From assembly GCA_965368975.1 (NCBI GenBank), contig CBDUPA010000002.1:480001-544000 (forward strand): 64,000 nucleotides of DNA, in the 5' to 3' direction. The notes below the pieces were generated by a model. That model was not told the origin of the DNA. It did no database searches and saw nothing but the letters and a program-made list of their open reading frames with translations. The DNA is from an uncultured bacterium. Lineage in GTDB: Bacteria; Acidobacteriota; Thermoanaerobaculia; Multivoradales; JAHZIX01. How positions within the stretch are numbered: the stretch's first letter is position 1; each line of letters begins with the position of its first letter. Below are positions 1-64,000 of this stretch, piece after piece. The position numbers were made by a program, and so were the translations under genes.

Positions 1-953
1 AACTCGCTCGAGGCGTAGTAGATGACCTCGTCGGACATGACGTTCGAGTGGTTGTACGGCGCCGGGATAGCCGTGGGGTCGAAATCGTAAGGACGCGGAC
101 AGAAGGAGCAGACAACGAAACCGTCGACCTCGAAGGTCTGGTGGATCGGTGGCGGCAAGTGGAAGCGACCGACGCGCGGTTCGAAGTCGTGGATCGACAA
201 CGCCCAGGGATAGTAGTAGCCATCCCAGCCAACGACATCGAAGGGATGGTGTGCAAGCACCATCTCGGTCAGCGCGTCGTACTGCTTGACCAGCACACGG
301 AACTCACCTTGCTCGTCGTGCGTGCGCAGCGTTTCCGGCTTGCGGATGTCGCGCTCACAATAGGGAGCATCCTCCATCAGCTGTCCGTGCTCGTTGCGGT
401 AGCGCTTGGGCGTGCGCACGTAGCCGCCGCACTCGAGAATCAGCATGCGTACCGGCTGCTGGCTGTAGCTGTAGCGATGAACGATGTTGCGCGGAATCAC
501 CAGGTAGTCGCCAGGGCGGAATGGCAGATCGCCGTACTGAGACTCCAGCACGCCCTCGCCCTCGGCCACGTAGACGATCTCGTCACCCTGGCCGTTGCGG
601 TAGAAGAAGTCGTCTTCCTGGTCGGGTTGTGCGAAGTACGAAGCGACATCCTGGTTGAACAGCACGGGCAGGCGATCGAGCACGGCGCTACCTCCCGCCG
701 GCTGCTGGTGCAGCCGGAAGTGGCGGTGGCGCAGGCAGGCGTCGCCGTCGGCCTCGAGCTTCATCGAGCGCAGCTGGCGCACCTGCTGGACGCGCGTCGG
801 CGGATACAGGTGATAGAGCAGGGACGAGATGCCGACGAAGCCCTTGTTACCGACCAATTCTTCTTGGTACAGCTCGCCGCCCTGCTCTTCCGGCCGCCGG
901 AAGATGCTGTGACGCTTACGCGGGATCTCGCCGAGACGATGATAGATGGGCAT
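1..953 (-). CDS. hmgA: Homogentisate 1,2-dioxygenase (3' end runs off the window)
   Basis: Not in the ORF track. Manual minus-strand translation from ATG at 953 gives MPIYHRLGEIPRKRH...ELVGNKGFVGISSLLYHLYPPT...FVPRPYDFDPTAIPAPYNHSNVMSDEVIYY. AGGAGG RBS upstream; lies directly downstream of hppD. Confidence 0.9.
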   Translation of the reverse strand, partial: MPIYHRLGEIPRKRHSIFRRPEEQGGELYQEELVGNKGFVGISSLLYHLYPPTRVQQVRQLRSMKLEADGDACLRHRHFRLHQQPAGGSAVLDRLPVLFNQDVASYFAQPDQEDDFFYRNGQGDEIVYVAEGEGVLESQYGDLPFRPGDYLVIPRNIVHRYSYSQQPVRMLILECGGYVRTPKRYRNEHGQLMEDAPYCERDIRKPETLRTHDEQGEFRVLVKQYDALTEMVLAHHPFDVVGWDGYYYPWALSIHDFEPRVGRFHLPPPIHQTFEVDGFVVCSFCPRPYDFDPTAIPAPYNHSNVMSDEVIYYASSE

Positions 954-993
954 GAGGTCGTGTCCCTCCTAGGTTTCTGGGGCTTGCTGGGCT

Positions 994-2103
994 TCAGAGA
1001 TTACCGCGCAGCTCTTGCTCGCGCTCGATCGACTCGAAAAGGGCCTTGAAGTTGCCCTTGCCGAAGCCGCGACTCCCCTTGCGCTGGATCAATTCGTAGA
1101 ACAGCGTCGGGCGGTCTTCCACCGGCTTGGTGAACAGCTGTAGCAGATAGCCTTCCTCGTCGCGGTCGACCAGGATACCGAGGTCGTGCACAGCGTCGAT
1201 CGACTCGTCGATCTTGCCAACGCGCTGGGGCAGCTCTTCGTAGTAGGTGTCCGGCACTTCCAGGAACTCGACTCCGCAGTCTCGCAGCCGCTGTACGGTC
1301 GCCAGGATGTCGTCGGTCAGCATCGCGATGTGCTGCACACCCGGACCATTGTAGTAGTCCAGGTACTCTTCGATCTGGCTCTTCTTGCGACCATCCGCAG
1401 GCTCGTTGATCGGGAACTTGATGGCGTAGGAGTTGTCCGACATGACGATGCTCATCAGCGCGGAGTATTCGGTCGAAATATCCTTGTCATCGAAGCTGAT
1501 GTAGCGATTGAAACCGAGGATGTTCGAGTACCAGTCCGCCCAGTAATTCATCTTGCCGAGCTCGACGTTGCCAACGATGTGGTCGACCCGCTGAATGCCA
1601 ACGCTCTCCCCGGGCAGGTTCAGCGGCTCGAAGCCAGGCAGGAAGGGGCCGTCGTACTTCTTGCCCTTCACACCACCGTTGTGCGAGATCAATGAATGGA
1701 TCGTGTCGCCGTAGGTCTTGATCGCGGCGCGCCGCACCACTCCATGCTCGTCTTCCATGTCGTAGGGCTCGACGGCTGGCTCGGCACCGCGCTCCAGGGC
1801 CGCTGCGAAGGCGCGGTCGGCGTCTGCGACTTCGAAAGCGATGTCGCGCACGCCGTCGCCGTGCCGAGTCAGATGCTCCTGGATCTCGTGGTCTTCCTTC
1901 TTGAGTGGAGAGGTGAAGACGAAGCGTGCTTCGTTCTGCTCCAAGGCGTGGGAAGTACGATCCCGCTCGCCTGTCTCGAGCCCGGAGTAGGCGAACTGCG
2001 AGAAGCCGAAGGCGTTACGGTAGAAGAACGCCGCCTGCTTAGCGTTGCCGACCCAGAACTCGATGTGGTGGATGCGCTTCAGCTCCAAGGGATTGTCACT
2101 CAT
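994..2103 (-). CDS. hppD: 4-hydroxyphenylpyruvate dioxygenase
   Basis: Motifs [35 protein letters not shown] and [43 protein letters not shown]. Confidence 0.97.
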
Positions 2104-2337
2104 GTCGGAAGCTCCTTTGGCATATCTTCAAAGCTATGGTCTTGGGGACTGCGGGCTCTTGGGCGGTTGAGAGAACCGAGCGGTTGAGAAGACCGGAGGA
2201 AGGTACCGGCGACCGCACGAAAGTGTAGCAAAGTCCAGGAGTCTCTGAAGAAGTACCGAATTATCTTCAGGCGTCGGCGGCACAGCATCGAGCATCCCGG
2301 AAGTTCTGCGGCCTCAATGGGATTGAGCCGCAGAATT

Positions 2338-3627
2338 CTACCTGGGATAGCCGCCGTCGGAGTGCTGTCGATCCTTCCAGGCGACCCCACCCTGGAAGGT
2401 CCACGCATGCTCCGGCGCATAGACGCCGGCGCTCTTGCGTGGTGCCTCGACGGTGAAGCCGAGCGCACCCTCTCGGTAGTCGTAGGGCGCACCGTCGCGG
2501 GCGTGTACGGCCACGTCGAGCCGGTACTCGCCGGCGGCCAGGCGCAGCGCCGGACAGCGCACACGCACCCGCACGTCGCCGTCGAAACGGTCCGGCACCA
2601 ACCCAGCCAACTCGGTGTTCGTGCCCCAACAGTCGACGCCGCGCGGCGTCGCGATGTTGACGCCAAAGACGAAATCGTCCAGCGGCACGCGGGCCCGCGC
2701 GTCAATCTCGATCTCCACGGCCTCGCCGCTGGTGAAGAGGTAACGCTCGCCCCCCTCGCTGCCGCGCAGCGTCACATTGACGATCTCAGCCTCGCGCGAA
2801 CCCCAGCGCCGCCCCTCTTCGCCCTCAGCCTCGGCCTCGGCCTGCGTCCTGACCTTGTCATCCTGGTGCATACGCCCTTCGGCCTGAGCGACAGCGTGAC
2901 GGTAGGCGTCGACCACTCGCCGCGGCTCGCCCAGCTCACGGGGCACGCCCCGATCGAGCCAGAGCACGCGGTCGCACAGGTCGAGCACCAGATCCAGGGA
3001 GTGGCTGACAAAGAGTACGGTGGCCCCTTTGGACAGCATCTCTTCGATGCGCCGCAAGCAGCGATGGGCGAAAGCCTCATCACCGACCGCCAAAACCTCG
3101 TCGACCAGCAAGACATCTGGATCCGTGTGGACGGCAACCGCGAAGCCGAGGCGCACATACATACCGGAAGAGTAGTTCTTGACCGGCTCTTCCATGAACT
3201 CACCGAGACCGGAGAACTCGACGATCTCGTCATAGCGGCGATCGAGCTCCTTGCGACTCAACCCGAGCAAGGTTCCGTTGATGTAGAGGTTCTCCCGCCC
3301 CGAGATTTCGGGGTGGAACCCAGCGCCAAGTTCGATCAGCGCCGCCAGACGGCCATCGACCTCGACGCTCCCCTCGGTGGGCTGCAGGATGCCGGCCACC
3401 GTCTTGAGTAGCGTCGACTTACCTGACCCATTGCCGCCCACGACGCCGAAGGCCTCGCCGCGGCCGACCTCGAAGTTGACCTCGGACAGCGCTCGGATCG
3501 CCTCCCCCTGGCGCAGACCGCGCGTGAGATTGCCGTCGAGCAGGGCACTCTTCAGTGTCCGCAGCTGCGCACCCGGCACCATCCGGCGGTAGAGCTTGGT
3601 CAATCCCTGGACGCGGATCACACTCAT
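2338..3627 (-). CDS. wzt: Polysaccharide ABC exporter ATP-binding subunit with C-terminal Wzt_C-like domain
   Basis: Walker A GGNGSGKST, ELGAGFHPE, YSSGMYVRLGFAVA, DEVLAVGD, plus a C-terminal beta-rich extension. Confidence 0.9.
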   Translation of the reverse strand: MSVIRVQGLTKLYRRMVPGAQLRTLKSALLDGNLTRGLRQGEAIRALSEVNFEVGRGEAFGVVGGNGSGKSTLLKTVAGILQPTEGSVEVDGRLAALIELGAGFHPEISGRENLYINGTLLGLSRKELDRRYDEIVEFSGLGEFMEEPVKNYSSGMYVRLGFAVAVHTDPDVLLVDEVLAVGDEAFAHRCLRRIEEMLSKGATVLFVSHSLDLVLDLCDRVLWLDRGVPRELGEPRRVVDAYRHAVAQAEGRMHQDDKVRTQAEAEAEGEEGRRWGSREAEIVNVTLRGSEGGERYLFTSGEAVEIEIDARARVPLDDFVFGVNIATPRGVDCWGTNTELAGLVPDRFDGDVRVRVRCPALRLAAGEYRLDVAVHARDGAPYDYREGALGFTVEAPRKSAGVYAPEHAWTFQGGVAWKDRQHSDGGYPR

Positions 3628-3639
3628 GGCAGCTGTCTC

Positions 3640-4449
3640 CTAGGCCAACTCGACCAGCGTCTCGCGCAGACGCGCGAACAACCACGCGCCGCAGGCGAGA
3701 GCGACGAGACTGATCGACAACATCTGCAGCCATAGCCAGGCACCGGGAACGGTGCCGTCGACCAGCACTTGTTGGTAGGCCATGGTGTAGGGCGTGAAGG
3801 GATTGAAGAGAATCGCCCGACGCAGCAAGAGCACAGGAATCTGCTCCAACGGATAGAGGATCGGCGTCAAGAAGAAGAGCAGGGTCAGGACGTTGGCGAG
3901 CAGATCCTTGACGTCGCGGAACAGCGCATTCAGCGCTGCCAGACCGAGGGTCAAGCCGGCGACCATCGGCAGCTGGATCACCATCACCAGCGGCAACAGC
4001 AGCATCCCCCAGCCGCCAGCCTGGAGGCCGAGCATGCGCGCACCGGCAAGGGCCAGCAGCAGGATCGGCAGCGCGTACAAGAAGTGCACCAAGTGCGTCA
4101 GCACGACTACCAGCGGCGGCAGTTCGACGGGAAAGACCGCCTTGCGAATCAGGGCCGAGTGCGTGGTCAACGACACCGCGCCCTCCAGCAAGGAACTGGA
4201 GACCCAGATCCAGGGAAACAGGCCAGCGACCAGGAACAGCGGGTACAGTCCCTGCGCACCACCGCGCAGCTCCCCGCCGGCAAAGATGACGCCGAACACC
4301 AGGGTGTACACAGCCGTCAACAGCAGCGGATTGACCAGCGACCAGAAAAAGCCGAGAACCGACCCGCGGTACCGTGCCTTGATCTCCCGCTGCGTGAGCG
4401 TGAAGAGCAGGGCTCGGTGCCGCACGATCTGGCTTAGGCTGCGCAACAT
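3640..4449 (-). CDS. wzm: Polysaccharide ABC exporter permease
   Basis: REIKARYRGSVLGFFWSLVNPLL, LFFLTPILYP and NPFT motifs; about 6 hydrophobic helices; adjacent to wzt. Confidence 0.9.
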   Translation of the reverse strand: MLRSLSQIVRHRALLFTLTQREIKARYRGSVLGFFWSLVNPLLLTAVYTLVFGVIFAGGELRGGAQGLYPLFLVAGLFPWIWVSSSLLEGAVSLTTHSALIRKAVFPVELPPLVVVLTHLVHFLYALPILLLALAGARMLGLQAGGWGMLLLPLVMVIQLPMVAGLTLGLAALNALFRDVKDLLANVLTLLFFLTPILYPLEQIPVLLLRRAILFNPFTPYTMAYQQVLVDGTVPGAWLWLQMLSISLVALACGAWLFARLRETLVELA

Positions 4450-4479
4450 GTGGTGGAACTCTTACGGAACTTCAGATGC

Positions 4480-4509
4480 AAAAGGCCCCTCCCGCTGACG
4501 GGAGAGGCC
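4480..4509 (-). terminator. Intrinsic terminator after the LivK-like gene
   Basis: Minus strand reads GGCCTCTCCCG-TCAG-CGGGAGGGGCC followed by TTTT. Confidence 0.7.
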
Positions 4510-4539
4510 GGTGCCAGGCTTCGCAAGCCGGCGTCGTCT

Positions 4540-4581
4540 TCGGTGCGGTGCTCGGCGCGATGCTCGGTGCGATGCTCGGTG
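4540..4581. repeat. 12-bp tandem repeat, about 3.5 copies
   Basis: tcggtgcggtgc tcggcgcgatgc tcggtgcgatgc tcggtg. Confidence 0.8.
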
Positions 4582-4597
4582 AAGCGCGCCAGGCGGC

Positions 4598-5800
4598 TCA
4601 GCCGTCGCTGCCGCTGACCAGCTCGCGCCGCTCGTTCTGAATCTGCTGGTACTGGCGCAACAGGATTTCTCGCTGTTCCTTGACCCAGACTTCGTGGTCG
4701 ACCGCCTTGCCTTCGACGATCAGGTAGACGCGCGGCCACTTCTGGACATCGCCCTTCTCGTCGAACTGCAGGATGCCGGTAGCGCCCTGCAGATCGCCCA
4801 GGCTGCGAAGGCCGCGCCAGAAGTTGGTCGGACGGTCGGCCCCCTTCTGCAGGGCCTGGCAGAACACCAGCATCGCATCGTACCCGTGCGCGGCGTAGAT
4901 GTCCGGCTTTTCGCCATACTGCGCTTCATAGGTGCTGACGAAGTTGGTCAGGCGCTCCGTGTCCGGGTTGCTCGGATCATAGGGCGGATGGGTGATGTAA
5001 ACCCCTTCGCCCGCCTCGCCAGCGGCCGTGATCGACTCCTGGGTGGCGAACGCCGAGACGGTGAGAACGCGACCTTCGAAGCCTTTCTCACTGAGCAGCT
5101 TGATCTGCTCGACCAAGACATCCGCGTAGTCCGCCAGGTAGACGGCATCGGGGTTCAGCTCGACGACGCGATCGACCAGGGCGCTGAAGTCCTGGGTGTC
5201 CTTGGGATACTCGATCGCCTCCAGCACCTGGCCACCGTTCTGCTCGAAGGAGCTGGCGAACACCGCCTGGATGCCCTTGGCGTACTCGGACTCGGCTGCC
5301 AGCGTCACGGCGGTCTCGAGGTTGATCTTCTGACGCGCGTACTCGCCCATCTTCATACCTTCGCGGTAGTCCGAAGGCCAGACGCGGTAGAAGAGACGCG
5401 AGATGCCGGTCAGATCCGGGGTCGAGGCCGACGGCGAGAGCAGCACGCGGTTGTACTCATCCGCCACCTGCACCATGGCCCGGGCTTCGGGTGTGGTGAC
5501 ACCGCCGATAACCGCCCAGGCGCCTGCGCTGTATTCCTGCCCCAGGACCTCTTTGGCCCGTTCAGGGTTGCTCTCGGAGTCGAGAACTTCCAGCTGAATC
5601 GCCGGAGCACCTTCGTCCGCCTGACACTCGGCCAGCCCGACATCGATGCCGCGGCGGATCACTTCGCCGTAGTTCTGCCACTCACCGGAGAGCGGCAACA
5701 CAGCGCCTAGGCGGACGGTGTCCTGCCCCGGGCAACCGGTTAGAAAGAGAGCCGCGACCAGGCACAGCGCCAGCAGTGCGAGTCCGTTTCGGATACTCAT
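4598..5800 (-). CDS. LivK/LivJ-type (PBP1 family) substrate-binding lipoprotein
   Basis: Lipobox LFLTGC; GAVLPLSG, AAHGYDA and GATGILQFDEKGD motifs. Start reassigned to the ATG at 5800 (MSIRNG). Confidence 0.8.
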   Translation of the reverse strand: MSIRNGLALLALCLVAALFLTGCPGQDTVRLGAVLPLSGEWQNYGEVIRRGIDVGLAECQADEGAPAIQLEVLDSESNPERAKEVLGQEYSAGAWAVIGGVTTPEARAMVQVADEYNRVLLSPSASTPDLTGISRLFYRVWPSDYREGMKMGEYARQKINLETAVTLAAESEYAKGIQAVFASSFEQNGGQVLEAIEYPKDTQDFSALVDRVVELNPDAVYLADYADVLVEQIKLLSEKGFEGRVLTVSAFATQESITAAGEAGEGVYITHPPYDPSNPDTERLTNFVSTYEAQYGEKPDIYAAHGYDAMLVFCQALQKGADRPTNFWRGLRSLGDLQGATGILQFDEKGDVQKWPRVYLIVEGKAVDHEVWVKEQREILLRQYQQIQNERRELVSGSDG

Positions 5801-5922
5801 AACTATCCCTTCCGAATGTCGATCGTGCTTGAGTCGTTTTTCATGCATAACTCTTCACCACCGGCCGTTTCTAACTCAGGGTACCAACCCTGTCAAGTTG
5901 AGTCACAGGGACAGGTCGCGAC

Positions 5923-7104
5923 TCAGGTACCGCGCAGCGCCGTCGCCACGGGCTGGCGCGCGGCCTGGATGGCGGGCAACAGGCCGCCGAGCAAGCCTAT
6001 GAGCAAGGCGTAGAAGATGCCCCGCAGCAACAGCTCCGGCGTCACAGCAAAAGCGAAGGTCACCTGACTGAAGGTCTGCCAGTTCATGGTCGCGGCCTGG
6101 TAGCCGTTGAACCCAAGATAGGCCAGCACGCCCCCGACCGTGCCGCCGAGCGCCGCGAGCACCAGGGATTCGACCAGGATCGACACCACGACCGGAAACC
6201 TAGTGAAACCGAGCGCGCGCAGCGTCGCAATCTCGGTGCTACGGCTGGCAACCGCCGAGTACATGGTGATCAAGGCGCCGAAGATGGCACCTAGGCCCAT
6301 CAGGAAGGCGACAACACCACCAACCATCGACACCAGGCCAACCAGGACTTCCGACTGCTGCGCGTAATAGGTGTCCGTGGCAAAGACATCGACGTCGAGA
6401 CGCGGGTCCGAGGTCAGCGCATCCTTGAACGGGCCAAAGTCGTCGACCGACTCGAGGCGCGCATACACCGATTGAAAACTGTTACCGCGCCGGTAGGCGG
6501 GCTGGAGCACCTTGGCATCGCACCACAGCTCACTCTCTTCTACCGCGCCACCGACACTGAAGACGCCGACCACGGTCCAGCTGCTCTGACCGAGTTCGAG
6601 CTTCGAGCCCAGGTCGACATCGAACTCGCGCAGCGCCCCGACGCCCACGACCACCTCGTTGCGCCCCGGCGTGAAACGCCGTCCGTCCACGATCTCGACG
6701 TTGTCGCGCACCTCGAAGGCCTCGGTCTGCACCCCGCGCAGCGGCACGTTGGCATCGGTGCCCGTTCCGCGCTTGGGCAAGTTGATGATGACGAAAAGCT
6801 CCGAGGACGCCAGCGGGTTGCCATCGGTGTCGCGGGCCAGTCCGGGCGCGTCGGCGATGATCCGGGTGCTGTCCTGACTCAGACCGCTGGTCATCTCGCT
6901 CTCGCTACCGGCGCGCAGCACGATGGCGAGGTCTGGCGAGCCCGCGGTGTTCATGGTCGCCTGCACACCGGCGGCGATCGACAGCATGGCGACGAAGACG
7001 GCTACGACACCGGCGACACCAACGGCAGCGACGGTCGACGGGCCGAGACGCTGAGGCAGGCTCTGCAGACTGATGCGAGTGACTGCCAGGATTTGTTTGA
7101 GCAT
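5923..7104 (-). CDS. MacB/FtsX-family ABC permease
   Basis: Start MLKQIL at 7104; periplasmic domain followed by EIATLRALGF and GGLLPA motifs. Confidence 0.88.
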   Translation of the reverse strand: MLKQILAVTRISLQSLPQRLGPSTVAAVGVAGVVAVFVAMLSIAAGVQATMNTAGSPDLAIVLRAGSESEMTSGLSQDSTRIIADAPGLARDTDGNPLASSELFVIINLPKRGTGTDANVPLRGVQTEAFEVRDNVEIVDGRRFTPGRNEVVVGVGALREFDVDLGSKLELGQSSWTVVGVFSVGGAVEESELWCDAKVLQPAYRRGNSFQSVYARLESVDDFGPFKDALTSDPRLDVDVFATDTYYAQQSEVLVGLVSMVGGVVAFLMGLGAIFGALITMYSAVASRSTEIATLRALGFTRFPVVVSILVESLVLAALGGTVGGVLAYLGFNGYQAATMNWQTFSQVTFAFAVTPELLLRGIFYALLIGLLGGLLPAIQAARQPVATALRGT

Positions 7105-7150
7105 GGGATGATCTCCTCTTCTGCCTCTAAGACAGTTCTGCCAGCAAGAT

Positions 7151-8299
7151 TCAGTCGCGCCGCAGCGCTTCAGCGACCTGTAGACGCTTCGCTTGCAGAC
7201 CCGGTACCAAGCCGATGACGACGCCGAAGACCAGTACCAGGACGCCTCCCAGAACCAGCTTCTGCGCCGGAATGTAGAACACCGGCAGCGCACCGCCGGT
7301 CGGATCGCCACCCAGCGTCAGCACCCAGGCCGTCAGCAGACCCAGGCCACCACCGAGCACCGCCAACAGGCACGACTCCGCGAGGACCATCGCCAAGACA
7401 CCAGCATCGGTGAAGCCGATCGCCTTGAGCACCGCCAGTTCGTTGGTGCGCTCGCGAACCGCTTGCGCCATGGTGTTGCCCACCACCAGCAGCAAGAGGA
7501 AGAAGACCACGGACAACACCGCGCGCACGATGGCGCCGATGTCCCCGATCTGCTTGGCGAAGGCTTGGACGAAGGCGAGTTCCGTCGCGGTGCTGGTCTC
7601 CGCCGACGAGTTGGCGAACATCGCATCGATCTGCTCAGCGATCTCTTCGGATCGCTCGGGCTCGTCGACGGTCACCACGTACCAACCCGCCAGGCCCGGA
7701 CCGCCGGAGACTTCGTCGAGGTAGTCGTAGTGGAAGAAGAAGCCGGTCAGATCCGTATTCTTGTCGTCGCTGTCGTAGATCCCTACCAGCTCGAATTCCC
7801 AGGCCGACGCATCCTGCTTGCGCCAGATGGTGCCCATGATCGGCACGATGTCGCCGACCTCCCAGCCGTAGCGTTCCGCCAGCACGCGTCCTGCAACGGC
7901 GCCGCGACGCGTGCGCTGCCAGGCTGCTTGCTGATCCTCCGGCACCTGGTACTCCGGGTACGACTGCAGGAACTCCTCCGGCTCGACGGCGATGCGGGCG
8001 AAGAAGTTCTTCGGATCTTGGTAGACACCGCCGAACCACGTCTGGTGGCTAGCGACGGACACGCCCTCGATGCGACCGATGCGCTCTTTGTAGCTGACGG
8101 GGAGCAACTGGATGAGCGACACCTTGTGCCGCACGACCAGGCGATCGTTGCCCGCCAGGCTGACACCGGCATCGAAGGCCTGCTGCACGGCGGCCAACAA
8201 GCCGAAGAGCAGGAAGGCGACGAAGATACAGCCGAAGGCCAGGATGACTCGCAGCGGCCGGCGGCGCAGGTTCGCCCAGAGCAGGCCAAGGTACTTCAT
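7151..8299 (-). CDS. MacB/FtsX-family ABC permease
   Basis: NTMAQAVRERTNELAVLKAIGF motif; same architecture as the neighbouring permease. Confidence 0.88.
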   Translation of the reverse strand: MKYLGLLWANLRRRPLRVILAFGCIFVAFLLFGLLAAVQQAFDAGVSLAGNDRLVVRHKVSLIQLLPVSYKERIGRIEGVSVASHQTWFGGVYQDPKNFFARIAVEPEEFLQSYPEYQVPEDQQAAWQRTRRGAVAGRVLAERYGWEVGDIVPIMGTIWRKQDASAWEFELVGIYDSDDKNTDLTGFFFHYDYLDEVSGGPGLAGWYVVTVDEPERSEEIAEQIDAMFANSSAETSTATELAFVQAFAKQIGDIGAIVRAVLSVVFFLLLLVVGNTMAQAVRERTNELAVLKAIGFTDAGVLAMVLAESCLLAVLGGGLGLLTAWVLTLGGDPTGGALPVFYIPAQKLVLGGVLVLVFGVVIGLVPGLQAKRLQVAEALRRD

Positions 8300-9012
8300 G
8301 CCGCGGCTCCCAGCTTGCCTTTGTCCAAGTGCAACACACGAGTCGCGCGCTCGGCAGCGGCCGGGTCGTGCGTGACCATGATGATGGTCTTGCCGTGCTC
8401 CTGGTTCAGCGCCTGCAGCAAGTCCAGGATTTCGTCACCACTCTGACGGTCGAGGTCGCCTGTGGGCTCGTCGCACAGCAGTAGCGTTGGATCTGTGACG
8501 ATGGCGCGGGCAATACCCACGCGCTGGGCCTGACCACCAGAAAGCTGGCGCGGATAGTGGTTCGCACGGTCCGACAGGCCGACCAGCGCCAGCGCGGTTT
8601 CTACCTGACGCTTGCGGCGACTGCCATTGAGTGACGTCAGCAGCAAGGGCAGCTCGACGTTGCGCTCGGCGTTGAGCACCGGCATCAGGTTGTAGAACTG
8701 AAAGATGAAGCCAACGTGGCGCGAGCGCCAGCGGGCCAGCTGCGAGTCGCTGAGCGCGCTGATGCGCTCCCGACCTACGTGGACCTCGCCACGGCTCGGT
8801 CGATCGAGGCCACCGATCAGGTTCAGCAAGGTGCTCTTGCCGGAACCGGACGGTCCCATCAACGCCAGGAACTCACCGCTCTGCACGTCGAGATCGAGGC
8901 CATCGAGCACGTCGATGCGCTCGGATCCGCGGTGATAGATCTTGTGCACGTCGCGCACCTTCACCAGCGTGTCTTTGGAAAGGCCTTCACCGGAAGAGAT
9001 CGTCTCAGACAT
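8296..9012 (-). CDS. LolD/MacB-type ABC ATP-binding protein
   Basis: GPSGSGKST, LSGGQAQR, DEPTGDLD and VTHD motifs; start MSETIS at 9012. Confidence 0.92.
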   Translation of the reverse strand: MSETISSGEGLSKDTLVKVRDVHKIYHRGSERIDVLDGLDLDVQSGEFLALMGPSGSGKSTLLNLIGGLDRPSRGEVHVGRERISALSDSQLARWRSRHVGFIFQFYNLMPVLNAERNVELPLLLTSLNGSRRKRQVETALALVGLSDRANHYPRQLSGGQAQRVGIARAIVTDPTLLLCDEPTGDLDRQSGDEILDLLQALNQEHGKTIIMVTHDPAAAERATRVLHLDKGKLGAAA

Positions 9013-9034
9013 AGCAACTCCTCTGCATTGCGAT

Positions 9035-10288
9035 TCAATCCACTCGTACGCGTGCACCGTCCACCAACTCGACGGGTGGATCGACGACCACTCGGTCGGC
9101 CGCGGTGACCCCCGCCAGCACCACGACGCGCTCGCCGCGTCCAGCGCCACCGCGCTCGGCTCCGAGACGCACCGCGCGCCGCTCGACTCGATCCCCGCGC
9201 AGCACGAAGACGACTTGCGCTCCATTCTCGTCGCGCACCGCGGCGCTCGGCATCAACAGCTCAGACGACGCCTCGGCGCTGGTGTCAGCGCTCTCAGCCT
9301 CGCTCTCGGCATCCAGGAAAGCAACCTTGATCCCCATGTCCGGCAGGATGCGAGCGTCCAGTTCCTGGAAGCGGATACGCACCATCACCGTCGCCTTCTG
9401 CCGGTCGGCGGTGGGCACCGGAGTGATGACTTCTGCCGGTATCTGCCAGTCGGGGTAGGCATCGAGCGTCGCCAACACGGGCTGGCCCGATTGCACGCGG
9501 TTGATATACGCCTCGTTGACATCGACCTCGATCTCCAGCGAGCTCATGTCGACGACGGTACAGACACCGGTTCGAGTGAAACCACCGCCGGCACTGACCG
9601 GCGAGATCATCTCGCCCGGCTGCGCGTCCTTGGTCACCACGACACCATCGAAGGGCGCCCGAATCACAGTGTCCTCCAGCTCTTGCTGGCGCAGGGCCAA
9701 ACGGCCAGCGGCGACGTCGATCTGCTGCCGGGCCTGCTCGAGTCGGGCCTGGAGCGCGTCCACTTCGGCCTGAGCGCGGTCCAGTTCGGCACGCGCCGAG
9801 GCGTCGGCCGCGGTCAGCCGCTGCTGGCGGCCCAGCTCCAGGCGGGCCTCGTCCAACCGCACCTCGATCTCGGGCAGGACCCGGTGCGCGGCGTCCAGCT
9901 CAGCACGCGCCAGGGTCAGCTGACGCTGCACCGTGCTGGCGTCGAGGCGCGCCAGAACCTGCCCTTGACGCACCGCCAGACCCTCGTCGACCAGCACCTC
10001 GACAATCTTCCCTGTCACCTTGGACGAAACGACCGCGCGACGCCGTGCGGTGACGTAGCCGGAAGCGTCGAGCACTGCTCCGGCGGCGGCCGCCTGGTCC
10101 GCGCTGACCTCGACCACTGCCGCGGTCTCCACTGGCAACACCGGGGGCCGCTGCCACCAGTACCAAACCGCGGCCGCCAGCACGGCGACCAGCAGCAGCC
10201 CGACCCAGAGGCCGGTCCGAGACCGTCTCGACGTGTCTTCGTCGGAGCGGTCGATACGCAGATCGTCGATCGAAGGTGTACTGGCCAT
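9035..10288 (-). CDS. Efflux membrane-fusion (periplasmic adaptor) protein
   Basis: N-terminal TM helix, lipoyl-like halves (SSKVTGKI, IRAPFDGVV) flanking a coiled hairpin; first gene of the ABC operon. Confidence 0.9.
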   Translation of the reverse strand: MASTPSIDDLRIDRSDEDTSRRSRTGLWVGLLLVAVLAAAVWYWWQRPPVLPVETAAVVEVSADQAAAAGAVLDASGYVTARRRAVVSSKVTGKIVEVLVDEGLAVRQGQVLARLDASTVQRQLTLARAELDAAHRVLPEIEVRLDEARLELGRQQRLTAADASARAELDRAQAEVDALQARLEQARQQIDVAAGRLALRQQELEDTVIRAPFDGVVVTKDAQPGEMISPVSAGGGFTRTGVCTVVDMSSLEIEVDVNEAYINRVQSGQPVLATLDAYPDWQIPAEVITPVPTADRQKATVMVRIRFQELDARILPDMGIKVAFLDAESEAESADTSAEASSELLMPSAAVRDENGAQVVFVLRGDRVERRAVRLGAERGGAGRGERVVVLAGVTAADRVVVDPPVELVDGARVRVD

Positions 10289-10498
10289 GATGTCTCCCTG
10301 CCGCCACCCGAAGCCGCGGTGGCATCCGGAGACTGGCCCCAGTCTCTGGGGATACCAGCCTTCGGGCCCGCTGTCTCGCCAGCATCACATGCGAGAGCGT
10401 TTCAATTCGGGGGTCAGCTGATGATTCTGAGCAAGCAAGTACGGCTCACGGCCGCTCGGGTTGCGGTGGGCTCCGAGGAAGCCTCGCGACGCGCGCGC

Positions 10499-10882
10499 TC
10501 AGGGCTCGTAGATGGCGCAGGAGGTATCCGTCTCCCACACCTCCACACGCCGCACCTGGACGCGCCCAGCCGCCGACTCCATGGTCCCGATGCGCCGCGC
10601 TACTTCGTCGTAGATGTGACCACTGATCAGCTCGGCGGTCGTGTTCACCCGGTCGAAGGGCTCGAGCTCGTTGAGCACGTGGTGATCGAAAGGATCCAGG
10701 ATCTCCTTCATCACCGCCTTGAGATCCTGGAAGTCCAGCACCATGCCCAGCGCATCGAGCTGACGCGCGCTCAAGTGCACGCGCACGCGATAGTTGTGGC
10801 CATGCAGATTCTGACACCCGCGAGTGTGGCCACGAATGAAGTGGGCGGCGCTGAAGGAGAATTCTTTGAAGACGGTGTACAT
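10499..10882 (-). CDS. queD: 6-carboxytetrahydropterin synthase
   Basis: FSAAH, CQNLHGHNY, DFQDLK, DHHVLN, TTAE and VWET motifs. Confidence 0.9.
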   Translation of the reverse strand: MYTVFKEFSFSAAHFIRGHTRGCQNLHGHNYRVRVHLSARQLDALGMVLDFQDLKAVMKEILDPFDHHVLNELEPFDRVNTTAELISGHIYDEVARRIGTMESAAGRVQVRRVEVWETDTSCAIYEP

Positions 10883-10978
10883 GGGGAATACAAGCCTCTG
10901 GCGGCCTCGGGCCCTATTGTAGCGGCAATGCCCATTGTAGCTGGGAATGGCAGAGCCCGGGAGGCTGTTGCACTAGAC

Positions 10979-11101
10979 GAGCGAGATGTCAGGAGTTGCT
11001 CTCGCTCCGGAGGCCGTACCTCGTTCTCTCCGGCAATCTCCAACAACTCCTTCTCCTCCCATGCCCGGGCCGAAGTCTCCCTCCTCGGTCCGGGCAGTTT
11101 T
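10979..11101 (+). ncRNA. Candidate small structured RNA with CUCC-rich segments and a terminator hairpin
   Basis: Three stems (10979-86/11000-07, 11007-12/11028-33, 11062-73/11085-96) followed by TTTT. No + strand gene upstream explains the terminator. Confidence 0.35.
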
Positions 11102-11105
11102 GTGC

Positions 11106-12902
11106 TCAGACATCAGCATAGAGGGCTTCGACTTTGTCGTCGTACTTCTTCATCACGACGCGGCGGCGAACTTTGAGCGAGGCCGTGAGCTCACCAGCCT
11201 CGACGGTCAGGTCGCTGGGCAACAGGGCGAAGCGTTTGACCGACTCGTAAGACGCCAGCTCCTTGTTGCACTCGGCGATCTCGGCCTCGATCAGCTGGCG
11301 CACCTTGTCGTGCTCAGCCAACTCCTCGTAGCTCAGCTGGCCGAAGCCCTCCTCTTGCGCCCACGCCTGGATGTTGTCGGGCTCCAGAGTGATCAGGGCG
11401 GAGATAAACTTGCGGCGGTCGCCAACAGCAACGGCCTGGCTGATGTATCGCGACGTGCGCAGGATCTGCTCGATGCGCTGCGGTGCGACATTCTTGCCAC
11501 CGGCGGTGATGATCAGGTCCTTCTTGCGGTCCGTGATGCGTAGGTAGCCACCCTCGTCGATCTCACCGACATCGCCGGTATGCAGCCAGCCATCTTCGTC
11601 GACCGTCTCGGCAGTGGCTTCCTGGTTCTTGAAGTAGCCCTGCATCACGTTGTCGCCGCGGGTCAGGATCTCGCCATCCTCGGCGATCTTGCATTCGATG
11701 TCGGGCCCCGGCTGGCCGACGGTGCCGAAGCGGTTGCCGTCGATGCGGTTGACATGGCTGAAGGAGGTGTTCTCGGTCATGCCGAGGCCCTCCACAATCA
11801 GGATGCCGCAGGCGTGGAAGAACTCGCCAATTTGGCGGTTGAGCGGTGCGGCACCGGAGACGGCGTAGACCAGGTTACCGCCGAAGGCTGCGTGGATCTT
11901 GGCGAACACCAACTTGTGCGCCAGCTTGTGCTTGAGTGCCAGCAAGCCGCCGATCGACTGGCCGGCCTGCTGCCGCTGGCTGACCTCACGACCGACTCCC
12001 AGCGACCAGTCGAAGATGACCTTCTTGAGGCCGCCCGCGTCCTCGACGCCGGAGGTGATTTTCTCGTGCACCTTCTCGAAGATGCGCGGCACGCTGGCGA
12101 AGAAATGCGGCTGCGCGGCGCGCAGGTCTTCGGCCACCGTCTGAATGCTCTCGGCCAGCACCACGGTCAGTGCCTGGCTCATCGACGTCGCGACGATCAG
12201 GCGCGCAAAGACGTGCGCCATGGGTAGGAAGAGGAAGGTGCGGTAGTGCGGCTCGGAGTACAAGCACGCGTTGGCCTGTTCGATGGTGCACATCAGGTTC
12301 TTGTGGCTGATCATCACGCCCTTGGGTACACCGGTGGTGCCCGAGGTGTAGACCAGCATGGCCAGATCGTCCCGGCGCAGATCACCGATGCGCGTCTCCA
12401 GCACATCGACGGACACGTCTTCGGCGCTGTCCAGAAACTGCTGCCAGCTCAGAACGTCTTGGCCATCACCGTCACCGTCGAAGAGGACCATGCGCTTGAC
12501 CTTCGGCAACTTGTCGCGCACCGACTCGATCTTGGCCATCTGTTCGGCATCCTCGACGAACAGCACCACGGCATCGCAGTGGTCGATGACGTAAGCGCAC
12601 TCTTCGGCGATCGATGCCGGATAGACGCCGACCGTCACGCCGCCCGTCGCCTGGTTGCCCAGCTCCGTGAGGATCCATTCGAGGCGCGTCTGGCTCAGAA
12701 TCGCGACACGATCGCCGTGCTCGACTCCTTGCGCCAGCAGGGCGCGGGCAATGGTATCGACCCGCTCTCGTACCTCGCGCCAGCGCAGGTCGACCCATGA
12801 CCTTTCACCCGAAGCCTCGACCTTCTTGTAGCGGTAGGCAATCTGCTCCGGATTCGATTCGGTGACGTGACGGAAGAGCTGGCAAAGCGAAGCGTGCTCC
12901 AT
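11106..12902 (-). CDS. Long-chain fatty-acid--CoA ligase (AMP-dependent synthetase, FAA1-type)
   Basis: YTSGTTGVPKG, GLGMTE, WLHTGDVG and ITDRKKDLIITAGGKNVAP motifs. Confidence 0.92.
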   Translation of the reverse strand: MEHASLCQLFRHVTESNPEQIAYRYKKVEASGERSWVDLRWREVRERVDTIARALLAQGVEHGDRVAILSQTRLEWILTELGNQATGGVTVGVYPASIAEECAYVIDHCDAVVLFVEDAEQMAKIESVRDKLPKVKRMVLFDGDGDGQDVLSWQQFLDSAEDVSVDVLETRIGDLRRDDLAMLVYTSGTTGVPKGVMISHKNLMCTIEQANACLYSEPHYRTFLFLPMAHVFARLIVATSMSQALTVVLAESIQTVAEDLRAAQPHFFASVPRIFEKVHEKITSGVEDAGGLKKVIFDWSLGVGREVSQRQQAGQSIGGLLALKHKLAHKLVFAKIHAAFGGNLVYAVSGAAPLNRQIGEFFHACGILIVEGLGMTENTSFSHVNRIDGNRFGTVGQPGPDIECKIAEDGEILTRGDNVMQGYFKNQEATAETVDEDGWLHTGDVGEIDEGGYLRITDRKKDLIITAGGKNVAPQRIEQILRTSRYISQAVAVGDRRKFISALITLEPDNIQAWAQEEGFGQLSYEELAEHDKVRQLIEAEIAECNKELASYESVKRFALLPSDLTVEAGELTASLKVRRRVVMKKYDDKVEALYADV

Positions 12903-12957
12903 CGGGAACTCCTTGCGATCAACGGCTCAGCGATGTGGCGTCCTGGTACCTGCGGCG

Positions 12958-13443
12958 TCAAACAGACGTACTATCGTAACCCACTCGTTCCAGGACATGC
13001 CGGAAATGACGCTCCTCGACAGGCTGCACGGACAGGCGCTGTCCTTTGCGAATGACCAACATGCCATCGAGATCCGGATCGTCCTTGGCCTCCTGCAGCG
13101 ACAGTGAACGCTCGAAACTGGCCACGTGTTCGACATTAACCAGGATCCAGCGCGGATCCTCCGGCTTGGATTTGAGGTCGTAGTACTTGCTGTCCACATC
13201 AAATTGCGTCGGGTCCGGATACCCTTCCCGGCACACGCGAGCAAGCCCGACGATGCCCGGCGGCTTGGTGTTGGAGTGGTAGAACAGCACCAGGTCGCCG
13301 GCCTTCATCTCATCGCGCATGAAATTGCGTGCCTGGTAGTTCCGCACCCCGTCCCACATGGTGCTGCCGTCACGCTTCAGATCCTCGATGCTGTAGACGT
13401 CAGGCTCACTCTTGATCAGCCAGTACCTACGCGCGTCTGCCAC
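12958..13443 (-). CDS. EVE-domain protein
   Basis: YWLIKSEP, WDGVRNYQARN, FYHS and RLSVQPV motifs. Confidence 0.95.
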   Translation of the reverse strand: MADARRYWLIKSEPDVYSIEDLKRDGSTMWDGVRNYQARNFMRDEMKAGDLVLFYHSNTKPPGIVGLARVCREGYPDPTQFDVDSKYYDLKSKPEDPRWILVNVEHVASFERSLSLQEAKDDPDLDGMLVIRKGQRLSVQPVEERHFRHVLERVGYDSTSV

Positions 13444-13501
13444 GGTCTCTCCCCTCTCTATCTTCTATGTCTCGCAAGGCCCCGTATCTCCAGATCCAGA
13501 C

Positions 13502-13831
13502 TTACATGAAGCCCAGGTCGAGCTTGGCCGCTTCGGACATCATCTCGGGCGTCCACTGCGGGTCCCACACGAGGTGCACCTCGCAGGTCTCGACGCCCGG
13601 CACGCCGAGCGCCTTCATCTCGACTTCGCCAGGCAGCGTCCCCGCGACAGGGCAGGCCGGCGACGTCAGCGTCATGCGGATCTCGCAGTGGTCGCCCTCG
13701 ACATCGACGTCGTAGATCAGGCCCAGCGCGTAGATGTTGACCGGGATCTCCGGGTCGTACACCGTCTCGAGCTGCGCCACGACCTGCTCTTCGAGAGTCT
13801 TGGTGGTGGGGTCGGGGTTGTTGTCGCTCAT
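13502..13831 (-). CDS. sufT: SufT/DUF59 (MIP18-family) Fe-S assembly protein
   Basis: VYDPEIPVNIYALGLIY, MTLTSPACP and WDPQWTPEMMS motifs; start MSDNN at 13831. Confidence 0.88.
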   Translation of the reverse strand: MSDNNPDPTTKTLEEQVVAQLETVYDPEIPVNIYALGLIYDVDVEGDHCEIRMTLTSPACPVAGTLPGEVEMKALGVPGVETCEVHLVWDPQWTPEMMSEAAKLDLGFM

Positions 13832-13833
13832 TT

Positions 13834-14292
13834 TCAATTCTCCGTCGTCACCGCTTCGACCTCGCCTTCCAAGGCCGACTTCAACGTGTGCCAGGCCAGC
13901 GTCGCGCACTTGACGCGCATCGGGTACTGGCGCACGCCGCCGAAGACACCCAACTTGCCCAACTCCTCCTCAGCTTCGCTGCGGTCCGACGGATCGCCGG
14001 TGAGCAGGCGGTGGAAGAGGTCGAAGAGGTGCTCGGCCTCGGCGCGGCTCTTGCCCTGTAGCGCTTCGGTCATCAAAGATGCTGATGCCTGCGAAATGGC
14101 GCAGCCGTTGCCCTGAAAGGTGATGCGCTCGAGGTGGTCGTCGACCATCTTGACGAAGACCTTCACCTTGTCACCGCACAGCGGATTGTGGCCTTCAGCA
14201 CAGCCGTCCGCATCATCGAGCACGACGAAGTTGCGCGGCTTCTTGTTGTGGTCCAGGATGACTTCCTGGTACAGATCCGTCAGGTCCGACAT
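13834..14292 (-). CDS. sufU: SUF system NifU-family protein
   Basis: LYQEVILDH, HNPLCGD, GCAISQAS and RVKCATLAWH motifs. Confidence 0.93.
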   Translation of the reverse strand: MSDLTDLYQEVILDHNKKPRNFVVLDDADGCAEGHNPLCGDKVKVFVKMVDDHLERITFQGNGCAISQASASLMTEALQGKSRAEAEHLFDLFHRLLTGDPSDRSEAEEELGKLGVFGGVRQYPMRVKCATLAWHTLKSALEGEVEAVTTEN

Positions 14293-14334
14293 GTCTTCTC
14301 CTTGCATTCTTGCATCGTACGACGCCCGACCTCG

Positions 14335-15669
14335 CTATCCGAACAGGTCCACGACCTTGCGAAGTCCCGCGACCAGCGCGTCGACCTCTGCGAAGGTGTT
14401 GTAGAAAGCAAATGACGCACGCGTGGTGGCGTGCGTGCCGAAGCGGCGCAGCAGCGGCTGCGCGCAGTGGTGACCGGCGCGTACCGCCACGCCTTGCTGG
14501 TCGAGAATGGTGGCGATGTCGTGCGAATGGGCCCCATCGAGCACAAAGGTCAACACGCTGACCTTGTGCGGTGCCCGGCCGAGGATGCGCACCCCCGGCA
14601 GCTCGCTCACCAGCTCGGTGGCGCGTGCCAGCAACGCGGCCTCGTGGCGGGCCACGGCCTCCATGTCGAGCCCCTGGACATACTCCAGCGCCGCACCCAG
14701 GCCAATCACCTGCGCGATCGGAGGCGTGCCGGCCTCGAAGCGCTGCGGCGGATCCCGGAAGGTGCTGCCCTCGAAGGTGACCTCCAGGATCATGTCGCCG
14801 CCACCCTGCCAGGGCGGCATGCTCTCCAGGTGCGCCTGCTTGCCGTAGAGCACACCGACACCGGTCGGACCGAAGACTTTGTGGCCCGAGAAGACCAGGA
14901 AGTCACAGTCCAGCGCCTGCACGTCGACCGGGCCGTGGGGCAGCGCCTGGGCGCTGTCCAGGAGTACCGGAATCTGGTGCTCATGCGCCAGGCGGATCAG
15001 CTGCTCGACCGGATTGATCGTGCCGAGCACGTTCGAGATGTGGCACAGCGCGACAAAACGCGTGCGCGGCCCGAGCAGGGCGGCATAGGCCTCGACATCG
15101 AGCACACCGTCGTCGTCGACCGGCACCACCTTCACCGTCGCGCCGTGCTGCTGGCACACCAACTGCCAGGGCACCAGGTTGGCGTGGTGCTCCATGGCGG
15201 TGACGATCACCTCGTCGCCGGCCTGCAACCTCGGCGCCACGAAGCAGCGCGCCACCAGGTTGATCCCCTCGGTGGTGCCGTGCGTGAACACGACTTCACT
15301 CTCGCGCGCCGCGTTCAGGTGCCGCTGCACCGTGCCGCGCACGGCCTCGTAGCTCAGCGTCGCGCGCTCGGACAGCGTGTGGACGCCGCGGTGCACATTT
15401 GCGCAATCGTGCTCGTAGTAACGGCGCAGCGCGTCGAGCACCGGGCGCGGTTTCTGCGCCGTGGCGGCGTTGTCCAGGTAGACCAGAGGGTGACCGTGGA
15501 CCTGCTGCGCCAGCGCGGGAAATGCAGCGCGCACCCGCGACACATCGAAGGCCACCGGCCGGACGCCGACGGCAGTGTCGCCCGCATCCGTCGCACCTGT
15601 GGCCTGTCGACGAGTGGTCTGTTGGCGATCGTCTGGCTGCAGAAGTGCTGTGGGCGTGCCCACGCTCAC
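14335..15669 (-). CDS. sufS: Cysteine desulfurase (class II)
   Basis: YLDNAATAQKP, NVHRGVH, FSGHK and RAGHHCAQP motifs. Confidence 0.95.
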   Translation of the reverse strand: MSVGTPTALLQPDDRQQTTRRQATGATDAGDTAVGVRPVAFDVSRVRAAFPALAQQVHGHPLVYLDNAATAQKPRPVLDALRRYYEHDCANVHRGVHTLSERATLSYEAVRGTVQRHLNAARESEVVFTHGTTEGINLVARCFVAPRLQAGDEVIVTAMEHHANLVPWQLVCQQHGATVKVVPVDDDGVLDVEAYAALLGPRTRFVALCHISNVLGTINPVEQLIRLAHEHQIPVLLDSAQALPHGPVDVQALDCDFLVFSGHKVFGPTGVGVLYGKQAHLESMPPWQGGGDMILEVTFEGSTFRDPPQRFEAGTPPIAQVIGLGAALEYVQGLDMEAVARHEAALLARATELVSELPGVRILGRAPHKVSVLTFVLDGAHSHDIATILDQQGVAVRAGHHCAQPLLRRFGTHATTRASFAFYNTFAEVDALVAGLRKVVDLFG

Positions 15670-15679
15670 CCCCTCGGTC

Positions 15680-17089
15680 TCAAACCGCCTGCCTCACGAT
15701 CTCACCACCGGGCAGCCGGCTGAACAGGAACTCTTCGAGATCCTGGCGCACCGCGTCGACGCGGATGCGCTCCACCAGTTCGCTGGCGAAAGCGTAGGTC
15801 AGCAGGCTGCTCGCGGCTTCGGCACTGATGCCGCGCGAGCGCAGGTAGAAGATGGCTTCCTCGTCCAGCTGGCCGACCGTCGAGCCGTGTGTGCAACGCA
15901 CGTCGTCGGCGAAGATCTCTAGCTGCGGGTTCGAGTTGGCCAGGGCGTTCGGCGACAGTAGCAAGTTGCGGTTGGTCTGCTTGGCGTCGGTCTTCTGGGC
16001 GTCCTTGTGGACATGGATCAGACCGTTGAACACCGCCCGGCCGTGACCGTCCAGAATGCCCTTGTACAGCTCGTGGCTGGTGCAGTGCGGCTTGGCGTGA
16101 TCCACCTTCATGTGGTTGTCGACGTGCTGGCGGCCGTCCACCAGGTACAAGCCGTTGAGCGTGCAGTCGCCCCCTTCACCGTCCAGATAGCCGTTGAGGT
16201 CGTTGCGCACCAGCTTGCCGCCCAGCGAGATGTTGTGCGAGCGGAAGACCGCGGCGCGGTCCGAATACGACTGCTGGGTGGCGACGTGGAAGGCGTGGCG
16301 CGGCTCGCGCTGCACCTTGTAGTGGTCGAGGAATGCATTGGGGCCGCAGACGGCCTCCGTCACCGGATTGGTGAACACGTGCTCGCTTTCCCCTGCCGGG
16401 CCTTCCATGCCGATGTAGGTCTCGACCACCGTCACCTGTGCCCCTTCATCGGCGACGAAGAGGTTGCGCGGGAAGCTGACGCTACCCGGCGTGACGGCGA
16501 CGAAGATCACCTGGATCGGCACTTCCACCAGCACATTGCGGCGCGCATGCACGAAAGCACCGCCGGCACCGGCACTGGCCAGGAACGCCGTATTGAGCGC
16601 GGTGAAGGGACTGTCATCCACGTTGGCGTAGCGCCCCAGGTGAGCCTCGACGCCTTCGGCTCCTTGCTGGATCGCCTCGGCGAGAGGCAGCACCGTGACG
16701 CCCTCGGGCAGGTCGGCAGGCACCAACAGCTCGGGACGGAAGTGCCCGTCGACGAACACCAGGTGGAGTCCACCGTCAAAGCGGTAGCGGTCGATCAGCT
16801 CGATCACCCCGGGTGCCACCTCCGGCAGCGCCCCTAGTACGGAAGCTGGCACCGGCTCAAAGCCACCGTTGGCGATCGGCTTGACGTTGGTGAAACGCCA
16901 TTCTTCCTGGCGCAGCGTCGGGAAGCCTTGGCGGGCGAAGGCTTCTCGACCGTCCCGTCGCAACTGCGCGACGCGCGGCGAGGCGCCTGGCCCCGTCTCC
17001 TGCACTGCGGCGGCGAGGTCGACCAAGGCTTGCACCTCGGGAGCGACCGTGGCCGTGTGAGTCTCTGGCTCAGCTACAGCTTGCATCAT
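15680..17089 (-). CDS. sufD: Fe-S cluster assembly protein SufD
   Basis: EEWRFT, PQLEIFADDVRCTHG and FYLRSRGI motifs. Confidence 0.95.
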   Translation of the reverse strand: MMQAVAEPETHTATVAPEVQALVDLAAAVQETGPGASPRVAQLRRDGREAFARQGFPTLRQEEWRFTNVKPIANGGFEPVPASVLGALPEVAPGVIELIDRYRFDGGLHLVFVDGHFRPELLVPADLPEGVTVLPLAEAIQQGAEGVEAHLGRYANVDDSPFTALNTAFLASAGAGGAFVHARRNVLVEVPIQVIFVAVTPGSVSFPRNLFVADEGAQVTVVETYIGMEGPAGESEHVFTNPVTEAVCGPNAFLDHYKVQREPRHAFHVATQQSYSDRAAVFRSHNISLGGKLVRNDLNGYLDGEGGDCTLNGLYLVDGRQHVDNHMKVDHAKPHCTSHELYKGILDGHGRAVFNGLIHVHKDAQKTDAKQTNRNLLLSPNALANSNPQLEIFADDVRCTHGSTVGQLDEEAIFYLRSRGISAEAASSLLTYAFASELVERIRVDAVRQDLEEFLFSRLPGGEIVRQAV

Positions 17090-17095
17090 CTCTCC

Positions 17096-17851
<756 letters not shown>

Positions 17852-17886
17852 GATCGTATGCTCTCTCCGTTCGTGTTTTTCTTTGA

Positions 17887-19332
<1,446 letters not shown>

Positions 19333-19454
19333 GGCGTCTCCTGTTCCTAACTTCCAACGGTGTCGAGCTGCCAGCGGTGTCGCCAGCTAGCCGGACTGTT
19401 TCTCTACTTTTCTTGCAGGCGGGCCGCTCGAGAGCGCGGCAGGGAGGAAGCCGC

Positions 19455-19931
19455 TCAGCTGAGCGCCGCACTCTCGAGACCGGCTTCGGTCCGCTCTCCG
19501 ATGGTCACCAGGCGCGCCGACGACGTCATGGGCTGCCCCATCTCCGCCAGCGTGATGCCTTCGAGCGCCTGACGAATCGCCTGGTTGATGCGATTCCAGT
19601 TGCTGCGCGACGGGCAGGTCGCGGCAAGACCGCACTCACCCGGCGTGTCGTCGATGCATTCGGTGATCCCGATCGGCCCTTCCAGGGCGCCGATGATCTC
19701 CGCCACCGTGATCTCGTCCGCCGGCCGGCTCAGGCTGTAACCACCCTTGACCCCACGCTGGGAGTCGAGAACCCCTTCGCGCGACAGCGCCTTGAGGATC
19801 TTGCTCACCATCGGCGCCGGCAAGTTCGCCTCCGTCGACAGGTCGGGCGCGGTGAACAACCGTTCCGGTTGATGCGCCAGGTGTGTCAGGAGGACGATGC
19901 CGTAGTCGGTTTGCTTGGTAATTCTCAGCAT
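19455..19931 (-). CDS. Rrf2-family SUF system regulator
   Basis: Winged HTH with SQRGVKGGY and three Cys (TEC...EC...TC); first gene of the suf operon. Confidence 0.9.
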   Translation of the reverse strand: MLRITKQTDYGIVLLTHLAHQPERLFTAPDLSTEANLPAPMVSKILKALSREGVLDSQRGVKGGYSLSRPADEITVAEIIGALEGPIGITECIDDTPGECGLAATCPSRSNWNRINQAIRQALEGITLAEMGQPMTSSARLVTIGERTEAGLESAALS

Positions 19932-19973
19932 GGCTTTGGGTGCTCGGGGTCTGGGATACTGGAGCCCAGAAGG

Positions 19974-20031
19974 AAAAGGGACCTTTGTGGTCCTCTTTGG
20001 GGATACTAGGGACCTTATTGAGACTTGTCAA
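19974..20031 (-). promoter_or_regulatory. sigma70 promoter and palindromic operator of the suf operon
   Basis: Minus strand TTGACA (20031-20026), 17-bp spacer, TAGTAT (20008-20003). Imperfect inverted repeat AAAAGGGACC-N5-GGTCCTCTTT at 19974-19998. Confidence 0.75.
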
Positions 20032-20087
20032 GGCTGTGTCCAAGCTTCTGGGGCGGGGTGCGAGACACCACGGCGTAGACTCGGACC

Positions 20088-21020
20088 ATGAAGTCTCCCC
20101 TCCTTGTAGCCGCCGCAGATTGGAGCGTCGACGGCCGCAAGCGTCATCTCGCCAGAGCCGCCTGGAACCCCAAGACACAGCACTACGAGATCCACGCCTC
20201 CGAAGAGGTCGGCGACACCTCGATGCTGATCGACCGCCTCCGGGATGGCTTGCCGAGCGGCGCCACCGTCATCCTCGGCTTCGATCTCCCAATCGGCCTC
20301 CCCAAGCCCTACGCCAATACCGCAGGCATAACGTCATTCCTCGACTTTCTTCCACGAATCGGGGCCGATCGCTGGGCCAGATTCGCCACCCACACCAACA
20401 CCCCGACGCTCGACCAGCCCTTCGCACCGCTGCGCGTCCGCAAGAAGGGCGATTTCACGCGTCAAGATCTGGTCGACGGTCTCGGCCTCAGCAGCTTCGA
20501 CGACATCCAACGCCGCTGCGACCGTCTCGCCAAGGCACAACCGCTCTTCCTCACCGTCGGCGGCAAGCAGGTCGGCCGCGCAGCCTTGCATGCTTGGCAG
20601 CACGTCCTGATCCCGAATCTAGACCGCCTGCGCATCTGGCCGTTCCACGGCTCGCTCGCCGAGTTGATCGCGGAGCCGGGGGCTACGGTGATCGTCGAAG
20701 TGTATCCGGGCGGGGCGTACGCACAGCTGGGGATGGAGTTGGGGCGTCAGCAAAGAGGCGGGAAGCGTCGAAGTAAAACACGTCGAGAGGACCGGCAGCA
20801 CCCCGACGTCGGCGGACGACTCTTGGCAGCCCTCGAAGGCGTTGGCCAGGTGACGCAGGAAGCCCGAGCCGAGATCCTGAGCGGCTTTGACAGCGATGAC
20901 GCCTTCGACGCGATGGTCGGATTAGCGGCGCTCTTGATGGGCACCACGGGACGCTGGAAGGACGAGACGCCGACCGACGATGCGGTGCGCAACGTCGAGG
21001 GGTGGATCTGGCGGCTATGA
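20088..21020 (+). CDS. DUF429-family protein (predicted RNase H-like nuclease fold)
   Basis: AADWS, GFDLPIGLP, VEVYP, DAFDA and terminal EGWIW motifs. Confidence 0.75.
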   Translation: MKSPLLVAAADWSVDGRKRHLARAAWNPKTQHYEIHASEEVGDTSMLIDRLRDGLPSGATVILGFDLPIGLPKPYANTAGITSFLDFLPRIGADRWARFATHTNTPTLDQPFAPLRVRKKGDFTRQDLVDGLGLSSFDDIQRRCDRLAKAQPLFLTVGGKQVGRAALHAWQHVLIPNLDRLRIWPFHGSLAELIAEPGATVIVEVYPGGAYAQLGMELGRQQRGGKRRSKTRREDRQHPDVGGRLLAALEGVGQVTQEARAEILSGFDSDDAFDAMVGLAALLMGTTGRWKDETPTDDAVRNVEGWIWRL

Positions 21021-21235
21021 GCCAGCGACGGACTGAACGCCCGACCATAGCCAATTGGAAGGCGACCGCGCAGATGGGGACCATTGGCCCTCCGCCTTGC
21101 ACGCCCGGTCGAGGAGGTTTGTACAGTTTGGCCCTCCGAACAGAGGGAACATCGCTAGCAGGTTCCGTCTCAGGAGTGTACGAACTCATAGGCTAGTTCG
21201 TACGCGACACCCAACTCTCTTCAAAGGAGCGACGC

Positions 21236-22036
21236 ATGAAGCTTTCCACCTCTCTTCTCCTCCTGGGATCGCTGCTGGTGCTGATGCCCGTCAGCTCCCA
21301 GGCGGCGATTCAGCCCATGCTGTTCTTCGAGACGCAGGTTCCCGCTGCATGCCTGGCGGAGCACCCGAACAACAAAGGCAGCTACATTCGGCAGTATCGG
21401 GACACCACCAACCCTTGCCCGGGACTCTCCGTGTACCACATCGTCCATGGGGCCAACGCGTACGCCTGGAGCTTCGAGAGCTTCTACATCAGCAACGGAT
21501 TCCTTCGCCAGATGAACGAAATCTTCATCAACGAGAACACCGGCGCCTTTACCTTCTACAGAGCCTTCCGAGATCAGACGACACTGTCGAAGGGGATTCC
21601 CACCATCCCAACGTATATCCCCGGCACCTCGAAGTTCTGGTATGCACCGCCGTACCATGAAGAACACTGGACGAACGGCAGTGGTCAACCTGTTTGCTTC
21701 AACACGCAGCAGAACTGGGTCTGGGGCTCCCTCAACTGGACGCAAGTCTACGACGGAGGCACCTACTCTGGCTGGCTGCAAGACAAGCGCTCGTCATCGC
21801 AGAACCCGAGTACCTGGCACAATGTGCAGGTCGTCGTCAGAGTGGACCAGTGGGGCTACGGCAATTACGAGTTCTACCACTACGGCCGCTGGCAGAATCC
21901 CGCGACGGGACAGTGGCAGGGGTTGGGCCTGATCAAGTGGGAGAAGTACTCCGGCTCTCAGCTCGTCATCGCCACCGAGAACCACTATCTGGTGGATTGC
22001 AACGTTGTGGCCACGTGCACAACATGCCCTCCCTGA
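21236..22036 (+). CDS. Secreted hypothetical protein rich in Trp/Tyr/Asn, with six Cys
   Basis: AAAGGAG RBS; Sec signal peptide (MKLS...SQA-A); coding-like codon usage; no family recognised. Confidence 0.8.
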   Translation: MKLSTSLLLLGSLLVLMPVSSQAAIQPMLFFETQVPAACLAEHPNNKGSYIRQYRDTTNPCPGLSVYHIVHGANAYAWSFESFYISNGFLRQMNEIFINENTGAFTFYRAFRDQTTLSKGIPTIPTYIPGTSKFWYAPPYHEEHWTNGSGQPVCFNTQQNWVWGSLNWTQVYDGGTYSGWLQDKRSSSQNPSTWHNVQVVVRVDQWGYGNYEFYHYGRWQNPATGQWQGLGLIKWEKYSGSQLVIATENHYLVDCNVVATCTTCPP

Positions 22037-23356
22037 TCAGCCACTTCCCGGTGCAAGGACCTCAATCTCCAAATCGAAGGGCTGCGACCCCTGGTCGCTG
22101 AACCAGGTCACGTTCTCAGCCACCATGTCGAGTCTCACCCAGTAGGTCCCAGGCTCCGCCGGGACGGTCAAGTCGAGCTCGAGTTCGGCTTGCTGTCCCG
22201 GTTCCAGGTCCGTGGACAGGGCAGCACGACCCCATTCCCTCCAGACGCCTTGGGGCTCGCCGTCGACCTTCGGCCGTAGGCGCGCGCCGAGCAGAGTCTC
22301 GCCAGGGAACCGGCCGTCGCCGTGGAGCCACAGGGAGTCGCCGCTGTTGCGCACCTGGCACCGCCAGCTGAGCCGCGAGGCCGCGGCGGCGCTCGTCTCG
22401 GACGCCGTGTCGTGCAACAGCCGGATCTCGGCGGCGTGACGGCCCGGTTGACGGGTGGTGAGCTGGGTTTCGCCTTTGTAGAGCAGAATGAACTGGTTGG
22501 CCAACAGCTGGTCCTTCTGGTGGCGCCAGAAGTGCGAGAAGTGCTTGCCGCGCAGGAAGGCAGCTTGCTCGCTGGCTGGGATCTCCGGTGCCCTCAAGGC
22601 GACGGGCACGAAGGTGACGCGACTGAAGCCGGCGTCGAGGGCGGCGACTTCGAGATCTTCGAGGACCACGTCGTTTTCCAGCACAGCCGTCTCCTCCACT
22701 TCGCGCTGGCTGGTAGGCGCCGAGGAATGCTCGCGCCCCGGCTCGGACATCGCGACGATGCCGCCGGGACGCAGCACGCGCTGCATCTCACGCAACACAT
22801 CTCCGGGATTCGGGATGTGGTGGTAGGCGTCATGGATGACGATGCGATCGACAGAAGCAGCGTCGAGAGGTAGGCGGTAGCCATCGTAGGGCAAGAAGAG
22901 GGGGTCGAGATCCCAGCGCGTGCGGGCGTCGCGCTCGAACAGCTCACGGCCCAGTCGTAGAGCGGTGGCCGAGACGTCGACCGACACGGTCCGGCAGCCG
23001 TGGAGATTCAGGAAGTGGGAGATCCAGCAGCTGCCCGCCCCCAACTCGAGCACTCGGTCCCCCGGCCCAACCCGCAGGTAGTGCAACAGCACGCCCAGGT
23101 TGAAGAGGTAGCGCGGAAAGGCGAAGGGATCGCTGTACGGCTTGCCGAGCAGGTAGGCTCGATACGGCGCCTGCGCGAAGTACGCCTCGGCGGCGGCGTT
23201 GAGTTCGTCGGTGCGCTGCTCGATCTCGGACGCCCTATCGACACCAGCCGCCGCCGGCATTCGGATCTGCGGCCGTAGCAGTACCTGGACGGCGGCGTCG
23301 GTGAGTCGGCCGGTCAGCCGGCGGACGAAGCGGTGGAGCCAGGATCGCGATGCCAT
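22037..23356 (-). CDS. Class I SAM-dependent methyltransferase with C-terminal Ig-like domain
   Basis: VLELGAGSCW, VDVS, AYHH and VLRPGG motifs; C-terminal VRNSGDSLW...PGTYWVRLDMV beta-sandwich. Confidence 0.82.
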   Translation of the reverse strand: MASRSWLHRFVRRLTGRLTDAAVQVLLRPQIRMPAAAGVDRASEIEQRTDELNAAAEAYFAQAPYRAYLLGKPYSDPFAFPRYLFNLGVLLHYLRVGPGDRVLELGAGSCWISHFLNLHGCRTVSVDVSATALRLGRELFERDARTRWDLDPLFLPYDGYRLPLDAASVDRIVIHDAYHHIPNPGDVLREMQRVLRPGGIVAMSEPGREHSSAPTSQREVEETAVLENDVVLEDLEVAALDAGFSRVTFVPVALRAPEIPASEQAAFLRGKHFSHFWRHQKDQLLANQFILLYKGETQLTTRQPGRHAAEIRLLHDTASETSAAAASRLSWRCQVRNSGDSLWLHGDGRFPGETLLGARLRPKVDGEPQGVWREWGRAALSTDLEPGQQAELELDLTVPAEPGTYWVRLDMVAENVTWFSDQGSQPFDLEIEVLAPGSG

Positions 23357-23414
23357 TTCATGATTGTCTCATCCAGGCGCGCGGCGGTGCTACTGGTCTG
23401 TGGAGCAGTTTCGG

Positions 23415-23453
23415 CCATGCAGGAATCATGACGTGCCTTGATTCCTGGCATGG
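23415..23453. promoter_or_regulatory. Inverted repeat in the divergent methyltransferase/NRPS intergenic region
   Basis: CCATGCAGGAATCA-N10-TGATTCCTGGCATGG, with a one-base bulge. Confidence 0.45.
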
Positions 23454-23510
23454 GGCGGAGGACAATCGCGAGAGGAAGAGGCCCCTCAGGTCTCTCTGGA
23501 GGAGGAAATC

Positions 23511-26500
23511 ATGTCGACGTCGGATCCGTCGCGTCCGAATGGCGCGCAGACGCCGCAGCCTACGCTCAGCGGGACGCAGCAGCTCTTGGCCGCACAGCTG
23601 ACGGCCTTCAACCAGCTGGTGCAGAATCAACTGGCGGCGCTGCGTGGCGCTGGCGTGCGCAACCAGGCACCAGCAACGCAGGGCACGGCCGCGACGCAGG
23701 GGGCAGCCGCGACGCAGGGAGCACCGCCACCAGCTCCCACCGAGCCATCAACGACGACGCAAGCAGAGGCAACCCCAGCCGGAGACAAGAAGCTCGCCTT
23801 CTTCACCCGCCGCGACGGCAAACCCGGCCTGAAAGGTGCGACGGTGGGCGACGAGTCGCTGCGGCACGAGGTGCCGGACATCGTGCTCGAAGCGCGAGAG
23901 GAAGTGAAGTTCAGCTTCTACTTCTTCGGCAACTACCCGGCCGGCTTCCGCGACGACAAATACGACCTCCTTTTCCGGGCGGCGCGCTTCGCCGACACGC
24001 ACGGCTTCGAAGGGCTGTGGTTCCCGGAGCGGCACTTCCATCCGTTCGGCGGCCTGTCACCCAACGCGTCGGTACTGGCGGCAGCGCTGGCGCGGGAGAC
24101 GGAACGGGTGCGCCTGTGCTCCGGCAGCGTGGTGCTGCCCCTACACCATCCGGTGCGGGTAGCGGAGGAATGGTCCCTGGTGGACAACCTGTCCAAAGGG
24201 CGCGTGGGACTGTCCGTCGCGTCCGGCTGGCATCCCAACGACTTTGTGCTGGCACCGGAGAATTTCGGCAAGCACAAAGACCTGACGTTCGATCGTATCG
24301 ACATCATTCGGCGCCTGTGGCGCGGCGAGCCGGTGACGTTCCCGGACGGCGCCGGCAACGACTTTCCGGTGCAGCTCTTCCCGCGACCGCTGCAGCAAGA
24401 GCCGACCATCTGGATGACGGTGGTCAACAACCCGGAAACCTACCGCCGCGCGGGCGAGGTCGGCGCCGGGGTCTTGACCAACCTGATGTCGCAGACGCCG
24501 GAGGCGCTGGCGGACAACCTCAAGATTCACCGGCAGGCGCTGCTCGACCACGGGCACGACCCGGAGAAGGCCCCGGTGACGGTGCTGCTGCACACGTTCC
24601 TCGGCAGCGACCAGCAAGCCGTGATGGAGCATGCGCGCAAGCCGTTTCACGCCTACCTGGAATCGTCCGTGGGACTGTTCAAGAACATGGCGGCGGCACA
24701 CGGGGTGTCGGTCGATTTCGACCGCCTGAGCGAAGAAGACAACGAGTACTTGATGGACCTGGCCTACCAGCGCTACGCGGCGACCAGCGCGCTGGTCGGC
24801 ACGCCCGACACGTGCATGCCGATCGTCGAACGATTGCGCCAGATGGGGGTACACGAGATTGCCTGCCTGGTGGACTTCGGTGTCGACGCACCGTCCGTGC
24901 AAGAGAGCCTGCCCTTCGTCGACGAGCTACGACAGCGCTTCGAGGCCGAGGCAGTGCAACAGCGCGGACCGATGGACCTCCCCGCGCCGGCGGCACCGCC
25001 CTCGGCGATGTCTGCGACGACGCCCCAGCCGGGGCGCATCATGGACGCACGGGGAGCCCAGATAGAGGCAGACAGCTTCCCGCTCACCGGTTCGCAGCAG
25101 CAGCTCTACACCCTCGCCGCCTTCAGCCCGGCCGCCAGCGCCGCCTACAACGAGCACATGGTGCTGGAACTGAACGGTCCCCTGCAGCTGCCGGCGCTGG
25201 AAGCGGCGCTGGCACAGGTGGTGCTTCGGCACGAGGCGCTACGCACGGTGCTGGTGCCAACAGCGGGTGACGACAACGACCATCAGCGCGTGCTGCAGTC
25301 CGTGGATCTACGCCTCTCCCTGGTCGATGCAACGGGCCTGGGTGCCGCTGGCATCGAGATCGTATCCGAAGCGTGGCGCGCCGAGATCGGCGGTCGAGCG
25401 TTGGACCTGGAGCACGGGCCACTAGCCCGCATCGGCCTGCTGCGACTGGGCGGCGGACGTCACCTGCTGGCGCTGATCGTCCATCACACGATGGCCGATG
25501 GTCTATCGCTGGTGGTCGTGGGACGTGAGCTGCTGGCCCTCTACGATGCCTTCGCTAGCGGCACCGAGCCACCGGTGCTGCCAGCACCGATGTCCATCCG
25601 CGACTATGCCGCCTGGATCGACGCGGCGCTGGCGCAGCGCGACATCGAAGCCTGCGACGCCTGGTGGCGCCAACACATGGCGGCTCCGCTGCCGACCTTC
25701 GACCCACCGACGGACCGGCCACGACCGCCGGTGCGCAGCTTCGAAGGAGATCGCCGCTGGCTGCGTCTCGACGGCGACTTCCTACAAGCCGTGCGCGACT
25801 TGGGCGCCAAGCATGGCTGCACCCTGACCGTGACGCTGCTCGCCGCTTACGCCGAGGTGCTGCGGCGCTGGTGTGGCCAGGACGACGTCATCGTCGGCAT
25901 TGCCGCCGCGCATCGACCCGGCGGAGCCCAAGGTGAAGCGCTGGTGGGGCACACCACGGACGTCCTGCCGCTGCGCTGGAACCGCGCCGGTGAAGCCGGC
26001 GACCTCGACTTCGCCAACCACCTGAAAGCCACCCGTCACCTGCTCTTCGACGCCCAGGAGCACGACTGCGGCTTTCCGCACCTGCTGCGCCTGCTCGACG
26101 TCAAGCCCGAGCCGGGCCGCGGTTCGCTGGTGAGCACCATCTTCAACATCGACCCCGAGCTGCCGCTGCCTCCGTCCGGCGGCCTGCAGACGCGCGTTGG
26201 CGAACCGGTGTTCCGCAAAATCAAGTTCGACCTGGCGCTACATGTCGTCCCTGGACTTGCTGTCCCCAGTCTGGCCGCCCCCGGAGTTGCCGGCCCCGGA
26301 GCTGGAGAGGCAGGGTCGACCACCGGCAACCTGGCCTTCGGTCTCGACTACGTCACCGACCTGTTCGACGCCACCACCATGCAGCGCCTGCTCGGCCACC
26401 TGCACACTCTGCTCGACGCCGCCGTCGCCGACCCGGCACGACCGCTGACGTCGCTGCCCCTGTGCTCGACGGCGCAGCGGCAGCAAGCGCTCTACGAGTG

Positions 26501-28358
26501 GGGCGGCTACCGTCCTTTCGAGGTGGCTTTCGACCCCGAAGATCCAGAGCTGGGCGGCAACATTGCGCACCAGTTCCGACAGCAAGCGGCCCGCACCCCG
26601 GATGCCGTCGCGGTGGTGGCGGGACATTGCCACCTCAGCTACCGGGAGCTCGACCGCCGCGCCCACAGCCTGGCCGCACAGTTGGTACAGCTGGGCATCC
26701 GCCCGGAGACGCCCGTGGCTCTGTGCACCGAGCGCAGCCTGGAGCGCATCGTCGCCCTGGTCGGCATCCTCGCCGTCGGCGGCGTCTACCTGCCGCTCGA
26801 CCCCGCCGACCCCGCGCGACGCCTCGGCTACCTACTCGACGACACCGGCGTCCAGCTGGTCCTCGGCACCGGCGAGCAGCTCGACCGCCTGCCGCTGGAC
26901 GAATTGGACGAACGCGACATCGAGATGCTGGAGCTGGAGGAGCTGGACGTGCACAACGAGGTGGAGAGCGCACCGCTTCCCGCCTGCCACCCCGACCAGC
27001 TCGCCTATATCGTCTACACCTCCGGCTCGACCGGCCAGCCCAAAGGCGTCCGCGTGCCGCACCGCGCCGTCCTACGCCTGGTACAGCGCACCGACTTCGC
27101 ACGCATGGACGCGGACGAAACCTGGCTGCACGCCGCGCCACTCGCCTTCGACGCCTCGAAGCTCGAAATCTGGGGCGCCCTGCTGCACGGCAGCCGCCTG
27201 GTGCTGCTGCCGCCCGGCAAGCAAGACCTGGCGTCGATCGCGCGCGTGATCGAACGCGGTGGCATCTCCTCCGCCTGGTTGACGGCAGCGCTGTTCCAGC
27301 AGATGGTGGAACAGCAACTGCCAAGACTGGGGGGTCTGCGTCAATTGCTGGCGGGCGGCGATGTCCTCGCTCCGGACGCTGTGCGCCGGCTGCTCGAAGT
27401 CCACGACAGCCTGCGATTGATCGACGGCTACGGCCCCACTGAAAACACCACCTTCACCACCTGCGGCCCGGTCGATCGCCCCGAAGACGTCGGCACCACG
27501 GTGAGCATCGGCCGCCCGATCGCGGGGACCCGGATCTTGGTGCTGGACGAGAACAGCCAGCCCGTGCCGCCGGGTGTGCCCGGGGAGTTGCTGGCGGCGG
27601 GAAGCGGCCTGGCACGCGACTACCTAGCGCAACCGGCCCTGACCGCCGAGCGCTTCGTGCCGAATCCATTTCCAGGCGCCCCGGGAGAACGCGTCTACCG
27701 CACCGGCGACCGTGCCCGCTTCTTCGCCGACGGCCGCCTCGACTTCCTAGGCCGCATCGACCAGCAGGTCAAAGTGCGCGGCTTCCGCGTCGAACCGGGC
27801 GAGATCGAAGCGGTACTCGGCGAGCATCCGGAAGTGTCGCAGGCAGCGGTGGTGCTGCGTCGGGATGAGGAGGACCAGAGCCTCGTCGCCTTTGTGTCGC
27901 CACGTGAGTTGCTAGCCGGGGATGGGGAAGTGTCGCCAGAACTGGCGCAAAGCCTGACGGCGACAATCCGGACCTACCTGGAACATCGCCTGCCGCCATA
28001 CATGGTCCCGTCCGTCTTCGAAGTGCTGCCGCGCCTGCCGGTGAACGCCAACGGCAAACTGGACCGGAAGGCACTAGCGAGCCTGGCTGAAGGAGCGCAG
28101 ACGGCATCGGCCGCGGTGAAGATTGCGCCGCGGACACCGCTGGAGACGCGACTGACAGAGATGTGGTGCGAGGTGCTGAAGCGGGACGAGGTCGGGGTGA
28201 CGGAGAACTTCTTTGACCTCGGCGGACATTCTTTGCTGGCGACGCGGTTGTTGTACCGCGTGCACCAGGCGTATGGCGTCGAGTTGCCGATGCTGGAGCT
28301 GTTCCAACATCCGACGATCGAGGAGTTGGCGGCGCGGGTGGAGGGTGTGCGGGGGTAG
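23511..28358 (+). CDS. Monomodular NRPS: luciferase-like monooxygenase (MupA/Atu3671-type)-C-A-PCP, no release domain
   Basis: LLM motifs PERHFHPFGG and SGWHPNDF; C-domain HHTMADG; A-domain YTSGSTGQPKG, GYGPTE, YRTGD and NGKLDR; PCP FFDLGGHSL; GGAGGAGG RBS. Confidence 0.92.
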   Translation: MSTSDPSRPNGAQTPQPTLSGTQQLLAAQLTAFNQLVQNQLAALRGAGVRNQAPATQGTAATQGAAATQGAPPPAPTEPSTTTQAEATPAGDKKLAFFTRRDGKPGLKGATVGDESLRHEVPDIVLEAREEVKFSFYFFGNYPAGFRDDKYDLLFRAARFADTHGFEGLWFPERHFHPFGGLSPNASVLAAALARETERVRLCSGSVVLPLHHPVRVAEEWSLVDNLSKGRVGLSVASGWHPNDFVLAPENFGKHKDLTFDRIDIIRRLWRGEPVTFPDGAGNDFPVQLFPRPLQQEPTIWMTVVNNPETYRRAGEVGAGVLTNLMSQTPEALADNLKIHRQALLDHGHDPEKAPVTVLLHTFLGSDQQAVMEHARKPFHAYLESSVGLFKNMAAAHGVSVDFDRLSEEDNEYLMDLAYQRYAATSALVGTPDTCMPIVERLRQMGVHEIACLVDFGVDAPSVQESLPFVDELRQRFEAEAVQQRGPMDLPAPAAPPSAMSATTPQPGRIMDARGAQIEADSFPLTGSQQQLYTLAAFSPAASAAYNEHMVLELNGPLQLPALEAALAQVVLRHEALRTVLVPTAGDDNDHQRVLQSVDLRLSLVDATGLGAAGIEIVSEAWRAEIGGRALDLEHGPLARIGLLRLGGGRHLLALIVHHTMADGLSLVVVGRELLALYDAFASGTEPPVLPAPMSIRDYAAWIDAALAQRDIEACDAWWRQHMAAPLPTFDPPTDRPRPPVRSFEGDRRWLRLDGDFLQAVRDLGAKHGCTLTVTLLAAYAEVLRRWCGQDDVIVGIAAAHRPGGAQGEALVGHTTDVLPLRWNRAGEAGDLDFANHLKATRHLLFDAQEHDCGFPHLLRLLDVKPEPGRGSLVSTIFNIDPELPLPPSGGLQTRVGEPVFRKIKFDLALHVVPGLAVPSLAAPGVAGPGAGEAGSTTGNLAFGLDYVTDLFDATTMQRLLGHLHTLLDAAVADPARPLTSLPLCSTAQRQQALYEWGGYRPFEVAFDPEDPELGGNIAHQFRQQAARTPDAVAVVAGHCHLSYRELDRRAHSLAAQLVQLGIRPETPVALCTERSLERIVALVGILAVGGVYLPLDPADPARRLGYLLDDTGVQLVLGTGEQLDRLPLDELDERDIEMLELEELDVHNEVESAPLPACHPDQLAYIVYTSGSTGQPKGVRVPHRAVLRLVQRTDFARMDADETWLHAAPLAFDASKLEIWGALLHGSRLVLLPPGKQDLASIARVIERGGISSAWLTAALFQQMVEQQLPRLGGLRQLLAGGDVLAPDAVRRLLEVHDSLRLIDGYGPTENTTFTTCGPVDRPEDVGTTVSIGRPIAGTRILVLDENSQPVPPGVPGELLAAGSGLARDYLAQPALTAERFVPNPFPGAPGERVYRTGDRARFFADGRLDFLGRIDQQVKVRGFRVEPGEIEAVLGEHPEVSQAAVVLRRDEEDQSLVAFVSPRELLAGDGEVSPELAQSLTATIRTYLEHRLPPYMVPSVFEVLPRLPVNANGKLDRKALASLAEGAQTASAAVKIAPRTPLETRLTEMWCEVLKRDEVGVTENFFDLGGHSLLATRLLYRVHQAYGVELPMLELFQHPTIEELAARVEGVRG

Positions 28359-28362
28359 TGAG

Positions 28363-30918
28363 TCATTCCTCTGGGCTCCACTTTTCAAGCACAGCCAAAC
28401 GGACCTCGTGTCGTTCTGGAAGCTTGGCCACACAGCGAAGGAGCTCCTCAACAAAAGTAGTGAGCCGAGTCGTGTCGCCAAGAGCTTCCAGCGTTAGGGA
28501 AAGATTGTGTATCAAACGCAGGGAGTCTGGGTGCTCTCGACCAAGAACACGGCGGCTGATCTTGAGTGTCGCCAACTGATGATCACGTGCACCTACATAG
28601 TCACCAAGACAGCGAAGCGTTTCAGCAAGGTTGTTGCGCGAACTAAGGGTGGCCGGATGCTCTTCGCCCAAGACTCGACGACGGACCTCTAGAACAGCTG
28701 AATGCTCATCTCGAGCCTTTCCATACTCCTCTAGTGACCGAAGTGTTTCGGCAAGGTTGTTGCGCGAATGTAAAGTGCTCGGGTGCTCGTCACCAAGGGT
28801 ACGGCGACTAATTGCTAACGTTGCCGAGTGTTCACATCGAGCACCGGCGTAGTTGCCAAGAGAGCGAAGGGTCTCGGCAAGATTATTTCGCGAACGAAGC
28901 GTGTCTTGGTTCTCTTCGCCCAGGACACGACGACGCACTTCTAAAACTGCTGCATGCTCATCTTGAGCGGCCGCATAGTCACCAAGAGAACGAAGAGTCT
29001 CTGCAAGATTGCTGCGAGAATGGAGCGTGGACGGGTGTTCTTCACCCAAGAGACGGCCATAGACCTCAAGTGTTGCTGAGAGTTCATCTCGAGCACCGGT
29101 GTAGTCACCAAGCGCACGAAGAGTCGCGGCAAGATTGTTGCGCGAACGTAGTGTAGCTTGGTGCTCTTCACCTAAAACACTGCGGCAGACTTCTAGAGCC
29201 CTTACTTCGAGCTGCCTTGCCACTTTGTAGTGCCCTATCGCAAAAACATAGAAACCCGTTTTCCGCAGAATTCGAGCCGGATTCACTTTGAAGACATCAA
29301 GGTCAACCTTCCTCCAGTGTTTGTCTGTTGCCTGGACCTGCGGTAACAACCGCTGGAACTGTGGCCAGCTGATCGGCTCATCAGGTCTTCCCGCTGGCAT
29401 AGCGGCATCGAGTGCCCTGTGAGCACACTCCAGTGCCCCGTTCCATTCTCCAGCAGTTTCTAACTGCGCCAGCATCACCTCCTGCACTAGTCGGTGTAGC
29501 GAGAGCGTACGAGCTATTCGGTCCCAAGTCACCAAGGAATAGCGCTGTAACGGTGCCAACACCAACTCAGCAAAGGTCAATGGACACTGCAAATCTTCCT
29601 TGACTTCAGCAGCAGCAGGTCCGAGGTACTCGCCGCCTTGGCTGAAGATCTCTGCAGGGATGTCGAATGGCGCATAGAAAGCACAAGCCCTTAACACTTC
29701 GGCTGCAACCGGGGCAGTCTTCTCCAGCGGCTTGAAGCTGAGGTTCCATGTAGTCGCCACCGTCGCCGGATAGTCTCCAAACTGCGGCGCCTCCTTGTCC
29801 AGCAGCTTCAGACGTCGCTTCCGATACGCAGCGAGGTAGTCAGCAAAGCTGACTTCGTGAATATCGACATAGGCACCTGCTTGCTCCAAAGCCAACGGTA
29901 AGTAACCGAGTTCCTCCGCCAACTCCTCGGCAGCTGACCGAGCACCCGCATCCCTCCTAGCTCGCCGAAGAAGCAGATCCGTCGCCTGCTCCGACGGCAG
30001 TACACCCACTCCAAGCGGCTCCTGCCCAAAACCCTGGATCTTCCGATCACGCGACGTCACCAGCAGATGCCCCGAACTAGCAGCCGGCCTGAGAGGTCGA
30101 ATCTCATCGGGCGCATCAACGTTGTCGAGCACCAACAGCCAGTCGCCTCGTTCCGACAACCAATGTTGAAACATCTCTGCAGCTTCGTCGACTGGTGTCT
30201 CTCGGGTGGTGATTTTGAGTCGCTGCGCCATCTGCGCATAGCTGGCTCGCAGCGCGTCAGCAGAAGAAGCATCCGCCCAGAAGACATACGGATAGTCAGC
30301 GCGATGGCGATAGCAAAACTCGACCGCCGTCTGAGTCTTACCGATGCCACCGAGCCCTGTGATCGCCTGCGTCGAGGCCACACGCTTGGCCGCGGCAAGT
30401 CGCCGTTCCAGCTCCTCCAGTAACTCCTCCCGCCCCGTGAAGAACGGATTGCGAGGCGGCACGTTCCAGAAAGTTCGCGGCTCCTCGTCTGGTCCGAAGA
30501 AGCGGGCTTTGACCAGCGGATACTCACGAACTCTCTTGTCAAACGACGTGAGCCCCCAAACTTTCAGCTCGAACTCGCCCTGAATCACCTCGACCAGATG
30601 TTCTTCCGTCTCACGACTGACCGGACAGGTCGCCGCCAGCAAGTAGACATCCGGCGAGGGTGTCGGCGGCTTCCTGAGCACCTTCCTCACTTCGTCGGCA
30701 GCCTGCGCCTTGCCGAAGCGTTGCACACGCTTCGCCTGCGTCACCCATCGCCGCCCATCCGGCGCAGTGCTGACGACATCGCAGCCATCCTCACTACCTG
30801 CATCGCCCCAGTGGCGCACCTCCCTATGCCCCATGGCTTCAAGCAACCAGTGACACAGCTCCTCGAACTGCCTCGGAGACAGCTCGAAGTAGTTGAGATG
30901 GTGCTCGGTGTAGGCCAT
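28363..30918 (-). CDS. STAND/NLR-like protein: Mrr-like PD-(D/E)XK nuclease, NB-ARC and TPR repeats
   Basis: N-terminal FEELC...DGCDVV...QAK; GLGGIGKT, LLVLDN, LVTSR and LPLAL motifs; about six 42-aa repeats of NNLAETLRSLG...LGEEHP. Confidence 0.88.
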   Translation of the reverse strand: MAYTEHHLNYFELSPRQFEELCHWLLEAMGHREVRHWGDAGSEDGCDVVSTAPDGRRWVTQAKRVQRFGKAQAADEVRKVLRKPPTPSPDVYLLAATCPVSRETEEHLVEVIQGEFELKVWGLTSFDKRVREYPLVKARFFGPDEEPRTFWNVPPRNPFFTGREELLEELERRLAAAKRVASTQAITGLGGIGKTQTAVEFCYRHRADYPYVFWADASSADALRASYAQMAQRLKITTRETPVDEAAEMFQHWLSERGDWLLVLDNVDAPDEIRPLRPAASSGHLLVTSRDRKIQGFGQEPLGVGVLPSEQATDLLLRRARRDAGARSAAEELAEELGYLPLALEQAGAYVDIHEVSFADYLAAYRKRRLKLLDKEAPQFGDYPATVATTWNLSFKPLEKTAPVAAEVLRACAFYAPFDIPAEIFSQGGEYLGPAAAEVKEDLQCPLTFAELVLAPLQRYSLVTWDRIARTLSLHRLVQEVMLAQLETAGEWNGALECAHRALDAAMPAGRPDEPISWPQFQRLLPQVQATDKHWRKVDLDVFKVNPARILRKTGFYVFAIGHYKVARQLEVRALEVCRSVLGEEHQATLRSRNNLAATLRALGDYTGARDELSATLEVYGRLLGEEHPSTLHSRSNLAETLRSLGDYAAAQDEHAAVLEVRRRVLGEENQDTLRSRNNLAETLRSLGNYAGARCEHSATLAISRRTLGDEHPSTLHSRNNLAETLRSLEEYGKARDEHSAVLEVRRRVLGEEHPATLSSRNNLAETLRCLGDYVGARDHQLATLKISRRVLGREHPDSLRLIHNLSLTLEALGDTTRLTTFVEELLRCVAKLPERHEVRLAVLEKWSPEE

Positions 30919-30961
30919 CAAGACTCGCTGTGCTCGAAAGTCTCGGGCAGGCCTTAGAAAG

Positions 30962-32035
30962 CTAAGCAGCCTGCCGCGACGTCAAGATCTCCTCGAAGAA
31001 CCGCTCCACGCCCGCCAAGAACACCTCCGGCGTATCCATCACCTGCAACTGACGCCGCAGCTTCAACCCATCCGGAAGCCCGAAGCTGTACCAGCGCGCA
31101 AAACTCCGCAGCTTGTGCATGGCATCGGTTCGCTCGCGCGTCTCGGCAACGGTGCGGAAGTGATCCAAGATCAACTCCCTGCGATCTTCCAGCGTCGGCT
31201 CGCGTAACTGCTTGCCCTCCAGCCGCGCGGCGATCTGACGGAACAGCCACGGATTCTTGGTCGCACCGCGCCCAACCATGACGCCATCACAGCCGGTCTT
31301 CCTGAACATCTCGATGGCATCTTCCGGCTCTTCGACGTCACCATTGCCGATCACCGGAATCGACAGCGCTTCCTTCAAGCGCGCGATGTGGGTCCAGTCA
31401 GCCTCGCCTTTGTACATCTGCTTGGCGGTGCGGGCGTGCATGGCGACGGCGTCGACGCCTTCAGCGTCGCAGATGCGGCCCAGTTCCAGGTAGTTCCGGC
31501 GGTTCACGTCCAGACCGAGACGGAACTTGACCGTCAACGGGACGCTCACCTGCCGCCGGACATTGACGATGATCGCCTCGGCTAGCTTCAGATCTCCCAT
31601 CAACGCGGCCCCGGCGCAGCCTTTGAGCACCTTGTTGGCGGGACAACCCATGTTGATGTCGCACAGGTCGGGGCGCAGGTCCTCGACGATGCGGGCGGCG
31701 TCGGCCATGGTGTCGGCGTCGGAGCCGTAGATCTGGATGGCCAGGGGGCGTTCTTCCTCCTGGAACTGCATCAGGCGGCGCGTGAACTTGCGGCCGCTGG
31801 TGATATCGCGAGAGGAGAGGAATTCCATCGACACCACACCGACACCGCCGATGCGGCGCACGATGAGGCGAAAGTCGCAATCGGTGATGCCGGCCATGGG
31901 GGCCAGCCACAGGGGTGGATCGACGGTGACGCGGTGTTCTCCCGTGCCCAGGTGTACGGGGTCGGCGGCGACAGGAGCAGCGGTGTGTTGGCGCGGAGTT
32001 TCAGGCATGGTGCAGGTCTGGGTTGTGCCGGTCAT
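30962..32035 (-). CDS. dusB: tRNA-dihydrouridine synthase B
   Basis: LAPMAGITD, DINMGCP, HART, GNGD and MVGRG motifs. Confidence 0.9.
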   Translation of the reverse strand: MTGTTQTCTMPETPRQHTAAPVAADPVHLGTGEHRVTVDPPLWLAPMAGITDCDFRLIVRRIGGVGVVSMEFLSSRDITSGRKFTRRLMQFQEEERPLAIQIYGSDADTMADAARIVEDLRPDLCDINMGCPANKVLKGCAGAALMGDLKLAEAIIVNVRRQVSVPLTVKFRLGLDVNRRNYLELGRICDAEGVDAVAMHARTAKQMYKGEADWTHIARLKEALSIPVIGNGDVEEPEDAIEMFRKTGCDGVMVGRGATKNPWLFRQIAARLEGKQLREPTLEDRRELILDHFRTVAETRERTDAMHKLRSFARWYSFGLPDGLKLRRQLQVMDTPEVFLAGVERFFEEILTSRQAA

Positions 32036-32094
32036 GGCAGTTCTGCAGGAAAGGCGAATTGTAACGCAGGCACCAGGGCGGTAGGATCGGACGC

Positions 32095-32832
32095 GTGGCC
32101 TGGTACAAGGAATGGTTCGACGAGCAGTATCTCGACCTCTACGCCCACCGCGACGAACGCGAGGCGGAGCGGCAGGTCGATTTCGTCGAGTCCCAGCTCA
32201 GTGATGGTCCGCGACCGCGGATGATTCTGGACCTGGCCTGCGGGGCCGGGCGCCACTCGGACATCCTGAGCAAGCGTGGCTACCGGGTGGTGGGTGTCGA
32301 CCTCTCGCTGACCCTACTCGCCGTCCACCCGGGACCGCGCCGGATCTGCGGCGACATGTGCAGCCTGCCCTTCCACTGCGACAGCTTCGACTGGCTACTC
32401 AACTTCTTCACCTCCTTCGGCTACTTCGAGCGCGAGCGCCAGAACTTCCAGGTGCTGGAGGAGATCACTCGCGTGCTGCGCCCTGGCGGTCGCTTCCTGC
32501 TCGACTTTCTCAACCGCGACGTGGTGATCAACAACCTGCGGCCCACGGACGTCCAGGAGGACGACAAGCGACGGGTGGAGATCGAGCGCTGGTACGACCC
32601 AGCGTCACAGCGCATCAACAAACGCATTCGCGTACAACCTCGCGGGGCTGCTCCCCGTACCTACCTCGAGAGCGTGCGCGCCTACTCCCAGGAAGAAGTC
32701 ACCATCGGGATGCGCTGGGCGGGACTGGAAGTCGACACGCTCTTCGGTAGCTTCGACGGAGACTCCTTTCATCGTGACAGCGAACGCCTCATCATCCTCG
32801 GGCACAAGCCCATCCTCGGCAGTGGCCGCTGA
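32095..32832 (+). CDS. Class I SAM methyltransferase, probable bacillithiol N-methyltransferase (NmbA-like)
   Basis: WYKEWF...LYAHRD, LDLACGAGRH and NFFTSFGYF motifs; overlaps the bshC start. Confidence 0.7.
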   Translation: MAWYKEWFDEQYLDLYAHRDEREAERQVDFVESQLSDGPRPRMILDLACGAGRHSDILSKRGYRVVGVDLSLTLLAVHPGPRRICGDMCSLPFHCDSFDWLLNFFTSFGYFERERQNFQVLEEITRVLRPGGRFLLDFLNRDVVINNLRPTDVQEDDKRRVEIERWYDPASQRINKRIRVQPRGAAPRTYLESVRAYSQEEVTIGMRWAGLEVDTLFGSFDGDSFHRDSERLIILGHKPILGSGR

Positions 32833-34624
32833 CGCCGCTGCGCGGGATCCTGACGAGTACGGCCTCGGTCCGCTCGTCGCCACGGATCTACCGCGACTCG
32901 ACTTGCTGGCGGGCGAACGCCTGGCACCGCTCTCTGCGGCGCTGGTGCGGGGTGAGCAGCGCGAGTTGCTGGCGCCGCTACGCCACCTGACACCGGGCAC
33001 GCTGCCGGCAGCCATTGCGCCGGCTGGCAATGAGCCCGCACCGCTCGACCGTTCCGCGCTGGCGGAGGGCCTGGCCATCGCCAATCGTAGCTATGGCCAC
33101 CCCAAGGCCACGGAACTGGCCGCCAAGCTGGCGGATCCGGCAACGCGCGTGGTGGTGACGGGGCAGCAGCCGGGGTTGTTCGGCGGTCCGCTGTACACGC
33201 TGTCCAAGGCGCTGGCGGCGGCGCGGTGGGCTGAAGCACTAGAGGCGGCGGCCCTGGAAGAAAGGGCAATAGAGGCGGCGGCCCCGGAAGCTCGGAATGG
33301 GGACACCCCCGGACAGCCTGCGGTGGCGGTCTTCTGGGTAGCCACCGAGGATCACGACTTCCGCGAGGTGGCGACGACGACCGTACTGGGTCCAGACGGG
33401 CCGTTGACGTTGACGCTCGGCGACGATTCACAGCCGCTGTTGCCGGTCGGCATGCGCAGCCTGGGACCGGGGGTGGAAGAGATCCTGGCGACGCTGCGGG
33501 AGCAGCTACCCGGCGACCGCTACAGCGACTGGCTGGACGAGGTCGGCCGCTGGTATCGACCGGACGCGCGCTTCGGCGAGTCGTTCTGCCGTCTGCTGGT
33601 GCGCTTGCTGGGTGACCGCTGCCCGCTGATCCTCGACGCGATGTTGCCGGCGGTGAAGGTGGCGCAGCAGCCGTGGTTGCGGCAGCTGGTGGAGCAGCGG
33701 CATACGGTGGCCCGCAAGATCGCCGAGCACGAAGCGAACGTCGAGGCCGCGGGCTTCCCACTGCAGGTGGCGGCCCAGGGCCCCGCGACAGACCCGGAGC
33801 CGGAAAGCTCGATTGTCAGTCCGCTGTTTCTCTTGCACCAGGGGGAGCGTCGACGTATCGAGTGGCAGGGGGAGGACCGGTTCAGCCTGCGCGGCAGCGA
33901 CGAGCCGGCGCGGCCGGTGGCCGAACTGTTGCAGCTGCTGGACGACAATCCTCTCCTGGTGAGTCCCGGCGTGCTGGCACGGCCAGCCGTGCAGGACGCG
34001 ATTCTCGGCACCACGCTGATGGTGCTGGGCCCGGCCGAGCTCGCCTACATGACGCAGGCTTCCGCGTGCCACAAAATACTCGGCCTCGATGCACAGAACC
34101 GGCCCGCCCCCTGGGTGACACTGCGGCCACAGATCGCGGTGCTCGAACCGCGGCATCTGAATTGGCTCGAGGAGCTGGGGCTGCGCCTGCCGCAGCTGCT
34201 GGGCGATCGCGAGACTCTGAACGCCGAGCTGGCGCGGCGGCACGGCGCCGACTTCGTGGCGCCGATGCAGAAACGCATCCTGGCCCTGCTCGAAGAGCTG
34301 CGCGATGCCGCCATCGCGGTTGATCCGAATCTGCTCAGCTCGTGGAAGAAGACGCGCGGGCAGGTGGAGAAGGCGCTGGGCATGTTCCAGGGCCGCATCC
34401 ACCAGGCGGCCGCACGCGCCGACGAGACGCGCAACCAGCGACTGGACAACCTGCGGGACACCTTGTTGCCCGCCGGCAAGGGACAGGAGCGGTTGATCTC
34501 CTGCATCCACTTCCCGGGCAAGTACGGTGACGACTTCGTCGAGGCCTGCTGGCTGCAGCTGGATCTCGACCCGCGGCAGCTGCAGGTGGTGCAGTCCGTA
34601 CCGCCGCGGGGGAAGCAGCCATGA
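32822..34624 (+). CDS. bshC: Bacillithiol biosynthesis cysteine-adding enzyme
   Basis: VVTGQQPGLFGGPLYTLSK, FWVATEDHD, SPGVLARP, GPAELAY and QER motifs; GTG start at 32822 is inferred. Confidence 0.9.
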   Translation: MAADAAARDPDEYGLGPLVATDLPRLDLLAGERLAPLSAALVRGEQRELLAPLRHLTPGTLPAAIAPAGNEPAPLDRSALAEGLAIANRSYGHPKATELAAKLADPATRVVVTGQQPGLFGGPLYTLSKALAAARWAEALEAAALEERAIEAAAPEARNGDTPGQPAVAVFWVATEDHDFREVATTTVLGPDGPLTLTLGDDSQPLLPVGMRSLGPGVEEILATLREQLPGDRYSDWLDEVGRWYRPDARFGESFCRLLVRLLGDRCPLILDAMLPAVKVAQQPWLRQLVEQRHTVARKIAEHEANVEAAGFPLQVAAQGPATDPEPESSIVSPLFLLHQGERRRIEWQGEDRFSLRGSDEPARPVAELLQLLDDNPLLVSPGVLARPAVQDAILGTTLMVLGPAELAYMTQASACHKILGLDAQNRPAPWVTLRPQIAVLEPRHLNWLEELGLRLPQLLGDRETLNAELARRHGADFVAPMQKRILALLEELRDAAIAVDPNLLSSWKKTRGQVEKALGMFQGRIHQAAARADETRNQRLDNLRDTLLPAGKGQERLISCIHFPGKYGDDFVEACWLQLDLDPRQLQVVQSVPPRGKQP

Positions 34625-35385
34625 GCGAGTCGCGGCAGCCTCAGAAGCTCGACGTACTGGCGATCGGCGCGCATCCGGACGATGTCGAGCTCGGCTGCGG
34701 CGGCACGCTCGCCGTGCTGGCACAGCAGGGCAAGAAGGTCGGCATCGTGCACCTGACGCGCGGTGAGCGCGGCACGCGCGGCACACCGGAGGAGCGCGAG
34801 CAGGAAGCAGGACGCGCGGCGGAAGCGCTGGGGGCGGAGGTGCTCGAACTCCTCGACTGCGGCGATGGCAGCCTGCGCACCGGTGAGGCGGAGGAAGACG
34901 CGCTGATCGAGGTGCTGCGACGCTACCGGCCGGAGGTCGTGCTCGGTCCGACGCCGCGTGATCGCCATCCGGATCATGGTCGCGCCCACCAGCTGGTGGA
35001 AGCCGCGGCCTTCTATGCCGGGCTGCGTCGACGCGGGGACGATGGGCTGGAGCCGCACCGGCCGGCGGCGGTGTTCAGCTACATGCAGCACGACCCGTTC
35101 GACGTGCGCTTCGTGGTCGACGTGACCGCCGGCTGGCAGCGCAAGTTGCGCTCGCTGGCTGCCTACGACAGTCAGTTGCACGCCACGGCCTTCGGCTCCG
35201 AGGACGGCAAGACCACCGACGAACCCATGACCAAGGTCGCCACCCCGGAATTCGCCCTCGCCGTCGAGGGACGCGCGCGGCACTTCGGCCAGATGATCGG
35301 CGCCACCTTCGGCGAGCCGTTCACCTGCCGTCTACCTCTGGCGGTCAGCGATGTACTGACCCTAGCACCCGGAGGGGTGCGATGA
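34621..35385 (+). CDS. bshB1: Bacillithiol biosynthesis deacetylase
   Basis: AHPDDVELGCGG, LTRGERGTRG and DRHPDH motifs; operon context. Confidence 0.92.
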   Translation: MSESRQPQKLDVLAIGAHPDDVELGCGGTLAVLAQQGKKVGIVHLTRGERGTRGTPEEREQEAGRAAEALGAEVLELLDCGDGSLRTGEAEEDALIEVLRRYRPEVVLGPTPRDRHPDHGRAHQLVEAAAFYAGLRRRGDDGLEPHRPAAVFSYMQHDPFDVRFVVDVTAGWQRKLRSLAAYDSQLHATAFGSEDGKTTDEPMTKVATPEFALAVEGRARHFGQMIGATFGEPFTCRLPLAVSDVLTLAPGGVR

Positions 35386-35480
35386 GCAATACCGCCCTAG
35401 CACCCGGAGGGGTGCGATGAGCAATACCGCCCTGGCACCCGGAGGGGTGCGCTAATTGGACCGTGCACCCCTCCGGGTGC
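35360..35480. repeat. REP/BIME-like cluster: 35-bp tandem unit (2.6 copies) plus one inverted core
   Basis: Unit ccctagcacccggaggggtgcgatgagcaataccg at 35360, 35395 and 35430 (partial). The palindromic core GCACCC-GGAG-GGGTGC is inverted at 35465-35480. Confidence 0.85.
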
Positions 35481-35500
35481 AACGAGAATATGGAGCGCCC

Positions 35501-36622
35501 ATGAAAATCGGTATCAGTTGTTATCCGAGCTACGGCGGCTCCGGCGTGGTCGCCTCGGAGCTGGCCATGGCCCTCGCGGCCGGCGGCGACGAAGTGCACG
35601 TGATCAGCTATGCGTTGCCGTCGCGGTTGTTCCTCAACGACCCTCGGCTGCACTACCACGAGGTCGTGGTGCCGCACTATCCGCTGTTCGAGTATCCGCC
35701 CTACTCGCTAGCGCTCGCGACCAAGATGGTCGAGGTAGCACGGCACCAAGAGCTGGACCTCATGCACGTGCACTACGCGGTGCCCAACGCCGTCTCGGCC
35801 GTGCTAGCGCGGCAGATGTTGGAGCCGACACGCCACCTGCCGGTGGTGACGACCTTGCACGGCACCGATATCACGCTGGTCGGCAACGACCCCAACTACC
35901 TCGAGACAACTCGCTTCGGCATCCTGCAGAGCAACGGCGTCACCACTGTGTCGCAGGCGCTCAAGGACGGCACCTGTGAGCACCTGGGCATCAGCCGCGA
36001 CATCGACGTAATTCCCAATTTCATCGATCCGCAACGCTTCAGCAAGGTCAAGGCCGAGGGCTTCGGCGCACGCCGCTGGGCAGAGGGTGGCGACCGCCTG
36101 CTGGTGCACATCTCGAACTTCCGGCCGGTCAAGCGTACCGAGGACGTGGTCGAGATTTTCGCCCGCATCCGGCGCGAGGTGCCCTGCCGGCTCTTGATGG
36201 TGGGCGATGGTCCCGAGCGGGCGCGCGTCGAGAAGCTGTGCCGCGACCATAAGATCTGCCACGCCATCACCTTCATGGGCAACCTGCCACTGATCGAGGA
36301 AGTGCTGATCGGGGCGGACCTCTTCCTGCTGCCTTCGGAAAACGAGAGCTTCGGCCTGGCAGCGCTGGAGGCTCTGGCCTGCGGTGTGCCCGTGATCGCC
36401 AGTGATGTCGGTGGCTTGCCGGAAGTGGTGACCGAAGGCGAGAACGGCTTCCTGCGGCCGGTGGGTGATGTCGACGCGATGGCGGAGGCCGGCATTTCCC
36501 TGCTCCAGGACGCCGACCGGCACGCGCGCTTCTGCAGGGCGGCGCGCACCCTGGCGGTAGAGCGCTTCGACCAGGACAAGGTGGTCGACCAGTACCGCGA
36601 GGCATACCGTAAGGTGCTGTGA
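35501..36622 (+). CDS. bshA: N-acetyl-alpha-D-glucosaminyl L-malate synthase
   Basis: MKIGISCYPSYGGSGVVASEL, HVHYAVP, TTLHGTDITLVG and ESFGLAALEA motifs. Confidence 0.96.
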   Translation: MKIGISCYPSYGGSGVVASELAMALAAGGDEVHVISYALPSRLFLNDPRLHYHEVVVPHYPLFEYPPYSLALATKMVEVARHQELDLMHVHYAVPNAVSAVLARQMLEPTRHLPVVTTLHGTDITLVGNDPNYLETTRFGILQSNGVTTVSQALKDGTCEHLGISRDIDVIPNFIDPQRFSKVKAEGFGARRWAEGGDRLLVHISNFRPVKRTEDVVEIFARIRREVPCRLLMVGDGPERARVEKLCRDHKICHAITFMGNLPLIEEVLIGADLFLLPSENESFGLAALEALACGVPVIASDVGGLPEVVTEGENGFLRPVGDVDAMAEAGISLLQDADRHARFCRAARTLAVERFDQDKVVDQYREAYRKVL

Positions 36623-37314
36623 GGCCGCAAGGTACTGTGAGCTCGCAAGGCTGTGCGGACTCGGCGGCATGGCCGCCCGGCGCCTACCTGACGCCGGCAA
36701 CAAGGCTGGCGCTCGACCGGAGCATGGAACTGCGAGAGCGCAAATCTCGCTTTCTGACCTTCATCGGCGCCGTGCAGGACGAGGACGAGCTACGGGCCTC
36801 GCTGGCCGAGGTGCAGACGCACTACCCCGACGCCAACCATCACTGCTGGGCCAGCCGCCTGGAGCCGGAGCGCGACGGAGCCGAGCCGGTCGAGCGCTGC
36901 TCGGACGATGGCGAACCCGCCGGCACCGCCGGCCTGCCGATGCTACAGGTGCTGCGTGGCGCCGAGCTGTGCGGCGTGCTCGCGGTGGTGGTGCGCTGGT
37001 TCGGCGGTATCAAGCTGGGCAAGGGCGGCCTGGTGAGAGCCTACGCCGAGGCGACGCGGCTGGCCCTCGCGGAGCTACCGACGCGGCTGTGCGTACCGTC
37101 CGATCCGCTGGTCGTGGAGTTGCCCTATGAGGTGTTGGGCGCGGTGAAGCGCCTGATCCATCCACCGGAGGTCGAGCTGGTGGACGAAGTCTACGGAGCT
37201 GGCGTGCACATGACGCTGAACGTCCATCGACACCGGCGGCAGGCGGTCGAGGAGGCCCTGGCGGAACTGCGGCTGACGCCGGAGCCACCGAGTCCTGTCG
37301 AGCCGGTTCCCTGA
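36619..37314 (+). CDS. yigZ: IMPACT/YigZ-family protein
   Basis: KSRF, ANHHCWA, SDDGEPAGTAG and VVRWFGGIKLGKGGLVRAY motifs. Confidence 0.9.
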   Translation: MRPQGTVSSQGCADSAAWPPGAYLTPATRLALDRSMELRERKSRFLTFIGAVQDEDELRASLAEVQTHYPDANHHCWASRLEPERDGAEPVERCSDDGEPAGTAGLPMLQVLRGAELCGVLAVVVRWFGGIKLGKGGLVRAYAEATRLALAELPTRLCVPSDPLVVELPYEVLGAVKRLIHPPEVELVDEVYGAGVHMTLNVHRHRRQAVEEALAELRLTPEPPSPVEPVP

Positions 37315-37432
37315 GGCACCCCTCGACACAGGAGCGAACCCCTGTACTACAATTTACAGGTTCTCATCGTATTCCCTGATGACTTGCTGTCAGCCGGCCG
37401 GTCGAGCCGCTCACCTGCACGAAGGAGCCAAC

Positions 37433-37858
37433 ATGAGCGAAAACGTCACGCCTCCCCCGCCACCGTCCGACACACCGCCACCACCCCCAGCTTCGGACTC
37501 GCCACCACCACCACCACCGAGCAGCGGCGGTCCGGCCGGCGCCCAGAGTTCGAATCGAACCCTGATGATCATCTTGGCGTATCTGCCTCCGCTATCGCTG
37601 ATCCCACTCCTGATGGAAGAGGACGAGGACGTCAAGTGGCATGCCAAGCACGGCTTGGTCCTTCTGGTGCTCTGGGTTGCCGTCAGCATAGGCTTCTTCG
37701 CGCTCAGCTGGGTGCCTTTCTTGGGTTGCCTTACCAGCATCATCTGGTTCTTCATGTTCATCCCGATCATCGGCATTCACATCGTCTGCATGATCAAGGG
37801 TGTGGACGGTGAGCGCTTCAAGCTTCCAGGTATCAGCGACCTCGCTGACAGCTTCTAG
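37433..37858 (+). CDS. DUF4870-like membrane protein with Pro-rich N-terminus
   Basis: GAAGGAG RBS; poly-Pro repeats; LAY...KWHAKHG motif; three TM helices. Confidence 0.75.
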   Translation: MSENVTPPPPPSDTPPPPPASDSPPPPPPSSGGPAGAQSSNRTLMIILAYLPPLSLIPLLMEEDEDVKWHAKHGLVLLVLWVAVSIGFFALSWVPFLGCLTSIIWFFMFIPIIGIHIVCMIKGVDGERFKLPGISDLADSF

Positions 37859-37880
37859 TGACCCCGCCGACAGCTTTCCG

Positions 37881-38243
37881 GTGAGCCAGGAAGGTGATAC
37901 GTCCCAGGCCGCGTCCCCCAAAGCCGTCGACGGCAGCCGGCGGACGCGGCGCTGGCGTATCGCGCTGGTGGTCTTCGCGCTGCTCTGGGGCATCGACCTG
38001 CTGCAACCGCCCCGCCGCCAGCTCACCACTTGGGTGCTGCTCACGACCATCGGCACCTACCAGGCAACGCTCTCACCGCTGATGCCCAGCCTGGGTGTCC
38101 ACTGTCGCTTCACCCCCACCTGCAGCCACTACGGCGAAGCGGTGATCCGCGAGTACGGCGCCGTCAAGGGCGTGGGCTTGACGCTGTGGCGCGTCGTGCG
38201 CTGCGGTCCATGGACGGAGGCGGGAACCGAGGATCCGCCGTAG
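37881..38243 (+). CDS. yidD: Membrane protein insertion efficiency factor
   Basis: YQ..LSP, CRFTPTCSHY and RCGPW...DPP motifs; start uncertain. Confidence 0.85.
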   Translation: MSQEGDTSQAASPKAVDGSRRTRRWRIALVVFALLWGIDLLQPPRRQLTTWVLLTTIGTYQATLSPLMPSLGVHCRFTPTCSHYGEAVIREYGAVKGVGLTLWRVVRCGPWTEAGTEDPP

Positions 38244-38306
38244 CCACCTCAAAGGCCCCACCAAGAGAGGACAGCTTACCCCTGAAGGTGGGATACGCTT
38301 GCCGCC

Positions 38307-38645
38307 ATGGACGCCCCCGCCCGCAACCAGCTGACCGAGATCCGCCGCCTACCCGAGGACAAGCGCCTGCGCCTGACCTGGCAAGACGGACACTGCGCTG
38401 ACTTCGACTGGGACTACCTGCGCGGCTGGTGTCCATGTGCCGGCTGCCAGGGCCATTCGGGGGCCCATATCCAGTACAAGCCCCCCACCAAGCCGGTGAA
38501 CCTGGAGCAGATCGAGGCGGTCGGCAACTACGCTGTCTCGTTCCTGTGGTCGGATGGCCACGGCACCGGTATCTACAAGTTCAGCTACCTGCGCGAGATC
38601 TGCCCATGTGACGGCTGCAAGTCGGGCCGGGAGGCGCAGGCTTGA
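38307..38645 (+). CDS. DUF971 / GBBH-like N-terminal domain protein
   Basis: LRGWCPCAGC, VGNYAV, WSDGHGTGIY and CPCDGC motifs. Confidence 0.88.
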   Translation: MDAPARNQLTEIRRLPEDKRLRLTWQDGHCADFDWDYLRGWCPCAGCQGHSGAHIQYKPPTKPVNLEQIEAVGNYAVSFLWSDGHGTGIYKFSYLREICPCDGCKSGREAQA

Positions 38646-39520
38646 CGGAGGCGGTCTTCGACGGGCCCGTTGGGGACTTCGACGGACCTGTCGGGAACTT
38701 CGACGGGCCTATTGGGGTCTTCGACTCGGGCGTCGGCGGCTTGACGGTGGTCGCGGCGCTGCGCCGCCGGCTGCCGCACGAGTCGATCCTCTACTTGGGC
38801 GACACCGCCCGCCTGCCCTACGGCAGCAAATCACCAGCGACAGTCACCCGTTACACGCAGCGCAACGTCGACTTCCTGATTCGCCACGGCGCCAAGGCAG
38901 TGGTGGTCGCCTGCAATACGGCGTCCGCACTGGCTCTACCCAACCTGGCACTGGCGCGCCTGCAACAGGGCGACCAGGAACACCCGGTCCCAACCTGGGG
39001 CGTGGTCGAGCCCGGTGCCGCGACGGCGGTGGCGGCGACGCGCGGCGGCGCGGTGGGGGTGATCGGCACGGAATCGACCATCCGCTCCGAGAGCTACGTG
39101 CAGGCCCTGCACCGGCGGCGGCCGGGGCTTCGCGTGCTCACGCAGGCATGCCCGCTCTTCGTGCCGCTGGTCGAAGAGGGCTGGCTCGACGATCCGATTG
39201 CCGAGCAGGTGGCACAGCGCTACCTGCAGCCTCTGCTCGACGGGGGTATCGATACGCTGGTCTTGGGGTGCACCCACTATCCGCTGCTCAAGCCGGTGCT
39301 AGAACGCGTCATGGGGCTGGATGTCGAACTGGTGGACAGCGCCGAAGCCGTGGCCGCGCTGGTGGCCGCGGAACTGGAGCGACGCGGCCTGTTGCGCCGG
39401 GCTACGGCCGCCGCGGAGCAGCACGTCTGCGTCACTGACGCCAGCGAGAGCTTCGAGCGCCTGGTGCGGCGCATTCTGGGACCGCGCCACGGCGTGCTCG
39501 AATTGGTCGATATCGGCTGA
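38642..39520 (+). CDS. murI: Glutamate racemase
   Basis: FDSGVGGLTV, PYGSKS, ACNTAS and LGCTHYP motifs. Confidence 0.96.
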   Translation: MTEAVFDGPVGDFDGPVGNFDGPIGVFDSGVGGLTVVAALRRRLPHESILYLGDTARLPYGSKSPATVTRYTQRNVDFLIRHGAKAVVVACNTASALALPNLALARLQQGDQEHPVPTWGVVEPGAATAVAATRGGAVGVIGTESTIRSESYVQALHRRRPGLRVLTQACPLFVPLVEEGWLDDPIAEQVAQRYLQPLLDGGIDTLVLGCTHYPLLKPVLERVMGLDVELVDSAEAVAALVAAELERRGLLRRATAAAEQHVCVTDASESFERLVRRILGPRHGVLELVDIG

Positions 39521-39562
39521 CCTGGCGGAGGGACGCGAGGATTCAGATGCGGCCAGGCCGGA

Positions 39563-39652
39563 GGGTAGGCACATGGGCCTACCCCTACACGGAATATACC
39601 TACGTGATCTGAGCAGCATAATCTGGGTAGGGGCGACCCCATGTGGTCGCCC
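39563..39652. repeat. Pair of GTAG-type REP elements in divergent orientation (REPIN-like)
   Basis: Minus strand: GTAG-GGGTAGGC-CCATGT-GCCTACCC (39588-39563). Plus strand: GTAG-GGGCGACC-CCATGT-GGTCGCCC (39627-39652). Confidence 0.85.
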
Positions 39653-39697
39653 TCGGTGGCGCTGACGCTCATTCGGGCGGGCGTGTACAATCCGCCC

Positions 39698-40549
39698 ATG
39701 TCGGAACCAACACCCACCTCGACCTCCTTCCGCCGAGTCCAAGATCGTGCCGCCGACAGCCTGCGGCCCGTGACGCTGGAACTCGGTGTCCAAAAATTCG
39801 CCGAAGGTTCGGCCCTCATCAAGGCCGGCGACACGCACGTGCTCGCAGCGGCCAGCATCGAGAAGCGTGTACCACCGTTCGTGCAGGAAGGCCACGGTTG
39901 GCTGACTGCCGAATACGCCATGCTGCCACGCGCCACGCAAACGCGCTCGACACGAGAGGTGTCACGCGGCAAGCAGAGCGGGCGCAGCCAGGAGATCCAG
40001 CGCCTGATCGGCCGCAGCCTGCGCCAGGCGGTCGACCTGAGCAAGCTGCCGGACATCACCCTGACCCTCGACTGCGACGTCTTGCAAGCGGACGGCGGCA
40101 CCCGTACGGCATCGATCACCGCAGCCTATGCGGCGACAGTGCAGGCCCTGGGCCAGGTCTTCCTGGCCGGCGACCTACCGACCTGGCCACTGCGGCGGCA
40201 GATCGCCGCGGTCTCGGTGGGTCTGATGGGCGAACTACCGCTGCTCGACCTCGACTACGTGGAAGACCGCGACGGCGCGGTCGACATGAACGTCGTCGGC
40301 ACACCCGAGGGCGAGCTAGTGGAAGTCCAGGGCACCGGTGAGTCGCGCGGTTTTGCCCGCAGCGAACTCGACGCCCTGCTCGATCTGGCGCAGAAAGGCA
40401 TCGGCGAGCTGGCGCACATCCAGAATCAGGCGCTGGGCGGAATCTTGGAAGACGTCGACGCGGTTCGCCAACGTGCGGGGCGCCAGAGCGGCCAGCGACG
40501 ACCGGCACCAGCACGCAGCGAGAAGGATCTCTGGGGTCCTCCCGGATAG
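39698..40549 (+). CDS. rph: Ribonuclease PH
   Basis: GWLTAEYAMLPRAT, EIQRLIGRSLR, DCDVLQADGGTRTASIT, DMNVV and EVQGTGE motifs. Confidence 0.96.
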   Translation: MSEPTPTSTSFRRVQDRAADSLRPVTLELGVQKFAEGSALIKAGDTHVLAAASIEKRVPPFVQEGHGWLTAEYAMLPRATQTRSTREVSRGKQSGRSQEIQRLIGRSLRQAVDLSKLPDITLTLDCDVLQADGGTRTASITAAYAATVQALGQVFLAGDLPTWPLRRQIAAVSVGLMGELPLLDLDYVEDRDGAVDMNVVGTPEGELVEVQGTGESRGFARSELDALLDLAQKGIGELAHIQNQALGGILEDVDAVRQRAGRQSGQRRPAPARSEKDLWGPPG

Positions 40550-40586
40550 ACCTGCCACCACGAGCACGCACAACCGAGACTGTATC

Positions 40587-42653
40587 TTGACGATCTTTGC
40601 TTTCCTTCTCCTCCTCCTCCTCACTCTTCCCGGCATGCTGATGGCGGACGAGTTCGCCTCGGCGGAGCGGTCCGCCCCGGGCGGGCTGGCCCTGTCCGAG
40701 GGTGGCCAGGATGACCCATCTCCCGAGAATCGCCAGAGCAGCGAAGCAACACCCGAACCGGCAGCAGCAGGGCCTGCAGCCTTCGGCGATACCGTGACCG
40801 AAGAGATGACGGTGACCGCTGGCCAGCCCTGGGGCACCCTCAGCGCTGCCAGCGGCGCCGCCACCGTGTTGCGCACAGAAGACCTGGCGGCACCGCCGGA
40901 CACCCTCGGGCAGTTGCTACAGCACGCACCGTCGGTGTCCGAGACCGGCCAGGGAGGGCAATTCCAGACCTTCTCGATCCGCGGCGTCTCGCGCCAGCGC
41001 GTGCTCACGCTGGTTTCCGGCATGCGCATGACCAGCGAGCGCCGCGCCGGGGTCGCCACCTCCTTCTTCGACCCCTTGCTCATCGGCCCCGTCGATCTGC
41101 TGCGCGGCCCGGCCTCCAGCTACCACGGCTCCGAGGCCTTGGGCGGCGTGGTGCAGCTGTTCCCACGCGCCTTCAACGGCTGGAACGTCGCCACCGGCTG
41201 GGAAAGTCAAGGCAACGAACGCTATGTGCGTGTCGCCTGGGGCGACCCCGAACGAGGCTGGTCGCTGGGCCTGGTACGACGCACGGCCGACAACGCTGAG
41301 ACACCCGCCGGCACCGAGCTCGATACGCACTTCACGCAGTGGTCCGCCAGCGTACACAAGACGTGGTCCACCGAGGGTGGCGTACGCGCTGGCGGCCTGG
41401 ACTACGAGATCCTACTCATTCCTGCCGTCGCTGACGATCTGGGCAAGTCGAGCACCGACTTCCCCGAGAGCCGTATCACCACGTATCCGCGCGAGCGCCA
41501 CCTGCTGGCCAAGCTCGGGATCGACGCCCCCAACTGGCGCTTCAACGTCTGGGCGCACCCCCAAGACCTCGAGACCGAAGCCCTGCGCCCCGAGCGCAGC
41601 CTGTCGACCGTGGCCAACGAAAGTCTCGATCTCGGCAGCTCCTGGCGCTATCGATTCGACCTCGACCCGAACACCAGCGCGCAGGCCGGCATCAGCTGGT
41701 TCGGGCGTCGAGGCGTCGGTGCGGAGGAGACCGAGATCGACCTGCAGTCCGGCGAAAGTACGACCCGCACAACGCTGCAGAGCGCCGAGCAGGACGAAGT
41801 CGACGCCTTCGCCTCGCTGCGCTGGCAGGGCAACAGAATCCAGCTCGAGGCCGGTACGCGCCTGAGCTGGCAGCAGCAGAGCAATGAAGGGGCGGGACGC
41901 ACGAGGGGGACGCGCGACGATGCAGCCTGGAACGGCTTCGTCGGCGCCGTCGTACCGCTGGTGCGCAGGGCCACCGGTGAGCACGCGGAACTGGTGGCCA
42001 ATGCCGGTACCGGCCTGCGCTTCCCGACGCTCAGTGAGCGCTTCTTTAGCGGCACCACTGGCCGCGGCGGTGTCCTCGGCAATCCAGACCTCGAACCCGA
42101 ACGCGCAGTCAATGTCGACCTCGGACTCCGCTGGACCGCCGGTCGCCTGTTCGTCGGTGCCTTCCTTTTCCGCAACGAGATCGACGACTACATCGAGCGG
42201 ATCGAAGTCGCCGAAGACCTGCGCACCTTCGTCAACCTCACCTCCGGCACGATCGAAGGCATCGAGATCGAGGGCTTCTACATTCTCGACGACACCTGGC
42301 GTCTCAGCTTCGGTGGTCATTCGATGGAAGGCACGGACGATGACGGTCTGCCCCTGGCCGACATCCCCGCCCGCCGCCTACAGCTCGGCTTCGGTTTCGA
42401 CCGTGACCGCTGGCGCGTGCAGGCCGACTGGCAGTACCGCTGGGACAAGGACGACCCGGGAAGCAGCGAGAAGGCGATCCCGTCCGCGCACATCCTCGGA
42501 GCGTCGGCGCAGTACTCCCTGAACAACGGCCTGGCTCTGCGCCTGACCGGCCACAACCTGCTCGACGAGGAGTACTTCAACTCCGCAGACGAGAAGGTAC
42601 CGTTGTCAGCGGGACGGTCGATCGGCGTCGGAGTAGTGTGGACCGGGGACTGA
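40587..42653 (+). CDS. TonB-dependent outer-membrane receptor
   Basis: Hydrophobic signal segment; plug SIRG and RGPASSYHGSEALGGVV; GNPDLEPE and NLLDEEY motifs. TTG start at 40587 is inferred. Confidence 0.88.
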   Translation: MTIFAFLLLLLLTLPGMLMADEFASAERSAPGGLALSEGGQDDPSPENRQSSEATPEPAAAGPAAFGDTVTEEMTVTAGQPWGTLSAASGAATVLRTEDLAAPPDTLGQLLQHAPSVSETGQGGQFQTFSIRGVSRQRVLTLVSGMRMTSERRAGVATSFFDPLLIGPVDLLRGPASSYHGSEALGGVVQLFPRAFNGWNVATGWESQGNERYVRVAWGDPERGWSLGLVRRTADNAETPAGTELDTHFTQWSASVHKTWSTEGGVRAGGLDYEILLIPAVADDLGKSSTDFPESRITTYPRERHLLAKLGIDAPNWRFNVWAHPQDLETEALRPERSLSTVANESLDLGSSWRYRFDLDPNTSAQAGISWFGRRGVGAEETEIDLQSGESTTRTTLQSAEQDEVDAFASLRWQGNRIQLEAGTRLSWQQQSNEGAGRTRGTRDDAAWNGFVGAVVPLVRRATGEHAELVANAGTGLRFPTLSERFFSGTTGRGGVLGNPDLEPERAVNVDLGLRWTAGRLFVGAFLFRNEIDDYIERIEVAEDLRTFVNLTSGTIEGIEIEGFYILDDTWRLSFGGHSMEGTDDDGLPLADIPARRLQLGFGFDRDRWRVQADWQYRWDKDDPGSSEKAIPSAHILGASAQYSLNNGLALRLTGHNLLDEEYFNSADEKVPLSAGRSIGVGVVWTGD

Positions 42654-42668
42654 TATGCTCCCGAGTCT

Positions 42669-43862
42669 ATGACGACCCTGCTTTCCGACGCCGAGCTTTC
42701 CGACGCCGACCTGCTCGCCCGCATGGTGAGTTTCGACACCACGAGCCGCTACTCCAATCTGCCGCTCGCTGACTTCATTTGCGACTACCTTGACCGCCCA
42801 GGCGTCGAGATCGTGCGCGCCCCTGCGCCAGAGGGGGACAAGGTCAACTTGGTGGTTTACGTTGGGCCGAGCGTTGGGAAAGAGCGCGAAGGTTTGACGC
42901 TCTCGGGCCACATGGACGTAGTACCGGCCGAGGAGCCCGGCTGGGCCAGCGACCCATTCGAACTCACCGACGCGGGCGACCGCTACGTGGCTCGTGGATC
43001 GGCGGACATGAAGGGATTCGTGGCGCTGGCGGTGAACCGGGCGGCACGGCTGGCTGCCTCGGCAGGTGACCTACAACAGCCGCTGGCCCTGGTGCTGACC
43101 TACGACGAAGAAGTCGGTACCGTTGGCGCGCGACACTTCGCGCACTCCTGGAACCGGCCGCTACCGCGACACGCGATCATCGGTGAACCGACCGAACTCA
43201 AAGTCGTGCGCATGCACAAGGGACACCTGAAGCTGCGCGTGACGCTGCGCGGACAGTCGGCGCACAGCGGCTATCCGCACCTGGGACGCAACGCGATCGA
43301 GCCCGCGGGACGGGTGATCGTAGCGTTGTCCGAACTGCGGCGACAGCTGGAGACGGAAGCCCCGCCGAACCGGCAGTTCTTCCCGGAGGTGCCGTTCGTG
43401 GCGCTCAATGTGGCAATGGTGCAGGGCGGCACGGCCGTCAACATCGTGCCGGACTTGTGCACCCTGATGGTCGGCGCCCGCGTGTTGCCGGGCATGAACT
43501 CGGCCGAGATCGCTACACGCATCCGGCAGGCGATTGATCAAGCGACGTGCGAGGAGCAGGACACTGCCGGATCCAAGATCGATGAGCCGGAGATCGAGCT
43601 GCTCAACGACAGCCCGCCGTTGCTGGTATCGGAAGAAGCACCGATATGCCGCCAGCTGTACCCGCTATCGTCGCAGACCGAAACGTTGTCCGCCTCGTAC
43701 GCCACGGACGCAGGCTGGCTGCAGAAGCTGGACATGGACTGCGCGATCTGGGGGCCGGGGTCGATCGAGGTGGCCCACAAGCCGAACGAGTACCTACCCA
43801 AAGATCAGTTCGTGCGGGCTGGAGAACTGCTGGACGGCATCATCCGAGAGCGCTGTGGCTGA
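42669..43862 (+). CDS. argE: M20-family acetylornithine deacetylase-like enzyme
   Basis: SGHMDVVP, RGSADMKGF, YDEEVG, GEPT and AHKPNE motifs. Confidence 0.85.
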   Translation: MTTLLSDAELSDADLLARMVSFDTTSRYSNLPLADFICDYLDRPGVEIVRAPAPEGDKVNLVVYVGPSVGKEREGLTLSGHMDVVPAEEPGWASDPFELTDAGDRYVARGSADMKGFVALAVNRAARLAASAGDLQQPLALVLTYDEEVGTVGARHFAHSWNRPLPRHAIIGEPTELKVVRMHKGHLKLRVTLRGQSAHSGYPHLGRNAIEPAGRVIVALSELRRQLETEAPPNRQFFPEVPFVALNVAMVQGGTAVNIVPDLCTLMVGARVLPGMNSAEIATRIRQAIDQATCEEQDTAGSKIDEPEIELLNDSPPLLVSEEAPICRQLYPLSSQTETLSASYATDAGWLQKLDMDCAIWGPGSIEVAHKPNEYLPKDQFVRAGELLDGIIRERCG

Positions 43863-45258
43863 GTCCTTCGCTAGCGGAGAACGCATGCTGCTGGCACCGG
43901 AACTGGCACTGATCGGCGACCACCTGCGCCCCGGCATGTGGATCGAAGTGGACGCCGACGGCCGGATCGGCCAGGTGTTCGAAGGCGACGCTTCGGCGAG
44001 CCCACCGGAGAATCTCGTACGACTGCCGCGTCGTGCCCTACTGCCGGGCATGATCAACGCGCACTCGCACGCGTTCCAGCGCGGCCTGCGCGGCCGGGGA
44101 GAGACCTTCCCGGCGGGGGCCGGTAGCTTCTGGAGCTGGCGCGCGGCGATGTACGAGCTGGTCACGCAACTGGATGAAGGCGATTTCCGGACCGTCTGCC
44201 TGCGTGCTTTCCGCGAGATGCTGGCCGCCGGCATCACGACGGTAGGCGAGTTCCACTACTTCCATCACCTGGACGAAGACCCGGCAAGCCGCCTGCGCGG
44301 GCGCTGCGATGAATTGGTGCTGGGGGCCGCCGCAGAGGCCGGAATTCGGATCGTGCTGCTGCAGGCGTACTACCGTACCGGCGGCATCGACGCCAACGGC
44401 AACTACACACCGCCGCAGCCGGCCCAGCACCGCTTCTACACCGAGTCCCCGCGGGCCTACTGGCAGCGCCTGGACGAACTCGCCGAGAAACTCGGCCGCC
44501 ACCAGACGCTGGGCGTCGTGGCCCACAGCATCCGTGCCGCTGAGCCGGCCGAGATCGCCGAGCTGTGGCAGGAGGCTCGGCGGCGCAAGCTACCGTTTCA
44601 CATGCACGTGGAAGAGCAACGGCAGGAGATCGAGGCCTGCTTGCTGGCACACGGTCAGACGCCGATGGCCACCCTGCTCGACACCCTGAAAGCTGGGCCC
44701 GGCAGCTTCGCCGATGGGGGCTTCACGGCGGTGCACTGCACGCACACGGCGAGCAAAGACATGGAACGGTTCGCCGCAGCCGGCGGCAGCGTCTGCATCT
44801 GCCCTCTGACCGAGGCCAACCTGGGCGATGGCATTGCCGACCTGCCGGGCATGCGCCGCGTCGGTGTCAACATCTGCCTGGGCACCGACTCCAACGCGCG
44901 CATCTCGATGTTCGAAGAGATGCGCTGGCTCGAGTACGTGCAACGGCTGGCGGGCGAAGCACGCGGCGTGGTGCGCGACGATGCCGGGGATGTCTCGGGG
45001 CCCCTCTGGCACACGGCCACTCTGCGCGGCGGCCGCGCGCTGAGTATCCCCGCCGGCACCATCGAGCGGGCAGCTTGTGCGGACCTGATCACCGTCGACC
45101 TCGACGCCCCGGCGCTGGCGGGCTGCGACGTCGCATCGCTGCTGCCGGCGCTGGTGCTCGGTGCTCCGGATGGCGTGATCGACCAGGTCTGCGTCGGCGG
45201 ACGCTGGCGGAGCGTGGCGGAGATCCTGCCGCCTGCCACGGCGAGCCCAGAGAACTAG
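43855..45258 (+). CDS. hutF: Formimidoylglutamate deiminase
   Basis: PGMINAHSHAFQR, FWSWR, VGEFHY, HSIRA, CPLTEANLGDG, GTDS and EEMRWLEY motifs. Confidence 0.9.
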   Translation: MAESFASGERMLLAPELALIGDHLRPGMWIEVDADGRIGQVFEGDASASPPENLVRLPRRALLPGMINAHSHAFQRGLRGRGETFPAGAGSFWSWRAAMYELVTQLDEGDFRTVCLRAFREMLAAGITTVGEFHYFHHLDEDPASRLRGRCDELVLGAAAEAGIRIVLLQAYYRTGGIDANGNYTPPQPAQHRFYTESPRAYWQRLDELAEKLGRHQTLGVVAHSIRAAEPAEIAELWQEARRRKLPFHMHVEEQRQEIEACLLAHGQTPMATLLDTLKAGPGSFADGGFTAVHCTHTASKDMERFAAAGGSVCICPLTEANLGDGIADLPGMRRVGVNICLGTDSNARISMFEEMRWLEYVQRLAGEARGVVRDDAGDVSGPLWHTATLRGGRALSIPAGTIERAACADLITVDLDAPALAGCDVASLLPALVLGAPDGVIDQVCVGGRWRSVAEILPPATASPEN

Positions 45259-45266
45259 GTCCGACA

Positions 45267-47522
45267 ATGGGACTCGCTGACCTGCTTCGCCGCCGCGGCC
45301 TGGTCCCCACGATCTCGGAGACCGAACGCGCCGCCCTAGAAGCGGGCACCGTGTGGTTGGACGGCGAGCTCTTCTCCGGCCGGCCCGACTGGCGGCGCAT
45401 CCTCGCCGAGCCGTATCCGCAGCTCGATGCGCGCGAGCGTGCCTTCCTCGATGGCCCCGTGGAGGAGGTGTGCCGCTTGCTCGACCCCTGGCGAGTGGAG
45501 CAGGAGCGGGCGTTGCCACCCGAGGTGTGGACCTACCTCAAGCAGGAGGGCTTCTTCGGGCTGCAGATCCCAGAGGAGTATGGCGGCCATGGCTTCTCGA
45601 CGCTCCTGCTGAGCGCCGTCTTCGCCAAGCTGGTGACGCGCAGCATGTATCTCTCGTCGGTGGTATTGATTCCGAACTCGGTGGGTCCGGGCGAGCTGCT
45701 GCTCGAGTACGGCACGGCCGAGCAGCAGCAGTACTACCTGCCACGGTTGGCGCGCGGTGAGGAGATCCCGTGCTTCGCACTCACCGAGCCGCAAGCCGGT
45801 TCCGACGCCGCGTCGCTGACTTCGCGTGGTCGCGTTTTCCGCCACACGGACGGTGATCTGCGCATTCGTCTCGACTTCGACAAGCGGTACATCACGCTGG
45901 CGCCGGTCGCCACGCTGATCGGCCTGGCGGTGCAGCTCGAAGACCCGGAGAACCTACTCGACCGCGCAGCTGGCCAACAGAGTGACTTGGGAATCACCTG
46001 CGTGCTGGTACCGGCCACGGCGCCGGGCGTCGAGATCGGACGTCATCACGATCCGATGGGCATTCCTTTCCCCAACGGACCGATCCGCGGACGCGCCGTG
46101 GAGGTCGGTATCGATGCGATCATCGGAGGCCCGCGCTACGCCGGCAAGGGCTGGCGCATGCTGATGGAGGCACTGTCCGGCGGGCGCGCGGTGTCCCTGC
46201 CCGCGCAAGCCACCGGTGGGGCCTGGTGGACGGCGCGCGTGGTAGGGGCCTACGCAGCGATACGGCATCAGTTCGGCTTGCCGATCGGTCGCTTCGAGGG
46301 CGTCGCCGAGCCGCTGGCACGCATCGCCGGCACCACGTACCTGATGGACGCTGCCCGGGTCTTCACCTGTGGCGCCCTTGACGGCAGCACGGACGGCGAA
46401 CGAGAGCGACCATCCGTGATCTCGGCTCTGATGAAGTACAACCTCACCGAGCTGGGGCGCGGCCTGATGCAGGACGGAATGGACGTGCTGGGCGGCGCAG
46501 GCATTTGCCGGGGACCTTCGAACTTGCTGGCGGACGGCTACGTCGCGGCGCCGATCGGCATCACCGTCGAAGGCGCGAACATCCTCACGCGCACGCTGAT
46601 AACCTTTGGCCAGGGTATCTTGCGGGCTCATCCCTACGCCCGCCGTGAGGTGGACTCCCTGGAGGCCGGGAATAGCAGCGCACTGCTCGAGGCCCTGCTC
46701 GGACACCTGGCCTTCTTCGCAGTCAACAGCGTGCGTGCCGTCTTCCACAGCCTGACCCTCGGGCGGTTCGCGGCAACACCACCACGGGCCGCGGTGAGCA
46801 AGGCGACGCGCCACTACTACCGCAAGCTCAGTTGGGCCGCCGCACGCTTCGCCGTCTACACCGACCTGGCGCTCTTCACCCTCGGCAGCCGGCTCAAGCG
46901 TCAGGGTAAGCTGAGCGGTCGCTTCGCGGACGTCCTCTCGTGGCTGTACCTGGGCCTGGCAACGCTGCGCCGGTTCGAGGCGGAGGGCCGGCAGGCACAG
47001 GATCTACCCTTGGTGCACTGGGCACTGCAGACCGCCCTGGCGCGCATCCAGACGAGCTTCGAAGGGATCTGCAGCAATTTCGGCGGTCCGCTCGGCTGGT
47101 GGATGCGCGGGCCGGAACGCTGGATCGTTCGCTCGACGCCCATCGGTCGGGCACCGTCGGATCACCTGGACCGCGAGCTGGCCGCGCTACTGCAGCAACC
47201 GAGCACCGCCCGCGACCGCCTGAGCGGCGAGATCTTCGCCGACGAGGATGCGGTGCCGACACTGGGTCGGCTCGAGCGCGCGCTACGCCTGAGCGGCGAG
47301 ACCGCGGAGCTGGAGCGGCGTGCCGCGAAAGACGGTGACGAGCAGCTGAGTACGGCTGATCAGGCTCGCCTGGACGAAGCCCGCGAGGCGCGCCGGCGGG
47401 CGATCGAGGTAGACAACTTCACTTTCGAAGAGTACAGCGGTAGGCTGGCGCCATGCTCCCAACCCTACAGCCCTACTGCGAGCGGCTCGAGATCAACCGC
47501 CGCCGCTTCCTCGACGAACTGA
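45267..47522 (+). CDS. fadE: FadE-type acyl-CoA dehydrogenase
   Basis: ISETERAALEAGTVW, PNSVGPGELL, CFALTEPQAGSDAAS, KRYITLAPVAT and ITVEGANILTR motifs. Confidence 0.9.
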   Translation: MGLADLLRRRGLVPTISETERAALEAGTVWLDGELFSGRPDWRRILAEPYPQLDARERAFLDGPVEEVCRLLDPWRVEQERALPPEVWTYLKQEGFFGLQIPEEYGGHGFSTLLLSAVFAKLVTRSMYLSSVVLIPNSVGPGELLLEYGTAEQQQYYLPRLARGEEIPCFALTEPQAGSDAASLTSRGRVFRHTDGDLRIRLDFDKRYITLAPVATLIGLAVQLEDPENLLDRAAGQQSDLGITCVLVPATAPGVEIGRHHDPMGIPFPNGPIRGRAVEVGIDAIIGGPRYAGKGWRMLMEALSGGRAVSLPAQATGGAWWTARVVGAYAAIRHQFGLPIGRFEGVAEPLARIAGTTYLMDAARVFTCGALDGSTDGERERPSVISALMKYNLTELGRGLMQDGMDVLGGAGICRGPSNLLADGYVAAPIGITVEGANILTRTLITFGQGILRAHPYARREVDSLEAGNSSALLEALLGHLAFFAVNSVRAVFHSLTLGRFAATPPRAAVSKATRHYYRKLSWAAARFAVYTDLALFTLGSRLKRQGKLSGRFADVLSWLYLGLATLRRFEAEGRQAQDLPLVHWALQTALARIQTSFEGICSNFGGPLGWWMRGPERWIVRSTPIGRAPSDHLDRELAALLQQPSTARDRLSGEIFADEDAVPTLGRLERALRLSGETAELERRAAKDGDEQLSTADQARLDEAREARRRAIEVDNFTFEEYSGRLAPCSQPYSPTASGSRSTAAASSTN

Positions 47523-47986
47523 ATCGCCACTCGGAGGCCCAGCGCAGCTTCCGTGCGACCCCCGAAACCTGGTGCCCACTGCAAGTTGCTGAGCACGTGA
47601 TTCTCGCCGAGCGCAGCGCGACGAAGATCATGTGCGATCCGCGCCGGCACCCGGTCCAACGCCGCGGCCTCAAAGATCGCGTCCTGTGGGCCGCGGTCAA
47701 TGTGGTCTTGACGCTGCACCTCAAAGCCAAAGCACCCAAGACTTCGGAGCCCAAGGAGGGCTGGGACCTCGATACAGTCGCCAGCACCTGGGAAACGGTG
47801 CGCCTGCAGCTCCGCGAGCACCTCGAAGATCTGGACGAAGCGGCGGTGCAACGCAAAGTCTTCAAGCACCCCTACGGTGGCCCACTCGACGTCGAGATGA
47901 CACTCGACTTCATGGACAAGCACCTGGAGCACCACCTGAGGCAACTGGAACGCATCCAGAGCGCCGAAGGCTGGCCAGCTACCTGA
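47453..47986 (+). CDS. DinB/YfiT-family protein
   Basis: WCPLQVAEHV, HPYGGPL and HLEHH motifs (His triad). Confidence 0.82.
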   Translation: MLPTLQPYCERLEINRRRFLDELNRHSEAQRSFRATPETWCPLQVAEHVILAERSATKIMCDPRRHPVQRRGLKDRVLWAAVNVVLTLHLKAKAPKTSEPKEGWDLDTVASTWETVRLQLREHLEDLDEAAVQRKVFKHPYGGPLDVEMTLDFMDKHLEHHLRQLERIQSAEGWPAT

Positions 47987-47991
47987 TTCCG

Positions 47992-50931
47992 CTACCCGCC
48001 CAACGGCGCTGGCCGACCGACCCAATACCCCTGCGCGAAATCGATCCCGATCTCTTCCAGGATGTGGTAAATCGCCTCGTTCTCGACGTACTCGGCGATC
48101 GTATGGATTCCCAGCACCTCGCCGATCCGGCGGATCGATTCGACCAGCGTGCGGTGCAGCTTGCTGGGGTCGTGCGTCAGCGTGCGCACGAACTCGCCGT
48201 CAATCTTGATGAAGTCGACCGGTAGATTGCGCAGGTAGGCGAAAGAGCTGACGCCGGTGCCGAAGTCGTCGAGGGCGAAACGACATCCCAGGTCGCGCAG
48301 CACGGAGAAGAACAGCGAGGCGCGCGCCAGGTTGCTGATCGCCGCCGTCTCGGTGATCTCGAAGCACACGCGCGTCGGGTCGACGCCGCTTTTCTTGAGC
48401 GCATCGGTGATGTCTTCGAGGAAGTTCTCTTCACTCAGGGACTGCCCCGAGATATTGATCGCCAGCGCCTGCTCCAGCCCTTTGCCCTCGCGGTGGTCGG
48501 CAAGCCAGCCGAGAGCCGTGTGCACGACCCAGCGATCGATGCGCGACACCAGGCGGTACTTCTCAGCGGCAGGAATGAAGGCACCTGGGGCCACGAGCTC
48601 GCCGTCCTGGTCGATCAGGCGCACGAAGACCTCGCTCAGCTGGAACGGGAACTTCCGCCCGTCGGTGCCACGGATCGGCTGGATCGGCTGTGCGTAGAGA
48701 CAGAGCCGGCCTTCCTCGATCGCCTGCGGAATGCGATGCAGCCACTGCAACTCACCGTGACGAGCCGCCAGCGCCGAGTCCTCGGGCTGATAGTTGTGCA
48801 GCCGGTCGCCGCCCCTGTCCTTGGCCACAAAGCAGGCGCTGTCGACGGCACGCAGAACCTCGGTGACGCTGCTCTGCTCACCAGCCACGGCCACCAGGCC
48901 AATGCTGGCGGTACACGTGAAGACTCTCTCTTCCCAGGTGAAGCGTAGGGAGCTGATATCGCGGCGCATGGCTTCCGCGAGAATCCGCGCCTGACCCGAA
49001 GAGCAGTCCTCCAGCAGAACACCGAATTCGTCGTCGCCGAGGCGGGCCAGGATGTCTCCCTCGCGCAGGCGCTGGCGCAGCAGGTCGGCGATCTGCTGCA
49101 GCATCTTGTCGCCCACATCGTGGCCGCCGGCGTCGTTGATCGCCTTGAACTCGTCCAGGTCCAGGTAGCAGACCACGTGGCGACGCCCCTCGTCGCGGGC
49201 GCTGGACAGGGCCAACTGCAGCCGGTCCTCGAACTGGTGCCGGTTGAGCAGGCCGGTGAGACGGTCATGGCTCGCCAGGTGGTCCATTTGGCGCTCCAGG
49301 CCGCGCAGCTCGCTGACGTCGCGCAGCACCAGGACGGCACCGGTGAGTAGACCCGCCTGATCGTGCACGGGGGCAACGGTGTCCCGCACGGCGCGCTCGC
49401 TGCCGTCCCGACGCACGATCAGTTTGCGCCCCGGGTACACGCGCAGCGGACGCTGGTGCAAGCAGTCGTAGACGGGATCGGGCAGTTCCTTGCGCGAGGT
49501 CTCGTCGAGCGGTCGGTACACCTCCGACAGCGGTTTGCCGAAAGCCTCCCGCTCGGCCCAACCCGTGAGGTCTTCCGCCGCCGCGTTGAGGAAGTCGATG
49601 CGACCGTTGATGTCGGTGCGTAGCACACCGTCGCCGATCGAGTCGAGCGTGACCTGCGCGCGCTCCTTCTCTTCAAACAGCGCCTCTTGCGCGCGCATGC
49701 TCTCCAGCTCGGCCCCCGCGCGAGCGCCAAAAATGCGCAGGATCGACTCGGCCGGGATGTCCGGCTTGAGCGGGGCATCGTCGAGAACTCCCAGGAATCC
49801 AAGGGGCTGATCGATCGAATCGAAGAGCGGTACGGCCAAGAAGGCCTCCGCGCGCATCTCGCGCAGGGTGCGGTCGTCGGGAAATAGCTCGTGGACGCCC
49901 GACTCGTGGATCAACAGACCGCCCTGGGCGTCCGCGATCGCTTCGAGCGCGGTGCCTTCGAGCCGCACGTCCTCTCCACTCTGGTAGTCCGTGCCCGTCC
50001 AGGCAGCGACGATCTCGGCCCGCTGCATTGACGCATCGGTGAACTTACCAACGAAGGCGTGGTGCAGTTCCAGCGCCTGCGCCAGGTAGCGCACCAGGCA
50101 GCGGAAGAAGTCCTCACCGGTGACCTCGGAAGTGCCATCGACGATCAGGCGCATCCGGTCGATCCGACGGCGCTGGTCGGAGACGTCGGAGGCGACACCG
50201 ATCAGCTGCCGCACGCGGCCTTCGCCGTCGCGCAGGGCCTGACCGTGCATCGACATCCAACGCACCTCGCCTTCAGCGTTGACGATCGGCAGCTCGAGTA
50301 CGAAGTCCACATCGTCTTTCAGAGTGCGCCGCACCGCTTGCTGTAGCGCTTGCTGGTTGGTGCCCGAGAACCGCGACAAGAACCGATCGGCGGCGCCAGA
50401 CAACGGTTCCCCTGAGAGCCCGAAGAGTTCCTGCGCGTAGTCGGAGATGGTCATCGTGCCTGCCGGCAGATCCCACTCCCAGGTGACACAGCGGCCGGCC
50501 TTCTGCGCCAGTTCCAGGCGTGCCTGGCTGCGGCGCAGAGCACGCTCGGAGTGATCCCGGCGCGTGATGTCGAAGGCCGAGGCCACGACGACGTTGCGGC
50601 CGTCCAGCTCGGTGGTCTTTGCCGTGTAGTCGACCAGCAGCTTTTCGCCGTCGCGGCGGATCAGGGGCAATTCGTAGTGGCTAGGTGTCTCTTCGTAGCG
50701 CAGCCTGGCGTTGATACGGTCGCGGACCTCGTCCTTGGACGCCTCTGGCACCAGGTCGACGGGCGAGAGCCCCTGCAGCTCGGTGAAGGAATAGCCGGTC
50801 AGGCGCTCCGCCGCCGGGTTGGCATAGTAGAACTGCTTCAGGTCAAAGATGAAGAAACCCGTAGTCGTCGTTTCCGCCAGTTTGCGGAACCACGATTCGT
50901 CGGCACGGGGTAGGGCTGGAGAGTCGCTCAC
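47992..50931 (-). CDS. PAS-PAS-GAF-PAS-GGDEF-EAL signalling protein
   Basis: PAS repeats; HDRLTGLLNR; ARLGDDEF; EVFVR; EITET; DDFGTG; KIDG. Confidence 0.92.
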   Translation of the reverse strand: MSDSPALPRADESWFRKLAETTTTGFFIFDLKQFYYANPAAERLTGYSFTELQGLSPVDLVPEASKDEVRDRINARLRYEETPSHYELPLIRRDGEKLLVDYTAKTTELDGRNVVVASAFDITRRDHSERALRRSQARLELAQKAGRCVTWEWDLPAGTMTISDYAQELFGLSGEPLSGAADRFLSRFSGTNQQALQQAVRRTLKDDVDFVLELPIVNAEGEVRWMSMHGQALRDGEGRVRQLIGVASDVSDQRRRIDRMRLIVDGTSEVTGEDFFRCLVRYLAQALELHHAFVGKFTDASMQRAEIVAAWTGTDYQSGEDVRLEGTALEAIADAQGGLLIHESGVHELFPDDRTLREMRAEAFLAVPLFDSIDQPLGFLGVLDDAPLKPDIPAESILRIFGARAGAELESMRAQEALFEEKERAQVTLDSIGDGVLRTDINGRIDFLNAAAEDLTGWAEREAFGKPLSEVYRPLDETSRKELPDPVYDCLHQRPLRVYPGRKLIVRRDGSERAVRDTVAPVHDQAGLLTGAVLVLRDVSELRGLERQMDHLASHDRLTGLLNRHQFEDRLQLALSSARDEGRRHVVCYLDLDEFKAINDAGGHDVGDKMLQQIADLLRQRLREGDILARLGDDEFGVLLEDCSSGQARILAEAMRRDISSLRFTWEERVFTCTASIGLVAVAGEQSSVTEVLRAVDSACFVAKDRGGDRLHNYQPEDSALAARHGELQWLHRIPQAIEEGRLCLYAQPIQPIRGTDGRKFPFQLSEVFVRLIDQDGELVAPGAFIPAAEKYRLVSRIDRWVVHTALGWLADHREGKGLEQALAINISGQSLSEENFLEDITDALKKSGVDPTRVCFEITETAAISNLARASLFFSVLRDLGCRFALDDFGTGVSSFAYLRNLPVDFIKIDGEFVRTLTHDPSKLHRTLVESIRRIGEVLGIHTIAEYVENEAIYHILEEIGIDFAQGYWVGRPAPLGG

Positions 50932-50982
50932 GTCAAACTCGATCGGTTCCTCGGCTCAGGCTCGTCAATAGGTGAGAGCCCC

Positions 50983-52122
50983 TCATAGTATCACCCGCCG
51001 AAGCGGCAAGAGACGCGCGTGAACGCCCAGCAGGCGGGCGAAGAAGTCAGGGTGCCCAGCAAGGAAGCTCAGGACAGGACGGCGCCAGGAGGCCCGGCGG
51101 TCGAGAGCGAGCACCGCGCGAGTGATCCAATCCGGCAGCCGGCGGATGCGGCGGTGGGCGCGGCCGTATGCGCGCAGGTCACCGGCACGGATGGCCTCGA
51201 CGAGGGCGAATGCCTGGTGGAACGCGAGCGCCAGGCCCTCGCCAGTGATGGCATCCAGGTAGCCACCGGCGTCGCCAACCAGGGCCAGCCGGCCCCGGTG
51301 AACCTCGCGGACCCTCTGCAGGAGAGGGCCACAACCGAGGTCGCGATGGATCGGCGCGGCCGACTGCAATCGGTCCTGGAGCTCAGGGAAGCGGGCGAGC
51401 AGGGCATCGAAGCCGCCGCCAGCCGAGCCGCTCCACAAGATAGCAACACCGACCTCGTTGGTCGCGACGGGCGTAACGTAGGCTTCAGCAGCACCGCGCC
51501 GCGAGCCGTCCTGGGCCCAGTACACCTCGACGACGTCGGTCCACGGCGCCAGGCGGAAATGGCGTCGGACACCGAACCGCTGCCGCGCACGTACCTGCGC
51601 CCGCTCTTGTACGAGGCCAGCTTGTGCCCGCAGCGGCGAGCGCAAGCCGTCGGCCGCCACCAGCCAGCGACCTCGCAGCACCTCACCCACGGCGGTCACG
51701 ACTGCCGGTCCTTCGAGGTTGTCGGGCTCAAAGCCGGTCACCTTGACGCCCCAGACCAGGTTTGCCCCCAGCTCCAGCGCCTGCTCCACCATTGCCTGGT
51801 GCAGCCGCGTGCGCCGGAGCCCGAGGCCGGCGGCCCCCCCGGGGAAGCGACCCTCGGCCACCAAGTCGCCGTCCAGATAGCGGATACCGAAAAACGGGCG
51901 ACCCTGGCCTGCGAGCCGCACGCCAAGCTCTTCGAGACGCGCGACAGCGTCGGGCATGAGACCTTCACCGCACGGCTTGTCCAGCGGTGGATGAGCGGCA
52001 CGATCGACGACCAACACGCCGAGCCCGGCTTGTCGTGCCCGGATGGCCACAGCCAGACCGGCCGGGCCGGCGCCGATGATCAGCACGTCGGTGAGCGCGA
52101 GAGCACTAGCCCGCGGCATCAT
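50983..52122 (-). CDS. FAD-dependent oxidoreductase (geranylgeranyl-reductase/SrsC/FtpE-like)
   Basis: GAGPAG, DKPCGEGL, AADGLRS and LVGDAGGYLDAITGEGL motifs. Confidence 0.85.
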   Translation of the reverse strand: MMPRASALALTDVLIIGAGPAGLAVAIRARQAGLGVLVVDRAAHPPLDKPCGEGLMPDAVARLEELGVRLAGQGRPFFGIRYLDGDLVAEGRFPGGAAGLGLRRTRLHQAMVEQALELGANLVWGVKVTGFEPDNLEGPAVVTAVGEVLRGRWLVAADGLRSPLRAQAGLVQERAQVRARQRFGVRRHFRLAPWTDVVEVYWAQDGSRRGAAEAYVTPVATNEVGVAILWSGSAGGGFDALLARFPELQDRLQSAAPIHRDLGCGPLLQRVREVHRGRLALVGDAGGYLDAITGEGLALAFHQAFALVEAIRAGDLRAYGRAHRRIRRLPDWITRAVLALDRRASWRRPVLSFLAGHPDFFARLLGVHARLLPLRRVIL

Positions 52123-53965
52123 CGGTATCCGGATCTCGGACTGCTTCGCCCTTGGGCGTAGCACGCGCCTTCAGGTAGCCGAACAAGGAACGGCCGAAGG
52201 CCGCGGCCAGCCGTAGGGACGTCACGGGGGACGGTGGGTCGAGCGTCCCTTCCAGCCACCGCCGCAGCGCCTCAGCGCGCCGCAGCTTACCCGAAGAGGT
52301 CCGCGGCAGGGTGCCCGGCGGCAACACGACAACGTCGTCCACCTGGACACCGACAACACTCAACACCGCGCGCTTGCAAGCTTGCGGTAGAGCTTGGAGC
52401 TGCTCCGGTGTCGCCGTCCGCGCCTGCTCTACGAGCAGAGCGAGCGCTTCACTCTCGGCCTCGCTGGGCAACCAACTCACGGCCACGCAGCAGCCGCGAC
52501 GCAAGCCTGGCAGATCGTCGACCGCCTGCTCGAAGTCCTGAGGTGCATAGTTGCGTCCCCGCAGGATTACCAGATCCTTGGCCCGACCAGTCAAGTAGAG
52601 CTCACCGGACAGCTGGAAGCCCAGGTCACCCGTATTGAGCCAGCCATCACGGAGCGCTTGGCGGGTCCGCTTCGGCTGCCCCAGGTAGCCACTCATGAGC
52701 GACGGACCGCGCACCCAGAGCTGACCAACCCGGCAATCCGGGAGCGATGTTCCGGCCTCATCCCGCAGCTGCAGCTGGAAGTCGGGCAGGGGCCGACCGA
52801 CGGAAACCAGTTCGACACTGTCCGTGTGTCTGTCGTCGTGCTCCGGAGCCGGCGGCACGGGAACCGCCTCTCCCTGGCACAGCGCCAGACGATCGAAACG
52901 GCGGCTACCGAAGGGCTCGGACAGCGCACTGAAGGTGACAGCCAGCGCCGCTTCAGCCAGGCCATAGACCGGCGTCAAGGCTTCTGGCCGCAGTCCCCAG
53001 CGGGCAAAGCGCTCCTGGAAGGCGCGCTGCACGGAAGCCGACACGGGCTCCGCCCCATTGAGCGCCACCCGCCAGTGCGACAGGTCGACCGGTGGCGTGC
53101 CGCTCGACCCATCCAGCTCCTCGTCGCGGATCTTCTGCACGCACAGCGAGTAGGCGAAGTTGGGAGCTGGCGACACCTGAGCCTTGGAGCGTGACAGCGC
53201 GCGCAGCCAAACCGCCGGGCGAGCAACGAAGACCTCGGGCGGAATCACTGTCAGGGTCGACGGTAGCTCCAGCGCCGCCATGACACAGCCGATGAGCCCC
53301 ATATCGTGGTAGAGCGGCAACCAGCTGACGCCGGTCGGCGGCTTGCCGTTGGTCCACCCGGCTGGCCAGAAGGCGTTCAGCCGTCGAGTCTGCGCCAGCA
53401 CGGCTCGGTGCGACAGCGCCACCGGCTTGGGGTCCACGGTGGTGCCAGAGGAGAACTGCACCAGTGCAACCTCCTCCGCCGTCGGCACGGCAAACTCGAC
53501 CGCGGCTCCCACCGTCGGTGCCGGCAGCTGCTCGAGACGGCGGCAGCCCAAGGTCGGCCCGGCGGCGGCGACAGTTTCGCCCAGCAGATGCTGCACCCGT
53601 CTCCCCGCCAGAATCAGGCGGGCCCCGGCCGCGCGCACCAGCGACGCGGTACCCCGGTGGTATTCGTCAAGACGACCGAGCCGGGCTGGCGGGTAGAGCG
53701 GTACCGGCACGCCGCCAGCCAGCACAACTCCGAAGAAGGCATCGAAGAAGTCGGTGGAGGTGGGGAAGATCAGCGCCACCTGCTCGCCGTGCTGGATGCC
53801 CAGGTGCAGGAGACCTCCAGCTACGCGACGGGCGCGCTCGACCACCTTGCTCCAAGGCAACCAGGTCTCGCGCTCGCGAGCATCGAGCAACCGCAGGCCT
53901 GCATCGTCGACCCGCGCGGCCGCGAGCAGCAGAGCCTGCAGGGTGGTGGGGCGACGGTCAGTCAT
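52106..53965 (-). CDS. Fatty acyl-AMP ligase (FAAL)
   Basis: QFSSGTTVDPK, SWLPLYHDMGLIG, PNFAY, YGLAEA, FAAL insertion and PRTSSGK motifs. Confidence 0.9.
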   Translation of the reverse strand: MTDRRPTTLQALLLAAARVDDAGLRLLDARERETWLPWSKVVERARRVAGGLLHLGIQHGEQVALIFPTSTDFFDAFFGVVLAGGVPVPLYPPARLGRLDEYHRGTASLVRAAGARLILAGRRVQHLLGETVAAAGPTLGCRRLEQLPAPTVGAAVEFAVPTAEEVALVQFSSGTTVDPKPVALSHRAVLAQTRRLNAFWPAGWTNGKPPTGVSWLPLYHDMGLIGCVMAALELPSTLTVIPPEVFVARPAVWLRALSRSKAQVSPAPNFAYSLCVQKIRDEELDGSSGTPPVDLSHWRVALNGAEPVSASVQRAFQERFARWGLRPEALTPVYGLAEAALAVTFSALSEPFGSRRFDRLALCQGEAVPVPPAPEHDDRHTDSVELVSVGRPLPDFQLQLRDEAGTSLPDCRVGQLWVRGPSLMSGYLGQPKRTRQALRDGWLNTGDLGFQLSGELYLTGRAKDLVILRGRNYAPQDFEQAVDDLPGLRRGCCVAVSWLPSEAESEALALLVEQARTATPEQLQALPQACKRAVLSVVGVQVDDVVVLPPGTLPRTSSGKLRRAEALRRWLEGTLDPPSPVTSLRLAAAFGRSLFGYLKARATPKGEAVRDPDTDDAAG

Positions 53966-54275
53966 CGGTACCTCCAGCGGCAGCGTCGATGGCCCCCGCG
54001 ATCTCCGCGGCGAGTTTCGAGCGTACCACCTCGACGAGATCGCCGACCGTTGCCAAGCCCGCTTCGTCGTCGGCGTCGAGGCAGATCTCGAAGCGATTCT
54101 CGACCTCGGCCGCCAGAGTCAGCAGGCGTAGCGAGTCGAGTTCGAGGTCCTGCACCAGGTCCATGTCGAGACGCAACTCGCCGGCCCAGTCCAAGTGCCG
54201 ACGCGCTACGTCGGTAATCGCGTCGAGGATTTCGGCCTCGTCGCCGACACTCGATCCGTTGCCGGGTACCTCCAT
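53958..54275 (-). CDS. Acyl carrier protein
   Basis: Small acidic protein with DLELDSL phosphopantetheine site. Confidence 0.9.
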   Translation of the reverse strand: MEVPGNGSSVGDEAEILDAITDVARRHLDWAGELRLDMDLVQDLELDSLRLLTLAAEVENRFEICLDADDEAGLATVGDLVEVVRSKLAAEIAGAIDAAAGGTDD

Positions 54276-54847
54276 CAGTTTCCTCCCTGGGCCGCGAAGA
54301 CCTCATCGTAGCTGCAGTAGCGTCGCAGCGCCGCTTCCTCGACCCGGATACGGTGGCGCAGCAGTAGCGCATTGGCGACGCTGAAGACCACCGCCGTCGT
54401 CCACGCGGAGTGGATCAGCGGCAACGCGAACATCTCGACTACCACCGCCAGATAGTTGGGATGGCGTAACCAGCGGAACGGTCCACCGGTCACCGGTGCA
54501 TCACCGGGCACCACGAGGACGCGCGTGTTCCAGCGTTCACCGAGCGTCGCGATGACCCAGTAGCGCAGGGCCATGGTACCAGCGAGAAGTGGCCCTGCGA
54601 TCAGCGCCAGCGCCGGGATCCACGGCCGCCCGAACCACCAAACCTCGGCCAGGCAGGCAGCGAGAAACGCCGTGTGCAACAGAACCATCACGGGGTAGTG
54701 CCCGGCTCCGGCTTCGATCCCTCCGCGTGCCCGCGCCTTGCGTTCATTGCGCTGCGCGATGCGCAGTTCGAACAAACGCTCGACGATCACCACCGCCAGC
54801 ACGGCAGTGAAGAGCCAACGACTGTCGACATCAGGCAGGAACAACAT
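54275..54847 (-). CDS. Isoprenylcysteine-carboxyl-methyltransferase-family protein (SrsB/BpsB/FtpB-like)
   Basis: GHYPVMVLLH, LGERWNTRV, GPFRWLRHPNY and RIRVEE motifs. Confidence 0.88.
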   Translation of the reverse strand: MLFLPDVDSRWLFTAVLAVVIVERLFELRIAQRNERKARARGGIEAGAGHYPVMVLLHTAFLAACLAEVWWFGRPWIPALALIAGPLLAGTMALRYWVIATLGERWNTRVLVVPGDAPVTGGPFRWLRHPNYLAVVVEMFALPLIHSAWTTAVVFSVANALLLRHRIRVEEAALRRYCSYDEVFAAQGGN

Positions 54848-54967
54848 GGACGCCTGAACTTATCACTGAGCTACAGCGACGACTCCGCTCTGGTGGTGAC
54901 TTACCCTGCGTTCTACCGCTCTTACCGGCAGCGTCCGGCTCTGTACCGCCGACCGGCTGAAGTCCAT

Positions 54968-56005
54968 TCAGACCATGTACGCCACCGCGAACCCAACCTG
55001 TGCCGCCATCAGCATCAGGTACATGTGGGTCCACGACGGGTGATTCTCGGACTTGGCCAGGGAATCCGGATCTCGCAACAGCAGGTAGACGGTATAGATG
55101 CCCCACAGGGTGAGCAGGACGCTCAGTCCCAGCAGCATGGAGCCATTGCCGGTGAGAATGGGGTGCGCCGAATTCTGCGGGTCCGGCAGATAGACTCCGA
55201 GAGGAATCAGCAGCCAGGGGAAGATGAAGAAGGGGGCGATCATCCAGGCAGCTTTGCGCACGCCGTAGACGATCGGTAGCGTCTTGCAGCCACCGGCCCG
55301 ATCGCCCTCGATGTCGGCGAAGTCCTTGGTGCCCGAGGCACCGACGATGAACAAGCCAAAGATGGTGCCCAGGAACCACGGCTCGACGTACCAGATGTGC
55401 GCCACCATCGCCCAGCCGGCCACCTTGAGCAGGCAGCCGCGGGGGATCGCGATGGTCAAAGCAGCTCCGACGCCGAGCGTCTTGGTGCGGCCCAGAGCCG
55501 GCGCCGAGTAGATGAAGGTGAAGAGCATGCCGACCAGGTAGATGAAGAAGGTCTCGTGCAAGGCCAGCGGGGCACCGATCTTCTGCAGCAGCGTGTTGTA
55601 GGGATAGACAACCACAGCCCAGGTGGGAATCAACGCCAGTGCGTAGAGGATCCAGGTGAACTTCCACGCCTCGGGAACGCTCAAGGCACCGGTGACCAGC
55701 GGCCGCTCCGGCTTGTTGAGGCGGTCGATATCCAGGTCGTAGATCTGGTTGATCGCGTTCGACGCCGCGTTCATGAAGCTGGCGCACAGCGAACCGAGGG
55801 TGACCGTGAGCACGACCGACAGCGTCAGGCGGAAGTCGGGGTCCGGGTTGTGCACCGAGCCGAACGCACAGACGGCACCGGAAATGATGCCGAGCAGCGG
55901 CGGCAGCAGGGTGAACGGACGCGCCAGGCGTACATAGTGTCTGAATTTGGAGGGCCTGGCCTTGGGCTCGACAGGGGACGGGGTAGTACTCACGGTTCGA
56001 CTCAC
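54968..56005 (-). CDS. UbiA-family prenyltransferase
   Basis: RPFTL, NQIYDLDIDRLNKPERPL, YSAP and KDFADIEGD motifs; multiple TM helices. GTG start overlaps the upstream TGA. Confidence 0.9.
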   Translation of the reverse strand: MSRTVSTTPSPVEPKARPSKFRHYVRLARPFTLLPPLLGIISGAVCAFGSVHNPDPDFRLTLSVVLTVTLGSLCASFMNAASNAINQIYDLDIDRLNKPERPLVTGALSVPEAWKFTWILYALALIPTWAVVVYPYNTLLQKIGAPLALHETFFIYLVGMLFTFIYSAPALGRTKTLGVGAALTIAIPRGCLLKVAGWAMVAHIWYVEPWFLGTIFGLFIVGASGTKDFADIEGDRAGGCKTLPIVYGVRKAAWMIAPFFIFPWLLIPLGVYLPDPQNSAHPILTGNGSMLLGLSVLLTLWGIYTVYLLLRDPDSLAKSENHPSWTHMYLMLMAAQVGFAVAYMV

Positions 56006-57384
56006 TGCAGCAGGACCCACATCCCGGCAGCGATCAGCGCACCGGTGAGGGTATTGAGGAAGTTGACGCTCTCGTTGTCCAGCAGGCCGCGTTTCTCCAG
56101 CGTCGAGCCGACCAGGCTTTCCAGCACGGTGCCCAGGAAGGCCGCAACGACGACGATACCGGCCCCCAGCCAACCGAACAGGCCGACCTGCACACCCAGT
56201 GCGGCGAGCAGCGCCGACGCGGCGATTCCCGCCAGCGTTCCTTCCAGCGATACCGCACCTTCGGTCCCCCGCGGTACCGGGCGGAAGGTGGTGAGCAGGA
56301 AGGTGCGCCGACCGTAGAGCTGGCCGATCTCACTGCCAGCAGTATCCGCGACGGCCGTGGCGAAAGCACCCGCGAGACCGAGAACGAAGAGTTCGTAGTG
56401 GTTCGTGGCAACGGCGAAGACGGCGCACGCGACGGCGACACCGGTGTTGGCCAGAGCATGCCGGGCACCTCGGCGACCGCCCTGCTCCTGCGCCAGGTTG
56501 TCCTTCGCCTTGCGCTGATAGCCGAGCTTGGTGCAGGCGGTTCCCAGCACGAAGAAGGCCACGAGCATGGAAAAGCCCGCCCAGCCCAACGCTCCGTAGA
56601 GCAAGGTGCCGAGCAGAACGCCAGCGATGACACCTGAGATGTCGACCGAGCGAGCGGCGAAGGCCATGCCGGCGAGCACGAGGTTGACGACCAGGCCGAT
56701 CAGTAGACGACTCGAGAGGTCCGGATCTGCCAGCACGGCTTGCCAATGCCCCTGGGTGAGCAGCAGGCAGAACAGAAAGAGGCCGGTGAGGAGAGGCACG
56801 CCGAAGTTGTCGTCCAGGCCCTGCGGCAGCGACTCGAGCGCCGCCGACAGCAACGCCGCGCCAGCGGCGACGACGAGGGCGAAGGCCCAGCTGTACTGGA
56901 TCGTCTCGGAATCGGCTACCGTCCAGCGCAGCAGAATGGCAGCGGCGGCAGTGCCGAAGAGCCAGTGTGCCAGGCTACCGGCCCAGCTCTTGTCCGAGTT
57001 CCACGGCAACTTGGCGCGACCCAGGGTCATGCCGACCACCGATGCCATGCCGTCACCGAAGGCGAGGATGCCCCACACTGCGGCGGCAACTTCCAGCCGC
57101 TGGTGGAAGATCAAGATCAGCAGCAGCACAGCCAGCGGATAGAGCACGATGCCCATCGACCGACCACGCTCGGCCTCCTCTTGGCGCCACAACGCCTTGC
57201 CACCGACGCGCGGCAGGACGAAAGCGTTGAACACAACCGCCGTCAGCGCGCACAGCGCCGACCACAGTGGCCCAAGGAAACGCAGGCTGAAGGCGATCAG
57301 GCCCACCGACATGTGGACCACCTTGCGCGCCAGTTCACCCCTGCTCAGTGGTGCCGGGGAATCTGAAGTCAACGAGCTTGCCAT
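56002..57384 (-). CDS. Fusion of CTP-dependent prenol/phytol-kinase-like domain and DUF92 (VTE6-like) domain
   Basis: N-half ELARKVVH, GDGMASVVG, KSWAGS, DDN; C-half ADTAGSEIG, GTEGAVSLEGT, ESLVG, NESVNF. Confidence 0.8.
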   Translation of the reverse strand: MASSLTSDSPAPLSRGELARKVVHMSVGLIAFSLRFLGPLWSALCALTAVVFNAFVLPRVGGKALWRQEEAERGRSMGIVLYPLAVLLLILIFHQRLEVAAAVWGILAFGDGMASVVGMTLGRAKLPWNSDKSWAGSLAHWLFGTAAAAILLRWTVADSETIQYSWAFALVVAAGAALLSAALESLPQGLDDNFGVPLLTGLFLFCLLLTQGHWQAVLADPDLSSRLLIGLVVNLVLAGMAFAARSVDISGVIAGVLLGTLLYGALGWAGFSMLVAFFVLGTACTKLGYQRKAKDNLAQEQGGRRGARHALANTGVAVACAVFAVATNHYELFVLGLAGAFATAVADTAGSEIGQLYGRRTFLLTTFRPVPRGTEGAVSLEGTLAGIAASALLAALGVQVGLFGWLGAGIVVVAAFLGTVLESLVGSTLEKRGLLDNESVNFLNTLTGALIAAGMWVLLQ

Positions 57385-58292
57385 AGCTCCTCCAGCGCTT
57401 GATCGAGGTCTCGCCGCGGCTGCCAGCCGAGCGCACGCAGGCGGCTGGCGTCACCCTGTAGCAGGGGGATGTCGACCGGCCGCACGCGCTCGGGATCCAC
57501 CTCGACGCGCACCTGTTGGCCGGAACGGGCGATCAGCCGATGCAGTGCTTCTTCGATCGAGACGACCTGGCCACTGGCAAGGTTGTAGACGGTTCCCGCC
57601 TCGTCCTTCTCCGGCCCTGCATCTTCGAGAAGAGTCCGGTAGCCGGCGACAGCATCCCCGACATGCAGGAAGTCCCGGCGCGCTTCCAGGTTACCGACAC
57701 GCAGCACCGGCTCCTGCTCACCACGTTCGATCGCCGCCAGCTGGCGGGTGAACGCGGGCAAGGCGAAGTGCGGACTCTGACCGGGCCCAACGGCATTGAA
57801 GCTACGCACCACGATCGCTCCCGCGGCCAGCGCCAAGCGCTCGGCTGCGGCTTTGGTGAGGGCATAGGGACTGGCCGGCGACAGCGTATGCGTCTCGGCA
57901 ATCGGTTGCTCGTCCTCGGGAACCAGACCATAGACCTCGGCGCTGGAAGCGACGATCACCCGCCGCCCGGGAACACCCGCGGCGGCGGCGGCGGCGAGCA
58001 GATGCTCGGTGCCGAGCACGTTGGCACTGAAGCACTCGGGCAGGTGGCTCCACGACGAACCGACGTGGCTCCAGCCCGCCAGGTGCACCACGGCATCGGG
58101 CGCCGCCTCGGTGAGTGCCGCGGTCAGCGAGTCGGCCTCGGTGATGTCCACCCCCCACAGCTCGGGAACGTCGTCCACCAAGTGCGGGCCAGTGCCCAGG
58201 TAGCTGCCGCACACATCGTGACCGTGCGCGACCAGCTCGCGCGTCAGGTGCCCGCCAACGAAGCCACCGATGCCGGTGACGAATACCTTCAA
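57369..58292 (-). CDS. GMD/RMD-family NDP-sugar reductase/dehydratase (extended SDR)
   Basis: GIGGFVG, SSAEVYG, YALTK, FNAVGPGQ and GNLEARRDF motifs. Confidence 0.82.
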   Translation of the reverse strand: MKVFVTGIGGFVGGHLTRELVAHGHDVCGSYLGTGPHLVDDVPELWGVDITEADSLTAALTEAAPDAVVHLAGWSHVGSSWSHLPECFSANVLGTEHLLAAAAAAGVPGRRVIVASSAEVYGLVPEDEQPIAETHTLSPASPYALTKAAAERLALAAGAIVVRSFNAVGPGQSPHFALPAFTRQLAAIERGEQEPVLRVGNLEARRDFLHVGDAVAGYRTLLEDAGPEKDEAGTVYNLASGQVVSIEEALHRLIARSGQQVRVEVDPERVRPVDIPLLQGDASRLRALGWQPRRDLDQALEELWQAR

Positions 58293-59254
58293 CTCACCCC
58301 CAGTTGCTGGCGCCAGTAGTCGAGGGTGTCGCGCAGCGTCTGGTCGAAAGGCACCTGCGGTTCCCAGCCGGTGTCGGCGCGGAACTTGGAGCTATCACCG
58401 ATCAGGATCTCGACATCGGACGGCCGCATGCGCTCTGGATCCGGCTCGACCTTGACGTCGACCTGGCTCATGGCCAGCAGGCGATCGAGCAGCTCGCGGA
58501 TAGTGATGCCGTTGCCGGTGGCGATGTTGTACACCTCACCTGGCTTGGCCTTGGTCACCGCCAGCCAGTACGCGCGCACCATGTCACGCACGTCGGTGAA
58601 GTCGCGCACAGCGTCCAGATTGCCGACGCGGATCACCGGCTCCTGGCGGCCTGCCTCGATACTGGCGATCTGCTTGGCGAAGTTGGATGTCACGAAGACA
58701 TCGCCGCGTCGCGGTCCAGTGTGGTTGAAACCGCGCGTACGGATCGCCTTGATGCCATAGCTCATGAAGTACTGGTAGCCCAGCATGTCCTGGCCCACCT
58801 TGGAGACGGCGTAGGGCGACAGCGGGCGCAACGGGTTGGTCTCCTTGATCGGCACCTCGTCCGGCAGTACCAGGCCGTACTCCTCGGAGGAACACGCGAG
58901 CTGGATCACCGGATCGATGCCGAGCGCGCGCACTGCCTCGAAGATGTTGGTCTGGCCGGTGATGTTGGTGCTCAGCGTCTCGGACGGCGCATTCCAGCTG
59001 GTAGGCACGAAACTCTGGGCCGCCAGATGGAAGATGGCTTCTGGACGGATCTCGTCGAGGAGCTTGTGCACCGAGGTGGCGTCGCGCAGGTCGCCTTCGC
59101 GCAGCTGCAGCTTGCCGTCCAGGTGCGCAATATTGTCCATGCGACTGCGCCAGCGGTAGGTGCCGAAGATTTCCACCTGCGGCTGCTCGGCGAGCAGGTA
59201 GTCGGCGAGGTGGGACCCGGCAAAGCCGGTGATACCGGTAATCAAGACTCTCAT
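58289..59254 (-). CDS. GDP-mannose 4,6-dehydratase/RMD-family protein
   Basis: GITGFAGSHL, HLAAQSFV, SSEEYG, YAVSK and FNHTGPRRG motifs; start MRVLITG at 59254. Confidence 0.85.
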   Translation of the reverse strand: MRVLITGITGFAGSHLADYLLAEQPQVEIFGTYRWRSRMDNIAHLDGKLQLREGDLRDATSVHKLLDEIRPEAIFHLAAQSFVPTSWNAPSETLSTNITGQTNIFEAVRALGIDPVIQLACSSEEYGLVLPDEVPIKETNPLRPLSPYAVSKVGQDMLGYQYFMSYGIKAIRTRGFNHTGPRRGDVFVTSNFAKQIASIEAGRQEPVIRVGNLDAVRDFTDVRDMVRAYWLAVTKAKPGEVYNIATGNGITIRELLDRLLAMSQVDVKVEPDPERMRPSDVEILIGDSSKFRADTGWEPQVPFDQTLRDTLDYWRQQLGVS

Positions 59255-60150
59255 CAAAGGTTCCTCAAGTCGTTCAAGTACGCGGCCAAGTAAGCAGCCA
59301 GCCCCGCGCTCCACGGCTCGACACGGCGGCCGAGGAGTTCCTCGCAGCGCCGCACGTCGAGTACCGAGTAGGCGGGGCGGCGGGCGGGCCGCGGGAATTC
59401 GTCGCTGGTCACCGGTTCGACGTGCACGTCCGGCTTCCAGTATTCCACGATGGCACGGGCGAAGTCGCACCAGGAAACCGCGGGGCGGTTCTGGTAGTGC
59501 AGGATACCGGTGGCGTCGGTCGTGCCCAGATCGAGCAGGGCACGGGCCAGAAACTCTGTGTACGTCGGACCCCCGACCTGGTCGTCGACGATGCGTAGGT
59601 TCTCGTGTCCTTGATCCATCAGCCGGATCATCGTGGTCACGAAGTTGGGACCGCCGGGTCCGAACAGCCAGCTGACACGCACTACCAGTGCATTGTCGTA
59701 GGCCAGGGCCAGTTCCTCGCCACGCAGCTTGCTGGCACCGTAGACGGAAACCGGGCCGGTAGGGTCGTCTTCACTGTAAGGGCGAAGCTCGTCACCGTCA
59801 CGGATTCCCTCGCCGCTGAAGACCCCATCTCCAGCAAACACATAGTCTGTCGACGGCTGCACCAGCCGTGCACCAGCCGCCCTCGCGGCCTCGACCACGT
59901 TGCCGATGGCGTCCCCGTTGATGCGCATCGCCGTGTCCTGCTCGCTCTCGCAAGCATCGACCTTGGTGAAGGCGGCGCAGTTCACGATCAGTGACGGTCG
60001 AAAGGTCTCGGCCCAGTAGCGTAGGCGCTCGGCGTCGGTAATGTCCGCCTGCTGTCGCGACAGGCCCAGCGCGGCCCAACCACGGGAACGGGCTTGCCGC
60101 ACCACGGCACCGCCGAGCATGCCCGTACCGCCGAACACCAAGACACGCAT
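59254..60150 (-). CDS. rfbD: dTDP-4-dehydrorhamnose reductase
   Basis: GGTGMLG, NCAAFTKVDACE, STDYVF, YGASK and ARRPAYSVLD motifs. Confidence 0.92.
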   Translation of the reverse strand: MRVLVFGGTGMLGGAVVRQARSRGWAALGLSRQQADITDAERLRYWAETFRPSLIVNCAAFTKVDACESEQDTAMRINGDAIGNVVEAARAAGARLVQPSTDYVFAGDGVFSGEGIRDGDELRPYSEDDPTGPVSVYGASKLRGEELALAYDNALVVRVSWLFGPGGPNFVTTMIRLMDQGHENLRIVDDQVGGPTYTEFLARALLDLGTTDATGILHYQNRPAVSWCDFARAIVEYWKPDVHVEPVTSDEFPRPARRPAYSVLDVRRCEELLGRRVEPWSAGLAAYLAAYLNDLRNL

Positions 60151-61235
60151 CAGGGAATCCCCACCTCGGAACTGTCGCCGAGCACGAAGCGGTAGGCCTT
60201 GGGCTTGGCACCCGTGCGTGCCAGGATCGAGTTGCGCCCCACCAGCGAGCCGTCAATGCGCAGGGGAATGTCCTCAATGCGGCACTCGGCCAGGATGATC
60301 GAGTTCTCGACCTCACAGCCACGCAGAATACAGCCCTCACCGATCGACGTGTAGGGACCGACGAACGCATTCTCCAGCCGACTGCCGGCACCGATCACCA
60401 CCGGGCCTCGCACCAGCGAGTTGACCAGCTCGACCCCCTCACCCAACTGCACGCGCCCTTCGACACGGCTCTCCTCGACACGACCGCCTTCAGGCATTGT
60501 TGTGCGGCGGTCGCCGTCCAGCGCGTCGAGCACGATGCGGTTGGCTTCCAGCATGTCCTCGGGCTTGCCGGTGTCCTTCCACCAGCCGCGCACGGTGTGC
60601 GGCTGCACGTCGAGGCCACGTTCGACCAGATCCTGGATGGCGTCGGTGATCTCCAGCTCGCCGCGTGGCGAGGGCTTGATCCGCTTGACCGACTCGAAGA
60701 TCGTGGCGTCGAACATGTAGACACCGACCAGTGCCAGATCGCTCTTCGGCTCCGCAGGCTTCTCGACCAGGCGCTGGATGCGGCCGTCCTCGGTCAGTTC
60801 AGCAACTCCGAACTGCCGCGGATCCGGTACGCGGGCCAGCAGGATCTCCGCATTGCAACCCAGCTCGCGAAACTCTTCGACCAGTGTGGTGATGCCGCCA
60901 GCGATCATGTTGTCGCCCAGGTACATGACAAAGGGCTCGCCAGCGATGAACTCCTCGGCGATCATCACCGCATGCGCCAGGCCGCGCGGGGCATCCTGGG
61001 GCAAGTAGGTCACCTGGGCGCCGAAGCGCGAGCCGTCACCGACCGCTTCGCGAATCTCGGGACCGGTTTCGCCAATGACAATACCGATGTCCGTGATGCC
61101 GGCCGCCACCACCGCCTCAATGGCGTAGAACAGCACCGGCTTGTTGGCCACCGGCACCAGCTGCTTGGCGGAAGTGTGGGTCAGCGGGCGCAGGCGGGTG
61201 CCCTTGCCTCCAGAGAGAATCAGTCCCTTCATCAT
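60150..61235 (-). CDS. rfbA: Glucose-1-phosphate thymidylyltransferase (long form)
   Basis: LSGGKGTRLRPLT, KQLVPVANKP, EKP, RGELEITD and WKDTG motifs; C-terminal hexapeptide repeats. Confidence 0.92.
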   Translation of the reverse strand: MMKGLILSGGKGTRLRPLTHTSAKQLVPVANKPVLFYAIEAVVAAGITDIGIVIGETGPEIREAVGDGSRFGAQVTYLPQDAPRGLAHAVMIAEEFIAGEPFVMYLGDNMIAGGITTLVEEFRELGCNAEILLARVPDPRQFGVAELTEDGRIQRLVEKPAEPKSDLALVGVYMFDATIFESVKRIKPSPRGELEITDAIQDLVERGLDVQPHTVRGWWKDTGKPEDMLEANRIVLDALDGDRRTTMPEGGRVEESRVEGRVQLGEGVELVNSLVRGPVVIGAGSRLENAFVGPYTSIGEGCILRGCEVENSIILAECRIEDIPLRIDGSLVGRNSILARTGAKPKAYRFVLGDSSEVGIP

Positions 61236-61293
61236 TCAGCTCACTTTGGGTCGGACACCAAGCGACAAGCAACGCCCCTGCACGCGAGGGGGT

Positions 61294-61332
61294 GCGCCGC
61301 CAGATGGGCTGCGCCTCCAGATGGGGTGCGCC
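61294..61332. repeat. 17-bp tandem duplication between lptD and rfbA
   Basis: gcgccgccagatgggct gcgcctccagatggggt gcgcc. Confidence 0.7.
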
Positions 61333-61368
61333 AAGGAGGCGGTGCGGTTGGCGAAGTCCGTGGTCAGA

Positions 61369-63711
61369 TCAGTTGGTCAGTTCCAGGAAGGTGCCGACGT
61401 TCTTCAGCGTCAGCGAAAAGCGGAACTCGTCTTCCAGTTCGTTGCGGTCCAGCAGCTCACGATATTCGAGCATGAAACCGTAGCACTCGCCGGTGTAGTT
61501 CAGAATGTAGCGCTGCTGCTGACGCTCGCTCTTCTCGAGATCGTAGACCAAGTCGGTCTGCAGCTTCAGGCGGCGCGGCAGCAGGTTCAGCGAGGTACCG
61601 AAGCGCAGCTGGTCAGAGTTACGCTCGCCGGTCTCGGCATTCCAGCGCGTGCGCCAGGACAGCGACACCAGGTTGTTGCCCGGCAGCCCAACGGTACCGG
61701 ACAGCGAGGTCGAGGTGATCTGGCTGAACAGCAGGCTGTAGTCGACGTCGGCGGTCAGGCTGGTGGCGTCGCTGGGGTTGAAGCGCAGGCGCGTGCGCAA
61801 CGGTCCAGCCTGGTCTTCCAACAAGCCATCGGCGCTGCGTTCGAGGGGCCGCAGATCGTCGAAGCTGTAAGCACGTGAGAGTTCCAAGGAGAGAATCTCG
61901 CGGGCGCTCGGCTCGATCACCGGCACCGGCTCGGCACCTTCTTCCGCCTCTTCCGCCCCCTCCTCCGGCATCGCTGCCGGCTTGGGTCGAGGCTTGGCAA
62001 GCAGCCGGTTGACCAGGGCGACACGGCCGATGTTGGCCTGACCGACGTTGTCGACCTCGTCGAACAGCGGCACCAGCGCGCGGTCGTCGTACTCTTCTTG
62101 GTAGGTGTAGGTGAAGCGTGGCTCGACGACATGCTTGAACTTGCTGAAGCGACCGTCCTCGGACTCGAAGATGCGCGAGAACGACGGCCCCACCAGCTCG
62201 GCCTCACCGAAGGCATAGGAGCGCGACAGAGTGTCGCCGGAGAAGCTGGCGCCGCCCGGCTCGAGGCTGTCGCCCCACCAGGTGTAGCGGCTGCCGGCGG
62301 TCATCGACAGCGACAACCACGGTGCGAGGCGTACCGGCAGCTGCAGCTGCGGGAAGAGATCGAAGCGGCCGTACTGGGCATCCAGGTTGGCGTTGCGGTC
62401 GACATCGAGCAGGGAGAGTGAACTCTCCATCTTGACGAACAGCGGCACCTTGTCGAACAGCTGGAAGGCGCGCAGCCGATACTCCAGCTCCGGTAGGCGC
62501 TGCATCACGACGTCCTGGGCGCCGGTGATGAAGGTCTTGCGACGATCGACCAGCATGTTGAACGAGTGTGGCCCCCAGTTGCCGCTCAGGTAGCCGCGCG
62601 ACTCGGTGGAACGCGTCGTACTGTTGCCGACACCGCGTTCGAACTCGCGGAACCACTCGAAGTCCGAATACTCGCGCACCGTGACGACACCGCGCAGCCC
62701 CCAGGGCAGATCGGTGGTGGAGTGGTCGAGATTGGCCTTCCAGCGCCAGTCGTCGGACTCGGGGTCGCGGATGGTGTACGCCCGCATCTCGCCCTGCGTG
62801 CCCTCGCTCGGATTCCAGCGCAGCTCGTTGCCAAGACCGTAGTAGTTCTCGCTGTAGTAGTCGGCGTGGAAGGTGGTGTCCCAGCTGCGGCCCATGGGCA
62901 GGAAATACGCTAGCCCCAGGTAGCCACCGCGACGACTCGAGTAGCCGATGTTGGGCACCAGCAGGCCACGCGAGCGTTCCGGTTTGACCGGCCACACCAT
63001 GTAGGGCAGGTAGAACACCGGCAACTTCTTGGCCCGCATGCTGGCGCCGCGGATACGCGCGTAGCCGTCGACCTCGATGTCCGCTTCCTTGACGTGGAAG
63101 CTCCAGGCCGGCGCTTCGCCTTCGCAGGAGGTGAACATACCGTTGAGTACCCGGTAGGTGTCGTCCCCGGTCTTGGTCACCTCTTCACCCTTGAAGTAGA
63201 AGTCCGGGTCGACGTAAGCGCTGGCGCTCTGCACGGTACCGGTCTTGGTCTCCAGGTCGAAGGTCAGCGAGGTACCGGACAGGCGGCGCGGTCCCTGGTC
63301 CAGGATCACGTTGCCCACCGCCGTCACTTCCTTGGTCGCCAGGTTGACGTCCACCTGATCGGCCTGCAGCTTCAAGTCCTGGTAGCGCACCTCGACGCCG
63401 CCGCGCAACACGGCGAAGTCGGCCCCCCGATAGGAAATGCTGCCGGCGGAACCAGCCGCGGAACCGCCGCCCTGCTCGGGCGGAAAGGAGAGGTCGAAGC
63501 TGACGCGGTCGCGGTCGGGGATCTCGGTTGGCGCTTCCTCTGAGGCTTCAGACACGTCTGCGGCCGGTGCTTGCTCGGGCGGTGCCGGCTCGGGCGGTGC
63601 CGCCTCGGGAGCGGGCTCTTGGCCGAGCACGGCCGGGGCGTCGAGAAACAGGCCCAGGCAGACGCCCAAGGCGAGCAGGGACCGGGTGATCTGGAATGTC
63701 GTGCAGCGCAT
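61369..63711 (-). CDS. lptD: LPS-assembly outer-membrane protein LptD
   Basis: Signal peptide; OstA-like N-domain (LQADQV, FTSC...P.W); RGLLVPNIG; HVVEP; C-terminal barrel. ATG at 63711 with GAGGAG RBS. Confidence 0.85.
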   Translation of the reverse strand: MRCTTFQITRSLLALGVCLGLFLDAPAVLGQEPAPEAAPPEPAPPEQAPAADVSEASEEAPTEIPDRDRVSFDLSFPPEQGGGSAAGSAGSISYRGADFAVLRGGVEVRYQDLKLQADQVDVNLATKEVTAVGNVILDQGPRRLSGTSLTFDLETKTGTVQSASAYVDPDFYFKGEEVTKTGDDTYRVLNGMFTSCEGEAPAWSFHVKEADIEVDGYARIRGASMRAKKLPVFYLPYMVWPVKPERSRGLLVPNIGYSSRRGGYLGLAYFLPMGRSWDTTFHADYYSENYYGLGNELRWNPSEGTQGEMRAYTIRDPESDDWRWKANLDHSTTDLPWGLRGVVTVREYSDFEWFREFERGVGNSTTRSTESRGYLSGNWGPHSFNMLVDRRKTFITGAQDVVMQRLPELEYRLRAFQLFDKVPLFVKMESSLSLLDVDRNANLDAQYGRFDLFPQLQLPVRLAPWLSLSMTAGSRYTWWGDSLEPGGASFSGDTLSRSYAFGEAELVGPSFSRIFESEDGRFSKFKHVVEPRFTYTYQEEYDDRALVPLFDEVDNVGQANIGRVALVNRLLAKPRPKPAAMPEEGAEEAEEGAEPVPVIEPSAREILSLELSRAYSFDDLRPLERSADGLLEDQAGPLRTRLRFNPSDATSLTADVDYSLLFSQITSTSLSGTVGLPGNNLVSLSWRTRWNAETGERNSDQLRFGTSLNLLPRRLKLQTDLVYDLEKSERQQQRYILNYTGECYGFMLEYRELLDRNELEDEFRFSLTLKNVGTFLELTN

Positions 63712-63788
63712 GCCGCTCCTCACGGTTCGCTCCCCGGCGGGGAGATCAGGGTTTTGAACTGCCGTGATGCTACCACCGGGGCGGGTGC

Positions 63789-64000
63789 TCAGGACATGCG
63801 TTCGACGATGATCGAGGTCGCTTCACCACCACCGAGGCAGATCGCGGCGAGACCGCGCTGGGCGTCGCGCTGCTGCAGCGCGTGCAACAGGGTCACCACG
63901 ATGCGCGCACCGGAAGCACCGATCGGATGCCCGAGAGCTACGGCACCGCCATTGACGTTGACGCGCTCGGCGTCCAGACCCAGTTCGCGAATGAACACCA
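63789..64000 (-). CDS. Acetyl-CoA acyltransferase (thiolase), 3' part only
   Basis: [20 protein letters not shown] and AAICLGGG motifs. Confidence 0.93.

Follow-up and report, generated by a model that had tools for sequence, protein, structure and literature searches.

The window, a 64,000-nucleotide stretch of the genome of an uncultured Acidobacteriota bacterium (assembly GCA_965368975.1, contig CBDUPA010000002.1, positions 480,001 to 544,000), carries ten co-directional genes on the minus strand between positions 50983 and 61235, preceded by lptD (Table 1). The positions and family assignments given for these ten genes in the original prediction were borne out. The GTG start of ubiA lies 8 bp past the stop codon of the fusion gene and, except for the gap between ubiA and the ICMT gene, every junction among the ten genes is an overlap or a spacing of at most 8 bp. 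The designation GMD/RMD for the two extended SDRs is a fold-level label only, since both proteins fall under every NCBIfam equivalog cut-off: the first does not reach those for gmd, LegB and dTDP-glucose dehydratase, and the second has no NCBIfam match above cut-off. A 136-aa open reading frame at 53962-54372 proved to be a wrong, Arg-rich frame, the true ACP being the 105-aa frame.

Table 1. Features of the locus in window coordinates, with the main evidence for each assignment.
Feature	Position	Strand	Evidence or remark
LptD, outer-membrane LPS transport protein	61369..63723	-	Pfam LptD and LptD_2; outside the ten-gene interval
RmlA long form, glucose-1-phosphate thymidylyltransferase	60150..61235	-	TIGR01208 456 bits (cut-off 320)
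RmlD, dTDP-4-dehydrorhamnose reductase	59254..60150	-	TIGR01214 283 bits (cut-off 224)
NDP-hexose 4,6-dehydratase-like extended SDR	58289..59254	-	Pfam GDP_Man_Dehyd 289 bits
Second extended SDR, epimerase/reductase type	57369..58292	-	Pfam GDP_Man_Dehyd 193 bits, Epimerase 163 bits
Two-domain membrane protein, prenol-kinase::DUF92 fusion	56002..57384	-	DUF92 193 bits, residues 233-449
Orphan UbiA-family prenyltransferase	54968..55993	-	Pfam UbiA 109 bits
UbiA/ICMT junction, 120 bp	54848..54967	.	Rearrangement breakpoint
ICMT-family membrane methyltransferase, FtpB/SrsB type	54275..54847	-	Pfam ICMT 96 bits
Acyl carrier protein (ACP)	53958..54275	-	PP-binding 29 bits (cut-off 20.8); LELDSL serine motif
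Fatty acyl-AMP ligase (FAAL)	52106..53965	-	NCBIfam PRK09192 442 bits (under cut-off 600)
FAD-dependent oxidoreductase, SrsC/HidB/FtpE position	50983..52164	-	FAD_binding_3 64 bits

The upstream genes, lptD, rmlA, rmlD, the two SDR genes, the fusion gene and ubiA, constitute an operon that is kept across the order. Among 20 loci fetched around the fusion gene from relatives of the same order, LptD was present upstream in 16 and UbiA directly downstream in 13, with one more UbiA located 4.9 kb away, and none of the 20 had a match to the ICMT, ACP, FAAL, flavoprotein or PKS within about 9 kb. Seven further genome loci, two of them on the same contigs as loci L039 and L045, followed the same pattern of an upstream block without the downstream cassette. 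Identity to relatives reaches 69-75% for RmlA and 73-81% for the dehydratase-like SDR. The sugar genes would supply a dTDP-6-deoxyhexose, whose simplest use would be in envelope glycans.

The full-length fusion protein was found in 26 of 40 relatives. Its C-terminal half is a DUF92 domain of the VTE6-type prenyl-phosphate kinase family, and its N-terminal half, with no match in Pfam or NCBIfam, resembles a Sec59/VTE5-type CTP-dependent prenol kinase: among 94 shorter homologues, eight are named dolichol kinase and three phytol kinase (JGI), two carry PF01148, and there is an Atlas score of 0.92 to a cluster labelled CTP_transf_1. The pair of domains recalls the phytol kinase VTE5 and the DUF92/COG1836 phytyl-phosphate kinase VTE6, which feed UbiA enzymes and are matched here by the same two domains next to a UbiA gene. 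A link of VTE6 to COG1836 appears in a section of PMC9782597, and an archaeal fusion of an N-terminal Sec59-like domain to COG1836 in one of PMC5898192. Unlike in the VTE5/VTE6 systems, the present bacterium is non-photosynthetic, its genome holds no PcrB/GGGPS, and its UbiA does not reach the cut-off of any curated family, including those of the top NCBIfam models PRK12884 and ChlG. This UbiA is closest to chlorophyll synthase and archaeal DGGGP synthase, its best solved relatives being ChlG (65 bits) and DGGGPS (58 bits), and it has both Asp-rich motifs; the other three UbiA genes of the genome are CtaB, MenA and a DPPR-synthase-like gene. The fusion protein would probably convert a free prenol stepwise into its diphosphate, from which the ChlG/DGGGPS-like UbiA may move the prenyl group onto some acceptor.

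Downstream of the junction, the ICMT, ACP, FAAL and flavoprotein genes are the displaced 3' part of a phenolic-lipid operon of the ftp/srs type. The order ftpA to ftpE is that of the Myxococcus xanthus operon, in which, as Hayashi et al. reportedly described in 2011, the type III PKS FtpA is primed by the FAAL FtpD via an ACP. The agreement in gene order with ftp-type clusters that had been proposed for the cassette holds. The same five functions recur (type III PKS, ICMT-type methyltransferase, ACP, FAAL and flavoprotein), the differences from M. xanthus being that the PKS of this genome is on another contig and that a gene for a 138-aa membrane protein precedes it. A portion of PMC5707447 likewise has FtpA using acyl-ACP made by FtpD. 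A type III alkylresorcinol synthase, a methyltransferase and an FAD oxidoreductase are also combined, as here, in srsABC of Streptomyces griseus, in cyanobacterial hidABC and in planctomycetal operons, and operons of the order methyltransferase-oxidoreductase-PKS yield alkylresorcinols, according to extracts of PMC10896814. Unlike the cassette, these operons have no FAAL/ACP pair for priming, and they are arranged differently, the order in hid and the planctomycetes being methyltransferase-oxidoreductase-PKS.

The FAAL aligns end to end with its best solved relative, E. coli FAAL 3PBK (292 bits), and the flavoprotein scores 107 bits against the GG-reductase superfamily model, under the cut-off of 158.8. 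That both the FAAL and the flavoprotein lie below curated NCBIfam cut-offs weighs against the explanation preferred below. The flavoprotein is a conserved partner in such PKS operons, found in the clusters of 18 of 20 relatives and at 53 of the 80 metagenome loci, and the relatives' gene order is PKS-MT-ACP-FAAL-flavoprotein. In 40 of the 80 metagenome loci, relatives of the ICMT are accompanied by PKS and flavoprotein matches, with no match to the ACP or FAAL.

The original prediction had found no chalcone-synthase-like reading frame in the window and had allowed that the ring-forming step might be encoded elsewhere. Both points stood: a type III PKS is absent from the window's entire contig, and a genome-wide search with PF00195 gave matches only on contig C11, a real PKS, and on contig C7, a FabH-type KAS III. 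The C11 protein, the sole type III PKS of the genome, carries Chal_sti_synt_N and Chal_sti_synt_C domains and is an intact orthologue of the PKS in the relatives' clusters. Its closest solved relative is Pks11 of Mycobacterium tuberculosis (PDB 4JAO; residues 43-397, 364 bits), with which the Cys, His and Asn motifs align; Pks11 comes from another phylum and another gene neighbourhood.

In relatives and on metagenome contigs, ICMT orthologues are located directly 3' of a type III PKS. A synteny test on 20 fetched loci of ICMT orthologues placed a PKS, 63-74% identical to the C11 protein, within 1 kb upstream in 15, at 1.7 and 4.9 kb in two, and nowhere in the locus in three. By match coordinates, as opposed to gene calls, the two genes lie at most 1 kb apart in 25 of the 33 relatives possessing both, 1.6-10.4 kb apart in five and on separate contigs in three. 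Where metagenome contigs extend 1.3 kb or more upstream of the methyltransferase, 67 of 68 loci have a PKS within 1 kb, the remaining 12 of the 80 being too short upstream to judge. A PKS orthologue occurs in 33 of the 40 relatives, and the seven without it are the same seven that are without a strong ICMT match, so that PKS and methyltransferase are jointly present or jointly missing in all 40. These seven also have no fusion gene and belong to only two families, an observation that counts against the preferred explanation.

The 138-aa reading frame was found in 17 of 17 loci of PKS-bearing relatives, directly upstream of the PKS in 15, and the C11 PKS is still preceded by it; since this gene has stayed with the PKS, the break falls exactly between PKS and methyltransferase. 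A simple deletion of a PKS from the 120-bp gap had been considered beforehand; it does not hold in the strict sense, as the PKS has been parted from the cassette and not lost. As the ring-forming enzyme absent from the locus is encoded intact on C11, the locus represents a rearranged ordinary cluster and not a new pathway, and the two independent gene sets probably came to abut through a rearrangement specific to this lineage.

The original prediction had proposed one new pathway, with ubiA standing where the PKS would be and a fatty-acyl-primed lipid, prenylated and perhaps also glycosylated, as product, and had named unlinked loci in relatives beforehand as evidence against it. Unlinked loci are what relatives keep: the modules were close together in none of the 30 relatives carrying both, where they lay either on separate contigs or at a distance of 136-784 kb on a shared one, and in none of the 20 fetched loci, and no UbiA or fusion-gene match was found around the methyltransferase in any of the 80 metagenome loci. 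Only in the present genome do UbiA and cassette stand side by side. Across a phylum sample of 151 genomes UbiA and PKS are unassociated, with UbiA in 54, PKS in 25 and both in 10 (8.9 expected), which leaves 44 genomes with UbiA only and 15 with PKS only.

A hybrid pathway could nonetheless have arisen after the rearrangement, with the cassette co-transcribed with the prenol-kinase/UbiA operon and UbiA O- or C-prenylating an alkyl(hydro)quinone to a new meroterpenoid lipid. The genes are co-directional and the 120-bp junction, with an unremarkable fold (z -1.2), holds no promoter-like or terminator-like consensus, so that transcription of the UbiA operon might run on into the cassette and link the expression of both sets. 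The nearest solved relatives of the UbiA make C-O bonds with C20 prenyl diphosphates. AgqD of Actinoplanes missouriensis is a member of the UbiA family. Prenylation and hydroxylation of type III PKS products by the agq cluster, mentioned in part of PMC10896814, offer an earlier example of a prenyltransferase that acts on phenols derived from alkylresorcinols; the agq prenyltransferase is a conserved cluster member, whereas the adjacency seen here occurs in one genome without phylum-wide co-occurrence. In one distant genus, g102 (G127 and G185), the fusion-UbiA pair lies 12.5-20 kb from the PKS-ICMT pair, but opposite-strand GreA and Mrp/Nuo-type genes part the two sets. Given this absence of linkage and of association, a hybrid pathway is considered very unlikely.

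An assembly chimera at the UbiA/ICMT junction, concealing a canonical PKS-ICMT order in the real genome, is extremely unlikely. The join does rest on one assembly, since no independent read or contig covering 54156-55975 was found, and G+C rises across it from about 0.64 to about 0.70. Values near 0.70 are seen elsewhere in the window, however, and the junction sequence occurs once in the genome, leaving no repeat to mediate a misjoin. On C11, 98 bp separate the PKS from the gene after it, which is another intact gene, and the site is far from the ends of that 248-kb contig. The genome scores as 99.3% complete and 0.09% contaminated.

The cassette, now apart from its PKS and from the presumed promoter of the operon, might also have been orphaned. 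It would then be either drifting toward loss or serving some use that involves no PKS, such as the supply of another acyl-transfer route by the FAAL and ACP. Identity to orthologues is just 45-63% for the ICMT and 54-62% for the FAAL, levels that are nevertheless similar to those among relatives with intact operons. All four frames are intact, as are the PKS and the small gene that accompanies it, and the ACP serine motif and the full extent of the FAAL are preserved. The two halves, PKS and cassette, are likewise kept on different contigs in the genus of G011 and G039 and in G026, and orphaning is regarded as very unlikely.

Under the preferred explanation of a rearranged phenolic-lipid cluster, the FAAL and ACP most likely feed the unlinked PKS. 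By analogy with the Ftp, Srs and Hid systems, a long-chain fatty acid would be adenylated by the FAAL and loaded on the ACP, and the acyl-ACP would serve as starter for the PKS, which would add malonyl units and cyclise the chain to an alkylresorcinol or alkylpyrone. The flavoprotein may then hydroxylate or oxidise the ring and the membrane methyltransferase methylate it, so that the lineage would make a methoxylated alkylresorcinol or alkylquinone membrane lipid from genes that now stand on two contigs.

In the source genome (G000), a known phenolic-lipid operon is present at this locus as a split copy, beside a prenol-kinase/UbiA operon. The original prediction had joined the genes at 50983-61235 into one new lipid pathway in which ubiA takes the position of a type III polyketide synthase (PKS); its description of ten co-directional genes between these coordinates was accurate, all of them being found on the minus strand. 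The FAAL of the cassette (ICMT methyltransferase, ACP, FAAL and flavoprotein) scored 442 bits against PRK09192, below the cut-off of 600, and aligned over its full length with the solved E. coli FAAL (3PBK), the alignment spanning what is presumably the site of the FAAL-specific insertion. A 136-aa open reading frame at 53962-54372 was rejected as a gene, since it lies in the wrong frame. The PAS-GAF-GGDEF-EAL protein encoded downstream comprises 979 aa, its gene starting 51 bp past the flavoprotein gene on the same strand, and no such gene was found beside either module in the relatives' loci searched.

Features of the ten-gene stretch and its neighbours, with window positions and supporting matches
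Feature	Position	Strand	Support or remark
lptD	61369-63723		upstream of the ten genes
RmlA-long	60150-61235	-	TIGR01208 456 bits, cut-off 320
RmlD	59254-60150	-	TIGR01214 283 bits, cut-off 224
Extended SDR, GDP_Man_Dehyd fold	58289-59254	-	below every NCBIfam equivalog cut-off
Second extended SDR, GDP_Man_Dehyd fold	57369-58292	-	below every NCBIfam equivalog cut-off
Putative prenol-kinase::DUF92 fusion, 460-aa membrane protein	56002-57384	-	DUF92 at residues 233-449, 193 bits
UbiA prenyltransferase	54968-55993	-	GTG start 8 bp past fusion stop
UbiA/ICMT gap	54848-54967		120 bp
ICMT-family methyltransferase	54275-54847	-	Pfam ICMT 96 bits, cut-off 24
ACP, 105 aa	53958-54275	-	PP-binding 29 bits and DSL motif
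FAAL	52106-53965	-	best models are FAAL families
FAD oxidoreductase (flavoprotein)	50983-52164	-	FAD_binding_3 64 bits
PAS-GGDEF-EAL gene	47992-50931	-	downstream of the cassette

The suggestion that the ring-forming step might be encoded elsewhere was borne out by a genome-wide PF00195 search, which located a type III PKS outside the window at G000:C11:158739-159932, on contig C11. This protein carries Chal_sti_synt_N (73.6 bits) and Chal_sti_synt_C (71.5 bits) domains, and its alignment to M. tuberculosis Pks11 is full-length (364 bits) and matches the Cys, His and Asn motifs. The sole other PF00195 match in the genome, on contig C7, is a FabH-type KAS III. Downstream of the C11 PKS, which lies deep within a 248-kb contig, comes another intact gene, and the PKS is not in one operon with the tailoring genes, which lie on contig C2. 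A HopA1/LanC-like protein and a cysteine-dioxygenase-type cupin are encoded near it (L003:5104-6420 and 8827-9402 in the fetched C11 locus); neither gene is conserved beside the PKS in the relatives' loci.

In relatives the PKS and the cassette usually stand together. Orthologues of the ICMT methyltransferase (45-63% identity) were detected in 33 of 40 genomes of the same order, none of them from the source genus, and a PKS orthologue likewise in 33; the seven genomes without a PKS are exactly the seven without a strong ICMT match, and they belong to only two families, so that few independent events are represented. Distances taken from match coordinates place the PKS less than 1 kb from the ICMT gene in 25 of these 33 relatives and at 1.6-10.4 kb in five, with the two on separate contigs in three (genomes G011, G026 and G039). 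Among the 20 loci fetched around the ICMT gene, a type III PKS was present upstream within 1 kb in 15, lay at 1.7 kb in one and 4.9 kb in another, and was absent from the locus in three; these enzymes are 63-74% identical to the C11 PKS. The ICMT-ACP-FAAL order is kept in all 19 uncut loci, the remaining one ending at a contig edge past the ACP gene, and the flavoprotein gene closes the cluster at its 3' end in 18 of the 20. Directly upstream of the source PKS lies a gene (G000:C11:158432-158848; L003:9433-9849) whose hydrophobic 138-aa product matches no Pfam family. All 17 relatives' loci that bear a PKS have this reading frame, 15 of them immediately before the PKS, and its product appears to be a sixth, uncharacterised component of the phenolic-lipid operon in Acidobacteriota. 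Because it is kept in this position, the canonical operon is small membrane protein-PKS-methyltransferase-ACP-FAAL-flavoprotein, and in the source genome the break falls precisely at the step from PKS to methyltransferase.

Querying metagenomes with the methyltransferase returned 80 loci (L125-L204), of which 68 had at least 1.3 kb of upstream sequence and 12 were too short to judge. A PKS lies within 1 kb of the methyltransferase in 67 of the 68 assessable loci, and none of the 80 has a match to UbiA or the fusion gene. Forty of the 80 show PKS, methyltransferase and flavoprotein matches without ACP or FAAL, a three-gene form like that of srs and hid. This form ties the flavoprotein to the PKS rather than to isoprenoid reduction and, as it makes up half of the loci, indicates that three-gene and five-gene forms share one methyltransferase lineage.

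The ftp, srs and agq systems were reportedly described by Hayashi et al. in 2011, Funabashi et al. in 2008 and Awakawa et al. in 2011, respectively. The ftp genes are ordered ftpA-E, and AgqD is assigned to the UbiA family. As judged from sequence, the cassette would be a member of the ftp/srs kind, with which the source genome shares a type III PKS, an ICMT methyltransferase and a flavoprotein, but from which it differs in one defining feature, its PKS being located outside the cassette operon. The ftp subtype further has a FAAL and a stand-alone ACP that prime the PKS with acyl-ACP, a pair to which the FAAL and ACP of the cassette would correspond. A literature search found no title or abstract joining Acidobacteria, type III polyketide synthase and alkylresorcinol.

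The upstream block has a separate distribution. The fusion protein was searched in the same 40 relatives and matched in 30, full-length in 26; the seven genomes lacking a PKS, again from only two families, also lack the fusion. In 20-kb contexts fetched for 20 relatives, onto which the window proteins were mapped, LptD and sugar genes precede the fusion gene in 16, and UbiA follows it directly in 13, with one more at 4.9 kb. No ICMT, ACP, FAAL, flavoprotein or type III PKS match occurs in any of these 20 loci, and no ICMT orthologue is close to the fusion gene: each lies on another contig or, where the contig is shared, at a distance of 136-784 kb. A scan of the genome collection with the fusion protein added seven loci of the same pattern, two of them on the same contigs as loci L039 and L045. 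Loci L039-L042, L045 and L051 carry an additional stretch of about 1 kb that separates the second SDR from the fusion gene, a stretch missing from the source genome and from the family to which it belongs. In one family of the order (L047, L048 and L049, from G027, G036 and G007) DUF92 occurs without the N-terminal kinase half, the matches starting at about query residue 225, and no UbiA adjoins the DUF92 gene.

The ten genes do not form one unit. Linkage of the UbiA module to a PKS, as in the agq type with its dedicated UbiA-like prenyltransferase, was found in 0/30 relatives, 0/20 fetched loci and 0/80 metagenome loci; with the modules unlinked in relatives, the proposed new lipid pathway fails the refutation test that the original prediction had set for itself. 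The searches covered a sample of each group, and related genomes do not count as independent observations. Across 151 genomes sampled from the phylum, the source among them (UbiA at E of at most 1e-40, PKS at E of at most 1e-50; the unpublished G063 and G088 included), UbiA was found in 54 and PKS in 25, with both in 10 against 8.9 expected under independence, UbiA alone in 44, PKS alone in 15 and neither in 82. In a distant genus of the same phylum (G127 and G185), a fusion-UbiA pair lies 12.5-20 kb from a PKS-ICMT-amine-oxidase set (L122, G127:C1:2103500-2123400; L123 and L124, both from G185), an SDR and a type I phosphodiesterase/NPP gene preceding the pair. Opposite-strand GreA and Mrp/Nuo-type genes separate the two sets, and their proximity is read as chance. 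The SDR before the fusion gene in the source genome was rejected as a counterpart of the SDR partner in this genus, with only 29% identity over 122 residues. Alternatively, a rearrangement could have placed the tailoring genes under the promoter of the prenol-kinase/UbiA operon, UbiA prenylating an alkyl(hydro)quinone from the unlinked PKS. Given the linkage counts, this is regarded as very improbable; if true, it would represent a recently born meroterpenoid membrane lipid confined to one lineage, and would show the type of acceptor open to the phylum-wide orphan UbiA.

A 261-base stretch that takes in the gap occurs only once in the genome. Neither promoter-like nor terminator-like consensus was found in the 120 bp, the scan totals being near shuffled expectation (promoter-like 2 vs 0.6; terminator-like 6 vs 4.9), and the fold is unremarkable (z -1.2). 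Public sequencing runs searched for the source sequence gave no independent reads across the junction and no RNA run; one soil DNA run (word share 0.06) gave pieces at 53300-54133 and 56043-56083. Forty relatives' loci were searched with the C11 PKS, with the products of eight genes flanking it and with three proteins encoded in the window past the cassette. Besides the PKS, this gave a single match, an FAA-hydrolase adjoining the PKS of one genome (L101). Since relatives share the flanks of neither locus, a single inversion with respect to genome G003 is not supported, and the path of the rearrangement cannot be reconstructed.

Within the neighbouring operon, the DUF92 half of the fusion matches PF01940 (193 bits, cut-off 27.5) and, below its cut-off of 205.85, TIGR00297 (184.5 bits). 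The N-terminal half, a candidate kinase domain of Sec59/VTE5 type (COG0170, CTP_transf_1 clan), has no Pfam or NCBIfam match even at E up to 1, and no solved structure in the PDB matches. Among 94 shorter homologues, JGI names designate eight as dolichol kinase and three as phytol kinase, and PF01148 is present in two; a protein atlas gives a score of 0.92 for a cluster that bears the label phosphatidate cytidylyltransferase family, a lead only. According to the respective papers, plant VTE6, a phytyl-phosphate kinase, belongs to the DUF92/COG1836 family (PMC9782597), and archaea possess an N-terminal Sec59-like domain fused to COG1836 (PMC5898192). Taken together, these homologue names, the atlas lead, the family link and the archaeal fusions make the label of prenol-kinase/DUF92 fusion a fair one, and the fusion itself is not new.

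Among solved relatives, UbiA comes nearest to chlorophyll a synthase (65 bits), followed by digeranylgeranylglyceryl phosphate synthase (58 bits), and both Asp-rich motifs (NxxxDxxxD and DxxxD) are present and aligned with ChlG. The protein passes none of the curated NCBIfam models. Three further UbiA genes in the genome, encoding heme O synthase, MenA and a DPPR-synthase-like protein, each exceed their own cut-off, and MenA, CtaB and DPPR synthase were rejected on this ground as identities for the protein of the window; it is an orphan prenyltransferase. The DPPR-type protein (G000:C26:48435-49109; L121:1276-2256 in the fetched locus) scores 294 bits against the NCBIfam decaprenyl-phosphate phosphoribosyltransferase model (cut-off 234), the enzyme type of mycobacterial arabinan synthesis. 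An archaeal-type ether lipid, made by a DGGGPS-like UbiA and a geranylgeranyl-reductase-like flavoprotein, was rejected, as no PcrB/GGGPS occurs in the genome and the flavoprotein accompanies the PKS, not UbiA. The logic of the prenol-kinase/UbiA module is that of VTE5 and VTE6 feeding UbiA, but the module fits none of the curated families.

As for the sugar genes, of the four enzymes of the dTDP-L-rhamnose pathway (RmlABCD), RmlA and RmlD pass equivalog cut-offs; the 4,6-dehydratase-like SDR reaches 157 bits with TIGR01181, whose cut-off is 365, and no cupin-type RmlC lies within the block. Most likely, the upstream operon makes a dTDP-6-deoxyhexose for envelope glycans.

By analogy with FtpA/FtpD, whose priming by acyl-ACP is described in PMC5707447, and with the srs, hid and planctomycetal operons covered in PMC10896814, FAAL would load a long-chain fatty acid on the ACP, from which the unlinked C11 PKS may build an alkylresorcinol or alkylpyrone; the flavoprotein would then oxidise the ring and the ICMT-type enzyme methylate the ring product. 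Separately, enzymes of the upstream operon most likely add two phosphates in turn to a free prenol, which would then feed the orphan UbiA.

A cassette without a PKS beside a prenyltransferase had looked like a new pathway, a false lead now removed, as comparative genomics reveals a split copy of a widespread operon. These operons tolerate the parting of the PKS from the tailoring and priming genes, as seen in the source genome, in G026 and in the genus to which G011 and G039 belong, and cluster mining that relies on adjacency will overlook such split operons. The neighbouring prenol-kinase::DUF92-UbiA operon, the more interesting of the two, is kept in about a third of the sampled Acidobacteriota.
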